Part shown: positions 1-64,000 of the stretch, in pieces
How the letters are laid out: each line of letters starts with the position of its first letter
Numbering within the stretch: position 1 is the first letter of the stretch
From: an uncultured Bacilli bacterium
GTDB lineage: Bacteria; Bacillota_I; Bacilli_A; RF39; UBA660
Length of the DNA stretch: 64,000 nt
Assembly: GCA_947626035.1 (NCBI GenBank)
Contig: CANQQR010000002.1
Location: 37,175 to 101,174, forward strand
Direction of reading: 5' to 3'
Program-made: the position numbers and the translations under genes
The notes under the pieces: generated by a model
What the model saw: the letters and a program-made list of their open reading frames with translations, nothing else
What the model was told of the DNA's origin: nothing
Databases searched by the model: none

Positions 1-297
1 AAATCCTGATAAGCCATTAAATTGTCTTAGTGTGTCAAAGTATTTAGCACGTCCTGTTAGGATTTTGTGTACGTAACTTTGGTGTGAGACGTCAAATATT
101 ATTTTGTCTTTGGGTGTATCAAATACTTTGTGTAGTGCTATGGTTAGTTCTACTATACCTAGGTTACTAGATAAGTGTCCTCCAGTTTTAGATATTTTGT
201 CTATTAAAAATTCTCTTATGTCTTTACTTAGAGTTGTTAATTCTTTGCTACTTAGTTTTTTTATAAATTTTGGGTTTTTAATTTCTTCTATTTTCAT
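1..297 (-). CDS. dxs: 1-deoxy-D-xylulose-5-phosphate synthase, 5' portion only (gene continues beyond window start)
   Basis: Minus-strand translation from the ATG at 297 gives [11 protein letters not shown]...[45 protein letters not shown]...GLSGF. This is the hallmark DXS N-terminus (GGHL..NLG, DVGHQ/SHQ.Y.HKILTGR). An AGGTGA ribosome-binding site lies upstream. A consensus promoter TTGACG-17-TATAAT lies on the minus strand at 317..345. The gene is absent from the ORF track because it runs off the window edge. Confidence 0.8.
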
Positions 298-362
298 TTC
301 TTCACCTGTAGATTTGATTATAGTTTATTTTATTTGATACGTCAAATTTTAGGTTATGTTTT

Positions 363-1355
363 TTAGATTTTATAATACATTTGTTTACTGCTATTTGGTT
401 TATTTGGTATGGTTTGTTTAATTAGGCCTTCTTTAATAGCGGGATGTAGATATTTGTTTCTTAATGTGTTTTTAGATTTTATATTTAGTTTTTCCATTAT
501 TTCTTTAGCGCTTAGTGGTACATTTTTTTCTAAGCAATTTAGTAATTTATTTATGTTTATTGCATCTTCAACAATTAATGTATTTGGTATTTTTAATGCT
601 TCGTCTAGTGTTTCGTCTATTATTTTTAGCATAAATTCAATAAATTCAGTGGAATTACCTAAGTTATTACAGTCATTAATTGCTTCGTAGTACCCTTTTT
701 GATATTTATATATTTGTGATTCAATTGGTAGATATTCAAATATTTTTTTCCAGTTATAAAGTAAAATGTTTTGCCATAGTCTTACGGTTCTTCCGTTTCC
801 ATCGCTAAATGGATGAATAAATACAAATTCATAGTGAAATACACTTGATAATATTAATGGATGTATTTTATTTTTATTTTCTTTTGCCCATTTTAGAAGT
901 TGTTTTATTAGATAGTCAACATTTTCAGGTGGTGGACACATAAATATGCAGTTTTTACCGTTAAATACGCCCTCGTTTCCTTTTCTGAATTTACCAGAGT
1001 CTTTTACTGTTAAATATGTTATTATACCATGGGCTTTTTTTAAGTCTTTAATACTATATGGGTTAAGATTATTTATCATTTCATAAGCATTGTAGGCGTT
1101 TTTTACTTCTTGAATGTCTTTTTTAGGGCCTAGTACTAATTTACCATCTATAACATCTTTTACTTGGTCTTTTGTTAGTTTGTTGTTTTCGATTGCAAGT
1201 GAAGAATGAATAGAATTTATTTTTGTTTGTTTTCTTAAATATGGTTTTTTATTTAGATTTGTATAGTTATCAAGTTTAGTTATTTTTTCAGAAATATTAG
1301 CTACTCTGTTTAATATGAGTTCTGTTATTTCATATGGTGGATTATATTTTTCCAT
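363..1355 (-). CDS. Fic/DOC family protein (AMPylator-type), class II with internal inhibitory motif, C-terminal wHTH-like region
   Basis: Canonical Fic motif HPFSDGNGRTVR (HPFx[D/E]GNGRxxR). An upstream SLAIEN segment matches the [S/T]xxxE[G/N] auto-inhibitory helix motif. 330 aa. Confidence 0.85.
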   Translation of the reverse strand: MEKYNPPYEITELILNRVANISEKITKLDNYTNLNKKPYLRKQTKINSIHSSLAIENNKLTKDQVKDVIDGKLVLGPKKDIQEVKNAYNAYEMINNLNPYSIKDLKKAHGIITYLTVKDSGKFRKGNEGVFNGKNCIFMCPPPENVDYLIKQLLKWAKENKNKIHPLILSSVFHYEFVFIHPFSDGNGRTVRLWQNILLYNWKKIFEYLPIESQIYKYQKGYYEAINDCNNLGNSTEFIEFMLKIIDETLDEALKIPNTLIVEDAININKLLNCLEKNVPLSAKEIMEKLNIKSKNTLRNKYLHPAIKEGLIKQTIPNKPNSSKQMYYKI

Positions 1356-1383
1356 TACTAATCACCTCAGATTTCTTAGATTT

Positions 1384-1448
1384 ATTGTACTATGTTTTAG
1401 TGTAATAATCAATATGACTTGCTCAAGACTTGCTCAAGACTTGCTCAA
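1384..1448 (-). promoter_or_regulatory. Putative fic promoter (TTGATT-17-TACAAT, minus strand) immediately preceded by 3 perfect tandem copies of an 11-bp direct repeat (TTGAGCAAGTC on the minus strand; 1416..1448)
   Basis: Read directly: gacttgctcaa x3 at 1416-1426, 1427-1437 and 1438-1448. The -35 (aatcaa reverse-complemented) is at 1407-1412 and the -10 (attgta reverse-complemented) at 1384-1389, with a 17-nt spacer. Confidence 0.5.
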
Positions 1449-1483
1449 AAAAAGACTAATATTTTTAGCCTTTTAATATGTTT

Positions 1484-2620
1484 TTAATTTTTAACTAAAG
1501 TTAAGCACAATCCTAATATAATTATAATTATAATTATAAAGATAATATCAATTATGCGTGATTCTATCTCTTTCTTGCTTAGTTTCTTTTTCTTTTTAGG
1601 TTTTTTGTGTTCTTCGTTGCTGTAAGCAGACATAAAAAAACTTGTATATGCTAGTATTGCTGGAATTATTGTCCATTCTCCTTTGAGGAAGAAGAATAGA
1701 ATTATTCCGGAAATATATAATATTATACTAATTGTATGAATTATTATATAGTCTTTGCGTAGATTAAGCTTGATAATTTTGTCTTTTTTAGTTGTAGTAG
1801 ACTTTGGTTTTTCTTCTGTTGTGTTTTGTAATATCGTGTATTCTTTAGGATTAAGTTTCATTATATAGATAAAACTATCTCTCATATATTTATAAGTAGA
1901 TTTAGATGTTGAATCGTTTTGCTTATGTACGTAAAGTGATTTGGTATTTAATTCTATTCCTGCTGGTAAGATATTGAATGTTGGTTCAATTAAACAATTA
2001 GTGAATAGATATTCTTTAAAACTTTCTGTACTATTGTCTACTATGATAATCATTTTAACGGATAGGTCTTTAGTAGTTATATTGTCTATTACATCTTGTA
2101 AGTCATTATTTATTTCTTCTTTTTCTATATATTCTTTCATTCTTATTATTGCATATAATTCTTTATAACCTAGACTTATCTTTTTTTCATAGATGTTTAG
2201 TTCTTCTTCATTATCATATTTCTTTTCAAGTATTAATTTATATTTTTGCTCGGTTAATTTGGTAACAATATCATTATAAACAGTTGAATAATTACTACTA
2301 TTTATTTTAAATTTGTATGCGTCTGCTTTTTTAGTTTTAAATATATCTGATTCTGATTTAACATTTAAAGTAATTAAATGCATGTGAATGTATATAGATG
2401 TTATGCCTAATATTAAATCGCCAATAAGCAAATAATCATAAATCTTTTCATAAATTTCAGTTGGTATTATAAATGGAAAAAAGAAAAATAAAGCAAATAT
2501 CATAATTCCGCTGAATATTATTAGTCCAACTATAAATATTATAATTTTGTTGAAAGTTTTTTCTTTCATGATTACCTCTTTCATAGAAATATGTTTATTC
2601 TTTAAATTTATATTTATCAA
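1484..2620 (-). CDS. Hypothetical membrane protein, paralog A of a tandem pair (N-terminal and C-terminal transmembrane segments, soluble middle domain)
   Basis: 378-aa ORF. Hydrophobic N-terminus (IIIFIVGLIIFSGIMIFALFFFFPFII) and hydrophobic C-terminal segments. It is near-identical over long stretches to the ORF at 2684..3832. Confidence 0.6.
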   Translation of the reverse strand: MININLKNKHISMKEVIMKEKTFNKIIIFIVGLIIFSGIMIFALFFFFPFIIPTEIYEKIYDYLLIGDLILGITSIYIHMHLITLNVKSESDIFKTKKADAYKFKINSSNYSTVYNDIVTKLTEQKYKLILEKKYDNEEELNIYEKKISLGYKELYAIIRMKEYIEKEEINNDLQDVIDNITTKDLSVKMIIIVDNSTESFKEYLFTNCLIEPTFNILPAGIELNTKSLYVHKQNDSTSKSTYKYMRDSFIYIMKLNPKEYTILQNTTEEKPKSTTTKKDKIIKLNLRKDYIIIHTISIILYISGIILFFFLKGEWTIIPAILAYTSFFMSAYSNEEHKKPKKKKKLSKKEIESRIIDIIFIIIIIIILGLCLTLVKN

Positions 2621-2683
2621 ATTTTTTTTGATTTGTCTGGTTCTATAGTTTAATCTGCCTATTAATACTAGATAAAATCAGGA

Positions 2684-3832
2684 TTAATGGTAAATTTTAT
2701 CTTGAATTATAACGTATATAATAGCTCCGATAAAATATGCAATAAATATAAAATAAATTACATTCATTACTTTTTCTCCTATACTTAATTTTCTTTTTTT
2801 AGGTTTTACTTTTTTCTTTTTTGTAAATTTACTTGAGTCTACATTTTCATAAAAATTAATTGCAAAACCCATTTCAGAAAGTAAAAGCGGAAAAGTTGCA
2901 TTTTTATATATCGGTGTCATTATTAAACCTGAAAAGTATAGTATTGTACTTATAATGTGTGCTACTATATAATCTTTACTTATTTTTAGTTTGATAATTT
3001 GGTCTGGATTAGATGGGTTTGATTTTTCTTCTGTTGTATTTTTTAAAATTGTGTAGTTTTTAGGGTTAAGTTTCATTATATAGATAAAGCTATCTCTCAT
3101 ATATTTATATGCAGATTTAAACATTGAATCGTTTTGTTTATGTACATAAAGTGATTTAGTATTTAATTCTATTCCTGTTGGTAAGATAGTTAACCTTTCT
3201 TCAATTAAGCAATTTGTGAATAGATACTCTTTAAATCTTTCAGTACTTTTATCTACTATGATTATTATTTTAAGTGATATGTATATTGAATTTAATGTTT
3301 CTATTAAGTCATGTAAGTCATTATCTATTTCTTCTTCTGTTTTATCTTTAAATTCTTTCATTCTTATTATTGCATAAAATTCTATGTTGCTTATACCTAA
3401 ATTTTTTTCATAGATGTTTAGCTCTTTTTCGTTATCATATTTCTTCTCTAATGTTAATTTGTATTTTTGTTCTGTTAATTTAGCAACAATATCATTATAA
3501 ACAGTTGAATAATTACTACTATTTATTTTAAATTTGTATGCGTCTGCTTTTTTAGTTTTAAATATATCTGATTCTGATTTAACATTTAAAGTGCTTAAAG
3601 TAACATGAATATATATAGCAGTTATGCCTAATATTAAATCGCCAATAAGCAAATAATCATAAATCTTTTCATAAATTTCAGTTGGTATTATAAGTGGAAA
3701 GACTAATAAAATTGCAAATAACATAATTCCACTGAATATTATTAGACTAACTATAAATATTATAATTTTGTTGAAAGTTTTTTCTTTCATGATTACCTCT
3801 TTCTTTAATATATTTTTATTCTTCAAACTCAT
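2684..3832 (-). CDS. Hypothetical membrane protein, paralog B of the tandem pair
   Basis: 382 aa. It shares long identical blocks with paralog A (e.g. PTEIYEKIYDYLLIGDLILGIT, SESDIFKTKKADAYKFKINSSNYSTVYNDIV, NCLIE..., SLYVHKQNDS, YKYMRDSFIYIMKLNPK), but the central and C-terminal parts diverge. Confidence 0.6.
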   Translation of the reverse strand: MSLKNKNILKKEVIMKEKTFNKIIIFIVSLIIFSGIMLFAILLVFPLIIPTEIYEKIYDYLLIGDLILGITAIYIHVTLSTLNVKSESDIFKTKKADAYKFKINSSNYSTVYNDIVAKLTEQKYKLTLEKKYDNEKELNIYEKNLGISNIEFYAIIRMKEFKDKTEEEIDNDLHDLIETLNSIYISLKIIIIVDKSTERFKEYLFTNCLIEERLTILPTGIELNTKSLYVHKQNDSMFKSAYKYMRDSFIYIMKLNPKNYTILKNTTEEKSNPSNPDQIIKLKISKDYIVAHIISTILYFSGLIMTPIYKNATFPLLLSEMGFAINFYENVDSSKFTKKKKVKPKKRKLSIGEKVMNVIYFIFIAYFIGAIIYVIIQDKIYH

Positions 3833-4850
3833 ATTTATCTAGTCTTTTTTTAATTTTATCTAGTTCTTTTTTTCTTTCGTCATAGTATTTTGTTGTTTCC
3901 CAATATTTTAAATCTCCCTCTATAGCTTTATAGCCTAGGCTTTTAAGATTTGGTGTTAATTTTTTAACTCTTAATAATTTGTCTACTAGTACTAGGTAAA
4001 GTATAATTCCATCCGTTACGTTTGCATATTCGCGAACATCATCAGTTAATTTATTTAATATTTGTCTTCCAGTTTTATTTTTATCATATATTTCGTTGCA
4101 AACACTTTTTACATATAGTGCTATATCATTATCATATAATTTTGGACCCCAACCATATGAGTAATGTCTACCCTCTTTTTGTCTTTTTAATACTATCTTA
4201 TCTCCTCTTTCTCTTTTATAGAGTTTATTCATAATTCTTTCGTTAAATTTTTCAGTTTCTTTTATTCCTCTTTTTGTGTATTGTTTTCCTTTTTTTAGAT
4301 TAAATGTTTCATAGCTTTCTAATAATTCATTTACAAATTTGTCTGAATTAATTGTGCTTATAAATAAGCTTTCTTTAATAAATTCTTCCTCTTCTGGAAT
4401 TTCTATTTTAAAGTTACCTATATATTTAAATTCAGGACAGTAGAATTTTTTTGGTAAAATAAATATTCTGAAAATATAAGTGTATATAAGTCCATATTTA
4501 TCAGGTTTAACTTTTATATGCTTTTTACTTTCTATTAATTCTTCTACAGATTGTTCCATCGGCTTATCTCCAAGTCTTAAATTATATGGACCTCCATAAT
4601 ATTTTATTAGTTCCAGTTTGTCAAATTCTTCTTGGGTAGTAGGGATTGTCTCGTCTTTTGTTATTTTTGCACGAAAATATTGAAATTCTGGGTATTTTGG
4701 GTCAGTTTTAATGTTTTCATTTTCAAATTTAGTGAGTAATAAATATCTTCCATTATATTTTTTAAATTCTTTATTATCGGTTTCAATTTTAACTGCGAAT
4801 GTATCGCCTGGTAGCCAATTTTTTTTAAATTTTTTATTTCCTTTTATCAT
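3816..4850 (-). CDS. Orphan paralog of the RHS-toxin immunity protein (putative immunity protein)
   Basis: 344 aa. It is strongly similar to the ORF at 6765..7811, which sits immediately downstream of the RHS toxin. The N-terminal ~90 aa and C-terminal ~60 aa are near-identical, and the 5' ~160 nt of DNA is ~95% identical. It has its own extended -10 promoter TGATATAAT (minus strand, 4882..4890) downstream of a terminator. Confidence 0.6.
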   Translation of the reverse strand: MIKGNKKFKKNWLPGDTFAVKIETDNKEFKKYNGRYLLLTKFENENIKTDPKYPEFQYFRAKITKDETIPTTQEEFDKLELIKYYGGPYNLRLGDKPMEQSVEELIESKKHIKVKPDKYGLIYTYIFRIFILPKKFYCPEFKYIGNFKIEIPEEEEFIKESLFISTINSDKFVNELLESYETFNLKKGKQYTKRGIKETEKFNERIMNKLYKRERGDKIVLKRQKEGRHYSYGWGPKLYDNDIALYVKSVCNEIYDKNKTGRQILNKLTDDVREYANVTDGIILYLVLVDKLLRVKKLTPNLKSLGYKAIEGDLKYWETTKYYDERKKELDKIKKRLDKYEFEE

Positions 4851-4907
4851 TCATTGCACCTCACTTGATTTTGTTATTTATATTATATCACAGTTTGTAC
4901 TTGAACA

Positions 4908-4943
4908 TGAAAAAAAGGTTAGCACTTTTTTTAAGTGCTAACC
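4908..4943 (-). terminator. Intrinsic terminator (9-bp stem ggttagcac/gtgctaacc, U7 tract) ending the RHS operon; overlaps the stop codon of the ArpU-like gene
   Basis: Perfect inverted repeat at 4917-4925 and 4935-4943, followed on the minus strand by UUUUUUU (reverse complement of aaaaaaa at 4909-4916). Confidence 0.7.
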
Positions 4944-5537
4944 AATTATTATGTTAAGATTTTCATTACTTTTTAATTCTAAGTATGTTTTTACTAGACA
5001 ACTCTTTTTAATCTTTTGTAAAGTAAATCTACTTATATTCAATATTTCACTTATTTCTTCTTCAGTTTTATTATTAAAGAATGTGTTTACTAAATAATAT
5101 GTTTCACTGTATGTTAATTTAGTAGATAGGCTCATTATAGTATCATAAAAATCTTTAGCCCATATTTGTTTATCTATTTTACTTGCTATGTAATTGCTTA
5201 TTTTGTCTTGTTTGTTTTTATTTTTAGTTATTTCTTTACCATATATTGGCGATATGTTTATGTAGTCTTTATCAATATATTTGGCGTCATTAAAAGTAGT
5301 GAAACTTTTTAATAAATCTTTTCTTAGATTTGTGTAGTAGTATGCTTCTATTACTTCATTGCTTAAAAGATTTCTGTAAGTTTCTTTCTTATTTTCTAAG
5401 TTTTCTAAAATTTGTTTTGGTAATTCAAAAAAATTATTATCGTTTCTCATATTATCTACTTCGACTTTCCCCCTCACATTTAATTTTTTTCTGTTTATAT
5501 TAGTCTTTTTTTGTTTAAATGTCAAGATTTTTTTCAC
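4938..5537 (-). CDS. ArpU-family / sigma-70 region-4-like phage late transcriptional regulator
   Basis: 199 aa. The C-terminus (TEEEISEILNISRFTLQKIKKS) looks like a region-4 helix-turn-helix. The overall size and layout fit ArpU-type phage late regulators. It overlaps the holin gene by 23 nt. Confidence 0.5.
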   Translation of the reverse strand: MKKILTFKQKKTNINRKKLNVRGKVEVDNMRNDNNFFELPKQILENLENKKETYRNLLSNEVIEAYYYTNLRKDLLKSFTTFNDAKYIDKDYINISPIYGKEITKNKNKQDKISNYIASKIDKQIWAKDFYDTIMSLSTKLTYSETYYLVNTFFNNKTEEEISEILNISRFTLQKIKKSCLVKTYLELKSNENLNIIIG

Positions 5538-5925
5538 TTCCTTTTAAATTATTAAATATATCGAATAGTTTTTTGGGTAATGGTAGGTTCATTAAGGCCC
5601 AGTTTTCAAGTATAGATATGGCTTCATTAGATATAAAAAAGTATAAAACTATAGTCCTTATAGCGCCACTGCTTTTTAATATTATTTTATCTAATAATGA
5701 TACTAATATAATTATTAATATATAGCCTATTTTTTTGATTATTCCTTTTATTCCTATGTTGCTATTTAATTCTTTTATGTATATTGCTTTACATATACCT
5801 GTTATGTAATCAATAATCATAAATATTAATAATATTTTAAGAAGAGAGTCTAAGCCTCCTAACAAGTATGTTATGAGGCTTAGTATACTATTACATATTA
5901 TTTCTAATTTTTTCAAAATTTTCAC
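5515..5925 (-). CDS. Holin, TcdE / Phage_holin_4_1 family
   Basis: 136 aa with three predicted transmembrane segments. The central block GGLDSLLKILLIFMIIDYITGICKAIYIKELNSNIGIKGIIKKIGYILIIILVSLLDKII and the C-terminal ISILENWALMNLPLPKKL closely resemble the C. difficile TcdE holin (..D.LLG..SAIK...FNSSFGIDGGIRKV...VD.. and SILKNM.L.GLPVPKRL), recalled from memory. Its start overlaps the stop of the M23 gene (ATGA). Confidence 0.75.
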   Translation of the reverse strand: MKILKKLEIICNSILSLITYLLGGLDSLLKILLIFMIIDYITGICKAIYIKELNSNIGIKGIIKKIGYILIIILVSLLDKIILKSSGAIRTIVLYFFISNEAISILENWALMNLPLPKKLFDIFNNLKGSEKNLDI

Positions 5926-6740
5926 CTCTTTATATATAATTGTTGACCTGGGTATATTAACCCTGGGTCTGGTCCTATTGTGTCTTTGTTATCTTCATAG
6001 ATTTTAGGCCAAGTCGTGTTATATTTGTTTGCAATATCATATAATGTATCTCCTGATTTTACTGTGTATGTTATGATGTTTGAATTGTTAGTTTGATTAG
6101 GAATACGTATTGTTTGACCCGTGATTATTAGATTAGGATTTTCTATGTTATTGTATTTTGCTAAATCTATATAATTCATATTATATAAAGAAGCAATACC
6201 ACTTAAGGTATCGCCACTTTTAACTATATATGTGATATCAGTATTATTACTTATGGCATTATTTGTTTCTAAATATTCTGGAATTGTTTTTATTCCTAGT
6301 AAATAATCTTTAGGGTCAACCCATGCATTGTTTACTTCTACACCAAAATGTAGATGTGGGCCAGTTGCATAGCCAGTAGCTCCTTTTATTCCGAGTAGTT
6401 GTCCTTTTTTTACTATATCGCCTACTTTAACTTTGATACTGTTATATTGCATGTGATAATAAACTGTATATATGTTATTTCCGTGATATAGAATAACATG
6501 GTTACCACTACCATAGGTAGTGGTATAACCTGTTATATTATCTCTTATGTCTGTAACTATTCCACTTGATACTGCTACTATTTCTGTACCGCTTGTCATG
6601 TCTATTCCGTTGTGGAAGTTACTATCATATTTATTAGTTACTTCATTATAGAATGTTCTATAACCGAAGTCTGAAGTTATATAAGAAAAATCCAATCCTT
6701 TGAAAGGACTGGATTTAATATTATTTAATGTATAACCCAT
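5922..6740 (-). CDS. Peptidoglycan hydrolase: M23 (LytM-type) metallopeptidase domain followed by two LysM domains
   Basis: 272 aa. It has the HxxxD motif (HNGIDM) and the HxH motif (GPHLHFGV) of M23 peptidases. Two C-terminal LysM repeats are present (YIVKSGDTLSGIASLY... and YTVKSGDTLYDIANKY...). No signal peptide is evident. An AGGAGG ribosome-binding site sits 8 nt upstream. Confidence 0.85.
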   Translation of the reverse strand: MGYTLNNIKSSPFKGLDFSYITSDFGYRTFYNEVTNKYDSNFHNGIDMTSGTEIVAVSSGIVTDIRDNITGYTTTYGSGNHVILYHGNNIYTVYYHMQYNSIKVKVGDIVKKGQLLGIKGATGYATGPHLHFGVEVNNAWVDPKDYLLGIKTIPEYLETNNAISNNTDITYIVKSGDTLSGIASLYNMNYIDLAKYNNIENPNLIITGQTIRIPNQTNNSNIITYTVKSGDTLYDIANKYNTTWPKIYEDNKDTIGPDPGLIYPGQQLYIKR

Positions 6741-6764
6741 TTTATTACCTCCTGTTATTAGTTT

Positions 6765-7811
6765 TTATTCTTTGAACTCATATTTATCAAGTCTTTTTTT
6801 GATTTTGTCTAGTTCTTTTTTTCTTTCGTCATAGTGTTTTGTTTTCTCCCAGAATTTTAAATCGTCTTCTATGGCTTTATAACCTATTTTTTTTAGTCCA
6901 GGTGTTAATTTTTTTACTCTCATTAATTTGTCTACTAATACTAGATAAAATCTGGGTCCATCTGTTTTGTTTATATATTCATGAGCTTCTTCATATAGTT
7001 CTCTAAATATTTGCTTTCCAGTTTTGTTTTTATCGTATATATCGTTGTAAACATTTTCTACATTTATTGATACATCACTATCATATAGTTTTGGACCCCA
7101 TCCGTATGAGTAATGAAATTCTACTTTACCTTCTTTTATCATTTTTAATATTAGCTTATCTTCTCTGTCTTTTTTATAGTAGTTTTTCATAATTCTTTCA
7201 TTGTTTTCTTCTGTTTCTTTAATTCCCTCTTTTGTATATTCTTTACCTTTTTTAAGATTAAATGTTTCATAACTTTCTAATAATTTGTTTATAAATATGT
7301 CTGAATTAAGTAGGCTTATAAATGAGCTACTTTCTTTAATAAATTCTTCTTCTTCTGAAATTTCTATTTTAAAGTTGTTTATGTATTTAAATTCTGGACA
7401 GTAGAATGTTTTTGGCGAAATAAATATTCCAAAAATATAAGTGTATATAAGTCCATATTTATCAGGTTTGACTTTTAAATGCTTTTTACTTTCTATTAAT
7501 TCTTCTACGGATTGTTCCATATGCTTATAGCCATATCTTACATTATTTGGACTTCCATAAAATTTTATTAATTCTTGTTTGTCAAATTCTTCTTGAGTAG
7601 TAGGAATAGTCTCGTCTTTTGTTATTTTTGCCCGAAAATATTGAGATTGTGGGTATTTTGGGTCAGTTTTGATGTTTTCATTTTCAAATTTAGTAAGTAT
7701 TAGATATCTTCCATTATATTTTTCAAATTCTTTATTTTCGGTTTCAATTTTAACTGCGAATGTATCGCCTGGTAGCCAATTTTTTTTAAATTTTTTATTT
7801 CCTTTTGTCAT
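6765..7811 (-). CDS. Putative immunity protein cognate to the RHS toxin C-terminal domain
   Basis: 348 aa. Its start overlaps the RHS stop (7808..7811). This is the usual position for an RHS immunity gene. It is a paralog of 3816..4850. Confidence 0.65.
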   Translation of the reverse strand: MTKGNKKFKKNWLPGDTFAVKIETENKEFEKYNGRYLILTKFENENIKTDPKYPQSQYFRAKITKDETIPTTQEEFDKQELIKFYGSPNNVRYGYKHMEQSVEELIESKKHLKVKPDKYGLIYTYIFGIFISPKTFYCPEFKYINNFKIEISEEEEFIKESSSFISLLNSDIFINKLLESYETFNLKKGKEYTKEGIKETEENNERIMKNYYKKDREDKLILKMIKEGKVEFHYSYGWGPKLYDSDVSINVENVYNDIYDKNKTGKQIFRELYEEAHEYINKTDGPRFYLVLVDKLMRVKKLTPGLKKIGYKAIEDDLKFWEKTKHYDERKKELDKIKKRLDKYEFKE

Positions 7812-10800
7812 TCATTGCACCTTTCTAAATATTTGCTTACATCATAATAGTTTTGGCCAGTTGTAAACTTATCCATTAATATATCATAATCTGGCCTGTT
7901 TGGATTTAAACCGTGAATTTGGTTTTTTGTTTTATTCTTTCTAGTGACATCAAGAGTACAATATTCTATCATGTACCATTCTTCTCTAGTACGAGCTTGT
8001 TCATAAGTTAAATTTTCTTCAACGGGAACAAGATTAAGGTGAGCTCTGTAAGGATTATTTCTATGTCTATTTTTAGTAGCTATTTTGTTATTTGTTCTTC
8101 CAACATAATATTTTCCACATAGTTTACTATTTTTTTCCCATTGGTCTTCAGTACAATCAGTTAAAACATATACTAAATTATTTGTTTCTTCTTTCTTGTC
8201 TTTTTTCTTTTTCTTTTTCTTACTACTATTATTATTAAAATCTGGTATATCAATTGAATATGCTATGCTATCGTTATTTAAGTGAGATAATGCTACTAGT
8301 GCACAAGCTATTGTTGCTACAACTTTTATTGCGTTTTCAATAGCTTGCTCCGTAGCGATTGCTTCCATAATAAATTCACCAGTTATATCTTTATGATTAA
8401 TAGGGTTATTTGTACAGTATGTGAAGATATTATATGTTGTTACTACTTCTTCGTGACCGAAGAATTTATCAGCATTAATAAATCTTCCCCATTCTGGATT
8501 ATAGTATCTAGAATTTAAATAATATAATTTAGTTTCTTCGTCATAGTAATAACTTCTGTATCTAAATGGGTTAATAATTGCAATGTTATTTTTGTCAGTT
8601 ATTTCGTTATTTAAATTATCTTTTATTGATAGTATGTTACCATATGGGTCATATGTATAAGTAGCTATTAATTCATAGTTGCTGTTATATATTCCTATGA
8701 TGTCATTTTGTGAGTTTTTCTTATAGTAGTATGTTTCTCTACTGTTGTATTTAAATCCAATTAAATCTTCATTGCTGTTGTATATATAGTTTAGCATAAT
8801 GTTAGGCTTTTCTTCAAGTATAATTAAGTTATTTTCTAATTTGTAGTTAGTTATTATACCATCTACTTCTTTTGAAGTTCTTATTCCACTTAGGTCATAT
8901 GTGTATTTATAGTCGTTGTATGAAGATAGTTTTTTACCTTTTTCCCAAGTTAGAGTGTCATTTCCTATTGTTAATGGGTTACCTATAGTATCGTATGTTA
9001 TTTCTTTGTCATTGTATTTTGTTAGTAAATCTTCCCAATTTGAGTCATTATATTCAAATGTATCTGTTTTTAATAGTAAATTATTTAGGTTGTATGTTTT
9101 CTTTTCTGTGATGTTACCTTCTTTGTCATATACGTATTTGTATAGCAAATTATTTTGATAATCTTTTGCAGTTATTAATTCGTTAATGGTATCATATTCA
9201 TATTCATTTGCTATTTCTTCGTTTATGTATATTCTTGTAACATTATATAAATCGTCGTAGTGATATTTGTATGTATCATTATCTATTGTTATTTTGTTAA
9301 TGACTAGAGAAGTTTTGTTACCGTTAGACATATATTCGTAATCTATTTTTAAATTGTTGTTTATGTTTGTATTAGTTAGTCTGCCTAGGTTATCGTAAGT
9401 ATAATTTATTTCGTTTTCGTCTATTATTACTTTTACTAGGTTGTCGTCTTTGTCATATTCATATGTTATATTTTGGAATTCAATGTTATCTTTACTGTAT
9501 TTTTTATTTTGTATGTTGTTGTTTATATCATATGTGTATTTTATGTCAAAGTTGTTGCTTATGTATTTTTGTAGTCTTCTAGCAACGTCATAGTTATATA
9601 TGTGTGTTTCTTTATCATTTATTATTTTTGCTACATTACCAAAATTATCATATAGGAAATTATAGATGTTGTCATTTTTTGTTAATGTACTTATTCTGTT
9701 TAAAGAATCGTATGTATAAGATTCTTTAAATCCGTTACCATATGTTTTACTTTTTAAGTTACCATTGTTTTCTTCATATTCATATGATATTAATGTGTTA
9801 TTATTTATTTTTATTTCTTTAGTGTTTAGGAATTCGTCATATTCTATTTTGTAGTTTTTAGTTCCACTTTTTATGTTAGTTAAGCTGTCTAGGTCGTATG
9901 TGTATTCTATTGATTTGTTGTTATTTGTTACTTTTATTAGTTCTTCTCTATCATTATATTCTAGATATGTTGTGTCTCCTTTAGCATTTGTTATAGAATT
10001 TGTTAATCCGTTTTTTGTATTTATATCATATTTTGTTTCTTTACCTAAAGTGTCAACTACACTTGTTATGAATTTTCCATCTTCTGTATAGAATGATTTG
10101 CTTTCTATATATTCTTTTAATTCAGGGTCTTCTATGTAAAATTGATTATTATATAATTTTACATCTTTATCAGTAATAGTTAGTATTCCATTTTGATTTG
10201 ATAGATTTTTAAATACATCACTTTTTGTTATGAATGAATAACTACCATTTTCATTAGGATTTAGTATGTATAAAGAATAGTCGCTATTTTTTGTTAAAGT
10301 TATGTTGTTGTTATTTTCTTTTATAGCTTTACTACCTATTTTTAATTTATAGTATGTTTCATTGTCTATTTCTTCTTTTTCTAATTTAAATGCTGCTTTG
10401 TTACAATCTCCTGGTGCAAATTTGAATATATTTTCTTTTGGGTCGAAGTATAGATATTCATTTGTTCCTTTGCTTCTTATATTGTAGTTATGATTTTCTA
10501 TAATTTCATTATCTTTTAGTGTGTTTTTAATTATGGTATTAGTTGGGTTACCAAATGAGTCATATTTTATTTGATTAGTTATTCCTGTATCAGTTATTCC
10601 ACTTAAAATTCTGTTTGGTACTTTGTTATCATATTCGTATTTGAAACTATTTCCTTTAGGATTAAATTCGCTTATTAGTTGGTTTTTATCGTCATAGTTA
10701 AATTCACTTGAGTTGTTGTTTAGTCCTGTTGTTTTTATTACATTACCATTTTTGTCATATTCAAATATGTATGTTCTAGGGTCTTTTATTACCATTATGT

Positions 10801-13800
10801 CAGTTATGTATAGTGAGTTACATTCATTTAATGATAGTATTGTAAGATTTGCTGATTCAAAGTCTGCATTTGCTACAAATGTTGCATTAAAGTAAGTCCA
10901 TTCTTCACTACTTTGTTTTAGTCCTGTAAGAGGTGCACATGTTCCAAGTTCCCCATTTACGTGGTATAAGTTCATAAGTACGCTGTTGCCTTGTGATTCG
11001 TGAACATCTTTATATGGTGTAATTCCCTCGTTTTTGTACCAAAATGATACTCTAAATGTTTCTCCTTTTTTGCCAAATAGGTGGAAGTTATAACTTGCTG
11101 TAAATTGTTCTTCAGGATGGCTGTTAATTTTTAATGCTTTTTCTTCTTCATTTATGTTTACTACTTCATAAGTACAATAATTACTATTATTGAATGTCCA
11201 ACCTGTTGTTCTGTTAGTGAAGTCTGAATTTTCTACTAGATTTCTTTCATTTGCTACTTGACCAGTTTCTAATTGCATTTCGTCAATGAAGAAGAATGAT
11301 GCTGGAACTGCATCAAAAACGATTTTTAATTTTGAGTTAGCATGGAAGTAGCCAGTAAATGTGTATTTATCAAACTCTGTTATTTGTCCAAGATTTGGAA
11401 CTGTTCTTATGTAATATTTATCTACTTCTGTTTCTACGTCGTCAAGCACTTCTATTAATCTTATATCTACATAACCGTCATAAGGAAGGTCTGGTCTTAT
11501 GTTAAGAGATAATGTGTAATAATTACTTTCTGTTATGTTATATGTAATATAAGCTTTTCTTGCTATGTGTAGACAATAGTTTTCGTCATTTGGGTATTTG
11601 CTTTGTCGACCATATGTTCCAAATATATCGAAGTTACATTCTTCAAGTGGTCTTTCAAAGTCGCTATTTATAAGAAGATTGTTTGTGTATTTAATGAATG
11701 GTGCATTTTTAGTTGGTTTATTTTTTAAATTTGTATTTTCACTTGTAACATATTCATTATAATAATCTGTTGATTCATAATATGCTTCTTTTATTTTATT
11801 TGTATTTTTAGTGTATATTGTTTTTCCAGTACTATTACCATTAGCATTAAAGGTATAAACTGATTTAATTCCTAAATTGTTTATGATAGTTGTATTTGTG
11901 TCGTTGTAAGTAAATGATAATGACATTCCATCATTATTATTGATGCTTTTTTCAGTTACTTTTTTAATTTTATAAGGAGATGCATCATAATATTCAAAAT
12001 CAAAAGATAAGTTATCAATGTCTGTTATTTTTGTTATTATATTGTTTTCGTTATAAGTAGATTTAGTTATACCATCTAATACTTTGATACTTGTTAATTT
12101 ATTGTTATCTATTGTGATAGTTGATGTTTCATAGTTACTAGTAATGGTTATATTGTTAGTACTATATGTTATATTTATTTCTTCATTGTTTCCGTCTGTG
12201 ATTTTTGATATTAGGCCATTTTCATATGCAATATTTATTTCGCTGTTTTCTGTATTTACAATTTTTGTTAAACGGTATTTATCATTTATGTTTGTATATA
12301 CTTTTTTGTTTCCTATTTTATCTGTTAGAGTATATTCATTGTTTTCATAAACAATGTCCATATTCATACCATCTTCGTCATGGTATTTGTTTTCTTCTTT
12401 TTTGTAAAAGTAATAACTTGCTCCAGTATCACTAGTTAATCTTAAATACTCTAATGTATCTAGTTGTTCTTTTTCTATGGTTTCTTCTAAACTAAATTTC
12501 CAACCTTTGCATATTCCTGATTCAGTGTTCATGATTACATTTTGCGTATTATAAATAACATTTAAAGTTACTGGGAATTTTCCACTAATTGTTTGGTTAA
12601 CATAAAATAAAGATGTTAGGTTTCCTGTTTTATTGTTTACATAACAATCTCCATTACTTAGTGCTACATTCGCATAATCAATATAGTCAAGTAGACCATT
12701 TTGATCTCTATATGTAATTGTTAAGTATGGTCTTCTTGGGGTTTCTTCTACTTCTAAATAGTCATGATATTTTGAATAACATTCATATTCGTTGAAGTTT
12801 TCGTCTATTGTTTCTGTTACCCATTTTAGCATTATTCCATTGTTTTTTGAACCTGCATACCATTTTTTTACAATTGATGTTATATCAAAGGTAGTTGTAT
12901 TTGCTAATACTTGTGTTCTTGATGGGTAAAAATATGTTTCATATTTTTTATTATAGTTTTCACTCATGTTGTTCCAAGTAGCAGTTGTTTCATCCCATTC
13001 AGTTGTTATTTCATGTACTGCGATTTTTCTATCTATTCCGTATAGTGGTCTATTTGGAAATGAGTATAGATTTACTTGTGCATTAACGATGTCAAAACTT
13101 GTACCAATTGTAGGTAGTATGAATTTTAGTAGTGCTCGGTAAATTACATTTTCTTTTGAACAACCGATTATAAGTTTATAATTTCGGTCGAAGTTATTAT
13201 TTGGTTCTGCATTTGATATAAATGTGTCATATACATTTTCGCCGTTTTTAGTAATTGTTGGGTCTATAGTTACTGGGTATATTATTTGTTCTTCCATTAG
13301 CCAGTTTGTATCTAGGTTTAATGTTAAAAGATATGTGTTATTTGGTTCTTTTTCTAAAGTATAGAATATGTTTTTATTTATTTTGTTTTGTTTATCTATC
13401 ATAAATGGTGCTTCTATTGTGAATATTATTTCATTATTATTTGTTGCTTCTATAGTTTTATTTTCTTTTAATGATAGATTTAAATCAGTTTCAATTATAA
13501 ATTCTAATTTTTCTTTTATATCGTTTTTGTTATGTAGTATAATGTTTTCTTTTAATTTTGAAGATATTACTTTATAATTTATATCTATGTTTTTAAATAC
13601 ATCTTTATATGTTATATTTTCTTTATCTTTAATTAAGTTTAAGTTGTTATTGTTTTTGATGTATGTTTTTATGAAGTGATTATCATTAGTAAGTGTTACT
13701 AATTCATTATTATTTTTATTGAATTTTGTTTTAAAACTATTATATTTGTTTTCAAAATATTCGCCTTTATCTACTAATGTGTTATCTATTTCTCTATAAA

Positions 13801-13912
13801 CACCATTATTTAAATAGTGGATGTCATTGTTATATATTTGTGCTGTTATTGTTCCATCTTCATTTAAATAATGTTTTACTTTTCTTTCTCTTAATGTTTT
13901 TAATTCTTTCAT
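7808..13912 (-). CDS. RHS / YD-repeat polymorphic toxin (2034 aa) with a variable C-terminal toxin domain (possibly GIY-YIG/URI-like nuclease)
   Basis: Dozens of YD repeats (YDxxGN..., YTYDxxxRL..., YEYDxxNxL). The RHS-core end motif is present (PFRYRSYYYDEETKLYYLNSRYYNPEWGRFINADKF). A K-rich linker (SSKKKKKKKDKKEE) precedes a ~150-aa C-terminal domain with GIY-YIG-like spacing (VYVLTD...KYYVGRT...NRHRN...E...E..YMIEY...N). No N-terminal signal peptide, transmembrane segment or LXG motif is seen. Confidence 0.9.
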   Translation of the reverse strand: MKELKTLRERKVKHYLNEDGTITAQIYNNDIHYLNNGVYREIDNTLVDKGEYFENKYNSFKTKFNKNNNELVTLTNDNHFIKTYIKNNNNLNLIKDKENITYKDVFKNIDINYKVISSKLKENIILHNKNDIKEKLEFIIETDLNLSLKENKTIEATNNNEIIFTIEAPFMIDKQNKINKNIFYTLEKEPNNTYLLTLNLDTNWLMEEQIIYPVTIDPTITKNGENVYDTFISNAEPNNNFDRNYKLIIGCSKENVIYRALLKFILPTIGTSFDIVNAQVNLYSFPNRPLYGIDRKIAVHEITTEWDETTATWNNMSENYNKKYETYFYPSRTQVLANTTTFDITSIVKKWYAGSKNNGIMLKWVTETIDENFNEYECYSKYHDYLEVEETPRRPYLTITYRDQNGLLDYIDYANVALSNGDCYVNNKTGNLTSLFYVNQTISGKFPVTLNVIYNTQNVIMNTESGICKGWKFSLEETIEKEQLDTLEYLRLTSDTGASYYFYKKEENKYHDEDGMNMDIVYENNEYTLTDKIGNKKVYTNINDKYRLTKIVNTENSEINIAYENGLISKITDGNNEEINITYSTNNITITSNYETSTITIDNNKLTSIKVLDGITKSTYNENNIITKITDIDNLSFDFEYYDASPYKIKKVTEKSINNNDGMSLSFTYNDTNTTIINNLGIKSVYTFNANGNSTGKTIYTKNTNKIKEAYYESTDYYNEYVTSENTNLKNKPTKNAPFIKYTNNLLINSDFERPLEECNFDIFGTYGRQSKYPNDENYCLHIARKAYITYNITESNYYTLSLNIRPDLPYDGYVDIRLIEVLDDVETEVDKYYIRTVPNLGQITEFDKYTFTGYFHANSKLKIVFDAVPASFFFIDEMQLETGQVANERNLVENSDFTNRTTGWTFNNSNYCTYEVVNINEEEKALKINSHPEEQFTASYNFHLFGKKGETFRVSFWYKNEGITPYKDVHESQGNSVLMNLYHVNGELGTCAPLTGLKQSSEEWTYFNATFVANADFESANLTILSLNECNSLYITDIMVIKDPRTYIFEYDKNGNVIKTTGLNNNSSEFNYDDKNQLISEFNPKGNSFKYEYDNKVPNRILSGITDTGITNQIKYDSFGNPTNTIIKNTLKDNEIIENHNYNIRSKGTNEYLYFDPKENIFKFAPGDCNKAAFKLEKEEIDNETYYKLKIGSKAIKENNNNITLTKNSDYSLYILNPNENGSYSFITKSDVFKNLSNQNGILTITDKDVKLYNNQFYIEDPELKEYIESKSFYTEDGKFITSVVDTLGKETKYDINTKNGLTNSITNAKGDTTYLEYNDREELIKVTNNNKSIEYTYDLDSLTNIKSGTKNYKIEYDEFLNTKEIKINNNTLISYEYEENNGNLKSKTYGNGFKESYTYDSLNRISTLTKNDNIYNFLYDNFGNVAKIINDKETHIYNYDVARRLQKYISNNFDIKYTYDINNNIQNKKYSKDNIEFQNITYEYDKDDNLVKVIIDENEINYTYDNLGRLTNTNINNNLKIDYEYMSNGNKTSLVINKITIDNDTYKYHYDDLYNVTRIYINEEIANEYEYDTINELITAKDYQNNLLYKYVYDKEGNITEKKTYNLNNLLLKTDTFEYNDSNWEDLLTKYNDKEITYDTIGNPLTIGNDTLTWEKGKKLSSYNDYKYTYDLSGIRTSKEVDGIITNYKLENNLIILEEKPNIMLNYIYNSNEDLIGFKYNSRETYYYKKNSQNDIIGIYNSNYELIATYTYDPYGNILSIKDNLNNEITDKNNIAIINPFRYRSYYYDEETKLYYLNSRYYNPEWGRFINADKFFGHEEVVTTYNIFTYCTNNPINHKDITGEFIMEAIATEQAIENAIKVVATIACALVALSHLNNDSIAYSIDIPDFNNNSSKKKKKKKDKKEETNNLVYVLTDCTEDQWEKNSKLCGKYYVGRTNNKIATKNRHRNNPYRAHLNLVPVEENLTYEQARTREEWYMIEYCTLDVTRKNKTKNQIHGLNPNRPDYDILMDKFTTGQNYYDVSKYLERCNE

Positions 13913-13927
13913 ATGTTCTCCTTTCGT

Positions 13928-14554
13928 TTATGCTGTTCTTTTCCAAATGTATACGGCTAGGTATGGTGGCATATTGTTGTGTTCTTTATTACCACCTGTT
14001 TTACCTGTTCCTACATTTTCGCCTGTATAATTGTATCTAGTTCCACTAAAGAATTTACCAGCTGAGGTTCCGTTTCCTTTTCCTCCAAGTAGTGTGTATG
14101 GTACCGGATTTCCTGTATCGTCGATTATTTCGTCGTGTAAATGTGATGGCATTTCGTCAATAGTTAGTTTATGATTTTTTTCTCCACCTGTTTTTTCTAA
14201 TTCATTAAAGTCGGTATCGTCTTCGTCGATTCCAACTAAGGTTCTACCTTTAGCAAATCTTTCCCATGTTCCACCAAATAAGGTACTAGGGTTAATATTA
14301 TTTGCAGTAAAATAAATAGAGCCTACTGGGTATATTGCATCAAAGTCAGTATTTCCAGTAGAACTCTCGCTTGTTGTTAGTACACTATTACAGGTAATGT
14401 TACCCATCGAGTCAATTCTAAAGTTACCTGTTGTACTACTTAAACATTTTGCTTTTAATTCATTAAATTCAGCATTTATTCCATCGCCAGTTTCAGTAAA
14501 ACAATCTTTAAAATAAATGTCGTCTAGTGTTAATATTTCTTTATTTTCTTCCAT
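13928..14554 (-). CDS. Phage tail-collar domain protein (MdpB-like), paralog 2
   Basis: 208 aa. IYPVGSIYFTANNINPSTLFGGTWERFAKGRTLVG...EKTGGEKNHKLTIDEMPSHLH matches the phage tail collar (Collar) domain pattern P.G.I....GW...DG........L.GR...G....G.E.H.LT..EMP.H.H. The N-terminal 62 aa are identical to the upstream paralog. It is followed 15 nt later by the RHS start. Confidence 0.75.
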   Translation of the reverse strand: MEENKEILTLDDIYFKDCFTETGDGINAEFNELKAKCLSSTTGNFRIDSMGNITCNSVLTTSESSTGNTDFDAIYPVGSIYFTANNINPSTLFGGTWERFAKGRTLVGIDEDDTDFNELEKTGGEKNHKLTIDEMPSHLHDEIIDDTGNPVPYTLLGGKGNGTSAGKFFSGTRYNYTGENVGTGKTGGNKEHNNMPPYLAVYIWKRTA

Positions 14555-14572
14555 TGTTTTTTTTCCTTTCGT

Positions 14573-15157
14573 TTATGCTGTTCTTTTCCACATGTAACAA
14601 GTGATGTATGGTTGTAAGTTACCTGAGTCTCCTGTTCCTGAGTTATCAACATAGCCGTGATATGTATTTGATGCGCTTTCTGGCATAACGTCATATTTTA
14701 ATCTCATTACACCATCAACCCATTCAGCTTCGCCATCAGGACTTCTATAAAAGTGGTGGTTGTGTTTTTGTAAGTATTTACTTCCGCCTGTTTTTTCTAC
14801 TTCATTAAATTCTGTTTGGTTTTTGTCTACCCCTACTAAGGTTCTTCCTATTGCGAATGATTCCCATGTTCCACCAAAGTAAGTGCTAGGGTTAATATCA
14901 TTTATTGATATATAAATAGAACCTACTGGGTATATTGTGTCAAAGGTAATACCTGTGCCTGTAGGATTATCACTTGTTGTTAGTACACTATTACAAGTAA
15001 TGTTACCCATTGAGTCAATTCTAAAGTTACCTGTTGTACTGCTTAAACATTTTGCTTTTAGTTCATTAAATTCGGCATTTATTCCATCGCCTGTTTCAGT
15101 AAAACAGTCTTTAAAATAAATGTCGTCTAGTGTTAATATTTCTTTATTTTCTGCCAT
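14573..15157 (-). CDS. Phage tail-collar domain protein (MdpB-like), paralog 1; first gene of the operon
   Basis: 194 aa. It has the same collar-domain signature (IYPVGSIYISINDINPSTYFGGTWESFAIGRTLVG...EKTGGSKY). An AAAGGAGG ribosome-binding site is present. The downstream intergenic segment with its ribosome-binding site (tcctttcgtttatgctgttcttttcc) is duplicated after both paralogs. Confidence 0.75.
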   Translation of the reverse strand: MAENKEILTLDDIYFKDCFTETGDGINAEFNELKAKCLSSTTGNFRIDSMGNITCNSVLTTSDNPTGTGITFDTIYPVGSIYISINDINPSTYFGGTWESFAIGRTLVGVDKNQTEFNEVEKTGGSKYLQKHNHHFYRSPDGEAEWVDGVMRLKYDVMPESASNTYHGYVDNSGTGDSGNLQPYITCYMWKRTA

Positions 15158-15221
15158 TTTTGTTCCTCCTTTTTTTGAAAATAAATTTTTGTTTTGTTTT
15201 AAGTTTTCATGTGTTCCACCT

Positions 15222-15269
15222 CCAAAATAAAAAATGAATTAATCTCTTCTTTCGATAATTAATTCATTT
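15222..15269 (-). terminator. Intrinsic terminator (11-12-bp perfect stem aatgaattaat/attaattcatt, 14-nt loop) downstream of the oxidoreductase-like gene
   Basis: Inverted repeat at 15233-15243 and 15258-15268. It is followed on the minus strand by UUUUAUUUUGG. Confidence 0.6.
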
Positions 15270-15316
15270 TACTACATTATAAATCATGTATTTTTAAAGT
15301 AAATATTATTTTTGTT

Positions 15317-17026
15317 TTAGTTTTGTATTAATTTGTTTAGTAAAGTTATTACTTTTATATTTTTTAAGTTTATGATTAGAGATAATACTTTAAAATATAA
15401 TGTTATTAATAATTTGTTAGATTTGCTTTTATATAGTAAAGGTGTTACTATTTCTTTAGTTTTGTTATCTTTTATGTATAGATATGTTTCATATAAATCA
15501 TTTTTGTCTATGTGATTTAGTATTATTCCATATTCCATGTTTAGTTTATTTGTTTCATATACGTCTAGTAGTGTTCTTTCTTCATTTTTATTTATTTTTG
15601 TTATGTACATTTTTAGATATTCTATATATTTGTTTTTATTTGCTATTTCTATGTTTATGTCTTTATGTTTTACTGTGCTTAACATGCAGCTTGTTAGGAT
15701 GTTTATGTTTTCTTCTTCTCCATCTAGTGTTCTTATTTTTGTGTCTTTTAGAAATTCTTTTATCATTTTTTCTCTTGATAATTCATTGTAGCCTTGCATG
15801 TTTTGTTTTTCTTTTTCAGTATATAAGCTACCTAATGTTATTCTTTCAAATGGTTTACCTCCGATTATGTCTGTGTTTCTATAGATGTCTATATCAAAGT
15901 GTTCTAGTCCTCCTGTTGTTTCTTCGTTATCAGTTCTGTCTTTTATTTCTTTTGATTGATAACTATGTATTTGTATGTTTAGAAGTGTTCCTACTTCTAT
16001 GTTTATTCTTTCGTGTCTTACTCTACCGTTTTTTTTGTAAAATTCACGAGTTTTAATCCATCCTCTTCTAGAAAAACCATAGTGAAGTAAGTTTAGTGTG
16101 GCGGTTGTTATTGTTTTGTTATTATTATTTTTAAATGTTAGTAAGCCATAAAAATTTTTTTCTCCCATTTTTTTAAAGGATTTGTGTTTTGTTTTATAGT
16201 AATCTGGTATTTCTTGGTCTTTAAATATGTTTTCTATATCTTTGTATGTACATATTGCAAGTTCGTCTTCTGGTGTGAATGTTTCTGATTTTACGTAACC
16301 TTTTGTTATTTTTTTATTTTTATCTTTTATTAAGTCATTTATTTTTAAGAAGTCACTTAGTAAGTCAATAAAGTGGTAGCCACTGTGGAATAGTTTACCA
16401 TATTGATATTTGTATGGATGGTTTTCTTTTAGCATGTCGTGAGGTAATTCCCAAGCTCCATCACAGTGGAATATATCTATATAAGTTATAGGTATTTGGT
16501 ATTTTTCTACTACTTCTTTTAATATTTTTTTTACGTATATGTACCCGCGATGGTATCTTCTTTGACATAGTACTGTGCAACTGGTGTTACTTTGATTTTC
16601 TAATTTTAGTAAGTTTTGATATTCTTTTTTTACTTTTTTTATCTTTTTTATGTTGTGCATTTTTTTGTTTACTGTTAGTGGTTTATCAGTTAGTACTTTT
16701 ATTTTGTTTTTTAAAGCAAATTCTATGTACATGTTGTGTGCTTTTGGTTCTGTTGATATTATTATGTGTGTTATGTTTTCTTTTTCACATATGAAAGATA
16801 AGTTATTGTAGTCATATTTTTTTAAGTGAAGATTATCTTTGTATTTGTCTTTGATTAAGTATATTTTAGTGTTTTTGAATCCCTCCTCTTTTAAAAAGTT
16901 TTCTATTTCTTCTTTTTTAGAATATAAATCAATTATTAATTTTAGATTGATTTTGTATTTTTTTATGTAATTAATATATATTCTTTTTGCATGTGGTCCT
17001 AGACCGATTAATGCAATATTTGTCAT
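15317..17026 (-). CDS. Large protein with N-terminal Gfo/Idh/MocA-type NAD(P)-binding oxidoreductase domain; C-terminal ~350 aa of unknown function
   Basis: MTNIALIGLGPHAKRIYINY... Rossmann motif (GxGxxA/G) typical of Gfo/Idh/MocA. 569 aa. Its ribosome-binding site (aaggagat) is embedded in the 3' arm of the upstream terminator hairpin. Confidence 0.55.
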   Translation of the reverse strand: MTNIALIGLGPHAKRIYINYIKKYKINLKLIIDLYSKKEEIENFLKEEGFKNTKIYLIKDKYKDNLHLKKYDYNNLSFICEKENITHIIISTEPKAHNMYIEFALKNKIKVLTDKPLTVNKKMHNIKKIKKVKKEYQNLLKLENQSNTSCTVLCQRRYHRGYIYVKKILKEVVEKYQIPITYIDIFHCDGAWELPHDMLKENHPYKYQYGKLFHSGYHFIDLLSDFLKINDLIKDKNKKITKGYVKSETFTPEDELAICTYKDIENIFKDQEIPDYYKTKHKSFKKMGEKNFYGLLTFKNNNNKTITTATLNLLHYGFSRRGWIKTREFYKKNGRVRHERINIEVGTLLNIQIHSYQSKEIKDRTDNEETTGGLEHFDIDIYRNTDIIGGKPFERITLGSLYTEKEKQNMQGYNELSREKMIKEFLKDTKIRTLDGEEENINILTSCMLSTVKHKDINIEIANKNKYIEYLKMYITKINKNEERTLLDVYETNKLNMEYGIILNHIDKNDLYETYLYIKDNKTKEIVTPLLYKSKSNKLLITLYFKVLSLIINLKNIKVITLLNKLIQN

Positions 17027-17054
17027 ATAAAAATCTCCTTTCCGACAAGGAGAT
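17024..17054 (-). terminator. Intrinsic terminator after the LysR gene (8-bp stem atctcctt/aaggagat, loop tccgac, U-tract) that also contains the SD of the downstream gene
   Basis: Read directly at 17033-17054. The U-tract (uuuuaua) runs into the ATG at 17026. Confidence 0.55.
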
Positions 17055-17145
17055 ATTATATTTTAATTATTGTGATTTGTATAATATAAGTTTTTTATGT
17101 CACTATACGTTTACGTATTACTAATCTTGTTGTTTATACGTATAG

Positions 17146-18030
17146 TTATTTTTGTATGTCATTTATTTCTAAGACTAAATCTACGAATTTTTTGCCAATA
17201 TTGCTTAGTGTTTTTTGATAGTATATTATACCAAAGTTGTTTATTGGCATTTGTTTATCTAGTTCTAGTTTGACTAAATCATATTCTTTTATTTCGTCTT
17301 CTATGAAGTACCCGATGTAATCTCCTTCTTTTACTATTTCAGCCATTAGTTTAGAGTCAGGCATTTCTAGTATAGGTTCAAAGTCTATGTTGTTTTCTTG
17401 TGTTAGGTTATCTAATATTCTTTTTCTTCTAGATTTACCTGGTATTATTAAATTGTATTTTTTTAAGTCATTTATTGTTTTGATGTTATTTTTTTCTTTT
17501 TTGTAAAATTCTTTTGAACAAGCGAAGTAAGTTTTAAAACTATCTATTTTTTGTATACTTAATCCATCGGTTTCTTCATGAGGTAAGTAGTCTATTAGTA
17601 CGTCTATAGTGTGTTTAAATAGTCTTTCGTTTAAATTTGCTTCATGGTCTATCCATATTTTTATTTTTACATTTGGGTATCTTAGATTAAATAGTCTTAT
17701 GTATGTGTGCAGTCTATTGTCTGCAATGTTACGTGTTGTTCCAATTGTGAGTGTTCCATTTATATTGTTGTTATCTAGTATATAGTCTGTTATGTTTCCG
17801 AATATTTTGTTTAGTTTGTTATATAGTTCTTCTCCGTCGGTTGTTAATTCTATTCCTTTGTTTGTTCTTTTTATTAGTATTAGTTTTAGTTTTTCTTCTA
17901 AGTATTTGATGTTTCTGCTTAGGTTTGGTTGTGATACGTTGTTTTTTTGTGCTGCTTTACTGAATCCTTTTTCTTGAGCGACTATGAAGAAGTCATATAA
18001 AAGTGGTAAGTCGTTTCTTATTTCTATCAT
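17146..18030 (-). CDS. LysR-family transcriptional regulator
   Basis: N-terminal helix-turn-helix (FFIVAQEKGFSKAAQKNNVSQPNLSRNIKYLEEKL) and a LysR substrate-binding domain. 294 aa. It is divergent from the 149-aa ORF. Confidence 0.85.
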   Translation of the reverse strand: MIEIRNDLPLLYDFFIVAQEKGFSKAAQKNNVSQPNLSRNIKYLEEKLKLILIKRTNKGIELTTDGEELYNKLNKIFGNITDYILDNNNINGTLTIGTTRNIADNRLHTYIRLFNLRYPNVKIKIWIDHEANLNERLFKHTIDVLIDYLPHEETDGLSIQKIDSFKTYFACSKEFYKKEKNNIKTINDLKKYNLIIPGKSRRKRILDNLTQENNIDFEPILEMPDSKLMAEIVKEGDYIGYFIEDEIKEYDLVKLELDKQMPINNFGIIYYQKTLSNIGKKFVDLVLEINDIQK

Positions 18031-18136
18031 TTTGCGTCTCCTTTTGGAATGTTATTTTACTATATTTGTTAAATATTGTAAAGTTAATTGACTATTAGTT
18101 TTTTCTTTTGTAATATATTTGTTGGAGGTTTAGATT

Positions 18137-18586
18137 ATGATAGATTATACAGATTTTAATACTTTTTTTGGACCTAAGTTAAGTGTTAGGTATGGAGAGG
18201 TTAATGCTATTGCTACTTCTAGTGAGCCAAGTGATGATACTTGTTTTGCTAGGGTTACTCAGTCATTTGCTTTTGTTAGTCCTGATGCTTATTTTACTAC
18301 TTCTAATGTTGTTACTTTTAATTATTATGTTGGTAAGGAAAGAAGTATTGCGGATTTAGTTCAAGAGTATTCTGATTATAGAGATAAGCTTACATCTTTA
18401 GTTAGTATTGCTTCTAGTGGACAAAAGACATGTGCTGAGGTTAATATGGGAGGCACTGTTAGATTTTATTCTATTGGAGATAATGATAGAGTTTTTGATA
18501 GTTTAGAAGATATGCTTGAAGCTATTAATGATGTTAAGGTAAGTTGGAACGCAATGTTAGGTAAAAAATATGTAATTAAAAAATAG
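18137..18586 (+). CDS. Hypothetical protein (149 aa) divergently transcribed from the LysR regulator
   Basis: Clean ORF with a GGAGG ribosome-binding site (ttggaggtttagattATG). Its composition is richer in A/S/T/V/D than its neighbours. No recognisable motif. A bidirectional terminator lies at 18577..18610. Confidence 0.5.
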   Translation: MIDYTDFNTFFGPKLSVRYGEVNAIATSSEPSDDTCFARVTQSFAFVSPDAYFTTSNVVTFNYYVGKERSIADLVQEYSDYRDKLTSLVSIASSGQKTCAEVNMGGTVRFYSIGDNDRVFDSLEDMLEAINDVKVSWNAMLGKKYVIKK

Positions 18587-18596
18587 CAAAAAGATG

Positions 18597-21545
18597 CTAT
18601 TTTTTTATTTCTTCTAGTTTTACGCTTACTAGTTTACTTACACCACTTTCTTGCATTGTTACGCCATAGAGTAAGTCTAGGTAACTCATTGTTTCTTTTT
18701 TGTGTGTTATTGTTAAGAATTGTGTTTTACCTCTATAAGAGTTTATGTATTTACCAAATTTTGCTACGTTTTCTTCGTCTAAAGCGCTTTCTACTTCGTC
18801 TAGTACTACAAATGGTACGTTTTTAAGGTTCATTATTGCAAATAGTAAACTTATAGCAGTAAGTGTCATTTCTCCGCCTGATAGTTGAGTTAGTGCACGA
18901 ACTTGTTTTCCTGCTGGGTTTGCTATTATTTCTACACCAGTGTTTAGTAAATCGCTTGGGTCTGTTAGTTCTAGGTGGGCTTCTCCTCCATTAAATAGAC
19001 TTTTAAATACATTACCAAATTCTATGTTTATTTTACTGAATGTTGTGCTGAATTTTTCTTTCATACATTCGTCCATTTCTTGTATTATGTTTAGTAAGTT
19101 TTCTTCACTTTCTTTTAGGTCTGTTTTTTGAGTGTTTAGAAAAGTAAATCTTTTGTTTATTCTATTATATTCTTCTATACTAGATAGGTTTACTTCTCCA
19201 AGAGATTTTATTGTTCTTTTTAGGTCTGTTATTATGTTTCTTGCTTCTGTATCTTCTATTTCTAGAGTATACTCGTTTCTTGCTTTTTCGAATGTCATGT
19301 TATATTCTTCACTTAGTCTATTTAGTAGTGCGTCTAAGTTCATGTTTAGACGTGTTTCTTTTATTTCTAAGTTGTTTACTTTTTCTGTTAGTTCTTTGTT
19401 TTCTTTGTCGTATTTTTTTATTATGTTTTCTAAAGCTTCTATTTCTTCTATTATTTCTTTTCTTGTTTTGTTTAGTGTGTTTACTTTTATGTCTAGGTTG
19501 TTTTTCTTTTCTTCTTCTTTGTAATATTCTTTTGTTATTTGGTCTAGTTCTGTTGTTTTTTCATTATTGTTGTCTAGTGATTTTATTTCTTCTGTTAAGT
19601 TTTCTAGTGTTTGTTTTGTTATGTTAAGTGTTTCTTGTTTTTGGTTTATTGTTTCGTTTTGTTTTACTATTTCTAGGTTTAAGTTGTAGATGTTATTTTT
19701 TAGTATGTCTTGGTTGTAGTTTTTTTCTTTTATTGTTTCGTTTTTGTTGTTTAGTTCTTGTTCTATTATTTTTAAGTTTTTTGTTATTTGGTCTAGTTCT
19801 GTTTTTTCGTTTAGTCTACTGTTATTATCTTTACTTCCGCCTGTTAGTGAACCGCCTACGTTTATTATGTCTCCTTCTAGGGTTACTATTCTGTATCTTG
19901 ATGCTATTTTTTTAGATATTTTTAAGGCTTCGTCTAAGGAAGAAGAAACTACTATGTTACCTAGAGTGTTCATTATTACGTTATAATATTCTTCGTTATA
20001 TGTTACTAGTTTTGAGGCTATATTTACAAATCCAGGAGAAGACTTTATTATTTCTAGAGTACTTGGGTCTATGCTTTTTGGTTTTATTAGGTTAAGTGGG
20101 AAGAATGTTACTCTTCCTTTTTTTGTTCTTTTTAGATATTCAACTGCTTCTTTTGCGTCTCTGTCTGTTTTTGTTACTATGAAATTTAGGCTTGCTCCTA
20201 GTGCGGTGTTGATTGCAGCGCTGTATTCTTCTTTTACTGTTATTAGGTCTTCTATTCTACTTATTATACCGTTTAGACTTGGGTTATTTAGTATGCTTTT
20301 TACTGCAAATGGAATTTTACTCATGTTTTCTATGTTGTATTCTAGTATGTCTTTTTTGCTGTTTAGTTCATATTTTTTTCTTGTTAAATCGTTTAGTTCT
20401 GCTGTTAGTAGGTTTAGTTCTTTTGATAAGTTATTCCATTCTGTAGTTATTGTTTCTAGTTTTTTTTCTAAGGTTTCTTTTTCTTCTAGTAGTGTTTTGT
20501 AGTTTTGGCTTCCTTTTTCATATTCGTTTTTAATTTTTAGTTTTTCTTCTTTTAGGTTAGTTAGTTTGTTTATTATTTCTGTGCTGTTTTTATCGTATTT
20601 GCTTCTTTCTTTTAGTAGTTCTTTTTTGCTGTTTAGTTCGTTTAGTTCTTCTGTTTTTTTCATTAGTTCTAGTTGTACTTCTGTTATTTCGTTATCTAGT
20701 TTTGATCTTTTTACTTTTAGTACTTCTAAATCTACTTTTTCTTTTGTGTCTTTGTTTGTGGTTTCTATTAGTGTGTTACTTAGGGTTTCTTTTTCTTTTT
20801 TTGTTAGTATGTATTCTTCATTTAGGCTAGAGATGTCTTTTGCTAGCAAAGCTACTTCTATGTTTTCTAGTTTTTCTTTGTTTTCTTTGTATATTTTTGC
20901 TTTGTTTGCTTGTTCTTCTAGTGGAGATAGTTGGTCTTCTAGTTCGTTTATTATCATGTCTATTCTTTCCATGTTTTCGTTTGTTTTTTCTAGTTTTTTT
21001 AGTGTTTCTTCTTTTCTTTTTTTGTATTTTAGTACACCTGCTGCATCTTCAAATATTCCTCTTCTGTCTTCTGGTTTTCCGTTTAGTATTTCTATTACTT
21101 TTCCTTGTGGGATTATGCTTAGTGATTCTTTTGAACTAAATGAGTCTAGGAATAGGTCTGTTATGTCTTTTAGTCTTACTTTTTCTTTGTTTATGTAGTA
21201 TTCGTTTTCGTTTGTTTTGTAGACTATTCTTTTTATTTCTATTTCGTTATAGTCTAGTGGAAGACTTTTGTCGGTGTTATCTAGTACTAGGCTAACTGAT
21301 GCAAATCTTGCTGGAGGTCTACTAGCAGAGCCATTAAATATTACGTCTGTCATGTTGTTTGTGCCACGAAGTGATTTTATGGATTGTTCTCCCATTACCC
21401 ATTTTAGTGCGTCTACTATGTTACTTTTTCCACTTCCGTTTGGGCCTACGATGCCGGTTGAGAATTTGTTTAGTTCTAGGTTTACTTTGTCTGCAAAACT
21501 TTTAAATCCATTTATTTTTATTTCTTTTATATACATATTTACCAC
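18597..21545 (-). CDS. smc: Chromosome segregation protein SMC
   Basis: N-terminal Walker A (GPNGSGKSN). Long coiled coils and a hinge are present. The C-terminal ABC signature LSGGE and Walker B (VLDEVESALD) are present. Conserved rnc-smc synteny. 982 aa. Confidence 0.9.
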   Translation of the reverse strand: MVNMYIKEIKINGFKSFADKVNLELNKFSTGIVGPNGSGKSNIVDALKWVMGEQSIKSLRGTNNMTDVIFNGSASRPPARFASVSLVLDNTDKSLPLDYNEIEIKRIVYKTNENEYYINKEKVRLKDITDLFLDSFSSKESLSIIPQGKVIEILNGKPEDRRGIFEDAAGVLKYKKRKEETLKKLEKTNENMERIDMIINELEDQLSPLEEQANKAKIYKENKEKLENIEVALLAKDISSLNEEYILTKKEKETLSNTLIETTNKDTKEKVDLEVLKVKRSKLDNEITEVQLELMKKTEELNELNSKKELLKERSKYDKNSTEIINKLTNLKEEKLKIKNEYEKGSQNYKTLLEEKETLEKKLETITTEWNNLSKELNLLTAELNDLTRKKYELNSKKDILEYNIENMSKIPFAVKSILNNPSLNGIISRIEDLITVKEEYSAAINTALGASLNFIVTKTDRDAKEAVEYLKRTKKGRVTFFPLNLIKPKSIDPSTLEIIKSSPGFVNIASKLVTYNEEYYNVIMNTLGNIVVSSSLDEALKISKKIASRYRIVTLEGDIINVGGSLTGGSKDNNSRLNEKTELDQITKNLKIIEQELNNKNETIKEKNYNQDILKNNIYNLNLEIVKQNETINQKQETLNITKQTLENLTEEIKSLDNNNEKTTELDQITKEYYKEEEKKNNLDIKVNTLNKTRKEIIEEIEALENIIKKYDKENKELTEKVNNLEIKETRLNMNLDALLNRLSEEYNMTFEKARNEYTLEIEDTEARNIITDLKRTIKSLGEVNLSSIEEYNRINKRFTFLNTQKTDLKESEENLLNIIQEMDECMKEKFSTTFSKINIEFGNVFKSLFNGGEAHLELTDPSDLLNTGVEIIANPAGKQVRALTQLSGGEMTLTAISLLFAIMNLKNVPFVVLDEVESALDEENVAKFGKYINSYRGKTQFLTITHKKETMSYLDLLYGVTMQESGVSKLVSVKLEEIKK

Positions 21546-22187
21546 CTATGCTTGTTTTTTTATTGCTTCTTTTGCAGCATGTTGTTCTGCTTCTTTTTTA
21601 CTGCTTCCTTTTCCTGTTCCGTATACTATTCCGTCTACGCTTACATTTACTACAAAATATTTTTTGTGTGCAGGACCTCCTTCTTTTATTACTTGGTATT
21701 CTACACTTTTCTTTTCTGTTTGTACGAGTTCTTGTAGTGTGCTTTTGTAGTCCATTAAAAAGTCTGTGTCACTTTCTATGTATGGGACTATTAGTTTGTT
21801 AAATAGGTTTGTTACTTTTTCTAGACCAAGTTCTAGGTATATTGTTCCTATTACTGCTTCAAATACGTCGGCTATTACTGTTTTGTTTGCTTCTTTTATT
21901 CCGTTACCTACTTTTATGTATTTTTGTAAGTCTATGTCTTTAGAATATTCATATAGAGCATTTTCGCATACGTATAGGCTTCTTTTTCTACTCATTTCTC
22001 CCTCGTTATATTTGCCTTTTTTGTATATGTAGTCACTGCATACTAGTTCTAGTACTGCATCTCCTAGAAATTCAAGTCTTTCATATGATTCTAGGTTGTG
22101 TTCGTTAGCGTATGATGTGTGTGTTAGTGCAACTTGAAGTAGTTTACTGTTTTCTAAATTGATACCGTATTTTTCTAAAGTTTTCAT
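21546..22187 (-). CDS. rnc: Ribonuclease III
   Basis: RNase III signature ERLEFLGDAVLE. A C-terminal dsRBD is present (GPAHKKYFVVNVSVDG...GKGSSKKEAEQHAAKEA). Confidence 0.9.
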   Translation of the reverse strand: MKTLEKYGINLENSKLLQVALTHTSYANEHNLESYERLEFLGDAVLELVCSDYIYKKGKYNEGEMSRKRSLYVCENALYEYSKDIDLQKYIKVGNGIKEANKTVIADVFEAVIGTIYLELGLEKVTNLFNKLIVPYIESDTDFLMDYKSTLQELVQTEKKSVEYQVIKEGGPAHKKYFVVNVSVDGIVYGTGKGSSKKEAEQHAAKEAIKKQA

Positions 22188-22296
22188 TTTATCACCTTTT
22201 TTTATTATACTGGATTTATTTAAAAAAGTAAATTAATGAGGCGATTTTTGTATTTTTATTTATTTTTTGTTTATTTTTTAGTATAATTGTTTATAT

Positions 22297-22518
22297 ATGA
22301 AAAATATATTGATTAAAATTATTGAGTTATATCAAAGAACGCCTTTCGGGGGCCACTTTAGTTGTAAGTTTTTACCTACTTGTAGTGAGTATACTAAGGA
22401 ATGTATTAGGCGGTATGGGTCTTTTAAGGGCGTGTATTTAGGTTTTAAGAGAATTATTAGGTGTCATCCTTTTAGTAAAGGCGGGATTGATTTGGTACCT
22501 ATAAAGGAGGAAGAATGA
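22297..22518 (+). CDS. yidD: Membrane protein insertion efficiency factor YidD
   Basis: 73 aa. Conserved PTCSEY and RCHPF..GG.D.VP motifs. Confidence 0.85.
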   Translation: MKNILIKIIELYQRTPFGGHFSCKFLPTCSEYTKECIRRYGSFKGVYLGFKRIIRCHPFSKGGIDLVPIKEEE

Positions 22519-23384
22519 AAAAGTTATTTATTTTATTTTGTGGGTTGTTTTTGATTAGTGGGTGTGATAAGGACGAGATACATTATGATACGGTTACTTA
22601 TACTACATATTACCCAATTGAGTATGCTACTGATTATATGTTTGGAGATTATTCTGATATTAAGAGTGTTTACCCGAGTGGAGCTGATACTAGTAATTAT
22701 GAGTTAACTAGTAAGCAAAAGGAAATTTATTCTGATGCTGATTTGTTTATTTATGCTGGGGCTACTAAGGAAGTTAATTGGGCAGTTGATTTTCTTAATC
22801 AAAATCCTAAACTTACTATTATAGATGCTACTAAGGATGTTTCTAAAGAAGTTATTTCTACGTATGGTGTGCCCGCATTATGGCTTGACCCATCTAATTA
22901 TTTGATGGTGGCTAGGTATATTAAATCTACTTTGGTTGATTATGAAGATAATGTTTATAATCAAGAGAAAATTGAAGAAAAGTATAAAGAGTTAAAGGTT
23001 CTTATTAGTGAGATTGATGTTGATCTTACTATGATGGGTAAAAAGAAAAGTAAAGATAGTATTTTGGTTACTAATGATGTGTTTTTATTCTTATCTAAGT
23101 ATAATATTAATGTTATTTCTATTGACCCTAATAATGAGAATTTGACTAAGTCTTATAGTGATGCTAAGAAGCTTATTGATTCAGGAGATATTAAGTATGT
23201 GTATTATATGACTAATGATAAGTTAAGTGATGATGTTAATAAGTTTATTGATGATAATAATTTAGAGAAGTTAGAGATTTCTTCTTTAGATACGTTAAGT
23301 GATGAAGAGAGAAAGAATGGCGAAGATTATCTTTCAGTTATGTCTTCAAATATTACAAAATTTAAAACAGAACTTTTCCGTTAA
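22515..23384 (+). CDS. Lipoprotein, TroA/ZnuA-like substrate-binding-protein fold (degenerate)
   Basis: Signal peptide plus lipobox (LFLISGCDK). The overall pattern resembles cluster A-I metal substrate-binding proteins, but the metal-binding histidines are not evident. It overlaps the yidD stop (ATGA). Confidence 0.5.
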
Positions 23385-24379
23385 AGCTCTGTTTCTTTTC
23401 TTTTTTTTAGGTAGTCATATGTTTTTTCTGTTACTGTTCTACCTCTTATTGTTCTTTTTATAAAACCTTCTTGTAATAGGAATGGTTCGATTACGTCTTC
23501 TATGGTTGTTTGTTCTTCTCCGATTGAAGCGGCTATGCTTTCTATTCCTACTGGGCCTCCATTAAATTTGTGTATTAAGCTTTCTAGATATTCTATGTCA
23601 GTACTGTCTAGACCAAAGTCGTCTACGTGTAGTCTTTCTAGTGAGTCATTTGTTATTTCTTTTGTTATTATACCTTCTCCTTGTACTAAAGCAAAGTCAC
23701 TTACTCTTTTTAGTAGTCTATTTGCTATTCTTGGTGTTTTTCTACTTCTTCTTGCTATTATTTCTGCTGCATCGTCGTTTATTTCTATATTAAATACTTT
23801 TGCACTTCTTTTTACTATTTCACTTAGTTCTTCTGTTGTGTAGTAGTTTAGTTTACAGGTTATTCCAAATCTGTCTCTTAGTGGACTTGATAAGTCTCCT
23901 GCACGTGTTGTTGCACCTACTAGAGTGAATGGTGGTAAGTCTATTTTTATGTTTCTACTTTGTCCATCGTTACCCACTATTATGTCAAGTTTGAAGTCTT
24001 CCATCGCACTATAGAGGATTTCTTCTATGTACTTAGGTATTCTATGGATTTCGTCTATAAATAGTACGTCATATGGCTCAAGGGTGCTTAGTATTGCTGC
24101 TAAGTCTCCACTTTTTTCTATTGTAGGCCCACTTGCGGTTTTTATGTTTACACCTAGTTCGTTTGCTATTATGTGTGATAATGTTGTTTTTCCTAATCCT
24201 GGAGGGCCATATAGCAGTACGTGGTCTAATGATGTTTCTCTCATTGTTGCAGCTTTTACAAATACTTTTATGTTTTCTTTTACGTCAGCTTGTCCAATAT
24301 ATTCGTCAAAGTTAGTTGGTCTTATTGCTTTTTCAAATGAGTCTCCCTCTTGATATTCGCTTCTTGTTATTTGTTCCAT
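23381..24379 (-). CDS. ruvB: Holliday junction branch migration helicase RuvB
   Basis: Walker A (GPPGLGKTT), Walker B (LFIDEIHR) and sensor motifs are present. 332 aa. Confidence 0.95.
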
Positions 24380-24390
24380 TATTTAGCCTC

Positions 24391-24948
24391 CTATCTTACA
24401 AATAATTTTAATGCTTCTTTTATTTGTTCTTCTATAGGTAGTGTGTTATCTATTTCTACTACTACTTTCTTTATATCAGGTTTTTTGTAGCCTAAACTTT
24501 CTAAGACACTTTCTAATTCTTCATTTACTACTTTTGTTTCTTTATTTTCAATTAGTTTTCCTTTTAAGTCTAGGATTATTTGTCTTGCAAGTTTTTCGCC
24601 TACTTTAGGGAATTTTTTTAGGTATAGTATGTTACCTCTATCTATCGCGTCTATTACCCCTGTTACACTTCCTGTAGCTAGTATTGGTAATGCAACTTTT
24701 GGTCCTAGTCCTTTTACGCTTAGAAGTTTTATAAAAAATTCTCTTTCTTCTTTTGTTTTAAATCCATATAGGCTATATTCGTCTTCTCTTATATGGTTAT
24801 ATAAATATACTTTAGTTGTTTCATGTTCTTTAAATACATATGGATTTGGTGTGTATATTTTAAAACCTATTCCATTTGTCATTATTACTATATATGAGGA
24901 TGTTATTTCTTCTACTTTTCCCTCTATTAAGTCTATCATTTTTATCAC
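24391..24948 (-). CDS. ruvA: Holliday junction DNA helicase RuvA
   Basis: 185 aa. An OB domain is followed by an HhH domain (LLSVKGLGPKVA). It sits immediately upstream of ruvB. Confidence 0.85.
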   Translation of the reverse strand: MIKMIDLIEGKVEEITSSYIVIMTNGIGFKIYTPNPYVFKEHETTKVYLYNHIREDEYSLYGFKTKEEREFFIKLLSVKGLGPKVALPILATGSVTGVIDAIDRGNILYLKKFPKVGEKLARQIILDLKGKLIENKETKVVNEELESVLESLGYKKPDIKKVVVEIDNTLPIEEQIKEALKLFVR

Positions 24949-25044
24949 CTAATTACATTGTATAATAAAACTATATATAAAACAAGTGTTTTGTTATTTT
25001 TTTTGATTTTTTATTCTAAAATACTTTTATTTCTTATGAGATAT

Positions 25045-25170
25045 GTGTTACAATATGATTGTTGGGAAGTTATTAAATTATTCCCAATAAGAAATGTTGC
25101 TTTTAGTGTATACTGGAGCCCCAGAAGAGCCATAGGCTGTTTAAATTATAAAAGCAACATTTTTTCTTTT
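25045..25170 (+). ncRNA. Candidate small RNA: extended -10 promoter (TGtTACAAT, 25045-25053) followed by two hairpins and a U-tract
   Basis: Hairpin 1 is ttgggaa/ttcccaa (25061-25086). Hairpin 2 has a 13-bp stem, aaatgttgctttt (25091-25103) paired with aaaagcaacattt (25149-25161). Its 45-nt loop contains GC-rich ggagccccagaagagccataggctg. It is followed by ttttttctttt. The terminator polarity fits only the plus strand. Confidence 0.35.
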
Positions 25171-25199
25171 GGTCTTAATTTATGGTAAAAGCACTCTAT

Positions 25200-25397
25200 T
25201 TATTCTTGAGTGCTTTCTAATCCTAATTCTTTTTTTCTTCTTTTTAAAAATTCTCTTAAATCTTTATGGAACTTATCACAAAATTCATTACTCTCATCTT
25301 CATCTTTAAATTCCATTTTCATTTCTTTTTTAAAGTGTTCACTATACTTTTTATCAATTTCTTCCATTAATATTTTTTCTTTTTCTTCTTTAGTCAT
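25200..25397 (-). CDS. Small acidic hypothetical protein (65 aa)
   Basis: ORF of highly charged (K/E-rich) sequence between dtd and ruvA. No motif. It could be real or spurious. Confidence 0.3.
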   Translation of the reverse strand: MTKEEKEKILMEEIDKKYSEHFKKEMKMEFKDEDESNEFCDKFHKDLREFLKRRKKELGLESTQE

Positions 25398-25406
25398 TTT
25401 AACATC

Positions 25407-25856
25407 CTAAAATAGTTCTTTACTATCTAATATTATTGTGACTGGACCATCGTTTTGTATTTCTACAAACATGTCACTACCGAATATACCTGTTTCTGTT
25501 TTTATGTTTAGGCTTTTTAGTTTTTCGTTCATGTAGTCATATAGTTTGCTTGCTTCTTCTGGGTTTAGAGCATCTACAAAGCTTGGACGTCTTCCGTTTT
25601 TACAGTTTGCGTATAGTGTGAATTGACTTATGTTTAGTATGCTACCATTTATGTCTATTAGGCTTAGGTTCATTTTACCGTTTTCGTCTTCAAATATGCG
25701 TAGGTTTATGATTTTATCTATCATTTTGTCTACTGTTTTTTTGTCGTCTTCTTTTGTGAAACTTGATAATAGTACGTAACCTTTTTCTATACTACCGTGA
25801 ACAGAGTTATTTATTGTTACTTTACTTTGTTTACTTCTTTGTATTACTACTTTCAT
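25407..25856 (-). CDS. dtd: D-aminoacyl-tRNA deacylase
   Basis: 149 aa. MKVVIQR... N-terminus and C-terminal NDGPVTI motif. It is immediately downstream of relA, the conserved relA-dtd arrangement. Confidence 0.85.
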   Translation of the reverse strand: MKVVIQRSKQSKVTINNSVHGSIEKGYVLLSSFTKEDDKKTVDKMIDKIINLRIFEDENGKMNLSLIDINGSILNISQFTLYANCKNGRRPSFVDALNPEEASKLYDYMNEKLKSLNIKTETGIFGSDMFVEIQNDGPVTIILDSKELF

Positions 25857-25860
25857 ATGT

Positions 25861-27990
25861 TTACCTTTCTACACTGTTTATGAATTTTAGATTAGATAAT
25901 TCTGTCATGAATTTTTTTAGTGTTTCTTTGTTTTTTACTTTGCATATTATTTCGTATATGTCATTGTTTTTGTTGTTTCCTTTGTGATTTATTGATTTAA
26001 TACCTATGTCTTGTTTTGTTGCTAGAGTTAGTATGTCTATTAAGTGGTCGTTAGTTTGATCTAGGTTGATTTTTATGCTTGTTATGAATTTGTCTATTGT
26101 GTCTATGTTCCAGCTTGCATTTATTATTCTTTTGTTTGTTAGGTCTACGTTTTTACAGTCTTTTCTGTGTATTAGTACGCCATTACCTTTTGTTATGTAA
26201 CCTACTATGTCGTCTCCTGGTACTGGAGAACATTTTGGACAAATTGTTGTTAGTATGTCTGTGAAGCCTGCGATTATTATTTTTCCGTTTTCTTTGTTTT
26301 CTATTATGTTTTTGTTTTCTAGTAGTTTTTCTACTAGTGTATCTTTTTTAGGTTCTGTTATGTCAATTAGTTTGTTTATTATTATGTTTGGTGTGTATTT
26401 TAGTGTGGTTATGCCTATACATAAGTCTTCAAAGTTATCTGCTTTTAGAGTTCGCAAGCATTCGTTTATTGTTTCTTCTTTTAGTAGGTCTTTTTCGTTT
26501 AGTTTTCTTTTTTTGATTTCTTCTAGTAGTATTTCTTTACCTGTTTCTATACTTTTATCTTTTTCTTTTTTGTTAAAGTATGATTTTATTCTACTTTTTG
26601 CTCCATCTGTTTTTACAAATTTTAGCCATGATTTACTTGGATTTTTTCCTTTTTGTGTTTTTAGGTCTACTATGTCGCCATCTTGTAGTGTGTAGTTTAG
26701 GCTTACTAGTTTTCCGTTTACTAAAGCACCTACTAAGGTGTTACCTATTTCTGAGTGGATTTTGTAGGCAAAGTCAACTGGTGTTGCATCTACTGGTAGT
26801 TCAATTATGTCTCCTTTTGGTGTAAATATGTATATTTCGTCTTTTGATAGGTTTCTGTTTAGGTTTTTAAAGAAGTCTTTGTTGTCTTCTTTGTCGTTTA
26901 CTTCTATTAGTGTTCTAAATGCTGCTAGTTTGTTTTCTAGTTCACTTGTTTTTGAACCATCTGTTTTTTCTTTATAGCTCCAGTGAGATGCTACACCATG
27001 CTCTGCTATTTCGTCCATTTCATGGGTTCTTATTTGTATTTCAAATACTGTTCCGTCTACACCAAAGATGGTTGTGTGAAGACTTTGGTACATGTTTCCT
27101 TTTGGGTTTGCAATGTAGTCTTTAAATCTTTTTGGAATTGGTCTATATTTTGAATGGATTAGTCCGATTATTAGGTAACATTCTTCTGTTTTGTCTACTA
27201 ATATTCTAAGGCCTAGTAGGTCATATATTTGATTCCATTTTTTCCCTGCTTTTAGTTTGTTATATATTCCTCTTACACTTTTTACTCGGTAGGTTATGTC
27301 AAATTTTATGTTGTGAGCGTTTAGTAAAGTGATTAGTTCGTCTCTCATTTTGTATAGAAGGTTTTCTAGTTCTGTTTTGTCTTTGTTTATTTTGTTTAGT
27401 ACTTCTAGATAACCCTCTTTATCGCTGTTTCTTAAGCATAGGTCTTCTAGTTCACTTTTTATTTTTTTTATTCCTAGTCTATGTGCGATTGGAATAAATA
27501 CTTTTTCTGTTTCGTCTATTACATCTAATATGTGTTCTTTATCATGAACTTCTATTGTTCTTAGGTTATCTAGTCTATCTGCTAGTTTTATGAATAAACT
27601 TATTGGGTTTTCAGATAAACCTACTACTATTCTTCTGTATCTATCTGTGTCGTTACTTTTTTTGAATGTTCTTTTTAAGTGACTTAGTTTGCTTATTTGT
27701 TCTAGTATTTTTGCACTGGTTTCTCCAAATTGTTCTTCTACTTCTTCGTATGTTATTTTGTTTAGTGTTATTCCCTCGTGTATTAGTGCACATCCTATTG
27801 TGGTTGTGTCCATTTTTAGTTCAGCTAGTATTTTTGCCACTCTTATAGGGTGGTTTATGTAGTCTTCATTGGTTAGTCTTAACATGTCTTTGTATATTTT
27901 TAAAGCTACGTCATAGTATTTATCTATTTCAATTAAGTTTTTTTTAGTCATGTAGTGTGATAATTCTTCTTTAAGTTCTTGATATTCCAT
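25861..27990 (-). CDS. relA: Bifunctional (p)ppGpp synthetase/hydrolase RelA/SpoT (Rel)
   Basis: HD hydrolase domain (HPIRVAKIL...), synthetase domain (YRPIPKRFKDYIANPKGNMYQSLHTTI), TGS domain and C-terminal ACT domain. 709 aa. Confidence 0.9.
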   Translation of the reverse strand: MEYQELKEELSHYMTKKNLIEIDKYYDVALKIYKDMLRLTNEDYINHPIRVAKILAELKMDTTTIGCALIHEGITLNKITYEEVEEQFGETSAKILEQISKLSHLKRTFKKSNDTDRYRRIVVGLSENPISLFIKLADRLDNLRTIEVHDKEHILDVIDETEKVFIPIAHRLGIKKIKSELEDLCLRNSDKEGYLEVLNKINKDKTELENLLYKMRDELITLLNAHNIKFDITYRVKSVRGIYNKLKAGKKWNQIYDLLGLRILVDKTEECYLIIGLIHSKYRPIPKRFKDYIANPKGNMYQSLHTTIFGVDGTVFEIQIRTHEMDEIAEHGVASHWSYKEKTDGSKTSELENKLAAFRTLIEVNDKEDNKDFFKNLNRNLSKDEIYIFTPKGDIIELPVDATPVDFAYKIHSEIGNTLVGALVNGKLVSLNYTLQDGDIVDLKTQKGKNPSKSWLKFVKTDGAKSRIKSYFNKKEKDKSIETGKEILLEEIKKRKLNEKDLLKEETINECLRTLKADNFEDLCIGITTLKYTPNIIINKLIDITEPKKDTLVEKLLENKNIIENKENGKIIIAGFTDILTTICPKCSPVPGDDIVGYITKGNGVLIHRKDCKNVDLTNKRIINASWNIDTIDKFITSIKINLDQTNDHLIDILTLATKQDIGIKSINHKGNNKNNDIYEIICKVKNKETLKKFMTELSNLKFINSVER

Positions 27991-28006
27991 TTTTTTCCTT
28001 TCTTTT

Positions 28007-30199
28007 TTAAGAATTAATTCCTTTTATTAGTTTTTCTTCTAGTTCGTTATCGTCTTTTGTTTCTTTTTTAGGATGTTTAATTCTGTTTTTTTCTAGTAGT
28101 AACCATAAGTTAGGTGCTAGTAAAAGGGATGAGAATGTACCTGATGTTAGTCCTATTAATACGGTTATGTTAAATTCTTTTATACCACTCATGTTCATTA
28201 TTAATAGTACTATTATTGCTGTTAGTGTTGTTACTGATGTTATTATGTTTCTTTTTAGTGATAAGCTTATGCTTTCTTTTACTATTTGTTTTAGAGAGTC
28301 CAAGTTGTTTTGGTCTTTTAGTTCTTTCATTTTTTCTCTTATTATGTCAAATACTACTATTGTGTCGTTTATTGAGTAACCTATTATTGTTAATATTCCG
28401 GCTATGAATATGAAGTTTATTTCTATGTTTAGTATTAAAAATACAGATATTGTTATTAGTACGTCAGAAAGTATTGCTATTATGCTTGCTATTGCAAAGT
28501 TTTTTGTGAAACGAATTGTTACGTATATTAGTACACATAAACTAGCAATTATTAGGGCTTTTATAGCATTTTTTGTTAAGTCTTTTTTAACTATGTTACT
28601 TATTACTGATATGTCTGTTTTGTAGTTATATTCGTTTAGTTCTTCTTTTAGTTCTTTTATTTCATTTTCTTTTAATTTTTCTTCTAGTTTGTAGTATATT
28701 TCAAATTCACTTATGTTTTCTTTTTCTACTACGTTATAGTTATTTATTATTTTGTTTATTTCGCTTTCTTTTATTTTTTCTTCACTTTTTATAAGTAGTG
28801 TGCTTCCACCTTTAAAGTCTATTCCTAGGTTAAAGCCTTTAGTTAGTGAAAATATTAGGCCTAGAAGTAGTGTTATAAGTAGCGTTATGATGTATATTTT
28901 TGTTACTGTGATGTTTTCTCTTATTTTTGTTTTTTTGATTTTTCCTAGAAGTAGTGTTTCTTTATTGTCAAAGTGAGTGCTTAGTATTAGTTTATTCATT
29001 ATGTATCTATTTAATAGTATCATAGCTACTACAGTCATTAGTATTGTTATTATTAGCATTGTTGCGAAACCTTTTACACTACTTTCTCCAAATATGAATA
29101 GTACAATTGCTGCGATTAGTGTTGTTATGTTAGCGTCTATTAGTGATACTAAGCTACGTTTGTTTCCATCAAGGTATGCTGTTTTTAGTTTTTTTCCTTG
29201 TGATAATTCTTCTTTTATTTTTTCTAGTGTTATTACACTTGAGTCTACGGCCATGCCTATTCCTAGTATTAAGGCTGCTATTCCAGTTAGTGTTAGTACA
29301 CCATCGATACTGTTAAATACTATAAATACTAGTACTGCATAGAAAAGTAAACATATACTAGATATTAGTCCACTTATTCTGTAGAAGAATATCATTATTA
29401 AGGCTATTATTATAAATGTGATTATGCCAGCAATTCCTACGTTAGTTAGTGTGTTAGCTCCAAATGACGCGTCTACTGTTTTTGTGCTTATTTCTGTTAG
29501 TTTTGTAGGAAGACTTCCTGAATTTATTAAGTCTACTAGTTCTTTTGCTTCTTTTTCTGTAAATGAGCCTTCAATTATTACGTTGTTTGCAAATCCTTCT
29601 GGAACAGTAGCTGCACTTATACATTTTGTGTTACTTTTTCCACATTCATTTTGATTAAATGTGTCATTTTCTTCATAGTCAAGCCAGATTACTATTAATT
29701 GGTCAGTACTTTCTGATATGCTTTTTGTTACTCTATAGAATGTGTCGTTATCTTTGATGCTTAGTGCGACTACTGGTTCTCTTTTACTGTTATAGTCTAG
29801 TTTTGCTCCAGGAGAGTCTAGTACACTTGAAGTCATTAATTCTTCGTTTTGTGAGTTTCTAAATGTTAAAACTGCTGGTGTGCTCAAGCGTTTTCTTGCT
29901 TCTTCTTCGTCTGTTACGCCAGGAAGTTTTACTCTTATTTTGTTTCCCTCTAGTGATATTTCTGGTTCACTTACGCCTAGAGTGTCTATTCTGTTTCTTA
30001 TTGATTTGTATGTGCTTGTTATGTCGCTGTTTGTTACTTCTTTTCCGTCTAAACTTTCTACTAGGTATAGTACTTCAAATCCACCTTTTAAGTCTAGTCC
30101 ATAGTTTATTTTGTTTATTATTGGTTTTATTAGTAGTAAACTTATTACTATTAATAGTATGCTTACTATTATTCCGCTTGTTAATTTTTTATTTTTCAT
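28007..30199 (-). CDS. secDF: Protein translocase subunit SecDF (fused)
   Basis: 730 aa. Two six-helix membrane bundles, each with a periplasmic loop. SecD/SecF family motifs are present (e.g. GLDLKGG, GIDFKGG). Confidence 0.9.
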   Translation of the reverse strand: MKNKKLTSGIIVSILLIVISLLLIKPIINKINYGLDLKGGFEVLYLVESLDGKEVTNSDITSTYKSIRNRIDTLGVSEPEISLEGNKIRVKLPGVTDEEEARKRLSTPAVLTFRNSQNEELMTSSVLDSPGAKLDYNSKREPVVALSIKDNDTFYRVTKSISESTDQLIVIWLDYEENDTFNQNECGKSNTKCISAATVPEGFANNVIIEGSFTEKEAKELVDLINSGSLPTKLTEISTKTVDASFGANTLTNVGIAGIITFIIIALIMIFFYRISGLISSICLLFYAVLVFIVFNSIDGVLTLTGIAALILGIGMAVDSSVITLEKIKEELSQGKKLKTAYLDGNKRSLVSLIDANITTLIAAIVLFIFGESSVKGFATMLIITILMTVVAMILLNRYIMNKLILSTHFDNKETLLLGKIKKTKIRENITVTKIYIITLLITLLLGLIFSLTKGFNLGIDFKGGSTLLIKSEEKIKESEINKIINNYNVVEKENISEFEIYYKLEEKLKENEIKELKEELNEYNYKTDISVISNIVKKDLTKNAIKALIIASLCVLIYVTIRFTKNFAIASIIAILSDVLITISVFLILNIEINFIFIAGILTIIGYSINDTIVVFDIIREKMKELKDQNNLDSLKQIVKESISLSLKRNIITSVTTLTAIIVLLIMNMSGIKEFNITVLIGLTSGTFSSLLLAPNLWLLLEKNRIKHPKKETKDDNELEEKLIKGINS

Positions 30200-30480
30200 A
30201 ATAATGCTCCCTCATTTGTTATTGTTCTATCTTGTTTTTTTATTAAATCTAATACGTATGACGTTATTTCGTCTTCTTTTAAGTCCATTATTGTACTTAC
30301 CATTAGTGAGATAGTAAGTTGATCAGTTTTTTTCCATACATTTATACTAAGGTAATTCCAGATATCTTCTTCTTTTACGTAGTCTATACCTTTTCTTTTT
30401 AGTTCTAATACTTTTGAATATAATGCAGGTTTTATTCTGTTATATAGTTCTTCTAGACTTTTAAATTCTATATCAGACAT
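30196..30480 (-). CDS. ComN/YrzD-like post-transcriptional regulator (small protein upstream of secDF)
   Basis: 94 aa. Its position overlaps the secDF start (ATGA), matching the B. subtilis comN-secDF arrangement. Sequence similarity is judged only loosely. Confidence 0.4.
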   Translation of the reverse strand: MSDIEFKSLEELYNRIKPALYSKVLELKRKGIDYVKEEDIWNYLSINVWKKTDQLTISLMVSTIMDLKEDEITSYVLDLIKKQDRTITNEGALL

Positions 30481-30537
30481 ATTATCACCCAGTTAAAGTA
30501 TACTACATTTTGTTTGTTTTGAAAAGTAAAAGACTTG

Positions 30538-32637
30538 TTAAGTGTATCTTTTGTATGTTTTTATTTTGTAGTTATTTTTTATGGTTATTTCTATTGTGCC
30601 ACTGTATGCAGTGTTTAAGACTTGGCTATAACTTGAAAGACGGTTTACTACTTCTTTGTGTGGATGATTAAAGCTGTTGTTTTCTTTTGACATTATTATG
30701 CTTATTTTAGGTTTTATTTTGTCTATAAAATTACTACTTGAACTTGTTTTGCTTCCGTGGTGTGCGACTTTTAGTATGTCTACTTCTTCTAGGTTATAGT
30801 TTTTTAGTATGTCACTTTCTACTTTAGTGCTTATGTCTGCTGTAAACAAGAGTTTAGTTTTTTCTATTTTTAAAAGTAATACTATTCCGTTATCGTTTTC
30901 GTTATTATATATTTTGTTATTTAGTGATTTAATAGTGATGTTATCTATTTTAAAGTTTTCTTTAGTTATTGTTTGAGCGTTTTTTATGGAGGACTCTAGT
31001 GAGTTTATTTCGCCTTTATTTATTATTATGTTTTTGATTTTGAAGTTTTTTATAAGTGTGCTTGCTTCGCCTAGGTGGTCGTAGTCTCCGTGGGTTAGTA
31101 TTAGGTAGTCTATTTTTGTTATTCCTAAATTTATAAATAGCGGGATTAGTGTGTCTTTTCCTAGGGAATATTCATTATTAGTTAGTGCCCATTTTTCTTT
31201 TTTGTAAGGCTTTATACCACCTGTATCTATAAGTATTACTTTTTTTAAGTGAGGCGTTACTATTAAGCTTGAGTCGCCTTGGCCTACATCTATAAAGTAT
31301 ACTTTTGTTTCGTTATTTAGGTATGGTTTTATTTTTAGTGTTATTAGTAAGATTATTAGTAGTATTATTGCTTTTTTGTTTTTAGTTTTTATTATTATGT
31401 ATAAGAGTATGTAATAAATAAGTACACATATTTTGTTTATGTGAGGAAACATGATTATTAGTTTTATGTTTGTTAGTAATAGTGAAAGGTTTTCTAGTAT
31501 ACTTGTTGATATATTAAATAGTACTCTAAAGGGTGGGAAGATAAATGATATTATTGATAAAGGAAATACACAAAATGTTACTAGTGGAACAAATATTAAG
31601 TTTAGAAATATACTTATTAGGTTTATTTTGTTAAAGTAATATAAAGATAAAATTAGGCTTCCAAGGAATGCTACTATTGATACTTTTAGTAGTGATATTA
31701 TGTAGTTTTTACTACTAATTAAGTCACTACTTATTACTAGGAAATATGTTGTTATAAATGAAAGAAGAAAGCTTATGTCATATATTATGAATGGGTTTAG
31801 GATGGTAAGTATTATTAGTACTAGGTATAGTATGTTTTCTGTTTTTATATAGAAATAAAATACTTTGTTTATTCCAAGTAAAAAGAATAGTAAGCTTGCT
31901 CTTAGTATTGAGGGGCTAAAGCCAGTTATGAATGAGAATATGAGAAGAAATATGAATATTATTATGTAAGTTAGTAGTTCGTTTGTTTTAAGTTTTTTTA
32001 GTATTTTTAACAAAATCATACTAAATATAGATACATGGAGACCAGATAAAGCAAATAAGTGACTTATTCCATTTGTTCTATAGCTTTCTAGTACGTTTTC
32101 TTTTATTTTATAGTTTTTTCCTAGTATGAATGTGTAGTAGTAACTATTTTTGTTATTTATTTTTTTATATAAGTAGTTTTTTAGTTTATAGAGTATGTTT
32201 GTTTTTTTGTTTATTAGTTTTATGTTTTCGATGTTTAGGGTGTAATATATTTTTTTATAGTAAAGATATTTTTTGTAGTTAAAGCCATAGGGAATTGTGT
32301 TGTTATTTGGTTTTTGTAATGAGCCTTTTATTTCATATGTTCCGCCTATTATTAAGTTTTTTTCGTAATATTCTTTTTCTTTTTGTGTTTTTAGGTAGTA
32401 AGTGGCATTTAGTTTTTCTTTACATGATAAGTTTAGTGAGAGAACATTTCCGTCTATTTCATAGTCTTCTATTTTGCATTTAAATAGTGTGGTTGTTTCT
32501 TCGTATTTGCTTTTAAATTTTATACAATTTGTGAATATTAATGCAAGGGTTATTATAATTAGGACTATGTATTTATATAATTTATCTTGTAGTAATATTT
32601 TCCTTAATTTTAGCATATACACTTTCGCCGATACCAC
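30538..32637 (-). CDS. comEC: DNA internalization competence protein ComEC/Rec2
   Basis: 699 aa. A polytopic membrane domain is followed by a C-terminal metallo-beta-lactamase domain (LTHGDYDHLGE, VAHHGS). Confidence 0.85.
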   Translation of the reverse strand: MVSAKVYMLKLRKILLQDKLYKYIVLIIITLALIFTNCIKFKSKYEETTTLFKCKIEDYEIDGNVLSLNLSCKEKLNATYYLKTQKEKEYYEKNLIIGGTYEIKGSLQKPNNNTIPYGFNYKKYLYYKKIYYTLNIENIKLINKKTNILYKLKNYLYKKINNKNSYYYTFILGKNYKIKENVLESYRTNGISHLFALSGLHVSIFSMILLKILKKLKTNELLTYIIIFIFLLIFSFITGFSPSILRASLLFFLLGINKVFYFYIKTENILYLVLIILTILNPFIIYDISFLLSFITTYFLVISSDLISSKNYIISLLKVSIVAFLGSLILSLYYFNKINLISIFLNLIFVPLVTFCVFPLSIISFIFPPFRVLFNISTSILENLSLLLTNIKLIIMFPHINKICVLIYYILLYIIIKTKNKKAIILLIILLITLKIKPYLNNETKVYFIDVGQGDSSLIVTPHLKKVILIDTGGIKPYKKEKWALTNNEYSLGKDTLIPLFINLGITKIDYLILTHGDYDHLGEASTLIKNFKIKNIIINKGEINSLESSIKNAQTITKENFKIDNITIKSLNNKIYNNENDNGIVLLLKIEKTKLLFTADISTKVESDILKNYNLEEVDILKVAHHGSKTSSSSNFIDKIKPKISIIMSKENNSFNHPHKEVVNRLSSYSQVLNTAYSGTIEITIKNNYKIKTYKRYT

Positions 32638-33337
32638 TTACATTTTTTATGTCTTCTATTTCTTCAAATGGACCATTTTCTTCTCTATATTTTATTATGC
32701 TTTCTGCTTTTTCTTTTCCTATACCTTCTAGGGTCATTAGTTCTTCTAGTGAGGCTTCATTAATATTCACAACTGTGTTCAATTCTTCTGCTAATTCTTT
32801 GTTTTCTTTGTTAGATGCTTCTACGTCATTAGTTACTAGATCTTCATTTTTTATGCATGCATCATTTTGTGCTGTACATATTATTTCAGTTTTTTGGTTT
32901 AGTATTTCTTCTATTTCACTAGTACTATTTATGATTATTACGTTTTCGTCTTTTAGTATTTGGCTTAGGTTTATGTATTTTGTGTATGCATCTGGTAGTA
33001 ACCCTCCTGCTTTGTTAATTGCGTCTATTACTCTAGAACCTTTTTCTAGTTCATATACACCTGGGTTTACTATGCTTCCCTTTATGTCTATTTTTATTGT
33101 TTCTTCATTAGTGTTTAGTTCTACATTAGTAGGTCCAGTTAGGTTTTCAGTTGTTTCTTTGCTGTTTTCTGAAGACTTTTTTTCTACTTCGGCTAGGAAT
33201 GTTTCGTCAGATGCGTCTTTGTTTGCATTTATTATTATTAGAGAAGAAAATATTACAAGTAGAAGACCCATGTATAGTGTTATTCTTTTTTTATGTAGTT
33301 CAAAGTAGTTTTTTATTTTATCAGTCACTTTATTCAC
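32582..33337 (-). CDS. comEA: Competence protein ComEA (helix-hairpin-helix DNA-binding)
   Basis: N-terminal membrane anchor. The C-terminus is a tandem HhH (NINEASLEELMTLEGIGKEKAESIIKYREENGPF...VSGIGESVYAKIKE). It overlaps the comEC start. No comEB lies between them. Confidence 0.8.
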   Translation of the reverse strand: MNKVTDKIKNYFELHKKRITLYMGLLLVIFSSLIIINANKDASDETFLAEVEKKSSENSKETTENLTGPTNVELNTNEETIKIDIKGSIVNPGVYELEKGSRVIDAINKAGGLLPDAYTKYINLSQILKDENVIIINSTSEIEEILNQKTEIICTAQNDACIKNEDLVTNDVEASNKENKELAEELNTVVNINEASLEELMTLEGIGKEKAESIIKYREENGPFEEIEDIKNVSGIGESVYAKIKENITTR

Positions 33338-33389
33338 CTCCTCTCATAATGACAATAGCATATATTTTTTAATGTGTCAAAGGTGGTAA

Positions 33390-33525
33390 ATTTTTAATTT
33401 TTGATGGTTAATTTTTAAGTTTGTTAGGGGTTTTGGTGTTCAATTTTAAATTTTGGTTAATTTTTTCTATTTTTTGTATTTCAATTTTAAGTTTTGGATG
33501 TTAAAAAAAATATAAGAATTTTTAT
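33390..33525. repeat. Degenerate ~20-bp periodic A/T-tract array (ggtNaatttttaaNtttt-like units x5-6) upstream of comEA
   Basis: Read directly: ggtaaatttttaattttt / ggttaatttttaagtttg / gttcaattttaaattttg / ggttaattttttctatttttt / atttcaattttaagtttt / ggatgttaaaaaaaa. Confidence 0.4.
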
Positions 33526-33530
33526 CTTTC

Positions 33531-36428
33531 TTATACTTTTTCTATTTTGTTTGCAATTATTTGGTAGTCGTTTATTCTTCTTTCTACTTTACCAGTTACT
33601 TTTATTATGTCTCCTTTTTTTATTCCGAATGATGTTTTGTATGTGTTTGGGAAAGCTACAACACTTATTTTGCTATATTCGTCACTTGCTGTTATAAATG
33701 CCATTTTTTCGTTGTTTTTTGTGGTTACTTCTTTTATTACGTCTATCATTACTAGTGTGTTTATTACTTTGTCAAAATATAGTTTTATGTCTTTTAGTAA
33801 GCATGTGTTTGTTCTTTTGTATTTTGTTACTGGATGATTTTTTAAGTAGAAGCCAAATAGTTCATATTCTTTTTTTAATAGTTCATTTTCACTTAGTTCT
33901 GGGTAAATTATTATTTCAGGTATTTCTACTAGGCTTTTGTCTAGACTTTCACATAGGGTTGCATAGTTTAATCCCTCGGTTAAGTTTTTTAGCATTGTGT
34001 TTCTATTTAGTTTTAAACTGTCTAATGCTCCACTTAATATTAAGCTTTCTATTACTTTTGTGTTTGTTTTTGCGCTGTAGACACGACTTAGAAAGTCAAA
34101 GTAGTTTTTGTATGGGCCACCTTTTTGTCTTTCTTCTGTTATGTGATTAACAGCTTCTTTTCCTACTGATTTTATTATTGTAAGTGGCGGGTATATTGTG
34201 TTATTTATTAGTTCATATTTATCTTTACTATAGTTTATGTCTACACCTTTTATTATTAGGTTAAATGTTCTTGCTTCGTCTATATATTCTTTTGTTTTTA
34301 TTTCGTTACCTATTACCATGTCTAGTTCATTCATCATGTAATATTCTGTAAAGTGTGCTTTTAAAAAGGCCATTTGATATGCAACTAGAGCGTATGCTAC
34401 TGAGTGGGATTTGTTAAAGCCATAGTTTGCGAATTTTAGTACTAAGTCATATATTAAGGCAGCATCTTTTATATTACATCCATTTAATGCAGCACCGTTT
34501 AAAAATTCACTTCTGTATTTTATTATTACATCTTCTTTCTTTTTGCTCATTGCTCTTCTTATTATGTCTGCTTTACTATAGGAAAATCCACCTATTCTTT
34601 TTAGTATTTCTATTATTTGTTCTTGATATATTATTATTCCGTTTGTGTCTTTTAGTATGCTTTCTAGTTCTGGGATTATGTAGTGAGGCTTTTTTTTCTT
34701 TTCTCTTACACTTATGAATTCACTTATCATGCCTCTTGGACCTGGTCTATATAATGCAATCGCGGTTATTATGTCGTTAAATGTTTCTACTTTTAGGCTT
34801 CTTAGGAAAGACATCATACCTTCACTTTCAAATTGGAATATTCCTGTTGTGTCTACGTCGTAGAATATTTTTAATGTTTTTTGGTCGTTTAGTGGTATTT
34901 TGTTTATGTCTATGTAGATGTTTTTTTCTTCTTTTATTTTGTTTATTATCATTTTTATTGTTGTTAAGTTTTTAAGTGCTAGAAAGTCCATTTTTAGTAA
35001 GCCTATTAGTTCAAGATATTCCATTGTGTAGCCGGTTAAAATGTTGTTTGCGCTTTTATATAATGGTACTTTATTCATTAGGGGTTCACTAGATATTATT
35101 ATACCTGCTGCATGGATGCTAGTGTGTCTTTTTAAGCCTTCTAAGTGAGTTGATATTCTTATTAGTTTTTGATATTCATAGTCGTTTTTAATCATTTTTA
35201 TAAAATATTCGTTTCTTTTTAAGTCCATGAATGTTTCTTTGTCTTTTATTGTTTTAGCTAGTGCATCGATTTTTTCTTGTGGTATTTTTAGTACTCTTCC
35301 TACGTCTCTTATTACTTGTTTTGGAAGAAGTGGAGAGAATGTTATTATGTTACTTACTTTGTCTTTTCCGTATTTGTTTTTTACATATTCTACTAGTTCG
35401 TCTCTTTTTAGGTGTTCTATGTCGATGTCTATATCAGGCATGGTAATTCTGTCTTTGTTTAAGAAACGCTCGAATATTAGGTTATATTTTATTGGGTCTA
35501 TTTGTGTTATTCCAACTGCATAGCTTACTAAGCTACCTGCTGCACTTCCACGGCCTGGGCCTATCATTATGTCGTGTTTTTTTGCATAGAGTATAAAGTC
35601 ATAGACTATTAAGAAGTAGTCACAAAATCCCATGTCTATTATTACTTTTAGTTCTTCTTCTAGTCTTTTTTTATATTCTGGTGTTACTTTACCGTTTAAT
35701 CTTTTGTTTAGGCCTTTGTTACAAAGGTATGTTAGTAGTTCTATTTTGTTTTTTGAGTATTCTGGTAATTTGAAATGTGACTCTTTTAGTTCTAGGGTTA
35801 TTTGTTTTACGAAGTCAAATGTTGTTTTTGCGTCTATTTCGTCTATTTCTTTATTCATGTGATTATTGTAGTTATAATCATTTATATCGTCTATTAGTTT
35901 TCCATCACGTATCATGTTTAAGTATATTAAATATTCTTTGTCACTTTCTTCTATGTATAAAGTTTCTTTTATGTATACTATTTTGTCTGTTATGGTAAGA
36001 GACTCTGTTCTTTCTTCTTTGGTTTCGTATGATAAGTAAACGCTTTCATATATTTCTTTATATTTTAGATAGTTTTTGTAGTCTTTTGTTACACATATTA
36101 AGTCTTCTTTATGTTCTTTTATTGTTTCTATTGTTAGGTTACTTGTGTTTCTTATGCTTACTAGGTTTAGTAAGTTTACATAGCCGTTATAATTTTTTGC
36201 ATATATTAAATAGTTTAAGTCATTTATTTTTATTTCTATACCTATTATGGGTTTTATGTTTTCTTTTTTTGCAAGTGTCATAAATTCTATTGAGCCAAAC
36301 ATATTAGAGTCAGTTATTCCAACACTTGGTATGTTTTGTTCTTTTATGAATTTTATTAGTACATCTATTTTTATTAGACTACTTAATAATTCATAATGTG
36401 TTTTTACGTTTATAGGTATATAATTCAT
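33531..36428 (-). CDS. dnaE: DNA polymerase III alpha subunit DnaE (short form, 965 aa)
   Basis: N-terminal PHP domain, the polymerase core and a C-terminal OB fold (FITASDEYSKISVVAFP). Confidence 0.9.
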   Translation of the reverse strand: MNYIPINVKTHYELLSSLIKIDVLIKFIKEQNIPSVGITDSNMFGSIEFMTLAKKENIKPIIGIEIKINDLNYLIYAKNYNGYVNLLNLVSIRNTSNLTIETIKEHKEDLICVTKDYKNYLKYKEIYESVYLSYETKEERTESLTITDKIVYIKETLYIEESDKEYLIYLNMIRDGKLIDDINDYNYNNHMNKEIDEIDAKTTFDFVKQITLELKESHFKLPEYSKNKIELLTYLCNKGLNKRLNGKVTPEYKKRLEEELKVIIDMGFCDYFLIVYDFILYAKKHDIMIGPGRGSAAGSLVSYAVGITQIDPIKYNLIFERFLNKDRITMPDIDIDIEHLKRDELVEYVKNKYGKDKVSNIITFSPLLPKQVIRDVGRVLKIPQEKIDALAKTIKDKETFMDLKRNEYFIKMIKNDYEYQKLIRISTHLEGLKRHTSIHAAGIIISSEPLMNKVPLYKSANNILTGYTMEYLELIGLLKMDFLALKNLTTIKMIINKIKEEKNIYIDINKIPLNDQKTLKIFYDVDTTGIFQFESEGMMSFLRSLKVETFNDIITAIALYRPGPRGMISEFISVREKKKKPHYIIPELESILKDTNGIIIYQEQIIEILKRIGGFSYSKADIIRRAMSKKKEDVIIKYRSEFLNGAALNGCNIKDAALIYDLVLKFANYGFNKSHSVAYALVAYQMAFLKAHFTEYYMMNELDMVIGNEIKTKEYIDEARTFNLIIKGVDINYSKDKYELINNTIYPPLTIIKSVGKEAVNHITEERQKGGPYKNYFDFLSRVYSAKTNTKVIESLILSGALDSLKLNRNTMLKNLTEGLNYATLCESLDKSLVEIPEIIIYPELSENELLKKEYELFGFYLKNHPVTKYKRTNTCLLKDIKLYFDKVINTLVMIDVIKEVTTKNNEKMAFITASDEYSKISVVAFPNTYKTSFGIKKGDIIKVTGKVERRINDYQIIANKIEKV

Positions 36429-36506
36429 AACTTTCTCCTTTATAACAATTATATACTAATTATTTTGAAATTACTAGGCGAACAAAAAAAGAAGAATTAA
36501 TCTTCT

Positions 36507-36977
36507 TTAGCTATCTAAACCTGTTATTTTACCATCAGCATCGCAACTGATACCTGCTGTTTTATCTTTTGGAACGTCTTTTACATTTTTTGAATTTAAT
36601 GTGTTTATTGTAAGAGGTTCTTGACCAGTACTATCAAAATAATATGTTCCATCTGTTACTAATATTTTTGAAATTGTTCCTTTTGATGCATCAACTGATA
36701 CATAATATTTTAATTTTTCGTCTCCATCATAATCTAATTTTGCTGAACCCTCGCTACAATAAGGACCTGGAGTTCCATCTGGATCCATTGCTTCAGTTAT
36801 GTATTGTTGAGAAGCCATTTTCCAAATACTTTGACATTGTGTTACAAATGCATCTTTTCTACCTTCAGTAAATAGTTTTAAGATGTTTGGTGTTACTAAT
36901 AGCATTAATATTGCTAATATTGCTATTACGGCTAATAGTTCTACTAGAGTAAATCCTTTTTTATTTAATTTTTTCAT
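36507..36977 (-). CDS. Type IV pilin-like protein / competence pseudopilin (ComGC-like)
   Basis: Prepilin leader and N-methylation motif KKGFTLVELLAVIAILAIL. 156 aa. It is not part of an evident comG operon. Confidence 0.75.
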   Translation of the reverse strand: MKKLNKKGFTLVELLAVIAILAILMLLVTPNILKLFTEGRKDAFVTQCQSIWKMASQQYITEAMDPDGTPGPYCSEGSAKLDYDGDEKLKYYVSVDASKGTISKILVTDGTYYFDSTGQEPLTINTLNSKNVKDVPKDKTAGISCDADGKITGLDS

Positions 36978-37073
36978 TTTGTATCCTCTCCTTATTTTTA
37001 CTAGATTTATTATATCAAAAAAATATATTAATAGTCAATTATTTAGAATAACAAAATTATAAAAATGTAAAAT

Positions 37074-37295
37074 CTACTCTTTTGTAACATTCATGAATGC
37101 GTTTATTAGGTCAAATCCTGTTCCTATTTTTTCTACTTTGTCTTTAAATCTCATGCCATATCTTTCTTTCATTTCTTCTATCATTTTTTCTAATGGGTAG
37201 CCTCTGTTTAGTAATTTGTACCAGTGTGAGTTTTCTCTTAGGTATTTGAGTAAGTTTGGGTCGTTATAGATTTTTTCTTTTAAATTATAATTCAT
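37074..37295 (-). CDS. Hypothetical small protein (73 aa)
   Basis: ORF overlapping the upstream ORF by 1 nt (ATGA). No recognised motif. Confidence 0.4.
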   Translation of the reverse strand: MNYNLKEKIYNDPNLLKYLRENSHWYKLLNRGYPLEKMIEEMKERYGMRFKDKVEKIGTGFDLINAFMNVTKE

Positions 37296-37666
37296 TAGTC
37301 ATCAAAAAACCTTTCCACTACTGTATTTTTCTTTTTTGGTGTTACTTTTTTTTCTTCTTTTTTTTCACTTCTTAATGATACTATTTCTTCTAAAAATCCT
37401 AGGGCTTTTTGTAGGGACGATATGTTTTCTTCTAGTTTGTCAGTGTCTATATTTTTTATGTTGTTTAGAAGGTTTTTTACTGTTTCTTTTGTACTGTCGT
37501 CTTTTTCTTTTATTTCTTTTTTGTATTTGTTCCAGATTTCTGTGTCGGCACCGTAAATATCATATATTTCGTATAGGTCTTGCCACGTGTATTTACCGGT
37601 TGCTACTAAAGTTACTAGGTATTTGTTGTTTTGCGCGAATGATTTAAATGCTTCTTTTTTGTTCAT
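37295..37666 (-). CDS. Hypothetical protein (123 aa), K/E-rich C-terminus
   Basis: ORF translationally coupled to 37074..37295. No recognised motif. Confidence 0.4.
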   Translation of the reverse strand: MNKKEAFKSFAQNNKYLVTLVATGKYTWQDLYEIYDIYGADTEIWNKYKKEIKEKDDSTKETVKNLLNNIKNIDTDKLEENISSLQKALGFLEEIVSLRSEKKEEKKVTPKKKNTVVERFFDD

Positions 37667-37706
37667 GATATCACCATTAGTATTTTATGCAATTTTAGTG
37701 ATATTT

Positions 37707-38393
37707 TTAATTTTCTTTTTGATTATTTTTTGAATATTCATAGAAACTATAGTAACTATCGTAACTTATTATGATGTGGTCTATTAGCTTTATTCCTAGT
37801 ATTTCTCCTAGGTCTCTTAGTTTTAGTGTTACTTCTATGTCTAAGTCACTTGGGGTTGTGTCTCCACTTGGATGATTATGCATTACTGCAATGTATTTTG
37901 CACTTTCTTTTATTGCTTCTTTAAATATTTCTCTTGGGTGTATGTCAACTTTGTCTAGGGTACCTCTAAAGACTTCTTTTTTCTTTATTAGGTTCATTTT
38001 TGTGTCAAATAGTAGTACGAAGAATTTTTCTTGTGTTTCATATTGGAAGTCATTTCTAAAGTATTCAAAGATGCTTTTTGTGTTGTTTAGTTTGATTTTT
38101 TCTTCTTTAGTGTCGTAAATTCTTTTTCCTAATTCAAAGGACGCGAGTAATATACTTGATTTAGATAGTTTTATTCCTTTTATTTTGTTTAGTTTTTCTA
38201 GACTATATGTGCTTAGGTTTTTTAGGTTTTCTGCTTCTTTTAGTATTCTATTTGATAAGTCTATTACGGATTCGTTTTTGTTTCCTGTTCTTAGTAGTAT
38301 TGCTAAAAGTTCACTATCTGATAAGTTTTCTTTTCCATATTTTTTTAATTTTTCTCTTGGTTTTTCGCTTTCGTTTATTTCTTTAAATTTCAT
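37707..38393 (-). CDS. radC: RadC-like JAB-domain protein (UPF0758)
   Basis: JAMM-like motif HNHPSGDTTPS. N-terminal HhH-like region. 228 aa. Confidence 0.85.
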   Translation of the reverse strand: MKFKEINESEKPREKLKKYGKENLSDSELLAILLRTGNKNESVIDLSNRILKEAENLKNLSTYSLEKLNKIKGIKLSKSSILLASFELGKRIYDTKEEKIKLNNTKSIFEYFRNDFQYETQEKFFVLLFDTKMNLIKKKEVFRGTLDKVDIHPREIFKEAIKESAKYIAVMHNHPSGDTTPSDLDIEVTLKLRDLGEILGIKLIDHIIISYDSYYSFYEYSKNNQKEN

Positions 38394-38497
38394 GTTTTCC
38401 TTTCAGTTTAAAAACATGTGTTTAGAACTAATTTTATATATTACATTATTTTTTTATTTTATTCAAGGAGATTTTGGACCAAAATAAAATTTCTAAT

Positions 38498-38580
38498 TTG
38501 ACATATTTTTTAAAATAGTGTACAATTTAGTTATTAGGTTGGTCTTGACCCGTATGGGTCGGGGTCAACCTATTTTTTAT
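38498..38580 (+). ncRNA. Candidate small RNA / orphan promoter-terminator unit: consensus sigma-A promoter TTGACA-17-TACAAT directly followed by a 15-bp stem (with G-U wobbles valid only on the plus strand) and a U-tract
   Basis: The -35 ttgaca is at 38498-38503 and the -10 tacaat at 38521-38526, with an exact 17-nt spacer. The 5' arm ggttggtcttgaccc (38537-38551), loop gtat and 3' arm gggtcggggtcaacc (38556-38570) are followed by tattttttat. This GC-rich hairpin stands out in the AT-rich intergenic region between radC and rpmF, which are both on the minus strand. Flanking ~30-bp direct repeats ttattcaagNgaNtttttggNcaaaataaaa lie at 38459-38490 and 38578-38609. Confidence 0.4.
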
Positions 38581-38595
38581 TCAAGTGAATTTTTG

Positions 38596-38626
38596 GTCAA
38601 AATAAAAGCTATACTGTTTTAGTATA
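38596..38626 (-). terminator. Intrinsic terminator downstream of rpmF (stem tatact/agtata, U-rich tail)
   Basis: Hairpin at 38610-38626. The minus-strand tail is gcuuuuauuuug. Confidence 0.5.
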
Positions 38627-38641
38627 ACTTCTATATTTTAA

Positions 38642-38854
38642 TTACTTAGTTTCTTCTTTGCTTGTTTTAATTACTTCTTTTCCTTTGTAGTGTCCACATT
38701 TAGTACAAGCACGATGAGGTGCTAGAGGAGCACCACAGTTTTTACAAGTTGCTATAGTAGGAGCATCTTTTTTTAGATGAGTTCTACGCGCTCTTTTTGC
38801 TGTTTTACTTGTTCTTCTAAAAGGTACTGCAAATAATTGTAAATCAAATTTCAT
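38642..38854 (-). CDS. rpmF: 50S ribosomal protein L32
   Basis: [18 protein letters not shown]... plus the CxxC...CxxC zinc ribbon ([18 protein letters not shown]). The true start is probably a non-ATG codon a few residues inside the listed ORF (LFAVPF). Confidence 0.85.
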
Positions 38855-39339
38855 TATTTTCCCTCCATATCTAACATTCTACTTAATTCACTAAGTGGTG
38901 AATTATTTTCTTTTTCATTTTCATCTTTTAAGCTCCAACCATTTCCATCAGTTATAAAATCTGCATCTTCTTTTACAACACGAAGTGGAACTTCCAGTAC
39001 AATATTTTCCCATACAATTCCAAAAATATCAAGAGAATTTTGAAAAATAAATTGTTTTTCGCCAATTTCTACGTCTTTACTTATTGTATTTTCTAGTATT
39101 ATGTCTAAAGGATAGTTTACTTCTTCTAGGCTACGAGCGCATAATAATACCATATTTCCAGTGATATTTAAGGTTAAATTGTATACACTGTCCTCTATTC
39201 TTGTTATTTTTCCTTTTGCATGTATATTTTCTAGTCTTTTTATATCAGTATTTTTTAGTGTTTCTTCGTCAAATGTGATGTCTTCGTCTATTATAAGTTC
39301 TGTTTCTACTTCGCTATTTAATTTGCTAATATCAAACAT
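38854..39339 (-). CDS. yceD: YceD/DUF177 family protein (large-subunit rRNA accumulation protein), upstream partner of rpmF
   Basis: 161-aa acidic protein. The yceD-rpmF synteny is conserved. It overlaps rpmF by 1 nt. Confidence 0.7.
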
Positions 39340-39470
39340 AATTTACCCCTCCTTAACTTAATTATAATATATATGTTGGTAATATGCAAATTTTTAATTT
39401 TGAAGTATCAATTTTTAATTTTGTTTTTAGTTATATTGTGTTAGAATGTTTGTGGAAGTGAGTATATTTT

Positions 39471-40598
39471 ATGAATGTTATAGGTATTGTATCAGAATAT
39501 AATCCTTTTCATAATGGACATGTTTATCAAATTAATAAGGTTAAAGAGATGTACCCTGATTCTATTATTGTTGTTGCAATGAGTGGGAATTATACTGAAA
39601 GAGGAGAATTTAGTGTTATTGATAAGTGGGACAAGACTAGTGTTGTTTTGAGTCATGGTGTTGATGTTGTTTTAGAGATACCTTTTCCCTATTCTAATCA
39701 GTCTGCTGATACTTTTAGTTATGCTGCAATTAAAATGCTTAGTGAGTTTCATATTGATACTTTGGTTTTTGGAAGTGAGAGTGATGATTTGGAAACTCTT
39801 GTTAATACTGCTAGTGTACAGATTAATAATCCTTCTTTTGATAATCTTGTTAAAAAGTATATGAAGCAAAAGAATAATTACCCTACTAGTTTGAGTAAGG
39901 CAATTTATGATTTAACTAATAATAAGGTTACTAGTAGTAATGATTTACTTGCGGTTTCTTATATTAAGGAAATTATTAAGAATAAGTATAATATTAAGTT
40001 AGAGCCGATTAAGAGAAGTAATTCTTTTAAGACACTTACTGGAAGTGGTAATATTATGAGTGCTTATGGGATTAGAGAGTTACTTAAGGAAAAGAAAGAT
40101 ATAAGTAAGTATGTTCCTAATGATACTTTAAATTATATTCGTTATATTGATTATGATAATGTTTTTAAGTTTTTAAAGTATAAGATTATTTCTAGTAAAG
40201 ATTTTTTAAGTTCGTATCATTTGATTACTGAGGGGATTGATAATAGAATTTATGAAGCTGCTTTAAAGAGTAATAGTATGGATGAGTTTATTAGTAATAT
40301 TAAGAATAAGAGAGTTACTGAGAATAGAATTAAGAGAATGCTTATGAATATTTTAGTTGGGTTTAGTAAAAGAGAAGCTTCTTCTTTTAAGTCTTTAGAG
40401 TATATACGTGTACTTGGTATGTCTAAAGCTGGAAGAAATTATTATAAGTCTATTAAAAATAGTACTAGTTTACCTATTGTTACTAAGTTAGAAAGAGGTG
40501 TTACTTCTAGTATTAGTTATAAGAGCAGTTATATTTATTATTTTGTTAATGATTTTGATAATGTAGATGAAAAAAATAAGCATGTTATTTTGAAGTAA
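39471..40598 (+). CDS. tmcAL: tRNA(Met) cytidine acetate ligase TmcAL (YlbM/UPF0348 nucleotidyltransferase)
   Basis: N-terminal IGIVSEYNPFHNGHVYQI (HxGH-type motif characteristic of YlbM/TmcAL). 375 aa. Confidence 0.75.
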   Translation: MNVIGIVSEYNPFHNGHVYQINKVKEMYPDSIIVVAMSGNYTERGEFSVIDKWDKTSVVLSHGVDVVLEIPFPYSNQSADTFSYAAIKMLSEFHIDTLVFGSESDDLETLVNTASVQINNPSFDNLVKKYMKQKNNYPTSLSKAIYDLTNNKVTSSNDLLAVSYIKEIIKNKYNIKLEPIKRSNSFKTLTGSGNIMSAYGIRELLKEKKDISKYVPNDTLNYIRYIDYDNVFKFLKYKIISSKDFLSSYHLITEGIDNRIYEAALKSNSMDEFISNIKNKRVTENRIKRMLMNILVGFSKREASSFKSLEYIRVLGMSKAGRNYYKSIKNSTSLPIVTKLERGVTSSISYKSSYIYYFVNDFDNVDEKNKHVILK

Positions 40599-40605
40599 AA
40601 CTTGC

Positions 40606-41484
40606 TTATTTTTTTGGTTTTGTGTTTACTGTTACGTATCTTATATTTAAATCACTTCTTTTTAGGTCTTGTTTTATTTTCTTTTCTATTTTATATACTT
40701 CTTTTAGAGGTGTGTCTTCTTTCATGAATATGTCTATATAAGACTGGTTGTATGAACCATATTTTAGTATTGTTATTCTTCTTATTTTTATGTTTTTGTT
40801 TCTTTTTATTATTTCTTTTACTGTGTTTATTTTTGTTTCGTCTGTTTCTACTTCTCCTATTACGCTGCTTAGGTTTTCTTTTAGTATTTTTATTCCTACT
40901 TTTAGTGTTAGTAAACTTATTATAATTCCGCCTATTAAGTCTGCATAGCTAAATATTTTGTATTTTTTTCCTATTAGGGATGTTAGGACAAATATAAGTG
41001 ATGCGGAAGAAGCATATGCATCGTATCTACTTTCTGTTCCGTTTGTTTTTATTATGTTGCTGTTTAATTCTTTTCCTTTTTTTAGTAAGTAACTACTTAG
41101 GATGATTTTTAGGATTATTCCTATTATTAAAACTATGACTGCGTATTTATTAGGAGATAATATTTTTCCATTTATTGCGTTAAAAAATGTTGTTATACCT
41201 AGGCTGATTATTAAGAAACTCATTAATATGCTTGTTATATATTCAATTTTTCCGTGTCCAAATGGATGGGCATCGTCTGGCTTTTTGTTTGAGAGTATGC
41301 TTCCTATTAGGCCTATTATGTCTGTTGTCATGTCACTTAGAGAGTGTACACCGTCTGCGACTAGAGTTTTTGAGTTACCAAAAAAAGCACCTAGTATTTT
41401 AAATATGCTTATTATAAAATTTACTAGGAAACTTTTTATTAAAGTTTTTGTTATCAATTTTTCACCTACTTTGCATCGTACCAA
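40606..41484 (-). CDS. Cation diffusion facilitator (CDF) family metal efflux transporter
   Basis: Six transmembrane segments. HSLSDMTTD and H..HGKIEY motifs typical of CDF proteins. A C-terminal cytoplasmic domain is present. 292 aa. It overlaps polA by 19 nt. Confidence 0.85.
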   Translation of the reverse strand: MVRCKVGEKLITKTLIKSFLVNFIISIFKILGAFFGNSKTLVADGVHSLSDMTTDIIGLIGSILSNKKPDDAHPFGHGKIEYITSILMSFLIISLGITTFFNAINGKILSPNKYAVIVLIIGIILKIILSSYLLKKGKELNSNIIKTNGTESRYDAYASSASLIFVLTSLIGKKYKIFSYADLIGGIIISLLTLKVGIKILKENLSSVIGEVETDETKINTVKEIIKRNKNIKIRRITILKYGSYNQSYIDIFMKEDTPLKEVYKIEKKIKQDLKRSDLNIRYVTVNTKPKK

Positions 41485-44051
41485 TTGTCGCCAAAGTCTA
41501 CTTCTACTTTTAAAGGTACTAATAATTTATATGTGTTTTCCATTATGTCTGTTACAAGTTTTGCGACTATTTCTTTTTCTTCTTTTGGTACGGTTAGTAC
41601 TAATTCGTCATGTACTTGGATTATTAATTTTGCTTTTAGATTTCTTTTTTCTAATTCTTTGTCTACTTCTATCATTGCTTTTTTTATTATGTCTGCACTG
41701 CTACCTTGTATTGGTGTGTTTAAGGCCATTCTTTCTCCTGATTTTTGTATTATGTAGTTGGTGTTTTTTAGTTCGTCTATTGTTCTTTTTCTGTTCATTA
41801 TTGTTCTTACGTAGCCTTTTTCTTTTGCTTCTATTACTATTTCGTCCATGTATTTTTTTACACCTGGGTACATGTTTAGGTATTTGTCTATGAATTTGCT
41901 TGCTTCTTTTACGTTTAAGCTTAGGTTTTCGCCTAGACCAAAGCCACTTATTCCGTATACTATTCCAAATATTACTGCTTTTGCTGTTCTTCTCATGTCT
42001 TTTGTTACGTCTTTAGTGTCTACGTCAAATATGTCACTTGCTACTTTTGTGTGTATGTCTTCGTGGTGTTTAAATGCGTCTATTAGTGCGTCACATTTTG
42101 AGATGTGTGCGAGTAATCTTAGTTCTATTTGGCTATAGTCACTTGTTAGGATTACACTATCTTTTTCTGGAAAAAATGCTTTTCTTATTTTTTTACCTTC
42201 TTCTGTTCTTACTGGTATGTTTTGTAGGTTTGGTTCAGCAGAAGATAGTCTTCCTGTTCTTGTTATTGCTTGTTTAAATATTGTGTGGATTTTTCCGTCT
42301 TCCATTATGAATTTGTTTAGACTGTCCATGTATGTGTTCATTAGTTTTGTTAGGTTTCTGTGTTCTAGTATTAGTGGAATTATTGGGCTTGTTGGTATTA
42401 GTTTTACAAGTGCGTCATGGTTAGTTGGGTAACCGTTTCTTCCTTTCTTTTTTCCGTGTGGAAGATTTAGGTGTTCAAATAAGACTTCTCCTAGTTGTTT
42501 TGGACTTGAGATATTAAAAGTCATTCCAGCTAGCTCATATATTTCTTCACTAATTTTGTCAATTTTTGTACTTATTTCTTCTTTCATTTCGTTTATTTTG
42601 TCAGCATGAACATTTACACCAGTCATTTCCATTTTTGCTAGTACGTTTATTAGAGGCATTTCTATGTCTTTAAATAGTTTATACATTTCTTCTTCTGTTA
42701 GTTCTTTTATGTAGTCTTCTTTTGTGTTATATAGGAATATACTTTTTTTTGCAATGTTAGATATGAATGTTTCTTCATTTGTTATTTGTTCTTTTTTTAC
42801 TAGGTTTTCATAAAATTCGATGTCATAGCCTTTTGTATTTGATATGTAACTTATGTCTTCTTTTACGTTGTAGTTTAGTAGGTATGCGGCTATCATTGTG
42901 TCAAAGTCTACGTTTGTTAGAGATATATCATATCTTTTTAGTACTACTATTGCTTTTTTTAGGTCGTATGTTGTTTTTGCGTGTTTAAATATGTCTTTAT
43001 TTTCCATTATTGCTTGTTCGTCTAGGTAGTATAGTTTTTCTCCATCGTATAAAGATAATGCTAGAAGTGAAGACTGATGGTAGTTTTCTTTACTTACTTC
43101 TAGATAGAATGCAAAGTCTTTATCTATGTTTATTTTACCGTTTACTTTTATTATTTCTATGTCTTTTTTTATGTCTTTTTTTGTTTCTTTTTTTATTAGT
43201 GAATAAAACTCAAGTTCTTCATATAAATTCATTAGTTCTTTTTCATTTTTTTCTTTTATTTTGATGTCTTCGAATGTCATGTTTAGTGGAACGCTTTTGT
43301 ATATTGTTGCTAGGTCGTAACTTGAGAATGCGTCCTCTTTTCCGTCTATTAGTTTTTCTTTTGTTTTTCCTTTTATGGTATCTATGTTTTCATATAAGTT
43401 TTCTAGTGTTTGATATTCTTTTAGTAAGTTTATTGCTGTTTTTTCGCCTATTCCTTTTACACCTGGGATGTTGTCACTAGGGTCTCCCATTAGTGCTTTT
43501 AGGTCTATCATTCTTATTGGTTCTACACCATAGTATTCTTTAAATGTTTCTGTGTTCATTAGTATGTAGTCTTTTTGTTTTAGTAGTTTTACGTTAACAC
43601 AGTCAGTTATTAGTTGTAGTAAGTCTTTATCGCTACTTATTATTGTTGCGTCATATTGTTTGTCTAAGTCAGCCATTTTTGCAAATGTACCGATTATGTC
43701 GTCTGCTTCATAGTTATCTATTGCTACTGCTTTTATTCCAAGAGCATCTAGTATTTTGTATGCTACAGGGAATTGTACTAATAGATCGTTTGGTGTTTCT
43801 ATTCTTCCTGCTTTATAGTCTTTGTATTTTTCGTGTCTAAAGTTTTTTCCTTTGTCAAATGCTACTACTATATATTCTGGTTTTTCTTCGTTTAGTATTT
43901 TGTTTATCATGTTTATAAATCCGTATAGGGCATTTGTTGGAAAGTTTTTGGAATTTTTCATTAGGTTACCATTATATGCTGTTGCATAATAGCTTCTAAA
44001 TAGTAAATTATTTCCGTCTATTAGTACTACTCTTTTCATTATCATCACCAT
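41466..44051 (-). CDS. polA: DNA polymerase I
   Basis: 5'-3' exonuclease domain, vestigial 3'-5' exonuclease domain and the polymerase domain with motifs RRTAKAVIFGIVYG and QVHDELVL. The likely true start is the internal MKRVVLIDG (about 44039), which is preceded by a GGTGA ribosome-binding site. Confidence 0.95.
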   Translation of the reverse strand: MVMIMKRVVLIDGNNLLFRSYYATAYNGNLMKNSKNFPTNALYGFINMINKILNEEKPEYIVVAFDKGKNFRHEKYKDYKAGRIETPNDLLVQFPVAYKILDALGIKAVAIDNYEADDIIGTFAKMADLDKQYDATIISSDKDLLQLITDCVNVKLLKQKDYILMNTETFKEYYGVEPIRMIDLKALMGDPSDNIPGVKGIGEKTAINLLKEYQTLENLYENIDTIKGKTKEKLIDGKEDAFSSYDLATIYKSVPLNMTFEDIKIKEKNEKELMNLYEELEFYSLIKKETKKDIKKDIEIIKVNGKINIDKDFAFYLEVSKENYHQSSLLALSLYDGEKLYYLDEQAIMENKDIFKHAKTTYDLKKAIVVLKRYDISLTNVDFDTMIAAYLLNYNVKEDISYISNTKGYDIEFYENLVKKEQITNEETFISNIAKKSIFLYNTKEDYIKELTEEEMYKLFKDIEMPLINVLAKMEMTGVNVHADKINEMKEEISTKIDKISEEIYELAGMTFNISSPKQLGEVLFEHLNLPHGKKKGRNGYPTNHDALVKLIPTSPIIPLILEHRNLTKLMNTYMDSLNKFIMEDGKIHTIFKQAITRTGRLSSAEPNLQNIPVRTEEGKKIRKAFFPEKDSVILTSDYSQIELRLLAHISKCDALIDAFKHHEDIHTKVASDIFDVDTKDVTKDMRRTAKAVIFGIVYGISGFGLGENLSLNVKEASKFIDKYLNMYPGVKKYMDEIVIEAKEKGYVRTIMNRKRTIDELKNTNYIIQKSGERMALNTPIQGSSADIIKKAMIEVDKELEKRNLKAKLIIQVHDELVLTVPKEEKEIVAKLVTDIMENTYKLLVPLKVEVDFGDNWYDAK

Positions 44052-44227
44052 TTAAAGTATAGCATAAGAATTTTTACTTTTAAAGTTACTTTTTCTTTTC
44101 TTTCTACTATTTTTAGGCTATTTTCATGTAGTCACTTGTTTTATGACTGGTGTTTCTATTACTGTTTTTGGTAATTTTTACCATTTTGTTATTATGAATT
44201 ATAATTTTACATTTTGGTTTACATTTT

Positions 44228-44262
44228 TTTGTTTTTAAAAAGAGAAGTTTTGTTCTTCTCTT
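44228..44262 (-). terminator. Hairpin (aagagaag/cttctctt) overlapping the polC stop codon; possible terminator
   Basis: Inverted repeat at 44240-44247 and 44255-44262. The minus-strand tail is uuuuaaaaac, a weak U-tract. Confidence 0.4.
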
Positions 44263-47200
44263 ACATGAATAGGTCTAGACTTAGTTGACTACTTTCAGGC
44301 ATTTCATTAAAGCAGTTTAGGCCTCTTAGTTTGTCTACTATTGCTTGAGAAACTTTTCCTCTTATTTGGAAGTCTTCGATACTTACGTATGGTCTGTTTT
44401 CTCTTTCTTCAACTATTTTTTTAGCGGCTACATCGCCCATTCCATCTAGTACTGTAAATGGTGGGATTAGTCCGGTTTTGTCTTTGTTTATTTTGAACAT
44501 TGTAGCGTCACTTTCTTGTATGCTTATGTTTTCTATGTGGAAGCCTCTGCACATCATTTCGTTTATTATTGAAAGGCTTGATAAGATTGATTCTTCTTTT
44601 TTGGATTTACTAAAGCCTTTTTCTGTTATTCTTTCTATTGAGGCTAGTACTTCACTTCTTCCTTTTATCATAGCATCTATGTCAAAGTCACTTTCTCTTA
44701 TACTTAGGTATACCCTGTAATAGTTTAGTGGATGGTATAGTTTAAACCATGCTACTCTAAAACCGTTTATTACATATGCTGCTGCGTGGGCTTTTGGGAA
44801 CATGTATTTTATTTTTTCACATGACTTTATATACCATTCTGGAACATTATGTTCTTTTAGTAATTTTTTGTGTTCTACCCATGTGTCAGGTTCTTTTGCT
44901 GTTTTTCCTTTACGTATAAATTCACTTATTTTGAATGATTGTCCTTTTTCTATTCCAGCTTTTATTAGGTAGAGCATTATGTCGTCACGACATCCTATTA
45001 CTTCGTCAAATGAGCAAGTTCCATCTAGTATTAGGTCTCTTGCGTTACCGTTCCATACGTCTGTTCCGTGTGATAGTCCTGATATTTTTATTAGGTCTGC
45101 AAATTTTGTTGGCTTTACTTCTTCTAGCATTTTTATTACAAAGTTTGTACCAAATTCTGGTATACCAAGTGTTCCTGTTACGCAATTTATGTCGCTTTCT
45201 TTTACGCCTAGAGCACTTGGGTTATTAAATAAGCTTATTACACCCCTGTCGTCAAGTGGTATGTCATTTATGTCTACTTTTACATCGTCAGAAAGGTATT
45301 TTAGTACTGTTGGATCATCGTGCCCGAGTATGTCTAGTTTTAGTACGTTTTCTTCGATGTCATGATATTCAAAGTGGCTTGTGTACCATGCAGCTTCTGT
45401 GTTTTCTGCAGGGTATTGGTATGGGGTAAAGTCAAATACGTCTTTATAGTCAGGGATTACTATTATTCCGCCAGGGTGTTGGCCACTGGTTCTTTTTACA
45501 CCAGTTATTCCTATTGCAAGTCTTTCTACTTCTGGTTTTCTTAGTGTTATGTTTTTTTCTTCTGCATATATTCTTACGAATTGTTCAGCGGTTTTGTCCG
45601 CGATTGTTGTGACGGTTCCTGCACGGTAGACGTTGTGTTCTCCAAATAAGACTTTTGTGTAGTCATGGGCTTTTGCTTGATATTCTCCTGAAAAGTTAAG
45701 GTCTATATCTGGTGTTTTTTCAGCGTTAAAGCCTAGGAATGTTTCAAATGGTATGTCTTGGCCTTGTCTTTTCATAAGGGTTCCACATTCACATGTTCTT
45801 TCTGGCATATCAAATCCACTTCCGTATTTAAGGTTGTAAGGGGTTCCGTCAGTATCTTCAAAGTAACTTTTTTTACAGTTTGGACATACATAGTGAGGAG
45901 GAAGTGGGTTTACTTCTGTGATACCACAGAATGTTGCTACTAAGCTAGAACCGACACTACCACGGGAACCTACTATGTAACCGTGAGCGTTTGAGTTTTC
46001 TACTAGACGTTGAGCGATTAGGTATATAACATCATAGCCTCCGTTTATGATACCGTTTAGCTCTTTGTCTAGACGTGTTTTTATTAATTCAGGTAATGGG
46101 TCGCCATAGATTTTAGTGGCATTACCATATACTGTGTCTTTTACTATTTGTACTGAGTTTTCCATTCTTGGTGGGTTTAGGCCTGGTTTTACTACTTCTA
46201 CTGTTTCAAACATGTCAGCGACTTTATTAGAGTTAGTCACTACTATTTCATATGCTTTTTCACTACCTAAAAATTCAAATTCTTTTAGCATTTCGTTTGT
46301 TGTCATGAAGTATGCGTTTGGTATGGTTTTTATGCTTGGTCTATATAATGGGTGGAAGCCGCCACCTGGTTGTTTTTGTGTTATTAGTATTTCTCTATAT
46401 ATGTTGTCTTCTGGGTCAAGTGTGTGCACGTCTCCTGTTGCTACTACCATTTTACCTATTTTGTCAGCACATGATACTATTTTATTTATTATGTTATATA
46501 TGTCAGTTTTACTTGATACTTCACTACTTTCAACTAGGTAATCCATGATAGATGGAGGGTTTACTTCTATAAAGTCATAGTATTTCATTAGGTTAGATAG
46601 TTCTTCTTCGTTTACTCTTTTTGCTTGTTCAAATATTTCTCCGTTAACACAACCTGAGCCTATTATTAAACCGTCTCTTAGTTTTGTTAGTAAGCTTTTT
46701 GGAGTTCTTGGGGTTTTATAGAAGTATTTTGTGTTTGCTTCACTTATTATTTTGAACATGTTTTTTAGTCCAGTGTTGTTTTTTGCATATACTGTTACGT
46801 GATATGGTCTATTTACTTTGTAAGCGTTTTCTGGGTCTATTAGTGTTTTTAAGTCACTTATTGTTTCAAAGTTACCTGAAAGACTTGTTATCATTTTGTG
46901 AAATACTAAGGCTGTTGCTTCTGCATCGTAGTCAGCGCGGTGGTGGCCTGTTTCATCAAATTCTATGTTGTATCTTTTTGTTAGTACACTTAGGTTGTGT
47001 TTTTTTGCGTCAGGGTTTTGTGCTTTTGATATTTCCATTGTGTCTATTACTACGTTGTCAAATGAGCCTAGGTTGTATTTATTGTAAGCACTTTCCATAA
47101 ATGATATGTCGAATCTTGCATTTTGTGCGACCATTGGAGACGCGCCAATCCATTCTTTGAAACTTTTTACTACGTCTATTTCGTCACGTTTGTCTTTTAG

Positions 47201-48544
47201 CATTTCGTCTGTTATGTGAGTAAGAGTAGTTATTTCGTTTCTAAGTGGAGCGTGTGGGTTTATTAGTTCGTCAAATCTGTCAGTTATTTTTCCATTTTTT
47301 ATTTTTACGGCTCCAATTTCTATCATTTGATCTCCAGCAGCTGCGTTAAAGCCGGTTGTTTCTGTATCAAATACTACATATTCGCTTTCTAATAGTGGGT
47401 AGTCACTGTTTTTGTTTATTATTAGTATTTCGTCGTCTACTACAAATAGTTCTACACCAAATAATACTTGTATGTCTCCTTTACTTTTGTATACTTTAGG
47501 GAAACATTGTATGCCGTTTTTATCAGTTATTCCTATTGCGCGGTGTCCAAATGAAGATACTCTTTTTAGTAGTTTTTTAGGGTCAATTAGTCCGTCCATT
47601 TGACTCATGGTTGTGTGACAGTGTAGTTCTACTCTTTTTACTTCGGCGTCGTCTGTTCTTTCTTTTGTTATGTGATTAAATGTTTCTATGTCTCTTATGT
47701 TTAGTACTAGGTCTCCTGCAAATGTATCATGTTTTACGTAACCTTTTATTTTGTACCAAGAGCCTTCCACTACTCTTTTTGATAACATTTTTACTTGTTC
47801 TTTGTCTTTTGTGAATATTTTTGCTATTAGTGAGTCTGTTGTGTCGCTTATTTTGTATGTTATTATGTTAAAACCTGATGCTGTTTCTTTTATTTCACTA
47901 CCAAATACAAAGACTTCTACTGTTACATCTGACATTTCTGCTATTATGTTTTTTAGTTCTGTTTTTTTGCTTTTTATTTCATTTCCTAAAATTATACTGC
48001 TTTCTTTTTTTGTTACTTTTATTTCTTCTTCTGTTACATCTTTTTGTTTTATTAGTTCTTTAGCATCTATGCTTGCTTTTTCGTTTATTTCTCCAGTTAT
48101 TTCTAAGTTTAGGTAACCCATGGCTATTAGAAATTCTTTCATTTTAGGTTTTATGTTGTTTATTTTTTCTAGTTCTATGCTGTTTGCTACTTCTATTTTT
48201 ATTATGTTATCATTTACTATTACGTCTGTTTCTTTTATGCTTTTTAGCATAGGACATTTTTCTTGGTAATTTTTAAAGATGTAGTTTACATAGTCACTTA
48301 GTAAGTTTAGTGTGTCATGTTTAAAGACAAAGTATACTTTTTTTACTGTTTTAAGATTAGAAGATAGCTCACATATAAGTTTAAATATTGATACAGGTAT
48401 CATTTCTTTTATTTTCATGTATATTGTCCAGCTTTCTTCATGAGTGTCTACTACTACGTTTTCTAGTGTTGCAGTTTCAAAGTATTTATAATTTTCTTCG
48501 TTTAAATTTATTTTTTTAAAGAATCTTTCTAATCTAGCGTCCAT
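44261..48544 (-). CDS. polC: PolC-type DNA polymerase III (Gram-positive replicative polymerase with embedded 3'-5' exonuclease)
   Basis: 1427 aa. A DnaQ-like exonuclease domain (FDTETTG...) is inserted in the PHP domain. The polymerase core (GSRGSVGSSLVA) and a zinc finger (CPNCK...C.C) are present. Confidence 0.95.
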   Translation of the reverse strand: MDARLERFFKKINLNEENYKYFETATLENVVVDTHEESWTIYMKIKEMIPVSIFKLICELSSNLKTVKKVYFVFKHDTLNLLSDYVNYIFKNYQEKCPMLKSIKETDVIVNDNIIKIEVANSIELEKINNIKPKMKEFLIAMGYLNLEITGEINEKASIDAKELIKQKDVTEEEIKVTKKESSIILGNEIKSKKTELKNIIAEMSDVTVEVFVFGSEIKETASGFNIITYKISDTTDSLIAKIFTKDKEQVKMLSKRVVEGSWYKIKGYVKHDTFAGDLVLNIRDIETFNHITKERTDDAEVKRVELHCHTTMSQMDGLIDPKKLLKRVSSFGHRAIGITDKNGIQCFPKVYKSKGDIQVLFGVELFVVDDEILIINKNSDYPLLESEYVVFDTETTGFNAAAGDQMIEIGAVKIKNGKITDRFDELINPHAPLRNEITTLTHITDEMLKDKRDEIDVVKSFKEWIGASPMVAQNARFDISFMESAYNKYNLGSFDNVVIDTMEISKAQNPDAKKHNLSVLTKRYNIEFDETGHHRADYDAEATALVFHKMITSLSGNFETISDLKTLIDPENAYKVNRPYHVTVYAKNNTGLKNMFKIISEANTKYFYKTPRTPKSLLTKLRDGLIIGSGCVNGEIFEQAKRVNEEELSNLMKYYDFIEVNPPSIMDYLVESSEVSSKTDIYNIINKIVSCADKIGKMVVATGDVHTLDPEDNIYREILITQKQPGGGFHPLYRPSIKTIPNAYFMTTNEMLKEFEFLGSEKAYEIVVTNSNKVADMFETVEVVKPGLNPPRMENSVQIVKDTVYGNATKIYGDPLPELIKTRLDKELNGIINGGYDVIYLIAQRLVENSNAHGYIVGSRGSVGSSLVATFCGITEVNPLPPHYVCPNCKKSYFEDTDGTPYNLKYGSGFDMPERTCECGTLMKRQGQDIPFETFLGFNAEKTPDIDLNFSGEYQAKAHDYTKVLFGEHNVYRAGTVTTIADKTAEQFVRIYAEEKNITLRKPEVERLAIGITGVKRTSGQHPGGIIVIPDYKDVFDFTPYQYPAENTEAAWYTSHFEYHDIEENVLKLDILGHDDPTVLKYLSDDVKVDINDIPLDDRGVISLFNNPSALGVKESDINCVTGTLGIPEFGTNFVIKMLEEVKPTKFADLIKISGLSHGTDVWNGNARDLILDGTCSFDEVIGCRDDIMLYLIKAGIEKGQSFKISEFIRKGKTAKEPDTWVEHKKLLKEHNVPEWYIKSCEKIKYMFPKAHAAAYVINGFRVAWFKLYHPLNYYRVYLSIRESDFDIDAMIKGRSEVLASIERITEKGFSKSKKEESILSSLSIINEMMCRGFHIENISIQESDATMFKINKDKTGLIPPFTVLDGMGDVAAKKIVEERENRPYVSIEDFQIRGKVSQAIVDKLRGLNCFNEMPESSQLSLDLFM

Positions 48545-48624
48545 TGTTACTTCACCACCTTAATTATATCTTAAAGAATTATTTCTTAAAAGTCTTGACT
48601 TTTTTTATTTTTTTGTTTTGTGAA

Positions 48625-48659
48625 TTTTGTGAAAAAATAGTTCTTTTTGGGAACTATTT
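48625..48659 (-). terminator. Intrinsic terminator after the thyA-fusion operon (9-bp stem aaatagttc/gaactattt, U6 tail)
   Basis: Inverted repeat at 48635-48643 and 48651-48659. The minus-strand tail is uuuuuucaca. Confidence 0.7.
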
Positions 48660-48668
48660 TTGGTTATT

Positions 48669-50093
48669 TTATTCTATTTTTAGGCCCTTTTTTAGTTCTT
48701 TGTGACCACCTATTCCAAATCTTACTTTTTCTTCTTCTTTTGGCATGATTATGTGGACGTGTAAGCGCTTAAGTGTGGCGCCTGAAAAGGATGGGTCGCC
48801 AAATCTCATGGAGATTGCTCCTCCGTTTATTTGATATTCTTCTATTAAGTTTAGAGATATTTCTTTTAGTTCAGCCCACATTTGTTCTGTTATGTCTTTT
48901 ATGTCATATATTCCGTATTTTGATATTATTAAGAATTGAAGTTCAGCACCAAGGTAAGGAAATTTGTTTTTTGTTACATACCAGTAATTAGTTACATATA
49001 GTATTTCTTGGTCTATGTGTTCTATTCCTAATGGGTCTATTCCCTCGGCTTCTTTTTTTATCATTATATCAAGTTGTTCTTGTTTTCTTGCGTTTGGCGG
49101 GTAGATGTATTTGTAGCCGTTCATGTCTACTAATGTTTCTACTTCTGTTTTTTCTATTAAAGGGCGCGTGATTATTCCATGTTTTTTTGCTAATGCGTGA
49201 GAGCGTTTGCTCCAGTTTCTTTCTGGGTGGTCTTCTAGATAGTATATTTCTTTTACACCTTTTTCAATTAGTACTTTCATGCATTTGTCACATGGGAAAA
49301 GTGTTGTGTATATAGGTGTGTCTAATACTTGTACTTCGCCTAGTTTTTTTAATAAATTCATTTCAGCATGTTCTGTTAATGCGTAGTAGAGTTCTGTACG
49401 GTTGTTTATGTCATATGCTGGCAAGTTTAAGTCAGTGTGGTTTGTGCCAAAGTGCCATTCGCCATTATAGAAGCATGCAGCAGATACAGGGCAGACTACG
49501 TCAGTTGAGTCTCTTAAGTGGTCTATTAGCATTGTTATGATTTCGTCCATGTCAGAAGTATAGCCTATTCGTTTTTTTAAGTCTTCTATAGCAATACTTA
49601 CTAATTCATTTATTTCTTTTACTTGTTTACCTTTACTAGATATTACTATTTTTCTTATTTTGTCAGATGTTGAGCTTTCTGATTGTCTTGGTAGTATTTT
49701 TATTTCAGTGCAATATTCTTTTAAGGCTTCTATTTGTTCTTTTTTGTAGGTTTCTTTTATTATGATTAGTACATCAGGTTTTACTGATTTTATTAGGTGC
49801 CACTTAGGTTCGTTTACTTCTTTTATTACAACTTCTGAAGCGATGCCTGGTAGTAGTTTTATAAATTCATATCTTTCTTCTTCTGGGATTATTGGTCTAC
49901 CGGATCCTTTTCTTTTTTTTATTTTTTCGTCACTGTCCATAGCTACGATTAGAAAGTCACATTGTTCTTTTGCTTTTAGTAGATATCTTAAGTGGCCTAG
50001 GTGGAATAAGTCCCAAGAGCCTTGAACTATTCCTATTTTTTTACCTTGTTTTCTTGCTTCTTCTACTCTTTTTAAAAAACTTTCGTCAATCAT
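48669..50093 (-). CDS. Three-domain fusion protein: cytidylyltransferase-like (RfaE-II/TagD-type HxGH nucleotidyltransferase) + dCMP/cytidine deaminase (zinc-binding) + C-terminal degenerate HIT-like domain
   Basis: N-terminus: GIVQGSWDLFHLGHLRYL...KGSGRPIIPEEER (CTP_transf_like pattern). Middle: HAEMNLL...PCDKC (CDA-fold zinc ligands H-A-E / PCxxC). C-terminus: LHVHIIMP (partial histidine-triad-like). 474 aa. It starts immediately after the thyA stop. Confidence 0.7.
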   Translation of the reverse strand: MIDESFLKRVEEARKQGKKIGIVQGSWDLFHLGHLRYLLKAKEQCDFLIVAMDSDEKIKKRKGSGRPIIPEEERYEFIKLLPGIASEVVIKEVNEPKWHLIKSVKPDVLIIIKETYKKEQIEALKEYCTEIKILPRQSESSTSDKIRKIVISSKGKQVKEINELVSIAIEDLKKRIGYTSDMDEIITMLIDHLRDSTDVVCPVSAACFYNGEWHFGTNHTDLNLPAYDINNRTELYYALTEHAEMNLLKKLGEVQVLDTPIYTTLFPCDKCMKVLIEKGVKEIYYLEDHPERNWSKRSHALAKKHGIITRPLIEKTEVETLVDMNGYKYIYPPNARKQEQLDIMIKKEAEGIDPLGIEHIDQEILYVTNYWYVTKNKFPYLGAELQFLIISKYGIYDIKDITEQMWAELKEISLNLIEEYQINGGAISMRFGDPSFSGATLKRLHVHIIMPKEEEKVRFGIGGHKELKKGLKIE

Positions 50094-51011
50094 TTATATA
50101 CCTACTGGAATTCCTGTTATTTTGGAATTTGGATGATAGTCTGTAAGGACAAAGTCATCTTTTCTGTAGTCTTTTATGTTTGTGTGTTTGTTTACTAATT
50201 TTAAAGTAGGAAAAGCTTCTGTTTTTCTTTCTAATATTTCTTCTACCCATGGAAGTTGGTTATAGTATAGGTGTGCATCTGAAATCATATGTATAAATTC
50301 ATATGGTTCTAGTTGTAATGTTTCAGCCATTGCTAGTAAAAGGGCTGAGTATTGTGCCCAGTTGCTTACACAGCCAACTAATACGTCACAACTTCTTTGG
50401 AACATTACCATGCTTAGTTTGTTATTTAGTACTCTAAAATGAATCCATCCGTGACAAGGACATACTACTACTTTTTGTGTGTTTTCACTATTTCTTATTG
50501 TATATTCAGGAATCCAAGGCGATATGAAGTGAGTTTTTAATTCTGGTCTTTCTTTTATTTGTTTTACGATTTGTTCAAATTGATCAAATGAAGTGCCGTC
50601 TGGTGTTGGGAAAGACATGAATGCTGCTCCGTATGAACCAGGACCTAAGTCGCCAGTAGCTAGTCCTCTTTTTGCACATTTAGCAGGTGTTACCCATGAT
50701 TTCCACCATTTGCATCCGAATTTTTCTAATTCTTCTTGTGTTCTTGCACCATTTATAAATGCAAATAGTTCGCCGACTGCTGCTTTCCAAAAGCCAGATA
50801 TGTCTCGTTCTGTTATAAATGGTACACCATTTTCTAGTATGTTAAATCTCATTACTGGTGCTCCCATTAAGTCAATTGTATCAATTTCGTTACCATTTGA
50901 GTCTACCATTGGACTTTTTGTTCTTATTCCTTTTTCTAATATTTCTCTTATTAAGTTTTTGTACTGACCGTCAGGCGTACGTTCGATAAATGGTCTATAG
51001 TCCCATTCCAT
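50094..51011 (-). CDS. thyA: Thymidylate synthase (ThyA family)
   Basis: Active-site VCPCHGWIHF (PCH), GDLGPGSYGAAF, DVLVGCVSNWAQYSALL (Asn retained, so dUMP-type specificity) and SDAHLYYNQ. The probable true start is MEWDY at 51011 with a GGAGGT ribosome-binding site 8 nt upstream. The ORF-track start at 51092 is likely an in-frame upstream extension. Confidence 0.85.
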   Translation of the reverse strand: MEWDYRPFIERTPDGQYKNLIREILEKGIRTKSPMVDSNGNEIDTIDLMGAPVMRFNILENGVPFITERDISGFWKAAVGELFAFINGARTQEELEKFGCKWWKSWVTPAKCAKRGLATGDLGPGSYGAAFMSFPTPDGTSFDQFEQIVKQIKERPELKTHFISPWIPEYTIRNSENTQKVVVCPCHGWIHFRVLNNKLSMVMFQRSCDVLVGCVSNWAQYSALLLAMAETLQLEPYEFIHMISDAHLYYNQLPWVEEILERKTEAFPTLKLVNKHTNIKDYRKDDFVLTDYHPNSKITGIPVGI

Positions 51012-51120
51012 ATTTATTACCTCCAAAACTAAAATGCCCCATATTCTTTTAACACTAGTATTTAGTTTAACAAATGAGTCGTGAAAAATCAATTCTAATT
51101 AGTGCCTCTTTTAAATTATT

Positions 51121-52719
51121 TTAATATATTTTTTCTACGGAAGTTATTTTTTTTTCTTTAGAGTAACCTACAGTTAAAGTGTCTCCTGTTTTTAGGTATG
51201 GTAAGTTTTCATTTAATGTTATATTTATTTTGTATTTTTTGTTTTCAGTTGATTCTATGTAAAGGTAAGTTGTACCGCCTATTACTACAGCGTTTATTTC
51301 TTTTACTGTTATGTTTTCTTTAATTATTTCATTTTCGTTTATATCAAATTTTACATTGTTTAGGTAATTTAATGAGGCTTCTTCTATTCCTTTACTTGAG
51401 TCAGTTACTACTACTTTTTGATAGTCTTGTACATCTATAAATGCGTACATTTTTACTAGTCCTTTTTTGTCTTTTAGGCTTACTAAGTAAGTAGGCTTTC
51501 CTTTTAGGTTTATAAGTAGAGGGAATGTTGCGGTGTAGTTCATGTCTTGAACTTGACCTTCGGCACTTGACATCGCGCTGTATTCTTCTGCTCCTGGTAC
51601 TTTATAATATTTAGTTTCTCCAGTTCTCATGTTGGTTAGTACAAATCCTAGGTTGGATTCGTCGTTTACTACACTAGTTATTCCAGTGTATAAATATACA
51701 TCGTCATTCATTACTAGATAATTGTAGCCATCTGTTGTATTTACTACTTCTTTTTGTCCAAATATGCTATTTAAAAATCCGTTTTTGTATGTTCCCCAGT
51801 CGTCTAGTTGTTCTATTAGTAGTTCTGCTTTGTATGCGTTGTCTACCCATTTTGGTATGTCTTTCATTTTGTATTTGTTAGATTCTCCTGTAATTGGGTC
51901 TAGTATTATTACGCCTGTTACTTTTGCTTTTAGTTCTATTCCAGTGTATTTTATTACAGGTACAATCCAGTAAGGGTTACCTTCGTTATCTATTTCAAAG
52001 CTTACTTCTCCAAAATTAGTAAATGGGTAACTAAATCTTAATTTTCTATATAAGTTATCGTTAAAGTACCCACTCATTGTGTATTTCATACCTTTGTTTA
52101 ATTTTATAAGTTTAGTTTCTCCTGTCACACTGTTTACTGTTATGTAACCTTTTACACCATCTTTTCTGTTTGAAATCCATTTTATAAAGCTAGCATATTC
52201 TAGTGGCGTTACTCTTATTATTTCGTCGTTATAGTTTATTTGGTTATATAAAGTTGATACGTTAAATTGGCTTACAAATTCTGACATTTGGCCCATTACT
52301 CTGTCGCCTAGAACAGTGGATGAGGCTTTATCAAGTAGTGGTAGTTTGTTAAAGTCTACTTCTTCTACGTCAGTAGCAAAGTCGCTGCTTTCGTCTACCT
52401 TTATTCTTTCGTGGTAACTTTTTGCATTAAATATTGGGCTACAGATAAAGTTTATTACTAATATGCATACAAATAATGCAGGGATTAAAAATAATGTTAT
52501 TTTAGATAGTTTGTCGTCCATTATTTTTATGTCTATTTTCATTTTGGTTTTGACTCTTTTAATGTTTGTTTGACTTAGTCTTGTTATGTTAAATACTACT
52601 AGTAAAAATATAAGATATGCGTAAAAGCCAGTGCTGTGCAAGTTGATTGCTGGTAGTGTTATATAAAACATTATGAAGCCTACTATTAGTGTTATTATAA
52701 TTGCGCGAATGTTTTTCAT
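51121..52719 (-). CDS. Hypothetical membrane-anchored protein with large extracytoplasmic domain (532 aa)
   Basis: Three N-terminal transmembrane segments. The remainder is rich in beta-type sequence (Y/T/N/G). No recognised catalytic motif. Confidence 0.5.
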   Translation of the reverse strand: MKNIRAIIITLIVGFIMFYITLPAINLHSTGFYAYLIFLLVVFNITRLSQTNIKRVKTKMKIDIKIMDDKLSKITLFLIPALFVCILVINFICSPIFNAKSYHERIKVDESSDFATDVEEVDFNKLPLLDKASSTVLGDRVMGQMSEFVSQFNVSTLYNQINYNDEIIRVTPLEYASFIKWISNRKDGVKGYITVNSVTGETKLIKLNKGMKYTMSGYFNDNLYRKLRFSYPFTNFGEVSFEIDNEGNPYWIVPVIKYTGIELKAKVTGVIILDPITGESNKYKMKDIPKWVDNAYKAELLIEQLDDWGTYKNGFLNSIFGQKEVVNTTDGYNYLVMNDDVYLYTGITSVVNDESNLGFVLTNMRTGETKYYKVPGAEEYSAMSSAEGQVQDMNYTATFPLLINLKGKPTYLVSLKDKKGLVKMYAFIDVQDYQKVVVTDSSKGIEEASLNYLNNVKFDINENEIIKENITVKEINAVVIGGTTYLYIESTENKKYKINITLNENLPYLKTGDTLTVGYSKEKKITSVEKIY

Positions 52720-52744
52720 TTTTTATCTCTCCTTTATTATGTCA

Positions 52745-53743
52745 TTATAGTTTTTTAACTTTTGTGATTAATTCTTGGTAGCTTTCTTTTACAAATTGGT
52801 CTCCAAGTTCATTAACGCCTGTTCCACTTTGGTTATTATGAGTTCTACCTTTCATTATTTCTTGTAGTATATCTATTCCCATGCTTTTTAATAATCCTAT
52901 TTCTTTAGCAGATCTTTTTAGTAAGTCTATTCCGAATAATTTTCTTTGTTTGTAGCCAGTAAAAGGTTCTACACTTCTTTCAAAGTAACTCATGTCGTGC
53001 ATTGGCGCAGGAGAGCCGTCTTCAGCTAATCTGTCCATTGATTTTCTCACGCTTTCTAGTTCTCCTACATAGTACCTAAATATTATTTTAGAGTAACTTT
53101 CTATGTCAAATTCTTCTCCAGTTATACTTTTGTAGTCTTTTATTCCAAGTGGGTAATCTAGTAAGTCTGTTGGTACTGGTATGCTTCCACTTGCCCCTCC
53201 TATACAAGCCATTTGTACTATTTCTGGATGAAGTAAAGCAAATCTTTGCGCAAATACACCAGATGATGAGTAACCGTTTAAGAATATTTTGTTGTTTATT
53301 TTTGCTTTATTTGATAGGTATGATAATACTTCATTAATTATATTTAAAACTTGAATATCAATGCGGAAGTATATATCGTCTTGGGGAAGAGTAAAACATT
53401 CTTTAGAAAGTTGTTGGTAGTATGGCACTAGAGTTTTGGTGCTTGGAAGTATTGGTATTAATACTGGGGCATAAAATTCTTCTAATTTACTTACTAGGTT
53501 ATGTGCAGTTATAAGAGCATTATTTAGTAATTCTTCCTCTTTTTCTTTTTCTAAATTGTTTGCTTCTACTACTAGAGATGCATCTTCACTTATATATTCT
53601 GGCAAAACAAGGATGTACGGAATATTATAATTTTTTTGATTATTTGGGTAATGTATTTCAACTGTGTAATTTTTATTATTTAAGTTATATTGAAAGCATA
53701 GGCCATATTGGGTTTTGTTGTAGTGTTCTGGCATTTTAATCAC
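52745..53743 (-). CDS. Alpha/beta hydrolase fold protein
   Basis: Nucleophile elbow GYSSSG (GxSxG). 332 aa. Confidence 0.6.
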   Translation of the reverse strand: MIKMPEHYNKTQYGLCFQYNLNNKNYTVEIHYPNNQKNYNIPYILVLPEYISEDASLVVEANNLEKEKEEELLNNALITAHNLVSKLEEFYAPVLIPILPSTKTLVPYYQQLSKECFTLPQDDIYFRIDIQVLNIINEVLSYLSNKAKINNKIFLNGYSSSGVFAQRFALLHPEIVQMACIGGASGSIPVPTDLLDYPLGIKDYKSITGEEFDIESYSKIIFRYYVGELESVRKSMDRLAEDGSPAPMHDMSYFERSVEPFTGYKQRKLFGIDLLKRSAKEIGLLKSMGIDILQEIMKGRTHNNQSGTGVNELGDQFVKESYQELITKVKKL

Positions 53744-53818
53744 ATCCTTTTTTAACTCTTTTATAATTTAACTATATCATACATATATTCGTTATACAAG
53801 TATTTTTTGTTATAAAAG

Positions 53819-55486
53819 TTAGAATTTTTCTACTGTTTCTATTCCTAGTATTTTTAATGCACTTGTTGTAACTTTTAAAATACAATTTAGTAGTCTTAAT
53901 CTTGAAGACTTTAAGATATTATCTTTCTCATTTGTTATGTTTATTTCTTCATATAATTTTGAAAATAGTACTGCGATGTTATAAATATATTTTGTTAGGT
54001 GTGATGGCTCGCTAGATTCTAATAATTCATTAATTACAGATGGGTACAAAGATAGTTCTTTAATTATTTGATTTTCTATATCACTATTAAATTTTATTTC
54101 TTCATATGTTTCTTGTTTATTATTTTTTAATATAGAGTTAATTCTTGCAATGCTATAGAGAATGTATATACCTGATTCCCCAGTGAAGCTTGTAGCACTT
54201 TGTAAATTAAAATTAACTATTTTATTTTTTGATACGTTTAACATAGTAAATTTAATACAAGCGTTCATTAGTTTATTTAAATTACTTTCTGATATTTCAC
54301 TATTTCTGTTTTTAAATTCTTTTATTAATGTTTCTTTTACTTTTTTCATGAAGTCTGTTACTAATACTACTGTCCCATTAGATGTAGACATTTTGTCGCC
54401 GTTTAGTAGTACATAGGAATAGCATATTAGCTTAGGTGCTTTGTAGCCTAAAATATCTAATACTGCTGTTATTTCTTTCATGTATACTTCTTGATCTTCT
54501 CCTAAAACGATAAAATTATTTTTTGGGTTTAATTTGAGTTTGTAGATTGTGTATGCAATATCTCTTATTGGGTATAATGATGTTTTATTTGAACGCGTTA
54601 GGATTAGTATTGGTGTTTTTGTTGGAATGTCATAGTCTTTTAAATCAACATATAATCTGTTTAGTTCGTCTTCGTGTAATTTGCCTGTTTTTTCTAATTT
54701 GTTTAAAATGTCTTCTAGGTAGTTATTGTAAACAAAGTCTGATTCATGAGTAAATACATCAAAATGAATGTTTAGTTCGTTTAATATTTTTAATTGTCCA
54801 TCAACACATTTATCAGTTATTTTTTTAAATTTATTAATCATTTCTGTGTTACCGTTTTCTACTTCTTTTAGGTAATCAAATGCTTTTTGATTTAGTTGTT
54901 CATTAGTGTCTGCTTCTTTGCTAATTTTTACATATGTGTCTAGGACTTCAGAAAATTCATCACTTTTTAATCCATATTTTTCTATGCCAATTACAAGTAA
55001 TGCTATTTTTTTGCCAATATCATTTATAAAATAATGTCTTGTTACATCATACCCAACAAATGCATATAAATTACTCATAAAATCTCCTATTAGACTGTTT
55101 CTACATCTTCCAATGTGAGGTTCAGCATTAGGATTTATTGAGGTATGTTCAATTAGTAATGATTCCCCTTTACCTTGATTATTTGATCCATAGTTTTCAT
55201 TTCTTTCTATTTCTTTGATTATGTTAGGACTATAATTTTGATAATTTATGTAGAAATTTATATAAGGGCCTACTACTTTTATATTTGAAAAATTATTTTT
55301 ATCGTCTATGAATTTTTCTTTAATTAAGTTAGCAATTTCATTTGGATTTTGATATTTTTCATTTCTTAGGTTAGCACATTGTATGCTATAGTCTCCCATT
55401 TCATGTTTTGGTGGTATTTCAATTTTAATTTTTGATTCTTCAATATTAATAATTTCAAGTATTTTTTTAGTTATATATTTTTTCAT
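53819..55486 (-). CDS. argS: Arginine--tRNA ligase
   Basis: Class I HIGH motif (PNAEPHIGRCRNSLIGD), KMSKS-like DKMSTSNG and a C-terminal DALR anticodon-binding domain. 555 aa. Confidence 0.9.
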   Translation of the reverse strand: MKKYITKKILEIINIEESKIKIEIPPKHEMGDYSIQCANLRNEKYQNPNEIANLIKEKFIDDKNNFSNIKVVGPYINFYINYQNYSPNIIKEIERNENYGSNNQGKGESLLIEHTSINPNAEPHIGRCRNSLIGDFMSNLYAFVGYDVTRHYFINDIGKKIALLVIGIEKYGLKSDEFSEVLDTYVKISKEADTNEQLNQKAFDYLKEVENGNTEMINKFKKITDKCVDGQLKILNELNIHFDVFTHESDFVYNNYLEDILNKLEKTGKLHEDELNRLYVDLKDYDIPTKTPILILTRSNKTSLYPIRDIAYTIYKLKLNPKNNFIVLGEDQEVYMKEITAVLDILGYKAPKLICYSYVLLNGDKMSTSNGTVVLVTDFMKKVKETLIKEFKNRNSEISESNLNKLMNACIKFTMLNVSKNKIVNFNLQSATSFTGESGIYILYSIARINSILKNNKQETYEEIKFNSDIENQIIKELSLYPSVINELLESSEPSHLTKYIYNIAVLFSKLYEEINITNEKDNILKSSRLRLLNCILKVTTSALKILGIETVEKF

Positions 55487-55489
55487 ATT

Positions 55490-55720
55490 CTTCTCCTTAA
55501 AAAGAAAATTCTATAAAATAAGGACGATTTACTCGTGGTACCACCTTAATTCATAGAATTTCTATCTCTTATTCTTTAACGCAGATATACGTATTTGACT
55601 CTAAAGATGCGTTCGTTTAACATTGTCATTTCCTTTCACTAACCGGAAATATCACTAAGACAAGAGGTTAAATTACTATTTCTTTTTCTTTGTCATTTAA
55701 TTTATGTTTTGATTATATCA
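55490..55720 (-). promoter_or_regulatory. T-box riboswitch leader of argS with extended -10 promoter (TGATATAAT, 55712-55720)
   Basis: The conserved T-box sequence on the minus strand, aattaaggtggtaccacgag (plus 55532-55552), matches AAnnnGGGTGGTACCGCG. AGAGA-like stem-I elements are present. No clear U-tract terminator follows. Instead, a hairpin uccuua...uaagga sequesters the argS SD (aaggaga). Confidence 0.6.
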
Positions 55721-55727
55721 TTTTCGT

Positions 55728-57539
55728 TTATTCTTGTAAAGTTTCACTAGTTTTTATATAAATAGAATCTTCATTTATTTCTACCCAGTCATTATCATTT
55801 AACACTTTGGTTGCTTTTTTGCAGCCTACTATGCAAGGAATTTTTAATTCTCTTGCTATTATGCTCGCGTGGCAAGTTATTCCACCTTCATCAGTTATGA
55901 TTGCTGAACATTTTTTTATTAGTGATACAAATTTTGGAGTTGTCATTGGAGTTACAATAATATCTTTTTCTTTAAATTTTTTAAAGTCTTTTTCACTATA
56001 AATTTTGCATACTTTACCTAATGTATTACCAGGATATGCTATTTGTCCTTTTAAAATATTAGTGTCTTCTTCTTCGTCTTTTTTTATTATTATATTATGT
56101 GTTGATTTCCATTTGTTATAGTCGTTTGTCACATATAATTTATCAAATAATATAAAGCCTTTTTTGCGTTTTTCTAGTTCTTCTATTTTTTGATATTTAT
56201 TTTCTAATATTTCTTCTATTTTTAAGTAATTAATATATTTTTTATATTTTTCTGGTATTTTCTCTTTTAATTTTTCTATAAAATATTCACATGATTCATG
56301 ACATAAAGTATCATATTTATATCTAAAATCAAGAAACATTTTTTTAACTCTTTCCGTTATTTTGTCGTAGTGTCCTGCTAGTTGTCCTAAGCTTGTAAAT
56401 GGGTATAGGTTTATGATGGATTTATAAAATTTATTAAAATCTATATTAAGTTTGTTTTTGATAGCATTTTGTAAATATAGAATATCTTCTTTGATAGTAG
56501 TATTATAGTACTCGTTTATTTTATCAAAATTTTCTTCTATGAATGAGTACATTAAATATGGGTCTTCTTCTAAATCATAGTTGTTATAATATATATCAAT
56601 GTTTTGATTTTTACTATTGTATATAAATAATGGTTTAAAGTAGTATAAGTTATTAGTTAAGTTGCTAATTCCTTCATATTCCCCCTTATAATATATTTCT
56701 AGTTCTATGATTTTTAGAGGTCTAGTTAAAGATAAACAATATGATTTCGGAATGCTAGTTATTGAAGTTATTGCTCTTGCTTGTAATATGTAAATTTCAT
56801 TGTTTTTTAATGCATATTCTACATCAACGTATGTTTTATAAAGTTTTTCTATGTTTAAGATTATTTCTTCTAAATTTTTTATAATTTTTTTATCAATATC
56901 TATTGAACCAATATTTAAGTCAATTTTTTTAGTTTGTCTTCTTACTAAAAGTTTTGTAGGTGTTTTTGTTCCAGACACTAGTTGTTCTCCTAGTCCACTA
57001 ACTATTTCTATTACTGAGTAATTTTTTACATCATTTGTAGGATCAATAGAAAATGCAACGCCAGCATAATCAGGGTTTATCATTTTTTGAATTATTACAC
57101 ACATGCCATATAGGTTTTGCTCTTTGGAATAAGATATGACATTATTTTCGTATAAAGAACACCAACACAATTTGATTTTTTCTTCTAATTCAGTTAAGTC
57201 TACGTTTAAATAAGAATTATATTGACCTGCAAAAGATTTTTTTATACCATCTTCATTTAATGCAGAGGAACGTACAGATACTAAATTACAATTTAATTTT
57301 TTATATTCATTCATAATCTTATTTTTTAGTTCATTATTAAATTTAGAATTTATTACTAATTCTTTTATTAATGAATATTTGTTTTGATTTGCTAGTTCTT
57401 TTATTTTGTCATATATAGAGTTATATTTTAAAAATGTTATATATTCATTTTCTTCTATTACAAAAAAGTCAGGAACATTAAAATTGTTTTCTTTTAACTT
57501 AATTAATGAATTTGCTTTACCACCTAAATTTTTATTCAT
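55728..57539 (-). CDS. PEP-utilising enzyme family protein: N-terminal PPDK/PEP-synthase ATP-grasp nucleotide-binding domain + C-terminal swivelling phospho-histidine domain; lacks a PEP/pyruvate-binding TIM-barrel domain
   Basis: N-terminus: GGKANSL..L....VP.FFVI...VSVRSSALNEDG...SFAGQ (PPDK_N pattern). C-terminus: GNTLGKVCKI.....DIIVTPMTTP.....IKKCSAIITDEGGITCHASIIARELKIPCIVG (PEP-utilizers mobile domain with catalytic His). 603 aa. Confidence 0.7.
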   Translation of the reverse strand: MNKNLGGKANSLIKLKENNFNVPDFFVIEENEYITFLKYNSIYDKIKELANQNKYSLIKELVINSKFNNELKNKIMNEYKKLNCNLVSVRSSALNEDGIKKSFAGQYNSYLNVDLTELEEKIKLCWCSLYENNVISYSKEQNLYGMCVIIQKMINPDYAGVAFSIDPTNDVKNYSVIEIVSGLGEQLVSGTKTPTKLLVRRQTKKIDLNIGSIDIDKKIIKNLEEIILNIEKLYKTYVDVEYALKNNEIYILQARAITSITSIPKSYCLSLTRPLKIIELEIYYKGEYEGISNLTNNLYYFKPLFIYNSKNQNIDIYYNNYDLEEDPYLMYSFIEENFDKINEYYNTTIKEDILYLQNAIKNKLNIDFNKFYKSIINLYPFTSLGQLAGHYDKITERVKKMFLDFRYKYDTLCHESCEYFIEKLKEKIPEKYKKYINYLKIEEILENKYQKIEELEKRKKGFILFDKLYVTNDYNKWKSTHNIIIKKDEEEDTNILKGQIAYPGNTLGKVCKIYSEKDFKKFKEKDIIVTPMTTPKFVSLIKKCSAIITDEGGITCHASIIARELKIPCIVGCKKATKVLNDNDWVEINEDSIYIKTSETLQE

Positions 57540-57837
57540 ATTTTTTACTCTCCTATTTGATATTTTTATTATATCATAGATGGTTAATTAATTGATACTT
57601 TATTTAAATTGCAAAATAAAAACTTAGACTATTTATTTTTTATTCTCTAAGTTTTTGTTATATAAGCACGGATGCATATGTAAGCTTTTTTACATTATAT
57701 TTCGTTTCACTTTAATTGTCTTTCTAAATTTTTCAAACAAAAAAATAATTAACGCACGGATTTTAAAAATATAATAAAAGCTTTGTAACTTCTTGTAAAG
57801 AAAGGCGCTTGTGGGGGTTAAAGCACTTATTGATTTA

Positions 57838-58635
57838 TTAAAACATTCTTTGTTTCATTGTCAAAATCTTTTTTCTATCTACTACATAATCATCGCTTAA
57901 ATCAATTACTTCGTCCATATATGGCAAAGCTGGTATTGAGTTGCTTTTATTTATCAATGTATTAGCAATGTTTCGTAAATTTTTTAATGTTTGTATCTTA
58001 TTAGATAAAATATTGTATTGCCTTTTTGTTATTCTTTCTAGTGATTCTCCATACATTATGAGATAGAAAGACAAAATCATAGATAATTTATCTAAATCTT
58101 TATTTATAAATACTTTAGAATGTCTATAATCAATTAAAAACTCTTTTAGTAACATAGAGATAAATGGAGAGGTATGTCTTTTATAGGTGCATCCATCTAT
58201 ATCACAAAATGCAATATTGCCAAAGTTATCAATTAATATATTTTCAAAGCTTAAGTCTTGATATATGATTCCATTATTATGAATATTTCTTAATATTCTG
58301 CTTGCTTTTTCTGTATAAACTAGTAGTTCATTACAATTAAAATATCTTTTTAAAAATTTATCTGATAATGGCATAGAATTTGCAAAATATTTCATTGTGT
58401 AGCCTCTTAGTGTACCTTCTTCAATAATTAAACTTTGTGGCAATATGACACCATCTATTTTTATGCCATCCATATCAAGAAATTTTTTGTATAACTCTCT
58501 TTTTTCGTAAGGAAAAAGGCCATCTAAAAATTTATAGCCTATGATACCGTCAGTGTATATTGTGCTTTGTGTTCCTTGACTTTGTAATTTATGAAGAGTA
58601 GATAAATCTATTTCTTTGAATTTTATTTTTTCCAT
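57838..58635 (-). CDS. Atypical protein-kinase-like / aminoglycoside-phosphotransferase-like fold protein (266 aa from corrected start)
   Basis: Catalytic-loop-like IIYQDLSFENILID (Brenner-type motif with Tyr in place of His) and DFG-like FCDIDGC. The corrected start, MEKIKFK at 58635, is preceded by AAAGGGGGAA 9 nt upstream. The ORF-track start at 58809 is probably an upstream in-frame extension. A TTGCAT-17-TATTAT promoter lies upstream. Confidence 0.5.
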   Translation of the reverse strand: MEKIKFKEIDLSTLHKLQSQGTQSTIYTDGIIGYKFLDGLFPYEKRELYKKFLDMDGIKIDGVILPQSLIIEEGTLRGYTMKYFANSMPLSDKFLKRYFNCNELLVYTEKASRILRNIHNNGIIYQDLSFENILIDNFGNIAFCDIDGCTYKRHTSPFISMLLKEFLIDYRHSKVFINKDLDKLSMILSFYLIMYGESLERITKRQYNILSNKIQTLKNLRNIANTLINKSNSIPALPYMDEVIDLSDDYVVDRKKILTMKQRMF

Positions 58636-58999
58636 ACTAATACTTCCCCCTTTTTTGAAGTTTTTATGTATAATACCACTAAAAGTGAGTTTATGCAATT
58701 TTTTATTAGTTAGTTGAAAAAATAATTCTTTTTTATTAGAATATATAATAATATTTAAAAATCCATTTGTTTTATATTTTAATAAATTAATAAAACTCGA
58801 ACTAAGCATATCATTTGAAAAGTCCGAGTTTAATAATCAATAATATTGGTGCGAGTGACATAGTAATCTACAACTCTATTTCAATAAGTTTTTGTGTTTC
58901 AATATATTTGTAAAAATCATTACAAGAAATGTGTTTTTTCGGTTTTTGATATTCATATAAATACAAATTAGCATTTATTTTAACTTCACTATGGTCATT

Positions 59000-59404
59000 T
59001 CAAAATTTATCTATTACATCTTTTAATAAATATTCTTCATTTATGTATTCATGAATCCCCTTATATTTGCCCCAAGAGTGTTCAAACCAATAGTGTTTAC
59101 CATTTTTTTCAAAAGTTAAAAAAGTATGTGAAGGTAACATATCTTCATCTACTATATAGATAAAATATGTTTTTACTATTATATCATTTTCAGAAAATAA
59201 TTTTCTTTCTAGTTCTACTTGATCCCAACATACACCACATTGTGATTGCATTAATTCCTCTGGCGTTTGTAGATAATAGAAATTTTCAAAATCTTCATCC
59301 CATTTTTGTGGATTGGTATTTATTATATTATTTCCATCTTCATCCTTAAACCCATATTCAATTGAATCCATTAAATTCATTATTTTATCGGCTGTTTCCA
59401 ACAT
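59000..59404 (-). CDS. Hypothetical protein (134 aa) with possible Cys/His catalytic dyad (QCGVCWDQ ... H)
   Basis: Clean ORF with an AGGAG ribosome-binding site. A weak resemblance to permuted papain-like / transglutaminase-like folds was judged by eye only. Confidence 0.4.
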   Translation of the reverse strand: MLETADKIMNLMDSIEYGFKDEDGNNIINTNPQKWDEDFENFYYLQTPEELMQSQCGVCWDQVELERKLFSENDIIVKTYFIYIVDEDMLPSHTFLTFEKNGKHYWFEHSWGKYKGIHEYINEEYLLKDVIDKF

Positions 59405-59448
59405 AAATTCACTCCTATCTAAAAAATTAAATTTTTTATTCTACTAGC

Positions 59449-59610
59449 TTAATTTTTAAAGGTGTCAAATTCGATACCTTTGAAATTTTCATTATTTAAT
59501 TTTTTCCACAATCCTAAATAAGCAATAACATCCAGTTTTGAATGGTATCTTGAATCATCTTCATCAGCATATCTAGCCAAATTTGTAAGAGAGATATATT
59601 CTTTATTCAT
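59449..59610 (-). CDS. Small hypothetical ORF (53 aa) with good RBS (AGAGGAA)
   Basis: MNKEYISLTNLARYADEDDSRYHSKLDVIAYLGLWKKLNNENFKGIEFDTFKN. It is below the ORF-track size cut-off. No motif. Confidence 0.25.
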   Translation of the reverse strand: MNKEYISLTNLARYADEDDSRYHSKLDVIAYLGLWKKLNNENFKGIEFDTFKN

Positions 59611-59700
59611 ATTTTCCTCTTACTAAATTATTTTATCATAAATTATTGAATAAAAAAACTCGTACTTATTAAAATTACTTTGACGGTAATTTTTGAGAGT

Positions 59701-59730
59701 AAAAATATAAAAACCCTTAAAATTAAGGGC
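59701..59730 (-). terminator. Intrinsic terminator after the tRNA pair (stem ccctta/taaggg, U-rich tail)
   Basis: Hairpin at 59713-59728. The minus-strand tail is uuuuuauauuuu. Confidence 0.6.
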
Positions 59731-59744
59731 TTTGTAAACAATAT

Positions 59745-59830
59745 TTGGTGCAGGCGAAGGGACTTGAACCCCCATGGATTGCTCCGCTAGATCCTAAGTC
59801 TAGTGCGTCTGCCAATTTCGCCACGCCTGC
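59745..59830 (-). tRNA. tRNA-Leu (anticodon UAG), long variable arm, CCA encoded
   Basis: Reverse complement: GCAGGCGTGGCGAAATTGGCAGACGCACTAGACTTAGGATCTAGCGGAGCAATCCATGGGGGTTCAAGTCCCTTCGCCTGCACCA. It has a cloverleaf with anticodon loop cuUAGga and T-loop GGTTCAAGTCC. Confidence 0.9.
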
Positions 59831-59840
59831 AAACTTTAGT

Positions 59841-59917
59841 GGTGGACCTTGCAGGACTCGAACCTGCGACCGCCCGGTTATGAGCCGGATGCTCTAACCA
59901 ACTGAGCTAAAGGTCCA
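59841..59917 (-). tRNA. tRNA with CAU anticodon (elongator Met or lysidine-modified Ile2; not initiator, since position 1 pairs with position 72)
   Basis: Reverse complement: GGACCTTTAGCTCAGTTGGTTAGAGCATCCGGCTCATAACCGGGCGGTCGCAGGTTCGAGTCCTGCAAGGTCCACCA. The acceptor stem is perfect and the anticodon loop is CUCAUAA. Confidence 0.85.
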
Positions 59918-60012
59918 TTGCATTTATAATATTACAACATATAATATTAAATTGCAAGTATTTTTATTCTTTTATGTCAAAAAAATGTATAAAAAGAAAA
60001 AAGTAGCCTAAA

Positions 60013-60453
60013 CTACTTATCTTCTAATCTTGATAATAAATCTATTTTAAACATTTCTTTTTGAGCATTTGCTTTGGAAATCATTATTCCTTTATAAGCT
60101 GTTAATTCTGATTTATGTCCATCCATTAAAATTCCCTTAGGCTCAAGTGTATTTAACATTACTACATTTTGTTTTTTATAAACTGTGTAATTTAGTTTTA
60201 CTTTACCATAAACTTTTACAAATAGATTATCTGTAGGAAGTTGTAAATCATATGTTTCTGTTTGTTCATGTTTGTTTATTCCTACTAATTCTCCTAAAAA
60301 TTCTCCTTTTCTTAAACTTGGATAAAAATCAAACATTAATTTTTTATAAGCCATCATGTTATATTTTTTTAAACTTCTTTCTAGTTTCTTAAAGTTATTT
60401 TCATCTAAGTAATCTAATAAATATCTTCCTTTCATAATCAACCTTACCCCCAT
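60013..60453 (-). CDS. Hypothetical protein (146 aa); possible start at internal MKGRYLL
   Basis: Clean ORF between the tRNAs and thrS. A faint RelE/ParE-like C-terminal pattern is not convincing. No partner gene is present. Confidence 0.35.
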   Translation of the reverse strand: MGVRLIMKGRYLLDYLDENNFKKLERSLKKYNMMAYKKLMFDFYPSLRKGEFLGELVGINKHEQTETYDLQLPTDNLFVKVYGKVKLNYTVYKKQNVVMLNTLEPKGILMDGHKSELTAYKGIMISKANAQKEMFKIDLLSRLEDK

Positions 60454-60543
60454 TAACTGTTTAAATTATAGCATATTTTGTACATTTTGTCAATAAAATG
60501 TAATTATAAAAGTACATTTTTGATTTTTAGTTAGAAAAAAGAC

Positions 60544-62289
60544 TTATTGTATTAATAAATCTTTGTTTTCTATTTCTTTATTTATCATGTTTAAGAATTC
60601 GTCATATGTAAGTGTTATTGTTTCTTCACTACCATATTTTCTGTAACTTATTGTGTTATCATCTACTTCTTTTTGTCCTATTATTAATGTGTAAGGCATT
60701 TTTTTCATAACACTTTCTCTTAGACGGTAGCCTAGTTTTTCTTCTCTATCGTCTAGTTCTACTCTTATGTTATCATTTGTTAATTTTTCTTTTATTTTAT
60801 TTGCATATTCTAAGTGATAGTCGTTATTTACTGGAACGATACATACTTGTACTGGGCTAAGCCATAGTGGGAAAGCACCTGCAAAGTGTTCTATTAATAT
60901 TCCTATAAATCTTTCTACTGAACCGAATATTACTCTGTGTAACATTATTGGACGTTTTTTTGTTCCGTCACTATCTATGTATGTTAAATCAAATCTTTCA
61001 GGAAGATTCATGTCTAGTTGTATAGTACCGCATTGCCATTCACGTCCTAGTGAATCTGTTACATGGAAATCTAGTTTTGGGCCATAGAATGCACCGTCTC
61101 CTGGGTTTATTTTGCAAGTGTGTCCTGATATTTTGCATGCGTTTTCTAGTATGCTTTCTGCTTTATTCCATGTTTCTATTTCTCCTATGTATTTTTCTAT
61201 TGGTCTAGTAGATAGTTCTATTGTGTATGGAAGTTTAAATATTTTATAAATTCTATCAATAAAGTTTATAAGTCTTATTATTTCTTCTTCCATTTGGTCT
61301 TCTCTCATAAATATATGAGCATCATCTTGAGTAAAGCAACGTACTCTAAACAAACCGTTTAATGCTCCACTTGCTTCGTGACGATGAACTAGGCCAAGTT
61401 CTCCACATCTTATTGGTAAATCTTTATATGAGTGTAAGCTATTTTTATATATTAGCATTCCTCCAGGACAATTCATTGGTTTTATTGCAAATTCTACATC
61501 ATCTATTGTACTTGTGTACATGTTATCTTTATAGTTTTTCCAGTGACCGCTTAATTCCCATAGGTCTCTATTTAGCATTGTTGGTGTTTTTACGAAAACG
61601 TAACCTTCTTTTGCGTGTTCTTTATACCAGAAGTTTTCTAGTTCATTTCTTAAAATCATTCCTTTAGGTAACCAGAATGGAAAACCTGGACCGTATTCGC
61701 TTATCATGAATAAGTCTAGTTCTTTTCCTAATTTTTTATGGTCTCTTTTTTTGGCTTCTTCTTGCATTTTTAGGTAGTCATTAAGTTCTTCTTCTGTGTT
61801 AAAGCATACACCATAGATTCTTTGTAACATTTTGTTGTTTTTGTCGCCTTTCCAGTATGCACCTGAAAATTTTGTTAGTTTAAAGTATTTTATGTTTTTT
61901 ACACTTTCTACATGAGGTCCACGACATAGGTCAGTGAAGTCTCCTTGAGTATAGCAAGATATTACAGTAGTATCGTCCATTTTGTTTATTAAGTCTAGTT
62001 TGTATGGGTCATTTTTAAATCTTTCTAGTGCTTCTTCTTTTGTTATTTCTTCTCTTATTATACGACTACCATCTTTACTTATTTTTTTCATTTCTTTTTC
62101 TATTTTTTCTAAGTCTAATTCATGTATTACATCGTCGCCTAGGTCAATATCATAATAGAAACCCTCTTCTACTACTGGTCCTACCCAAAATTTTGCTTGT
62201 GGGTATAAGTGTTTTACCGCTTGTGCGAGTAAATGAGCACAACTATGATTTATTGTATTTAAATCTTCTCTTTCTTTAAAATTTATCAT
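60544..62289 (-). CDS. thrS: Threonine--tRNA ligase (N-terminal TGS domain absent)
   Basis: The editing-domain HxxxH motif is at the N-terminus (HSCAHLLAQA). Class II core motifs (FRHEASGALNGLFRVRCFTQDDAHIF, GPKLDFH) and a C-terminal anticodon-binding domain are present. 581 aa, compared with ~640 for the typical form. Confidence 0.9.
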   Translation of the reverse strand: MINFKEREDLNTINHSCAHLLAQAVKHLYPQAKFWVGPVVEEGFYYDIDLGDDVIHELDLEKIEKEMKKISKDGSRIIREEITKEEALERFKNDPYKLDLINKMDDTTVISCYTQGDFTDLCRGPHVESVKNIKYFKLTKFSGAYWKGDKNNKMLQRIYGVCFNTEEELNDYLKMQEEAKKRDHKKLGKELDLFMISEYGPGFPFWLPKGMILRNELENFWYKEHAKEGYVFVKTPTMLNRDLWELSGHWKNYKDNMYTSTIDDVEFAIKPMNCPGGMLIYKNSLHSYKDLPIRCGELGLVHRHEASGALNGLFRVRCFTQDDAHIFMREDQMEEEIIRLINFIDRIYKIFKLPYTIELSTRPIEKYIGEIETWNKAESILENACKISGHTCKINPGDGAFYGPKLDFHVTDSLGREWQCGTIQLDMNLPERFDLTYIDSDGTKKRPIMLHRVIFGSVERFIGILIEHFAGAFPLWLSPVQVCIVPVNNDYHLEYANKIKEKLTNDNIRVELDDREEKLGYRLRESVMKKMPYTLIIGQKEVDDNTISYRKYGSEETITLTYDEFLNMINKEIENKDLLIQ

Positions 62290-62290
62290 T

Positions 62291-62437
62291 TTATCTACCC
62301 TTTCTTTTTTCGTATGCTAGTTTTACTATTTGATCACTTTTCATAGCTGTTTTTATTTCTTTTAGACGGTCTATTAATATACGTCTTTTTAGTCTCCTTA
62401 GCATTTTTCCACGATTTGTTATATTCATTTTTATCAT
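62291..62437 (-). CDS. Small basic ORF (49 aa) immediately upstream of thrS, strong RBS (AGGAGG)
   Basis: MIKMNITNRGKMLRRLKRRILIDRLKEIKTAMKSDQIVKLAYEKRKGR. Its stop is 1 nt before the thrS ATG. It is below the ORF-track cut-off. Confidence 0.25.
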   Translation of the reverse strand: MIKMNITNRGKMLRRLKRRILIDRLKEIKTAMKSDQIVKLAYEKRKGR

Positions 62438-62457
62438 TTTCAAAACCTCCTATTTTT

Positions 62458-62629
62458 CTACTTCATCGTATTTTACTTTTAATTTCCTTATTTCTGAGTT
62501 AATCATTATTATACGTTTTTTTATGCCTAGTTGTTCTTCTACGTTTTTCGTTCGTTTTAAACTTTCGTTTAAAAGTTTTTTTTCAATTACTAGTTTGTTT
62601 ATTGCAATGTCTATTTCTTTTGTGTTCAC
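62458..62629 (-). CDS. Small coiled-coil ORF (57 aa, GTG start, GGAGG RBS); vaguely Spo0E-like
   Basis: V/MNTKEIDIAINKLVIEKKLLNESLKRTKNVEEQLGIKKRIIMINSEIRKLKVKYDEVEK. It lies directly after the T-box terminator. Confidence 0.25.
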
Positions 62630-62640
62630 TATTCGCCTCC

Positions 62641-62888
62641 TAATAGAAAAAAAGCACTTCTTTTTTAAGGAGTGCTAATAAATTTACACGGTACCATCCT
62701 ACCTTTAACTTTATAAACTATAACACGTTTAACTGTAGATTATTAGTCTCTCTAGAAAGGTAGTAATAAATAAGTATTTATATTAACTTCCACCTTTTGT
62801 TAACTCTCTATGATAAAGTCCTTATTTATGTTGTCCTTTTTAATCGATTTACAAGTGTTATTTTAGCATAATTATTGTATTTTAGCAA
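62641..62888 (-). promoter_or_regulatory. T-box riboswitch leader (thrS operon) with promoter TTGCTA-17-TAAAAT and intrinsic terminator
   Basis: The T-box-like sequence aaaggtaggatggtaccgtg is on the minus strand (plus 62687-62706). The terminator is agcacu...agugcu (62653-62676) plus U6. AGAGA motifs occur in the stem-I region. The -10 is at 62860-62865 and the -35 at 62883-62888. Confidence 0.5.
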
Positions 62889-62920
62889 TAGAAAATATTT
62901 GGTGTTTTGTTAAGTTGTTC

Positions 62921-62949
62921 TTTACTTTGTATTTATTTTTTCTTATAAT
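62921..62949 (+). promoter_or_regulatory. Promoter TTTACT-17-TATAAT for the sortase gene
   Basis: The -35 is at 62921-62926 and the -10 at 62944-62949. An AAAGGAGG ribosome-binding site is at 62957-62964. Confidence 0.5.
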
Positions 62950-62967
62950 ACTCTTTAAAGGAGGAAT

Positions 62968-64000
62968 ATGATGGCTCAAGAGGCGGAAGAGAGGAAGAAA
63001 AAGAAATCTAATAGTAGTGTTAAACGTAAGGTTAGTTCTAATAAGAAGACTAAAAAGCAAGATAAAGGTACTAGTAAAGTAGATAAGAAAAAAAGTGCTA
63101 AGGCTAGTAAAAAAAGTGCTTCTGTAAATAGTAGTAAGTCTAGTGCTACTTCTAAAAAGAAAATAAGTGATAAGACTAGTGGTAAAAGTAATGATAAAAA
63201 AATAAAGAAAAAAGCTCTTACTAATCTTGAAGAGAATGTAACAGATAGTAAAAATGAAGATAAGAGTACTGTTAAAGATAATGTTAAAAAGAATAAAGAT
63301 AAAGTTAAGTGTAAGTTTAGTTTAAATAAAAGGTTTGTGTTTGTTATTATTTTTGTAGTAGTTTTAGGGGCATTAGGTTTTTCTTCATTTAAGGTTTATC
63401 AGTATTTTAAAGATACTAAAAAGACTAAGGAAATTATTGATGATATTAATAAAGAAGTAGAGATTAAAGAAGACGATTCGGTTTATACTGAGTATACTGA
63501 GGTTTCAGAAGATAGTCCATATTTTTCTTATATGAAAATGAATATGATTGATGTGGATTTAAGTAATCTTTTAAGTATTAATAGTGAGACTAAGGGTTGG
63601 ATTCAAGTTAGTGGAACTAATATTAATTACCCTTTTGTACAATATAGTGATAATGATTTTTATTTAACACATACTTTTGATTATAGTTATAATGGTAATG
63701 GTTGGGTATTTTTAGATTATAGGAATGATATTAATAATTTAGGAATGAATAATGTTATTTATGCTCATGGACTTAAGAATAAGACTATGTTTGGAACTTT
63801 AAGATATACTTTAAATAGTAGTTGGTTTAATAATAAAGATAATAGAGTTGTTAAAATGAGTACTTTAGGTGGTAATTCTTTATGGCAAGTGTTTAGTGTT
63901 TATCATATTGAGAATGAGAATGATTTTATTAAAGTTAATTTTGGTAGTATACCAGAGTTTAAGAATTTTATTAATATTATTAAAAGTAGAAGTGTTTTTG
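62968..64000 (+). CDS. Sortase family protein (class B-like), N-terminal K/S-rich low-complexity region, single TM; 3' end beyond window
   Basis: After the transmembrane segment (FVFVIIFVVVLGALGF) come IDVDLSNLLSINSETKGWIQVSGTNINYPFVQYSDNDFYLTHTFDYSYNGNGWVFLDYRN and VIYAHG, the typical sortase pattern (..GWI.IP.T.I.YPV.Q..DN.YYL.H.F......G.IF.D.R; ..IYGHN). The ORF is open to the window end. Confidence 0.7.
   Translation, partial: MMAQEAEERKKKKSNSSVKRKVSSNKKTKKQDKGTSKVDKKKSAKASKKSASVNSSKSSATSKKKISDKTSGKSNDKKIKKKALTNLEENVTDSKNEDKSTVKDNVKKNKDKVKCKFSLNKRFVFVIIFVVVLGALGFSSFKVYQYFKDTKKTKEIIDDINKEVEIKEDDSVYTEYTEVSEDSPYFSYMKMNMIDVDLSNLLSINSETKGWIQVSGTNINYPFVQYSDNDFYLTHTFDYSYNGNGWVFLDYRNDINNLGMNNVIYAHGLKNKTMFGTLRYTLNSSWFNNKDNRVVKMSTLGGNSLWQVFSVYHIENENDFIKVNFGSIPEFKNFINIIKSRSVF

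Follow-up and report, generated by a model that had tools for sequence, protein, structure and literature searches.

How an RHS toxin of about 230 kDa leaves the cell when it carries no export signal, and whether the phage-type lysis genes beside it serve that exit or are the remains of a prophage, are the questions raised by seven tightly packed minus-strand genes and a terminator in the 64-kb window (the whole stretch of DNA analyzed; Table 1). We favor, with a probability of roughly 0.6, a self-contained phage-derived bacteriocin cassette that releases a receptor-binding-protein-guided RHS toxin by lysis. This reading is based on gene content, spacing, domain identities, the absence of signal peptides, association across species, and toxin/immunity co-variation. 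A domesticated phage lysis cassette for RHS release had already been proposed in the first-pass annotation, and the proposal gains support from co-occurrence across species and the absence of an adjoining prophage.

Table 1. Features of the RHS locus and its flanks (positions in the window)
Feature	Position	Strand	Basis or remark
Promoter-like TTTACT-16-TATAAT upstream of COL1	15276-15303	-	Consensus scan; consensus match only
AT-rich leader hairpin, then U-run	15228-15270	-	RNA fold; between promoter-like site and COL1
COL1, 194 aa	14573-15157	-	ORF list; conserved ~63-aa N-terminal segment and Gp10_C domain
COL2, 208 aa	13928-14554	-	ORF list; Pfam; COL1 paralogue with Gp10_C head
RHS/YD-repeat polymorphic toxin, 2034 aa	7808-13912	-	ORF; Pfam/TIGRFAM-type profiles; no signal peptide
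RHS aa 1-210, all-beta conserved N-terminal domain	13283-13912	-	Precedes DNRLRE/CBM96-like module
RHS aa 228-400, DNRLRE/CBM96-like glycan-binding module	12713-13231	-	AF2 model and Foldseek
RHS aa 1754-1845, RHS-associated core	8378-8653	-	TIGR03696, 1e-17; ends in cleavage-type motif
RHS hydrophobic helix (aa 1857-1875) and Lys-rich linker	8282-8374	-	Hydropathy scan
RHS aa 1905-2034, C-terminal toxin domain	7811-8200	-	GIY-YIG (URI)-like nuclease
Cognate immunity gene, 348 aa	6765-7811	-	ORF; position, ATGA overlap with RHS stop; no known family
Endolysin-like M23/LysM hydrolase gene	5922-6740	-	ORF list; Peptidase_M23 and 2 LysM (Pfam); PHROG endolysins
TcdE-family holin gene, 133-136 aa	5515-5925	-	ORF; start GTG 5925 or TTG 5916; PF05105, TIGR01593, phrog_199 holin
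Promoter-like TTGACA-17-TAATAT before regulator	5525-5497	-	Consensus scan
Small sigma-70 region-4-like regulator gene	4938-5537	-	Longest ORF from GTG 5537; probable start ATG 5450, 170 aa; TIGR02937 7.5e-6, below cut-off
Intrinsic terminator closing operon	4910-4943	-	11-bp stem and T7; read from sequence
Orphan immunity cluster	1484-4890	-	Alignment, repeats; extended -10 at 4890-4882
Immunity paralogue	3816-4850	-	79% identical to immunity gene; just past terminator
Two paralogous 4-TM protein genes	2684-3832, 1484-2620	-	Alignment; TM segments by hydropathy

Most of the junctions read as first described: 15 nt containing AAAGGAG separate COL2 from the RHS gene, the latter overlaps the immunity gene by 4 nt (ATGA), and 24 nt with AGGAGG lie between the immunity and M23 genes. 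The COL1/COL2 gap is 18 nt and contains AAAGGAAAA. The closing terminator is likewise present, its 11-bp stem (4917-4943) including five GC pairs. Two junctions differ from the earlier description. The M23/holin overlap is GTGA (GTG 5925-5923, TGA 5924-5922) rather than ATGA, and a public gene call for an identical contig places the holin start at the in-frame TTG, 5 nt past the M23 stop, giving 133 aa. The reported 23-nt holin/regulator overlap holds for the longest regulator ORF only; ten homologues (156-179 aa) align from ATG 5450, where translation probably begins behind a promoter-like site of its own. Because this start leaves a 64-nt gap after the holin, there is reason to doubt that the last gene is translationally coupled. 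At the other end, the candidate operon promoter lies near the stop of an upstream oxidoreductase gene (15317). The leader hairpin that follows, unnoticed in the first pass, folds at -12.3 kcal/mol (z -2.0), and the closest relative, L005, has the same hairpin and T-run upstream of its COL gene; it may work by attenuation or as a target for antitermination.

The RHS protein belongs to a family of more than 480 homologues, ~2000-2100 aa long and conserved from residue 1 onward, in MAGs of uncultured gut Bacilli ("Tenericutes"). It matches the RHS_repeat (1e-16), Rhs_assc_core (1e-17), DNRLRE (5.5e-25), and YD_repeat profiles. As first claimed, it has no Sec-type signal: hydropathy scans revealed no hydrophobic N-terminal segment in this protein, and 66 of 67 full-length relatives likewise lack one. 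The only hydrophobic helix in RHS follows the core cleavage motif and may assist membrane entry. Within that motif, NPINHKDITGEF, D1842 and G1845 are invariant columns in a 27-sequence alignment. The AF2 model of the DNRLRE/CBM96-like module (pLDDT 86) retrieved CBM96 alginate- and chondroitin-sulphate-binding modules with Foldseek (7vbo and 8wab, TM 0.67-0.74). The C-terminal toxin displays the GIY-YIG fold and motif, and is a predicted nuclease. Toxin type and downstream immunity family co-vary across related loci: all 12 loci that match the window's RHS through the toxin (residues >2000) and retain downstream sequence carry the window's immunity family there, a thirteenth (L008) being left out as its sequence ends 31 nt past RHS. 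Beyond the terminator lie an immunity copy and two 4-TM paralogues that had escaped the first reading; an extended -10 element, TGATATAAT, is predicted to drive this orphan immunity cluster. In roughly ten further loci (e.g., L002, L005, L006, L054, and L073), a gene of the 4-TM family likewise comes directly after RHS.

COL1 and COL2 had been named tail-collar proteins, but in Pfam both match Gp10_C (PF21939; 9e-28 and 5e-34, respectively), not Collar (PF07484). COL1 also matches PHROG tail proteins, and the C-terminal 140 residues of COL2 share ~50% identity with tail proteins from Streptococcus phages A25/Javan, with further matches to receptor-binding proteins of Lactococcus phages. Neither has an N-terminal hydrophobic segment by hydropathy scan. 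The two share a nearly identical N-terminus (61/63 residues) and have diverged tips, the C-terminal third, a pattern previously overlooked. COL may have a targeting role and may form a complex with RHS.

The hydrolase was confirmed as M23 with two LysM domains and no N-terminal hydrophobic segment. The holin passes curated family thresholds for the TcdE/Phage_holin_4_1 type, as first proposed (PF05105, 1e-37; TIGR01593, "toxin secretion/phage lysis holin", scoring 97.8 bits where the cut-off is 40.2), and has two strong TM segments. The regulator, by comparison, had been called ArpU-like but displays a weak sigma-70 region-4 match and no recognizable ArpU; Pfam and PHROG yielded no match. Among 11 family members, eight match sigma-70 models and two match TIGR01637 (phage_arpU) at 3e-5. 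The sigma-70 region-4 assignment is weak and sub-threshold, and the start codon is uncertain.

To place the locus among its relatives, 574 tblastn-confirmed RHS stretches were gathered from species-representative genomes, with counts based on 79 loci that contain a full RHS gene and come from different species; 38 of these have at least 8 kb on each flank. Within this full-flank subset, a signal-less peptidoglycan hydrolase is found in 22 loci, adjacent to a holin in 18, and a sigma-like gene in 16. The association of RHS with lysis genes across species, a check suggested in the first-pass annotation, is real. RHS relatives in lysis-pair clusters are 35-45% identical to the window protein and come from many uncultured gut Bacilli species. 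The partner seen most constantly with RHS is the Gp10_C protein rather than the holin: a COL gene lies immediately upstream in 64 of the 79 loci and is present in 34 of the 38. The earlier reading had considered this protein incidental. No hydrolase was found within 10 kb in 16 of the 38, so a lysis pair in cis is not a requirement. Compact cassettes of sigma-like gene, Gp10_C, RHS, immunity, holin(s), and hydrolase occur in independent genomes, bordered by housekeeping genes (IleRS, AsnS, UDG, iPGM, CysRS, ClpP, GAPDH). Hydrolases linked to RHS clusters always lack a hydrophobic N-terminus, which M23 genes elsewhere in RHS loci possess. They are of M23, GH25, CHAP-like, or M15-like type (the last two assigned by sequence motif), with LysM or PG_binding_1 as wall-binding modules, and at least three holin families accompany them (Phage_holin_4_1, phrog_443, and phrog_1299/1129). 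The genes run endolysin-holin, holin-endolysin, or both upstream of RHS. As gene order, holin family, and hydrolase type all vary, the reversed endolysin-before-holin order, first taken as one sign of a functional unit, is not diagnostic. Degraded copies also occur, such as the 114-aa M23 fragment of L011.

The locus could instead be the end of a decaying prophage, with COL, holin, endolysin, and sigma-like gene as late-region leftovers, RHS-immunity as a moron, and the lysis genes having no part in delivery. Every non-RHS gene has phage relatives, and insertion of an RHS-immunity pair into the canonical Gram-positive siphophage order (receptor-binding protein, holin, endolysin) gives the order observed. 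In sub-type D (L051, L052, L079, and L087), holin and M23 come after a genuine phage tail protein (phrog_372), with COL-RHS just behind the lysis cassette of an apparent prophage tail region; L087, an IMG/VR contig, runs phage tail protein, holin, M23, COL-RHS. There the lysis genes may belong to the prophage, with COL-RHS as downstream cargo. More distant RHS genes stand right behind a prophage endolysin in L089 and L090, serine recombinases lie near several loci, and about 40-50% of full-flank loci have no local lysis pair. Given sub-type D, a prophage late region, offered at the outset as the alternative, is probably the evolutionary origin, and the holin/hydrolase diversity could in part be a record of the various phages that donated these genes instead of functional replacement. 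As a description of the present state, it is quite improbable: the window is ordinary housekeeping chromosome in which neither a prophage nor phage structural genes were found; none of the capsid, portal, terminase, or tape-measure families is seen repeatedly within 10 kb of RHS across the 79 loci; and tail genes occur only in the few sub-type D loci, flanks elsewhere being mostly housekeeping. Moreover, the ORFs are intact and tightly coupled despite 35-45% RHS identity, and in many loci the sigma-like gene is the next one upstream of COL-RHS, as if a late operon had been trimmed to these genes. Still less probable is that COL and RHS are accessory tail-tip parts of a phage or tailocin whose genes lie elsewhere in the genome, RHS riding the particle and the local lysis genes serving it. 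Known phages do carry Gp10_C heads as virion parts, some related loci encode long COL proteins (350-655 aa) matching whole tail proteins, and polymorphic toxins linked to tail fibers have been surveyed (PMC3482391). However, the window's COL proteins are short, RHS has no PHROG match, linked particle genes are absent at most of the 79 loci, and the cassette has its own regulator and lysis genes.

A further reading, unlikely in our estimate, makes the hydrolase an attack enzyme: the holin would export M23/LysM and RHS non-lytically, and the endopeptidase would mainly thin the target wall so that the RHS cocoon reaches the membrane. Clostridial toxins and Bcn5 have been argued to leave the cell by a non-lytic route that depends on a holin (PMC9527704), and how very large RHS proteins get through a Gram-positive wall is a recognized puzzle (PMC12704120). 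LysM and PG_binding_1 modules would suit a neighbor's wall equally, and orders related to the host mix wall-bearing with wall-less species (PMC10868615), although FtsW/RodA, a class A PBP, and sortase are encoded in the flanks of relatives; a wall-less producer would have no use for an endolysin directed at itself. Against this, holin and signal-less hydrolase side by side make up the canonical lysis pair, and recent C. difficile and Yersinia studies favor sub-population lysis (PMC12485765, PMC10847048). Sequence separates neither mode from the other, and they are not mutually exclusive.

Under the preferred reading, release by lysis, the small sigma-70-like regulator would activate transcription of the whole operon as a single long RNA. 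Its products would be one or two short trimer-type proteins bearing a Gp10_C receptor-binding head, the RHS cocoon toxin folding in the cytoplasm, its immunity protein, the endopeptidase, and the holin. The holin would permeabilize the producer's membrane and the endopeptidase open its wall, so that lysis, probably of a sub-population, frees RHS, likely in complex with Gp10_C protein. Docking on a competitor's envelope would fall to the Gp10_C head together with the glycan-binding modules of RHS itself; the C-terminal region, hydrophobic helix and GIY-YIG nuclease, would then leave the cocoon and degrade target DNA. Kin would be shielded by the immunity protein, and the orphan immunity genes downstream would protect against the toxins of relatives.

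The BC subunits of Tc toxins form an RHS cocoon. The first-pass annotation knew of no RHS toxins coupled in this way, which must be qualified by the Tc toxins that type 10 systems (T10SS) release. Large clostridial toxins and Bcn5 bacteriocins also lack a signal and are associated with a sigma-70-family factor, a holin, and an endolysin (PMC9527704), C. difficile toxins are released by TcdE-mediated lysis of a sub-population (PMC12485765), and Yersinia entomophaga Yen-Tc toxins by a T10SS lysis cassette (PMC10847048). The make-up of the cassette suggests that the RHS toxin, like colicins and clostridial toxins, is released by programmed lysis. On this reading, colicin lysis genes, Bcn5/UviAB, T10SS-released Tc toxins, and the C. 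difficile PaLoc would share their release logic with the RHS cassette, in which it is the cargo and its partner that are new.

Seven ORFs on the minus strand of the window, which has a G+C content of ~27%, encode in order two collar proteins with a phage receptor-binding Gp10_C head (COL1 and COL2), a 2034-aa RHS protein, a putative immunity protein, an M23/LysM peptidoglycan hydrolase, a holin, and a sigma-like regulator. The first-pass annotation had given the COL2/RHS, RHS/immunity, and immunity/M23 junctions just as they are tabulated here, and the strong terminator that it placed at the operon end is present. The ATGA overlap that it assigned to the M23 and holin genes reads GTGA, and its 23-nt overlap between the holin and regulator genes is found with the longest regulator ORF and lost with a start at ATG 5450, which leaves a 64-nt spacer. 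In a public gene call on an identical contig, the holin starts at a TTG 9 nt further on than the GTG.

Coordinates and junctions of the features discussed (junctions read from the sequence; positions refer to the window unless another locus is named)
Feature	Coordinates	Strand	Description
Operon leader	15198-15303	-	In order: promoter-like site, hairpin with U-run, mini-ORF, COL1 ribosome-binding site
Seven-ORF operon	4938-15157	-	COL1 to sigma-like regulator
COL1/COL2 junction		-	18 nt, ribosome-binding site
COL2/RHS junction		-	15 nt, AAAGGAG
RHS/immunity junction		-	ATGA overlap
Immunity/M23 junction		-	24 nt, AGGAGG
M23/holin junction		-	GTGA overlap
Holin/regulator junction		-	23-nt overlap, longest ORF only
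Terminator	4910-4943		11-bp stem followed by T7
Extended -10, TGATATAAT	4890-4882	-	In front of second immunity copy
Putative immunity gene copy	3816-4850	-	79% identical, beyond operon terminator
Candidate orphan immunity cluster	1484-4890	-	Immunity copy and two paralogous 4-TM genes
Fic/DOC gene	363-1355	-	Directly after the candidate orphan immunity genes
radC	36507-38393	-	Stretch with radC, then two small ORFs and dnaE
ORFs of 532 and 332 aa	51121-53743	-	Between thymidylate synthase and ArgRS; no Pfam match
Collar protein of related locus L101	17658-19436		592 aa, PF07484, directly after M23

A consensus scan identified a promoter-like TTTACT-16-TATAAT upstream of COL1, and RNA folding places an AT-rich hairpin with a U-run (-12.3 kcal/mol, z -2.0) between this site and the gene. 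The mini-ORF of the leader comprises three codons (ATG AAA ACT TAA) and has its own GGAGG. The hairpin layout recurs in the closest relative, locus L005, and three further relatives (L014, L020, and L064) display upstream of COL a different stem with the same T-run, then GGGG/GGAGG, maybe inside a small upstream ORF. The COL1 leader may exert attenuation or antitermination control.

Homologues of the regulator (156-179 aa) align from ATG 5450, and the spacer created by this start holds TTGACA-17-TAATAT, so the gene may have its own basal promoter besides read-through transcription. Its earlier label, ArpU-like, is not borne out: the window protein has no match to ArpU at E <= 1 and none in Pfam, PHROG, or phage databases, and displays instead similarity to sigma-70 that is confined to region 4 and lies below cut-off (TIGR02937, 25.7 bits versus 42.9; Sigma70_r4, E 0.009). 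Weak sigma-70 model matches were obtained for 8 of 11 family members, and 2 of the 11 match the ArpU model TIGR01637 at 3e-5. A profile search of the PDB yielded nothing significant, with noise represented by ferritin matches at E ~0.04. In many relatives, the sigma-like gene is preceded by genes for an XRE-type HTH protein (~245 aa, with a transmembrane segment) and a ~250-aa protein whose N-terminus includes a hydrophobic segment; this module, absent from the window, is found upstream of COL in L016, L025, L054, L066, L068, L078, and L084 and recalls repressor/anti-sigma arrangements. Upstream or downstream of the cassettes of L027, L050, L060, L068, and L083 there is another sigma-like gene with a large serine recombinase gene (520-600 aa) behind it, which suggests that some cassette copies sit on integrative elements.

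The holin can be assigned to the TcdE-type family, as first annotated, since PF05105 (Phage_holin_4_1; 1e-37, 129 bits versus a cut-off of 22.2) and TIGR01593 ("toxin secretion/phage lysis holin"; 97.8 bits versus 40.2) both exceed their curated cut-offs. It is a small protein with two strong hydrophobic segments in a hydropathy scan, and it is predicted to permeabilize the membrane. The abutting gene encodes a protein with Peptidase_M23 and two LysM domains that matches PHROG endolysins and possesses no N-terminal hydrophobic segment; Pfam and the hydropathy scan agree here with the previous description of a hydrolase devoid of a signal peptide. The exact M23 protein was retrieved from one contig only (3.85 kb) in an exact-protein look-up, so the source organism is poorly represented, and its matches among isolated phages are limited to partial domains, so no donor phage can be named. 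No wall (peptidoglycan synthesis) genes were detected among the window ORFs scanned. In many walled Firmicutes, radC is followed by mreB-mreC-mreD, which do not follow radC in the window. It is possible that the host is a member of the partly wall-less RF39/RFN20-type orders, a point that matters for the substrate of the M23 enzyme.

By its domain content, the RHS protein is classed as a putative polymorphic toxin composed of shell repeats, a core, and a variable C-terminus. RHS/YD repeats are detected by PF05593 (1.1e-16, above cut-off) and TIGR01643 (5.5e-12), a DNRLRE module is also present, and homologues carry the PF25023 TEN_YD-shell. The RHS-associated core (TIGR03696, 64.4 bits versus a cut-off of 32.5) spans aa 1754-1845 and ends in a conserved cleavage-type motif with invariant D1842 and G1845. 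Most homologues align over just ~91-92% of the query and about 10 over 99%; the shorter coverage implies that their C-terminal toxin differs. The last 130 aa (aa 1905-2034), a candidate GIY-YIG (URI) nuclease domain, retain invariant Y, Y-x-G-R, E, and N residues, and the sole hydrophobic segment (aa 1857-1875; hydropathy scan) comes after the cleavage-type motif. An AF2 model of residues 1-430 is all-beta (pLDDT 86), and the DNRLRE portion of this model aligns structurally with CBM96 glycan-binding modules; a structure search with the N-terminal 210 aa gave no convincing match.

The N-terminus is conserved and charged (MKELxxLRKxREKHF), with no signal or TM segment in the hydropathy scan, and 66 of 67 relatives are likewise signal-less. 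Pfam and NCBIfam detect no LXG or WXG domain, in keeping with what had been read from the sequence. Sec export was rejected because a signal peptide is missing, and T7SS/LXG export because no LXG/WXG domain is present and the lone FtsK-like neighbor, which occurs in a relative, has the alpha and gamma domains of a genuine FtsK. A WapA-type wall-associated RHS toxin was likewise rejected, the N-terminal Sec signal being replaced by the conserved charged N-terminus.

The ORF that overlaps the RHS stop is a good candidate for the co-encoded immunity gene proposed earlier, as members of its family lie downstream of RHS in 12 loci whose RHS has the same C-terminal toxin and whose sequence continues past it. 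The AGGTGCAATGAATGA ribosome-binding-site/start context is common to both immunity copies, and members of the 4-TM family directly follow RHS in about ten other loci; neither immunity nor 4-TM proteins match any Pfam, NCBIfam, PHROG, or PADLOC family. The immunity copy and the two 4-TM genes look like orphan immunity genes whose expression does not depend on the toxin operon, and the cluster looks to be constitutively expressed. The lysis-regulator module sits between two immunity copies ~2.95 kb apart, an arrangement that hints at a history of recombination or duplication. The adjacent Fic/DOC gene encodes a Fic-like C-terminal winged helix, and its product matches the PADLOC SoFic anti-phage defense model (1.3e-41).

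Both COL proteins end in Gp10_C (PF21939; 5e-34 and 9e-28), with their last ~140 aa ~50% identical to the tail-protein tips of Streptococcus phages A25/Javan and their heads also matching Lactococcus phage receptor-binding proteins. Identity between COL1 and COL2 falls from 61/63 residues at the N-terminus through 42/62 in the central part to 26/106 at the tip, the pattern of a putative constant adaptor with exchangeable binding heads. No adjoining tail genes provide a virion context for COL, either in the window or in the majority of related loci. In L101, an additional protein with a Collar domain lies beside the cassette, so one cassette can hold two different phage fibre-tip families. An ORF of ~120 aa (family f4), missing from the window, is located between COL and RHS in 20 loci, including L002, L012, L013, L015, L022, L027, L034, and L103; it has no Pfam or PHROG match and could be an assembly or adaptor factor.

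The RHS family comprises >480 homologues of about 2000-2100 aa that share 35-45% identity and whose conservation begins at residue 1. No relatives were retrieved when a genome collection was scanned with the RHS protein alone; an alignment-based (profile-guided) scan, taking one genome per species, returned 574 confirmed stretches, of which the best 80 were kept. These 80 derive nearly all from uncultured gut Bacilli, "Tenericutes", or Bacillota MAGs (for example, Acholeplasma sp. CAG:878, Mycoplasma sp. CAG:776, Candidatus Onthocola, Scybalousia, and Coprovivens). ORFs were called and clustered in each locus, and small HMMs were built from the window genes. Among the 79 loci with a full RHS gene, COL lies directly upstream in 64, while a peptidoglycan hydrolase is found in 36, a hydrolase beside a holin in 28, and a sigma-like gene in 25. 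For the 38 loci that extend at least 8 kb on both sides, the corresponding counts are 34, 22, 18, and 16. Co-occurrence of RHS and holin in relatives, proposed at first pass as a check, is thereby confirmed, the hydrolase-holin pair being observed in 47% of the full-flank loci against a few per cent roughly expected, a figure that is an estimate rather than a computed control and refers to random 20-kb stretches of a ~2-Mb Firmicute genome.

Five layouts were distinguished. Layout A, that of the window and of L005, L011, L014, L020, and L076, has one or two COL genes, RHS, immunity genes, M23/LysM, holin, and the sigma-like gene. In layout B, the sigma-like gene comes first, followed by COL, the ~120-aa ORF, RHS, immunity, holin, and M23. 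Layout C begins with the XRE-type membrane regulator, a secreted protein, the sigma-like gene, and COL, and continues after RHS with immunity, two small membrane proteins, and a hydrolase. Layout D places small membrane proteins and M23 ahead of COL and RHS, and in layout E a divergent hydrolase and holin lie upstream of COL-RHS. The small membrane proteins of relatives match other PHROG holin families (phrog_443, phrog_1299, and phrog_1129), and their hydrolases include M23 and GH25 enzymes (Pfam) as well as CHAP- and M15-like ones (N-terminal sequence motifs). All cluster-linked hydrolases are devoid of an N-terminal hydrophobic segment, whereas M23 genes elsewhere in the loci have one. According to precomputed Pfam annotation, the cassette is wedged between housekeeping genes in five contexts: IleRS/ArsC on one side and GH3/NfeD/UDG on the other; AsnS and UDG; iPGM and SpoIVA/sortase/PBP; CysRS and ClpP/GAPDH; and, in L005, an ABC transporter upstream and LysR, NUDIX, oxidoreductase, and FtsK genes downstream.

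The main rival explanation, raised at first pass as the late region of a decayed prophage, is that the RHS cassette is a prophage remnant. Support for it comes from sub-type D (L051, L052, and L079, with the IMG/VR contig L087 sharing their layout), in which a true phage tail protein of 650 aa that bears a Gp10_C head (652 aa, phrog_372, in L087) is encoded first; the genes for two small membrane proteins and M23 come next, and behind them lie a short COL gene and then RHS. In L089 and L090, a more distant RHS directly follows a prophage tail protein and endolysin. Together, these loci indicate that prophages can carry COL-RHS modules behind their lysis genes, in the classical moron position, and sub-type D is likely an evolutionary intermediate. 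Members of this RHS family are encoded on only a few IMG/VR contigs. The cassette most likely descends from the receptor-binding-protein/holin/endolysin end, plus late regulator, of a Gram-positive phage.

As an account of the present state, the remnant fares less well. In many species, compact intact cassettes without structural genes persist with housekeeping genes on either side, many of these cassettes have the sigma-like gene immediately ahead of COL-RHS, and the cassette hydrolases stay signal-less and paired with holins. The diversity of holins, considered as proof of functional replacement, was downgraded because different donor phages could give the same pattern. An intact prophage was rejected, as no terminase, portal, capsid, or tail genes are contiguous with the lysis genes. 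In the entire 64-kb window, whose downstream side extends 362 nt past Fic, no phage structural genes were found; the operon is instead neighbored upstream by GFO/IDH/MocA oxidoreductase, LysR, SMC, RNase III, ZnuA, and RuvB/RuvA genes, with RelA, SecDF, ComEC, DnaE, PolA, PolC, ThyA, tRNA synthetases, and RadC farther away, and the corresponding downstream side of the syntenic L005 carries the genes listed for it. Decay of a prophage is best seen as the origin of the cassette and not as what it is today, and the earlier proposal of a domesticated phage lysis cassette that releases an RHS toxin has survived the attempts to refute it and is strengthened by comparative genomics.

We place the probability that RHS release depends on the lysis cassette at roughly 60%. 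In the mechanism that we envisage, a trigger would act via the sigma-like protein (in relatives, perhaps with the XRE-type regulator upstream of it), which would drive expression of COL, RHS, immunity, endopeptidase, and holin. A regulator whose gene is transcribed from the very operon promoter that it activates would constitute a positive-feedback switch suited to firing in a sub-population. The holin would then permeabilize the producer membrane and the endopeptidase cut the wall, so that a fraction of producers would lyse and free the folded RHS cocoon, probably COL-bound. The COL head and the RHS carbohydrate-binding modules would attach to glycopolymers on a competitor's envelope, the C-terminal region would enter the target with the help of the hydrophobic helix, and the predicted GIY-YIG nuclease would kill it, while the immunity and orphan immunity genes would protect kin. 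A bolder version, which we offer tentatively and hold to be somewhat doubtful, is a tail-less phage-derived "RHS-ocin", that is, a contact-independent RHS bacteriocin guided by receptor-binding heads and released by programmed suicide. Here, the Gp10_C proteins would trimerize and their ~60-aa N-terminus would dock on the N-terminal beta-domain of RHS, giving a soluble, diffusible particle whose target range would be set by exchangeable phage heads (two in this case); holin/endolysin suicide of a sub-population would be governed by a sigma-like bistable switch, and competitors would be killed without cell contact or a secretion machine.

Full-text literature searches retrieved no description of an RHS toxin coupled with a holin, endolysin, tail collar, or receptor-binding protein. 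A survey of polymorphic toxins does not mention holins and has no lysis-cassette route among its trafficking modes (PMC3482391), and how Gram-positive bacteria export RHS proteins of at least 200 kDa, and how these enter a neighbor, is an acknowledged gap (PMC12704120). Window-type loci offer a testable answer, in which a dedicated lysis pair of phage type, under a regulator of its own, would release the toxin and a receptor-binding head would target it. If this holds, RHS polymorphic toxins would gain a contact-independent mode and a new delivery route, and a widespread competition system would operate in the almost unstudied RF39-like gut Bacilli; the cassette may be a major weapon of uncultured small-genome Bacilli in animal guts. 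The exchangeable head and exchangeable toxin tip would also make an attractive scaffold for engineered narrow-spectrum antibacterials.

Among known systems, release of large clostridial toxins is tied to a holin, probably via lysis of a sub-population (PMC9527704, PMC12485765), with TcdE lysing a toxin-producing minority (PMC12485765). The PaLoc (tcdR, tcdB, tcdE, tcdL, and tcdA), together with TcsL and TpeL, resembles the window in its huge, signal-less, cytoplasmically folded toxin, its Phage_holin_4_1/TIGR01593 holin, and a phage-derived endolysin gene in the locus. The PaLoc has a small dedicated sigma-70-family regulator, whereas the window regulator cannot be placed in the TcdR family; its cargo is a host-directed glucosylating toxin rather than a predicted antibacterial RHS toxin with an immunity gene; TcdL is a remnant, whereas the window endolysin (M23/LysM) is intact; and only in window-type loci is a phage receptor-binding-type gene an almost constant partner. 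[quoted passage not shown] The Bcn5 locus (sigma factor uviA, holin uviB, amidase endolysin, and bcn) shares with the window a signal-less toxin with a hydrophobic C-terminal feature, a holin, and an endolysin, and its sigma factor may have a counterpart in the sigma-like regulator. The differences are that the Bcn5 holin belongs to the BhlA family and that of the window to the TcdE type, that the endolysin types differ, that the toxin is unrelated to the RHS cocoon and GIY-YIG-like nuclease predicted here, and that explicit immunity, orphan immunity, and Gp10_C genes are features of the window.

The BC subunits of Tc toxins form an RHS cocoon, and the T10SS lysis cassette of Yersinia entomophaga is not known to lie in the toxin operon. 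This holin/endolysin cassette frees the Tc toxin in specialized lysing cells (PMC10847048, PMC10847046). An RHS-cocoon cargo too large for classical secretion and a holin/endolysin cassette are common to this system and the window; the Tc/T10SS system differs in being Gram-negative with a spanin, insecticidal, equipped with a separate TcA injection device, without an immunity gene, and under other regulators. Colicin operons combine activity, immunity, and lysis genes and sacrifice the producers, and in the PBSX element of B. subtilis, an xre repressor and the sigma-like Xpf drive a late operon whose last genes are xhlA, xhlB, and xlyA. The window shares this operon logic of toxin, immunity, and lysis, and would share the sacrifice of producers, with colicins and with R/F-type pyocin or PBSX-type clusters, and many relatives show a PBSX-like order (XRE gene, sigma-like gene, COL-RHS, small membrane proteins, and hydrolase). 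Unlike colicins, the window has no colicin-type translocation domain and encodes a true holin-endolysin pair in place of a lysis lipoprotein; unlike R/F-type pyocins or PBSX, it has no genes for a tail or sheath. The WapA-type RHS toxins known from Bacillus and Streptococcus carry a Sec signal and wall-anchoring domains and act in a contact-dependent manner (PMC12704120). Like the window protein, they are Gram-positive RHS/YD toxins that contain a DNRLRE module, vary in their C-terminal toxins, and have immunity genes downstream (PMC12704120), whereas the window RHS family is signal-less and linked to lysis genes and Gp10_C. New relative to known release systems are the RHS toxin-immunity cargo, the near-universal receptor-binding head, and the uncultured small-genome gut Bacilli as hosts; if the proposed reading is correct, the holin/endolysin release principle of clostridial toxins, Bcn5, and the T10SS would extend to polymorphic toxin-immunity systems.

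Follow-up and report, generated by a model that had tools for sequence, protein, structure and literature searches.

Two adjacent genes in a 64,000-nucleotide stretch of DNA from an uncultured Bacilli bacterium (hereafter the window) encode proteins, GpA and GpB, in which a phage-type Gp10_C tip domain follows an N-terminal module of about 60 residues (the N-module) that, among the loci examined, never occurred except next to RHS toxins of uncultured gut Bacilli that lack a signal peptide. We consider the chances somewhat better than even that these proteins are domesticated phage receptor-binding tips, whose N-module would dock to the RHS toxin and whose variable segment would set its target range. 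The first-pass annotation had proposed receptor-binding or targeting modules for the toxin, and this is the mechanism that we infer to be best supported.

The tandem open reading frames were recovered as annotated, adjacent and both on the minus strand (Table 1). Their N-termini, previously described as identical over 62 residues, proved nearly so, with 61 of 62 residues matching and a single difference between MAENKE in GpA and MEENKE in GpB, a degree of identity far exceeding chance. At the nucleotide level the N-module coding DNA is ~95% identical between the genes, the first 62 codons differing by 8 synonymous changes and 1 non-synonymous change (dS 0.26, dN 0.007, dN/dS ~0.03), and a repeat search returned a direct repeat of 215 nt and 92% identity. 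The reported duplication of the 3' end and ribosome-binding site was confirmed as well, with TGGAAAAGAACAGCATAAACGAAAGGA present after both genes. The divergent segment that had been assigned to the last ~90 aa does exist, but it is internal, and conservation resumes over the final 12-22 residues (..PY..Y.WKRTA). In GpA, a 7-aa deletion before HxH removes residues of the near-invariant H-LT--EMP motif and SGN replaces HNN; these residues are at least 90% conserved across the family, and the altered motifs suggest that GpA may be degenerate or differently acting. Neither inverted repeats nor signs of invertase-type switching were found around the two genes, and inspection combined with a heuristic gave no signal peptide in GpA, GpB, or the RHS protein. 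The promoter-like site listed in Table 1 falls within positions 15158-15316, the sole sizeable intergenic gap ahead of the unit, and is weak evidence on its own because shuffled sequences give such hits equally often.

Table 1. Features of the fibre-tip and RHS toxin unit (positions in the window)
Feature	Position	Strand	Remarks
GpA gene, 194 aa	14573..15157	-	N-module (residues 1-62) + Gp10_C domain; atypical family member; strong ribosome-binding site AAAGGAGG
GpB gene, 208 aa	13928..14554	-	N-module + canonical Gp10_C domain (PF21939); HxH and GGxxxHNNMPPY motifs
N-module coding repeat, copy 1 (GpA residues 1-62)	14972..15157	-	61/62 aa match to copy 2; direct repeat D1
N-module coding repeat, copy 2 (GpB residues 1-62)	14369..14554	-	Module HMM matches RHS-linked proteins only
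Hypervariable segment of GpA (about residues 135-178)	14624..14755	-	Unalignable to GpB; equivalent of the segment that varies throughout the family
Hypervariable segment of GpB (residues about 141-186)	13997..14134	-	From column entropy; low pLDDT
Promoter-like site 5' of the GpA gene, TTTACT-16-TATAAT	15276..15303	-	Consensus scan, 10/12 matches
RHS polymorphic toxin, 2034 aa, without signal peptide	7808..13912	-	All-beta N-terminal region with CBM96/DNRLRE module, RHS cocoon, variable C-terminal toxin
Candidate cognate immunity protein, 348 aa	6765..7811	-	Overlaps the RHS stop by 4 nt
Peptidoglycan hydrolase, M23 peptidase + two LysM domains	5922..6740	-	PF01551 3.6e-23; PF01476 3.2e-28; PHROG endolysin families
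Holin, toxin-secretion/phage-lysis type	5515..5925	-	PF05105 1.2e-37; TIGR01593 holin_tox_secr 97.8 bits (cut-off 40.2); phrog_199
Sigma-70-family-like protein, 199 aa, weak match	4938..5537	-	TIGR02937 7.5e-6, below cut-off; Sigma70_r4 0.012
Intrinsic terminator closing the seven-gene unit	4917..4943	-	11-bp stem, 5 GC pairs, then TTTTTTT
Second immunity-candidate copy, 344 aa; probably an orphan or extra immunity gene	3816..4850	-	BLASTP 75% identity over 348 aa

Both proteins had been labelled as tail-collar proteins. By eye, a motif of the type GG-x-LT-x-MP-x-H-x-H may be reminiscent of the tail collar (PF07484; MdpB-like) proteins. The PF07484 model gave no match to GpA or GpB even at E<=5, and the MdpB-like assignment was not supported, the family being Gp10_C (PF21939) instead. 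This domain was detected in GpA (residues 72-193, E 9e-28, 98.4 bits) and in GpB (E 5e-34, 118.7 bits), well above the gathering score of 27 bits, and the matches span positions 2-139 of the 139 in the model. Gp10_C, the C-terminal domain of the phage T4 baseplate protein gp10, is a phage tail-fibre/baseplate tip domain, so that the collar label was right in spirit only. Likewise, the PHROG family phrog_910, a "tail collar fiber protein", was matched at 4e-7, "tail collar" proteins occurred among the weak structural matches in BFVD, and the likeness to collar proteins is that both are small proteins with a phage fibre-derived domain. The family profile matched the T4 gp10 C-domain structures 2fkk, 2fl8, and 5hx2 at E 1e-15 to 3e-15. 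An AlphaFold2 model of GpB (pLDDT 75) matched baseplate, gp10_C, and tail-fibre entries of BFVD down to 2e-11. In a Foldseek search of the PDB, the monomer model gave only weak matches (best 2fkk, E 0.15), as expected for a single chain of an intertwined trimer, and sequence profiles and BFVD were therefore used as the basis of the assignment.

GpA and GpB lie directly upstream of the RHS gene; they belong to the RHS operon and lead it, as the first-pass annotation had stated. The unit runs from the two fibre-tip proteins through the RHS toxin, the immunity candidate, an M23/LysM hydrolase, and a toxin-secretion holin to a sigma-like factor, with gaps of 18, 15, -4, 24, -4, and -23 nt from GpA to the sigma-like gene, and the hydrolase gene overlaps the holin start by 4 nt. 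Homologues of the sigma-like protein also come after the holin in loci L004, L013, and L014, and it is possible that this protein serves as a dedicated regulator. None of the genes in the unit matched a PADLOC defence model. Among related loci, about 17 had enough sequence downstream, and only about 5 of these carry a holin/M23 pair within about 3.5 kb of the RHS gene; therefore lysis-type release may not be general.

The large protein of the unit has the expected architecture of an RHS polymorphic toxin. It contains a DNRLRE module (NF033679, residues 228-400), RHS repeats (PF05593 at 1e-16; TIGR01643), and the RHS-associated core (TIGR03696 Rhs_assc_core at residues 1754-1845; 64 bits, cut-off 32.5), and residues 1-420 were modelled (AlphaFold2, pLDDT 88) as a beta-sandwich plus a CBM96-like module that matches 8wab and 7vbo. 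No family was matched by the C-terminal toxin or by the 348-aa immunity candidate. Every related locus could be aligned over the RHS core, and the C-terminal 184 aa of the window protein match only a few. Full-length homologues of the immunity candidate directly follow the RHS gene in L013, L014, and L017, L025 has a partial one, and all four loci score on the C-terminal toxin segment of the window. Orphan fragments of RHS ends were present downstream in L005, L012, and L049. The locus therefore shows the pattern of polymorphic toxin-immunity pairs, a variable C-terminal toxin with a co-varying downstream gene.

The link between the N-module and RHS genes was established by comparative genomics, which is decisive on this point. 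In a census of 80 species-level genomes carrying the Gp10_C domain (one genome per species), the N-module was present in 23. An RHS open reading frame of ~2000 aa lies directly downstream on the same strand in 22 of these 23 loci, the exception being at a contig end, and in these 22 loci the distance between the end of the RHS-proximal tip gene and the RHS start is -22 to +410 nt. By contrast, none of the 57 Gp10_C loci without the N-module has an adjacent RHS gene (Fisher 8e-19). The reverse census started from RHS genes that lack a signal peptide and are preceded by 700 nt or more of sequence, and it revealed an open reading frame with N-module and Gp10_C domain just upstream of 48 of 52, as against 0 of 15 RHS relatives bearing a signal peptide, although these 15 loci form one clade, so that this contrast amounts to about one independent observation. 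Neither N-modules nor RHS genes occurred in 80 IMG/VR viral contigs carrying the Gp10_C domain. The tip genes are thus neither absent from other RHS loci nor always embedded in prophage tail modules, and so the functional (targeting) idea survives.

A phage contig (L169) places these proteins in relation to their viral counterparts. It encodes a protein of 193 aa whose tip domain is near-identical but whose N-terminus is that of a phage tail fibre (phrog_18023), in the order tape-measure gene, unassigned 328-aa open reading frame, tail-protein gene, tip protein, and then a holin of the same family (phrog_199) as that of the unit. Compared with the RHS-linked proteins, this arrangement indicates, at the level of sequence, that the N-terminal adaptor is swappable on the tip domain. 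GpA and GpB share with T4 gp10 and phage Gp10_C tips a clear sequence homology in the C-terminal domain, ending in ..PY..VY.W.RIA, and the L169 protein shows that a phage homologue of equal size exists. They differ in being chromosomal proteins of 190-210 aa (elsewhere about 350 aa), in having no tail, baseplate, or capsid genes nearby, in an N-terminal part that is a distinct module unseen in the viral contigs examined, and in an RHS toxin as the invariable neighbour.

These results also bear on the alternative, raised in the first-pass annotation, that the two genes are remnants of prophage tail fibres, decaying beside an RHS island by chance and with no functional link to it. The abundance of the Gp10_C domain in phages, the phage-family holin, the succession of tip protein and holin in L169, and the conserved motifs lost from GpA would all agree with such an origin. 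However, both open reading frames are intact, with ribosome-binding sites and a spacing of 15-18 nt, and the low N-module dN/dS, the co-occurrence across species (22/23 and 48/52), and the dedicated N-module absent from all 80 viral contigs argue against decay. No phage structural genes surround GpA and GpB: no tape-measure, Dit/Tal, tube, capsid, or terminase gene adjoins them, and PHROG matches were confined to GpA, GpB, the hydrolase, and the holin. The unit is flanked by an oxidoreductase-like gene, LysR, SMC, and RNase III, and the housekeeping neighbours vary by species (e.g., rpoBC, lepA/hemN). Prophage decay is thus already strongly disfavoured, and we regard it as extremely improbable.

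Conservation within the family is modular. Across 116 homologues a hypervariable segment of 30-76 aa is set inside a conserved core, with a column entropy of 3.4 bits versus 1.0-1.4 in the flanks; the corresponding segment of GpB was modelled with low pLDDT (46-55). Paralogues within a locus are 71-98% identical in the N-module and 42-66% in the tips, and a genome may carry two or three different tips (the window; L003). The best species-level relatives, from "uncultured Bacilli" MAGs, are only about 50% identical. Some relatives, though not the window, have a long-form N-terminal extension of about 160 aa, for which no Pfam or PDB match was obtained. In Mantel comparisons, distances of the N-module correlated with those of the RHS N-terminal region (r 0.72) more than the tip domain did (0.52), and only at 0.39 with those of its own tip, a co-divergence that, together with synteny, is also explicable by simple co-inheritance in one operon.

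Three further readings accept the functional link and assign the tips another role. According to the first, GpA and GpB would be export, stability, or assembly adaptors akin to Eag/VgrG of type VI secretion systems, binding the RHS N-terminus for folding, protection, or transfer to the release route, with no part in target recognition. Their place immediately upstream of the RHS gene resembles that of effector-associated accessory genes (e.g., PMC4524185), and the co-divergence of the N-module with the RHS N-terminal region would be accounted for. Nevertheless, a receptor-binding tip fold, a 30-76-aa hypervariable insertion, and paralogues that differ only there would be needless for a chaperone, and no secretion machine is encoded nearby, which makes this role quite unlikely. 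The second reading is that they are independent lectin-like or bacteriocin-like factors, co-regulated with the toxin and released by the same lysis but unattached to it. Each is indeed a small protein standing on its own, with a separate ribosome-binding site, and the RHS N-terminal region bears its own CBM96-like carbohydrate-binding module. This module also counts against targeting, since the toxin has no obvious need of a further receptor binder. Yet this leaves unexplained the conservation of the N-module, its homogenisation within loci, its tracking of the RHS N-terminal region, and why the N-module family never occurs away from RHS genes in the loci examined, and we judge it very unlikely.

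The third reading concerns what the tips bind. Instead of recognizing targets, they might bind wall polymers of the producer and hold the released RHS protein there for contact-dependent inhibition, thereby taking the place of the cis-encoded wall-binding repeats of Sec-exported WapA-type RHS proteins. In this clade the RHS proteins lack a signal peptide, and domain searches revealed neither a wall anchor nor LysM in them, while the wall-binding N-terminal part of Streptococcus suis WapA has LysM and DNRLRE (PMC12704120). The strict coupling and the N-module evidence fit a surface anchor as well as they fit targeting, and polymers of the producer's wall, instead of targets, could account for the hypervariability. 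On the other hand, two or three tips per genome (the window; L003) are easier to understand through several target receptors than through a single self wall, and the phage homologues of Gp10_C bind the surface of the attacked cell. Neither point is decisive, and we consider anchoring to the producer unlikely.

Under targeting, the reading that we prefer, the ~60-residue N-module would act as an adaptor through which the tip protein, presumably trimeric, attaches to the RHS protein, itself devoid of a signal peptide, or to its complex. Phages use another N-terminal segment to attach this tip domain to their baseplate. The internal hypervariable segment of the Gp10_C tip would bind a cell-surface receptor, and two paralogues with the same adaptor and different tips could thus provide two receptor specificities for one toxin. 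At the window locus, assembly would take place in the cytoplasm, and the holin and M23/LysM hydrolase of the operon would release the complex, possibly under control of the sigma-like factor; such a release would resemble the exit of phage particles, tailocins, Tc toxins, and clostridial large toxins. Taken further, the locus would encode a tail-less "fibre-guided RHS" bacteriocin, in which trimeric tips are mounted through the dedicated adaptor on a cytoplasmic RHS cocoon without a signal peptide, the particle leaves by a domesticated holin and hydrolase, and tip cassettes are swapped or multiplied against different competitors. We put this fuller model forward tentatively, as a possibility with somewhat less than an even chance.

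Our full-text search of the literature returned nothing that connects the RHS toxins of Gram-positive bacteria with proteins of the Gp10_C, tail-collar, or tail-fibre-like kind, and no earlier description of the fibre-tip and RHS toxin arrangement was found; Zhang et al. 2012 (PMC3482391) give "tail-fiber" only as a type of repeat within toxin polypeptides. Still open is how Gram-positive RHS/WapA-type toxins reach and recognize their targets. Passage through the cell wall was called unresolved for S. suis WapA (PMC12704120), and so was the delivery mechanism in work on bacterial teneurins (PMC13018210). In the present case, an entire clade of RHS toxins without signal peptides, from uncultured gut Bacilli, is tied almost one-to-one to small phage receptor-binding-tip proteins by way of the N-module. 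The locus also illustrates how the distal end of a siphophage late operon, with its tip, holin, and lysin, can be domesticated piece by piece. If the tips bind the RHS protein and set its target range, they would represent a new accessory class for polymorphic toxins, the N-module would be a simple genomic marker for such systems, and the constant adaptor with its exchangeable tip would offer a modular scaffold for retargeting protein toxins.

Among known systems, WapA-type RHS proteins (Bacillus subtilis; S. suis, PMC12704120) share with this locus the RHS cocoon, a polymorphic C-terminal toxin, and downstream immunity, and in S. suis also a DNRLRE/CBM96 module in the N-terminal part. However, WapA carries wall-binding repeats, is exported with a Sec signal peptide, and lacks a fibre-tip partner, as do the 15 signal-peptide-bearing RHS relatives in the reverse census. 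The PaLoc of Clostridioides difficile, which encodes the sigma factor TcdR, the holin TcdE, and the endolysin remnant TcdL (PMC12485765, PMC12150058), is similar in combining a TIGR01593 holin, an adjacent cell-wall hydrolase gene, and a sigma-like gene in one unit with a large signal-peptide-less toxin. Our locus differs in having an RHS polymorphic toxin plus immunity in place of a glucosylating toxin, in a sigma match that is weak and below cut-off, and in its fibre-tip proteins, which are absent from PaLoc.

The Tc (ABC) toxin complexes of Yersinia entomophaga are released by a type 10 secretion lysis cassette of holin, endolysin, and spanin (PMC10847048). The likeness lies in a large signal-peptide-less RHS-cocoon toxin, a separate receptor-binding component (a candidate in our case), and a phage-type lysis cassette. 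No Pfam or NCBIfam match to a TcA-like pentameric translocator or to TcB/SpvB/beta-propeller N-terminal domains was obtained in the RHS protein or its neighbours. Unlike Tc toxins, the present system occurs in a Gram-positive-type host, has an M23/LysM hydrolase instead of endolysin and spanin, and has a phage fibre tip as the candidate receptor binder; the immunity gene and orphan modules point to an interbacterial use. Tailocins (R-/F-type pyocins, diffocins) likewise re-use phage receptor-binding proteins to aim a bacterial killing device, are released by a phage lysis cassette, and have tips that are exchangeable on a constant adaptor. They differ from the unit described here, which has no sheath, tube, or baseplate genes and would kill by an RHS-encapsulated enzyme toxin instead of a membrane-puncturing tail. 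If true, a fibre-guided RHS bacteriocin would give a concrete answer on target choice by Gram-positive RHS toxins and would constitute, besides tailocins and Tc toxins, a third route by which phage parts are rebuilt into a targeted killing particle.

GpA and GpB, the tandem proteins encoded upstream of the RHS gene, show homology to tip domains of phage receptor-binding or baseplate proteins. The first-pass annotation had named them tail-collar-domain proteins, but Pfam Collar (PF07484) matched neither of them, with the cut-off relaxed to E<=5; the matching family was Gp10_C (PF21939), covered over its full model by both (9e-28 for GpA and 5e-34 for GpB). A profile of 116 family members hit the T4 gp10 C-terminal domain, as solved by crystallography, at 1e-15, and the PHROG matches fell among families of tail, baseplate and tail-fibre proteins. 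With an AlphaFold2 model of GpB (pLDDT 75) as query, BFVD yielded predicted phage structures labelled 'baseplate protein / gp10 C-terminal domain / tail fiber', down to 2e-11; the model's match to solved structures was weak, as expected for a single chain of an intertwined trimer. Both near-invariant family motifs, H-LT--EMP-H-H and GG---HNNMPPY, are present in GpB. GpA has lost 7 residues from the H-LT--EMP motif and reads SGN in place of HNN (residues ~126-135 and ~176-180); conservation of the affected residues across the family is 90% or more, which makes GpA an atypical member that might be degenerating. Despite these losses, GpA has the stronger ribosome-binding site of the pair and an N-terminal module under purifying selection.

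Overall, GpA and GpB are 58% identical (BLASTP) in a window of 28% G+C. Their N-termini had been described as identical over 62 residues; the near-identity of this segment (hereafter the N-module) is real but off by one residue (61/62), position 2 being A in GpA but E in GpB. Of the first 186 nt, 9 differ, and 8 of these changes are synonymous (dS 0.26, dN 0.007); the first half of the C-terminal domain, which is conserved, has dS 0.54 and dN 0.16. The N-module is family-specific and under strong purifying selection. A repeat search placed a 215-nt direct repeat of 92% identity over the N-terminal coding similarity of both genes, and the reported duplication downstream was also recovered, as the last codons and ribosome-binding site (TGGAAAAGAACAGCATAAACGAAAGGA) follow each gene. 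The C-terminal parts do diverge, the alignment being good to about residue 125 and then lost, but not through the whole of the last ~90 residues as first proposed, since the final 12-16 re-converge.

A search of ~5.8 billion proteins yielded 3105 relatives, the best of which align over their full length, including the N-terminal 60 residues. Their hosts are uncultured gut 'Bacilli' MAGs, with labels including Bacilli bacterium, Mycoplasma sp., Tenericutes, Clostridium sp. CAG:1000 and Candidatus Faecimonas. Short forms of ~185-215 aa, such as GpA and GpB, occur alongside long forms of ~335-400 aa that begin with an additional stretch of ~160 aa, which has no Pfam or PDB match and no trace in the window. 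In three related loci (L014:9601-10032, L017:9654-9998 and L008:337-570) this extension is encoded by a small ORF of its own that directly adjoins a short-form gene, which may reflect split genes or frameshifts. Column statistics over 116 sequences delimited three conserved blocks, namely the N-module (9-62, 1.4 bits), a core (71-140, 1.4 bits) and a C-terminal strand region (187-208, 1.0 bit), with a hypervariable segment (141-186, 3.4 bits, 30-76 residues long) in which the confidence of the GpB model is also lowest.

The N-module was near-obligately adjacent to one signal-peptide-less clade of RHS genes, from both search directions. An N-module HMM was scanned over three independent samples, the metagenome loci among them being partly non-independent. 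Among 80 one-genome-per-species loci retrieved with the whole-family alignment, 23 carried the N-module, and in 22 of these an RHS ORF of ~2000 aa lay downstream on the same strand, its start -22 to +410 nt from the end of the proximal tip gene; the remaining locus stops at a contig edge. None of the 57 loci with Gp10_C and no N-module had an adjacent RHS gene (Fisher 8e-19), most being fibre-like ORFs of 150-960 aa, several adjoining a holin. Conversely, among 79 metagenome loci retrieved by the RHS N-terminal 420 residues, with tip proteins not used, an N-module+Gp10_C ORF lay just upstream of 48 of the 52 RHS genes that lacked a signal peptide and had 700 nt or more of sequence ahead of them, and three groups of loci had two such ORFs. 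The placement of the tip genes with the RHS gene was borne out. In the related locus L004, a second tip gene (9724-10335) is not in tandem but downstream of the RHS and immunity genes, directly before an M23 hydrolase and holin. This gene shares 97% N-module identity with the upstream tip gene, which leaves the toxin gene bracketed by long direct repeats. From species to species the chromosomal genes next to the tip-RHS pair change (rpoBC, lepA/hemN or, in the window, a LysR/oxidoreductase pair), so the pair moves or persists as a unit.

A divergent RHS clade sharing this architecture (28% identical over the N-terminal 420 aa; L139-L151, L165, L167) has a typical Sec signal peptide (MGVFKKLLSAVSVTLTATIAFTFPVQAVAAN...) and an upstream N-module+Gp10_C gene in 0 of 15 loci, a contrast that amounts to about one independent observation because these loci are closely related. 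No N-terminal signal peptide was found on GpA, GpB or the window RHS protein. An alternative role for the tip proteins as an export or stability adaptor is considered unlikely.

Features of the RHS island and its surroundings (window positions)
Feature	Position	Strand	Remarks
149-aa ORF	18137-18586	+	between LysR and SMC; no family match
569-aa gene	15317-17026	-	just upstream of GpA; GFO/IDH/MocA-type Rossmann N-terminus
GpA	14573-15157	-	194 aa; head-to-tail with GpB
GpB	13928-14554	-	208 aa; head-to-tail with GpA
RHS protein	7808-13912	-	2034 aa; 15 nt from preceding gene; DNRLRE/CBM96 module 228-400, RHS repeats, RHS-associated core 1754-1845
348-aa protein	6765-7811	-	-4 nt from preceding gene; no family match
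M23 peptidase	5922-6740	-	24 nt from preceding gene; two LysM domains
Holin, toxin-secretion/phage-lysis family	5515-5925	-	-4 nt from preceding gene; TIGR01593, 97.8 bits (cut-off 40.2)
199-aa protein	4938-5537	-	-23 nt from preceding gene; weak sigma-70 region-4/ECF similarity, below cut-off
Intrinsic terminator	4943-4917	-	strong; after the 199-aa gene
382-aa paralogue	2684-3832	-	no family match
378-aa paralogue	1484-2620	-	no family match
Fic/DOC family protein	363-1355	-	Fic-like C-terminal winged-helix domain; far end of island

The genes from the tips to the 199-aa protein, a weak candidate for a sigma factor, form a single tight transcription unit that includes the holin and wall hydrolase, with a promoter-like site in the gap upstream of GpA. 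The upstream arrangement is kept in four metagenome contigs with GpA, two of which also carry GpB or a 99%-identical variant; the holin/hydrolase pair lies close to RHS in only ~5 of ~17 related loci with enough downstream sequence. That the tip proteins are independent lectins, simply co-released with the toxin, we regard as unlikely. The flanks are ordinary chromosomal genes (oxidoreductase-like gene, LysR, SMC, RNase III). The last ~100 aa of the 569-aa protein resemble the C-terminal part of ~160-aa ORFs directly upstream of tip genes in two related loci (L003:9307-9792, L004:1121-1615); in L011 and L042 its gene and LysR again precede the tip-RHS pair (55% and 50-53% identity). The 569-aa gene may be a conserved neighbour of the system, or a regulator of it. 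The 149-aa ORF keeps its position in the same-species contig L089.

The alternative of an inert prophage remnant had also been raised. Domain and PHROG searches of the window found no phage structural genes around the unit, and 80 IMG/VR viral contigs with Gp10_C contained neither the N-module nor an RHS gene, leaving this alternative highly implausible. GpA and GpB are very probably accessory proteins dedicated to RHS and derived from phage tips. On the viral contig L169, a 193-aa protein has a tip 42% identical to GpB over residues 13-208, with the same motifs and ending ..HNNLQPYITVYMWKRTA, while its first ~60 residues are those of phage tail-fibre N-termini (phrog_18023) and not the N-module. 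The same tip is therefore phage-mounted via one N-terminal segment and RHS-associated with another, and this segment, judged by sequence, appears to behave as a swappable adaptor. The gene order in L169 is tape measure, an unassigned 328-aa ORF, a tail protein, the tip and directly then a holin of phrog_199, the holin family also found in the window. The arrangement in the window resembles the distal part of a late operon from a siphophage (tip, holin, lysin), with the RHS toxin and its immunity gene lying in between. In loci with two or three tip genes the N-modules are 71-98% identical and the tip domains 42-66%. Mantel correlations over 46 dereplicated loci were 0.72 for N-module versus RHS N-terminal region, 0.79 for RHS N-terminus versus RHS core, 0.52 for tip domain versus RHS N-terminal region and 0.39 for N-module versus tip of the same protein, a pattern that fits a constant adaptor with partly exchangeable heads but is only supportive, since plain co-inheritance is also compatible.

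Residues 1-420 of the RHS protein were modelled as all-beta (AlphaFold2, pLDDT 88), with a first half forming a beta-sandwich region with no specific structural match and a second half resembling the CBM96-type modules 8wab and 7vbo, which bind chondroitin sulfate and alginate (TM ~0.67 on target). The toxin thus already has its own glycan-binding module, which makes a separate receptor binder less necessary. That the tip proteins are a producer-surface anchor is a minor possibility. We lean slightly towards targeting, in which the tip proteins would trimerise, dock to RHS through the N-module and bind a surface receptor through the variable segment, setting the target range; the two paralogues would confer two receptor specificities, and the complex would exit the cell via holin/hydrolase action.

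Family searches gave no assignment for the C-terminal toxin. The 348-aa gene is distributed as a cognate immunity gene would be: RHS is followed by a full-length homologue in three loci, each also scoring on the C-terminal toxin segment of the window RHS, and by a partial one in a fourth. A second copy (75% identical) lies beyond the terminator, and orphan RHS-end fragments downstream in other loci follow the classic polymorphic-toxin pattern. Beyond that copy, the 382- and 378-aa paralogues (71% identical) may be further orphan immunity or accessory genes. In two same-species metagenome contigs of ~3x coverage, RHS was called as at least two fragments (L001:1546-7144, 733+1064 aa; L002:2348-4760, 82+640 aa), which may be either a genuine disruption or an artefact of assembly or sequencing.

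The uncultured hosts make direct genetics hard, while heterologous reconstitution is feasible, and the Sec-signal, tip-less clade offers a natural contrast to the signal-peptide-less, tip-partnered one. A full-text literature search found no description of Gp10_C tip proteins coupled to Gram-positive RHS toxins. A survey of polymorphic toxins (PMC3482391) gives 'tail-fiber' only as repeats within toxin polypeptides, and S. suis WapA (PMC12704120) follows a Sec/sortase route and, unlike the window RHS, has no fibre-tip partner. Each component is of a familiar type: a polymorphic RHS toxin plus immunity, a tip domain from phages, and a holin-based release module comparable to those of Tc toxins (PMC10847048) and of the C. 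difficile PaLoc (PMC12485765, PMC12150058). What appears undescribed is the combination, in which small Gp10_C tips are coupled to Gram-positive signal-peptide-less RHS toxins via a private adaptor module.

Follow-up and report, generated by a model that had tools for sequence, protein, structure and literature searches.

A 64,000-nucleotide stretch of DNA, referred to below as the window, carries a near-consensus promoter that runs directly into a strong terminator-like hairpin within the 248-bp spacer between radC and rpmF, on the strand opposite these genes. A sister species has both parts in the same place, with the architecture retained and the sequence of the hairpin no longer recognizable. 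From this comparison we propose, with a probability of about 0.4, that the two parts form an autonomous, self-terminating antisense unit of ~46 nt that acts locally in cis and tunes or uncouples radC. The unit is probably genuine, a control device of modest, local effect, and probably neither a regulatory RNA of the classic type nor a mobile element.

RESULTS

Antisense promoter and terminator in the radC-rpmF spacer

Both neighboring genes lie on the minus strand, and their identities were confirmed by Pfam matches. The radC gene (37707 to 38393; RadC-like JAB domain, PF04002, 8e-42; UPF0758 N-terminal domain, PF20582, 6e-26) is downstream of the unit on the gene strand, while rpmF (38642 to 38854; ribosomal protein L32, PF01783, 4e-22) is the last gene of a minus-strand yceD-rpmF operon, with yceD at 38854 to 39339 (PF02620, 8e-11). 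The unit is on the plus strand and points toward rpmF. With a predicted promoter and a predicted terminator of its own opposite the strand of its neighbors, it has the layout of a cis-encoded antisense RNA.

The plus-strand promoter, of the sigma-A/sigma-70 type, extends from 38498 to 38526 and consists of a −35 box, TTGACA (38498 to 38503), a 17-nt spacer and a −10 box, TACAAT (38521 to 38526), the near-consensus hexamers thus being separated by a distance within the 16 to 18 nt of this promoter class. It was the top match in a consensus scan of 12 kb. The first-pass annotation had termed this promoter perfect; the sequence and position were correct, while the match to consensus is 11/12, with 5/6 in the −10 box.

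The terminator hairpin is located at 38535 to 38572 of the plus strand, with arms at 38535 to 38551 and 38556 to 38572 and a 4-nt GTAT loop. The stem, previously given as 15 bp, has 17 pairs when two outer A-U pairs are counted, eight of them being G-C and four G-U. Directly 3′ of the hairpin on the plus strand are six T residues (38573 to 38578) within a TTTTTTA run (38573 to 38579), which serves as the terminator U-tract and doubles as the start of the right-hand direct repeat described below. A GC-rich stem-loop followed by a U-tract is the signature of an intrinsic (Rho-independent) terminator, and it is present on the plus strand only. The RNA fold had a free energy of −25.0 kcal/mol (z = −6.7) on the plus strand versus −16.9 kcal/mol (z = −5.6) on the minus strand, where A-C mismatches replace the four G-U pairs and the fold lacks a U-tract behind it. 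G and C residues make up 21 of the 38 nt of the hairpin (~55%) versus 22 to 35% across 2-kb windows of the sequence. The strand specificity, the four wobbles, the GTAT loop, the tail and the elevated GC content had all been noted before and were borne out here. The stem had also been placed ~8 nt after the predicted start, which was incorrect, as it begins 8 nt past the −10 hexamer and, hence, at about +3 of the predicted RNA.

The predicted transcript (38533 to 38579, plus strand) is ~46 nt in length and comprises a 2-nt 5′ overhang, the 17-bp stem-loop and the U tail; its start, A38533, is a predicted position derived from the spacing to the −10 box. This transcript folded as a single hairpin (−25.0 kcal/mol, z = −6.0), so that an RNA made from the plus-strand promoter would be almost purely hairpin and U tail. 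The sole plus-strand open reading frame of the spacer encodes 34 amino acids from a GTG start; this start falls within the promoter spacer and −10 box, and the frame continues across the terminator. A coding role was rejected, there being no reading frame within the transcript and no conserved antisense reading frame in the sister species.

A putative radC promoter was read from the sequence on the minus strand (38438 to 38466). It has a −35 box, TTGAAT (38466 to 38461), a 17-nt spacer and a −10 box, TAATAT (38443 to 38438), and at 8/12 to consensus falls under the cut-off of the scan. The radC and plus-strand promoters are divergent and back-to-back, with 31 bp between their −35 boxes.

The unit is bracketed by two direct repeats, reported earlier as 30 bp and found here to span 33 nt with 82% identity and a spacing of 118; no such repeats are expected by chance. 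The left repeat (38457 to 38489) holds the radC −35 box TTGAAT and a palindrome, ATTTTGGACCAAAAT (38471 to 38485). In the right repeat (38575 to 38607), which we regard as the duplicated copy of a target site, AAAATAAAA, when read on the minus strand, forms the U-tract of the terminator of rpmF. This terminator (38600 to 38632, minus strand) has an AT-rich stem with the core AGTTATACT/AGTATAGCT, followed by TTTTATTTT, and folded with −13.7 kcal/mol (z = −4.7; 38596 to 38645, minus strand). The flanking repeats are not auxiliary components of an RNA gene, since the radC −35 box is in the left copy and the rpmF terminator has its U-tract in the right copy. The palindrome was considered as an operator and rejected, since it is not conserved in the sister species, which has TTTTGTAGAAAA.

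Chance expectation within the window

Promoter matches of at least 11/12 numbered 8 in the window versus 4.9 ± 2.3 expected from Markov shuffles. Such a match alone is not beyond chance in DNA this rich in AT, and a local scan detected no overall excess of promoter-like or terminator-like sites. The hairpin is a different matter. When all sites with a hairpin and a T-run on both strands of the 64 kb were ranked, it came first with −24.2 kcal/mol, the next being −15.3 kcal/mol, and ordinary gene terminators of the window range from about −10 to −15 kcal/mol. A scan for promoters of at least 10/12 with a terminator within 60 nt returned one other intergenic case, at 17083 to 17033 on the minus strand, and a remaining match at 20023 that lies inside a long minus-strand open reading frame. 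At the former site, a promoter-like sequence abuts a hairpin that sequesters a Shine-Dalgarno sequence. What is nonrandom is the placement of a promoter directly upstream of the strongest terminator-like hairpin of the window, together with the retention of both parts in a second species.

Conservation of architecture in a sister species

The source organism is an uncultured, gut-type member of the Bacilli and has a GC content of ~28%. An ENA metagenome contig (L001) was identical to the window across the spacer. The next closest RadC protein, at 69% identity, is P0002 of locus L002 (GCA_947585885.1), and the RadC proteins of the window and L002 were sisters in a neighbor-joining tree of 60 RadC homologues. 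The comparative evidence is, therefore, a single pairwise comparison, the carriers being two species and one identical metagenome contig.

In L002 the unit is likewise found immediately upstream of the radC promoter and again runs opposite to the genes. Its promoter consists of TTGACA (2395 to 2390), 17 nt and TATATT (2372 to 2367), with TGT before the −10 box, and again matches consensus at 11/12. The hairpin (2355 to 2315) has a 17-bp stem and a 7-nt loop, AAUUGCA, followed by a run of seven T residues, and folded with −24.7 kcal/mol on the antisense strand versus −14.7 kcal/mol on the gene strand (z = −4.3). As in the window, the T-run is on the antisense side only.

Segments of the spacer differed widely in identity between the two species. 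The radC 5′ untranslated region was 77% identical, the radC promoter 79% and the plus-strand promoter through the predicted start 76%, while the DNA between the two −35 boxes, which contains a 5-nt indel, was 42% identical and the hairpin 23%. The two unrelated stems could not be aligned in register with MAFFT. The plus-strand promoter is, judged by these alignments, conserved like known functional DNA, whereas the stem sequence is at chance level and yet still pairs. The positions at which the −10 box departs from consensus differ between the species (TACAAT and TATATT), and the spacer remains at 17 nt in both despite an indel. Also kept are the stem length (16 to 17 bp), the U tail and a free energy near −25 kcal/mol, while the loop and 5′ leader differ. 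Six stem positions depart from Watson-Crick pairing and yet pair, four of them in the window and two in L002, and each is a G-U pair when the antisense strand is read. By simple arithmetic this bias has a probability of ~1 in 64; it agrees with the one-sided T-run and provides modest evidence. Taken together, the segment identities, preserved spacing, G-U bias, stability and tail argue that selection acts on the plus-strand promoter and on the hairpin of the plus-strand RNA, and not on the transcribed sequence.

This pattern bears on an alternative in which a strong promoter came with inserted DNA or arose in it and only the terminator was selected, to block harmful antisense transcription of rpmF and yceD, the short RNA and its synthesis having no role of their own. 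Promoters this good are found here at about the chance frequency given above, antisense RNAs of AT-rich bacteria have mostly been put down to spurious promoters (PMC4783119), the unit is an insertion present in two species only, and an over-strong terminator would be expected beside essential genes. A single −10 mutation would have been a cheaper remedy, yet in both species the promoter still scores 11/12 over a 17-nt spacer, although indels have occurred and the −10 substitutions differ, while unconstrained neighboring DNA has fallen to 23 to 42% identity. Retention of the promoter amid such divergence looks selected, and we consider this alternative unlikely.

A further possibility is that the hairpin acts in gene-strand RNA, where it would be a terminator aided by a factor, a site of processing or a stabilizer of the rpmF or orf14x 3′ end (orf14x being a gene present in relatives; see below), with the plus-strand promoter being incidental. 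The minus-strand RNAs of both species still fold, at the free energies and z scores given above, and the hairpin is placed precisely where the upstream operon ends; in L002 it comes directly after the stop codon of orf141. All of the wobbles favor the plus strand, however, and the T-run is on that side only in both species; moreover, the window has a separate rpmF terminator, and conservation of the promoter would be left unexplained. A role on the gene strand is, hence, very improbable.

Relatives without the unit and the history of insertion

The first-pass annotation had suggested that conservation between radC and rpmF be examined in relatives. The unit was conserved in L002 and was absent from eight further relatives with a readable spacer before radC (L004, L006, L009, L010, L012, L068, L069 and L071, the last being the nearest outgroup). 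L003 and L070 were left out, as their contigs end just upstream of radC. A RadC search of genome contigs for relatives returned only a Bacillus locus of 41% identity. Relatives without the unit have the gene order yceD-rpmF-orf14x-radC-ylbD-ylbE-pilin-dnaE, where orf14x encodes 141 to 149 amino acids with an N-terminal hydrophobic stretch and has no solid Pfam match, and a pre-radC spacer of 45 to 64 bp (148 bp in L010). An antisense promoter with a palindrome was observed downstream of rpmF in L010.

The putative radC promoter, TTGAAT-17-TAATAT, is common to the window, L002 and L071. In L071 there is a single TTGAAT, which contains the TGA stop codon of orf145 and lies 17 nt upstream of TAATAT. 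Both carriers have TTGAAT twice, one on each side of the unit and within the direct repeats; those of L002 are 21 nt in length and 90% identical (TTGAATTAAAAAAAGTACTAT / TTGAATTAAAAAGAATACTAT, spacing 129). As TTGAAT is found twice in the repeats of both carriers and once in L071, the unit is a lineage-specific insertion with target duplication. In the simplest history, one insertion of ~85 to 115 bp occurred in the common ancestor of the window organism and L002, at the point where the orf14x stop codon overlapped the radC −35 box. Because the target was duplicated, the end of orf14x and the radC promoter both survived. In L002 the orf141 stop codon directly precedes the hairpin of the unit on the gene strand, and a long inverted repeat was observed around the start of orf141. 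The window lineage later lost orf14x, leaving the right repeat beside the rpmF terminator; this repeat is probably a relic of the 3′ end of the lost gene. A tblastn search found no homologue of orf14x in the 64 kb. Origin of the insert by tandem duplication of the radC −10 box and 5′ untranslated region was rejected, the insert aligning no better than shuffled sequences in either species.

These observations raise the possibility that the unit is what remains of a mobile element, a miniature version of one or a site once used for attachment, with the direct repeats as its target-site duplications. The insertion itself is matched by this reading, since the unit lies between repeats in either species (33 nt, 82%, and 21 nt, 90%) and the site is empty in relatives, with L071 retaining a single TTGAAT; flanking target-site duplication is a feature of miniature inverted-repeat and other small mobile elements. 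An element family could not be recognized. There are no terminal inverted repeats, the only inverted sequences being the hairpin and the palindromes inside each direct repeat, and a search for further copies, which the first-pass annotation had also suggested, detected no second hairpin, flanking repeat or promoter module in the 64 kb with up to 3 mismatches allowed. Phage and plasmid collections contained no meaningful blastn match, and a degenerate pattern of the hairpin was absent from viral contigs. Target duplications of typical transposons are much shorter than the 21 to 33 bp found here, and the maintenance of promoter quality and stem pairing during sequence turnover is unlike a relic. 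The mobile-element reading thus stands as regards insertion with target duplication, and that the unit is still best described as a relic of such an element is quite improbable.

Searches for known families and parallel units

No Rfam family reached its gathering threshold at this site of the window (best subthreshold score, 20.5 bits versus a threshold of 100), and L002 gave no Rfam match at an E value of ≤1. A type I toxin-antitoxin arrangement was rejected, there being no minus-strand open reading frame of at least 20 amino acids in 38394 to 38641 and no toxin-like peptide. A 23-base pattern of the promoter pair gave 5 chance matches in metagenome contigs, all inside coding DNA. A promoter pattern gave 50 matches on viral contigs, three of which (L014, L034 and L053) were directly before hairpins. 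None of the three is an orphan unit. The hairpins of L034 and L053 are the usual terminators of genes that end there on the same strand, and that of L014 is placed where a convergent gene ends.

The annotation had proposed a short stable RNA as one reading. The promoter-terminator unit on which this was based is retained in L002, while a classical trans-acting, base-pairing RNA is unlikely, as the leader, loop and stem are unlike between the species and there is no conserved single-stranded seed. An RNA product could matter by shape instead, as an abundant, stable hairpin acting in trans, for example by serving a protein with affinity for double-stranded RNA or for U-tailed 3′ hairpins as its ligand or as a decoy. 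The strong promoter, together with a stem length, a stability of about −25 kcal/mol and a U tail that are kept far beyond the ordinary terminators of the genome, would fit such a role, and so would the finding that sequence varies freely and shape does not. It is harder to reconcile with the differing loops (4-nt GUAU versus 7-nt AAUUGCA) and 5′ leaders, with the lack of an Rfam family or a named partner protein for the candidate, and with a single-copy unit limited to two species, a distribution hardly expected of a general decoy. We regard a shape-dependent RNA as improbable.

DISCUSSION

A model for local action in cis

In the model that we favor, a strong housekeeping-type promoter would fire on the plus strand, and the polymerase would stop after ~45 nt at the 17-bp GC-rich hairpin and its U-tract, releasing an RNA of ~46 nt. 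Selection would have kept the quality of the promoter, its 17-nt spacing, a hairpin near −25 kcal/mol whose G-U pairs form only in the antisense RNA, and the T-run, and would have let the transcribed sequence go. Transcription of the unit is itself inferred from these features. Since only the architecture is conserved, we infer action in cis, through the act of transcription, polymerase occupancy or interference; a role in trans is disfavored because there is no conserved single-stranded segment able to serve as a seed. The unit faces the yceD-rpmF(-orf14x) operon head-on and lies back-to-back with the weak putative radC promoter. Expression of radC may be tuned against, or uncoupled from, its own promoter or polymerases running on from the ribosomal-protein operon, which is highly expressed. 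The over-strong terminator would, at the same time, stop antisense transcription before it reaches rpmF and yceD. Of the three readings offered by the first-pass annotation (a short stable RNA, a transcriptional insulator, or the remnant or attachment site of a mobile element), the insulator or cis reading appears to fit best, as judged from sequence.

Several points weigh against this model. The rpmF terminator of the window, at −13.7 kcal/mol, makes an additional barrier to read-through look partly redundant. In L002 there is no convincing terminator after rpmF, only a hairpin of −3.4 kcal/mol, and the sole gene-strand hairpin after orf141 has no U-tract; hence, read-through and overlap of the antisense RNA with a sense transcript are plausible in this species. 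Stopping read-through would have been simpler with a plain terminator on the gene strand, a transcribed stretch of 45 nt is a small target for polymerase collision, and promoters of at least 11/12 arise by chance at ~5 per 64 kb in this DNA. Furthermore, a near-perfect 17-bp stem with a 4-nt loop pairs poorly as an antisense partner, which weakens the version of the cis model that depends on RNA-RNA pairing.

Comparison with known systems

A precedent from the Firmicutes is ashelD of Bacillus subtilis, an antisense RNA of ~90 nt ending at an intrinsic terminator. Its promoter, Panti-helD, represses the sense helD promoter by interference, and destruction of the antisense −10 box derepresses the sense promoter (PMC12802891). 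The predicted short RNA, strong antisense promoter and intrinsic terminator are shared with the unit described here. Panti-helD, however, is located downstream of the sense promoter, in the 5′ untranslated region, and is convergent with it, whereas the plus-strand promoter is upstream of and divergent from the putative radC promoter and is convergent only with the distant promoter of the rpmF operon. A dual convergent promoter switch of the helD type was rejected on this basis, and no link to rifampicin is implied.

OOP RNA of phage lambda is a constitutive, self-terminated RNA of 77 nt with its own promoter and consists largely of a terminator hairpin. It overlaps the end of the cII coding sequence and works through base pairing and cleavage by RNase III. 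The predicted RNA is similar to OOP in being short and self-terminated and in facing the 3′ end of a neighboring gene; it differs in that the overlap is intergenic only, the setting is nonphage and pairing is unlikely with a 4-nt loop on a 17-bp stem.

In Streptomyces coelicolor, scr4677 is an intergenic antisense small RNA inside an operon that affects the abundance of the operon transcript, is located near the translation start of the downstream gene and is reported to be conserved among Streptomyces (PMC3896431). It is also antisense and in a spacer between two co-oriented genes, while the RNA predicted here ends upstream of the radC promoter and is conserved only in shape. The GraL RNAs of the Escherichia coli greA leader (40 to 60 nt) are made from strong promoters with a terminator a few tens of nucleotides downstream and are part of a sense leader from which one third of transcripts read through into greA (PMC2836576). 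A strong promoter running into a nearby terminator is the common element, and unlike GraL, the present unit has no same-strand gene downstream. Finally, antisense transcripts in AT-rich bacteria are mostly considered noise (PMC4783119). The unit shares with these an AT-rich genome, a promoter-like sequence on the noncoding strand and a lack of coding potential, and differs from what would be expected of noise promoters in being kept between species and paired with a dedicated, unusually strong, strand-specific terminator.

Significance

The unit would, on its sequence features, be a credible lineage-restricted, self-terminated antisense mini-gene of a familiar kind and not a new kind of system. 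We have little confidence in a more elaborate view of it, either as a "terminator-only" RNA gene serving as a decoy or ligand for a hairpin-binding or 3′-end-binding protein or nuclease or as a purpose-built polymerase "bumper" that separates radC from a ribosomal-protein operon. The scope of the finding is narrow, as it concerns two uncultured species and a general type of antisense unit that was known before. If transcribed, the unit would be a clean natural example of a minimal promoter-terminator cassette kept for its architecture and not its sequence, and its combination of a strong promoter and an efficient unidirectional terminator would provide a compact part for synthetic biology in low-GC Firmicutes. 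For the organisms themselves, it would represent a small insertion that has added local transcriptional control beside a ribosomal-protein operon in a reduced, AT-rich genome.

The interval between rpmF and radC in relatives

A gene encoding 141 to 149 aa (orf14x) was present between rpmF and radC in 9 of the 10 relative lineages fetched; with regard to this count, the sequence of L003 stops short of the site and that of L070 extends just 58 bp upstream of radC. The gene was located at positions 1886-2311 in the nearest relative (L002), 2002-2451 in L004, 2021-2455 in L006 and 276-713 in the nearest outgroup (L071). The window lacked orf14x at the rpmF-radC site (38575-38641), and no homologue was detected by tblastn in the whole 64 kb. 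The orf14x protein has a hydrophobic stretch at the N-terminal end. A Pfam search of this protein produced no solid match, and a weak match to SPOR (E = 0.019) was observed for one member.

In L002, a long inverted repeat (1841-1942) with arms of 35 nt, 77% complementarity and a perfect 14-bp core of AAGTTATACTTATA / TATAAGTATAACTT encloses both the start codon and the ribosome-binding site of the orf14x member, orf141. In the window, the stem of the rpmF terminator (38609-38629) is AGTTATACT / AGTATAGCT and looks like a collapsed form of this inverted repeat.

Palindromes and promoter-like sites

In the window, the DNA separating the two divergent -35 boxes includes a perfect 15-bp palindrome, ATTTTGGACCAAAAT (38471-38485), of which the right direct repeat carries an imperfect copy (38590-38603). 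While this palindrome looks like an operator, its conservation does not extend to L002, where the sequence is TTTTGTAGAAAA.

The spacer downstream of rpmF in L010, another relative, contains within 345-466 an antisense promoter-like site (TTGCCA-18-TATAAT, 11/12 matches) oriented toward the rpmF terminator. The -35 box of this site is adjoined by a 16-bp palindrome, GTACCATAGATGGTAC, whose half-sites have the sequence of the terminator stem, ATGGTA/TACCAT. This region may represent an independent instance of an antisense promoter opposing the end of rpmF.

On three phage contigs, the same promoter-like string, AATTTGACA..ATAGTGT, matched on the minus strand (L014, 11959-11985; L034, 7650-7676; L053, 1284-1309) and leads directly into a terminator hairpin. 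The hairpins of L034 and L053 are ordinary terminators of same-strand genes ending there, and that of L014 is located where a convergent gene ends. None of the three was an orphan promoter-hairpin unit.

Other features of the window

The promoter match, tRNA pair, T-box leader and promoter-hairpin site described below are on the minus strand. Among the promoter matches in the window, just one is perfect (12/12), namely TTGACA-17-TATAAT (60465-60493), immediately upstream of an ORF at 60013-60453. A tRNA-Met/tRNA-Leu pair is present at 59746-59916, and a T-box leader (55517-55699), scoring 93.3 bits and barely exceeding the gathering score, lies upstream of an ORF at 53819-55486. At 17033-17083, a promoter-like TATACA-17-TATAAT immediately adjoins a hairpin consisting of ATCTCCTT-GTCGGA-AAGGAGAT followed by TTTTTAT. 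The ORF starting at 17026 has the 3' arm of this hairpin as its Shine-Dalgarno sequence, and the site could be an element for translational or attenuation control.
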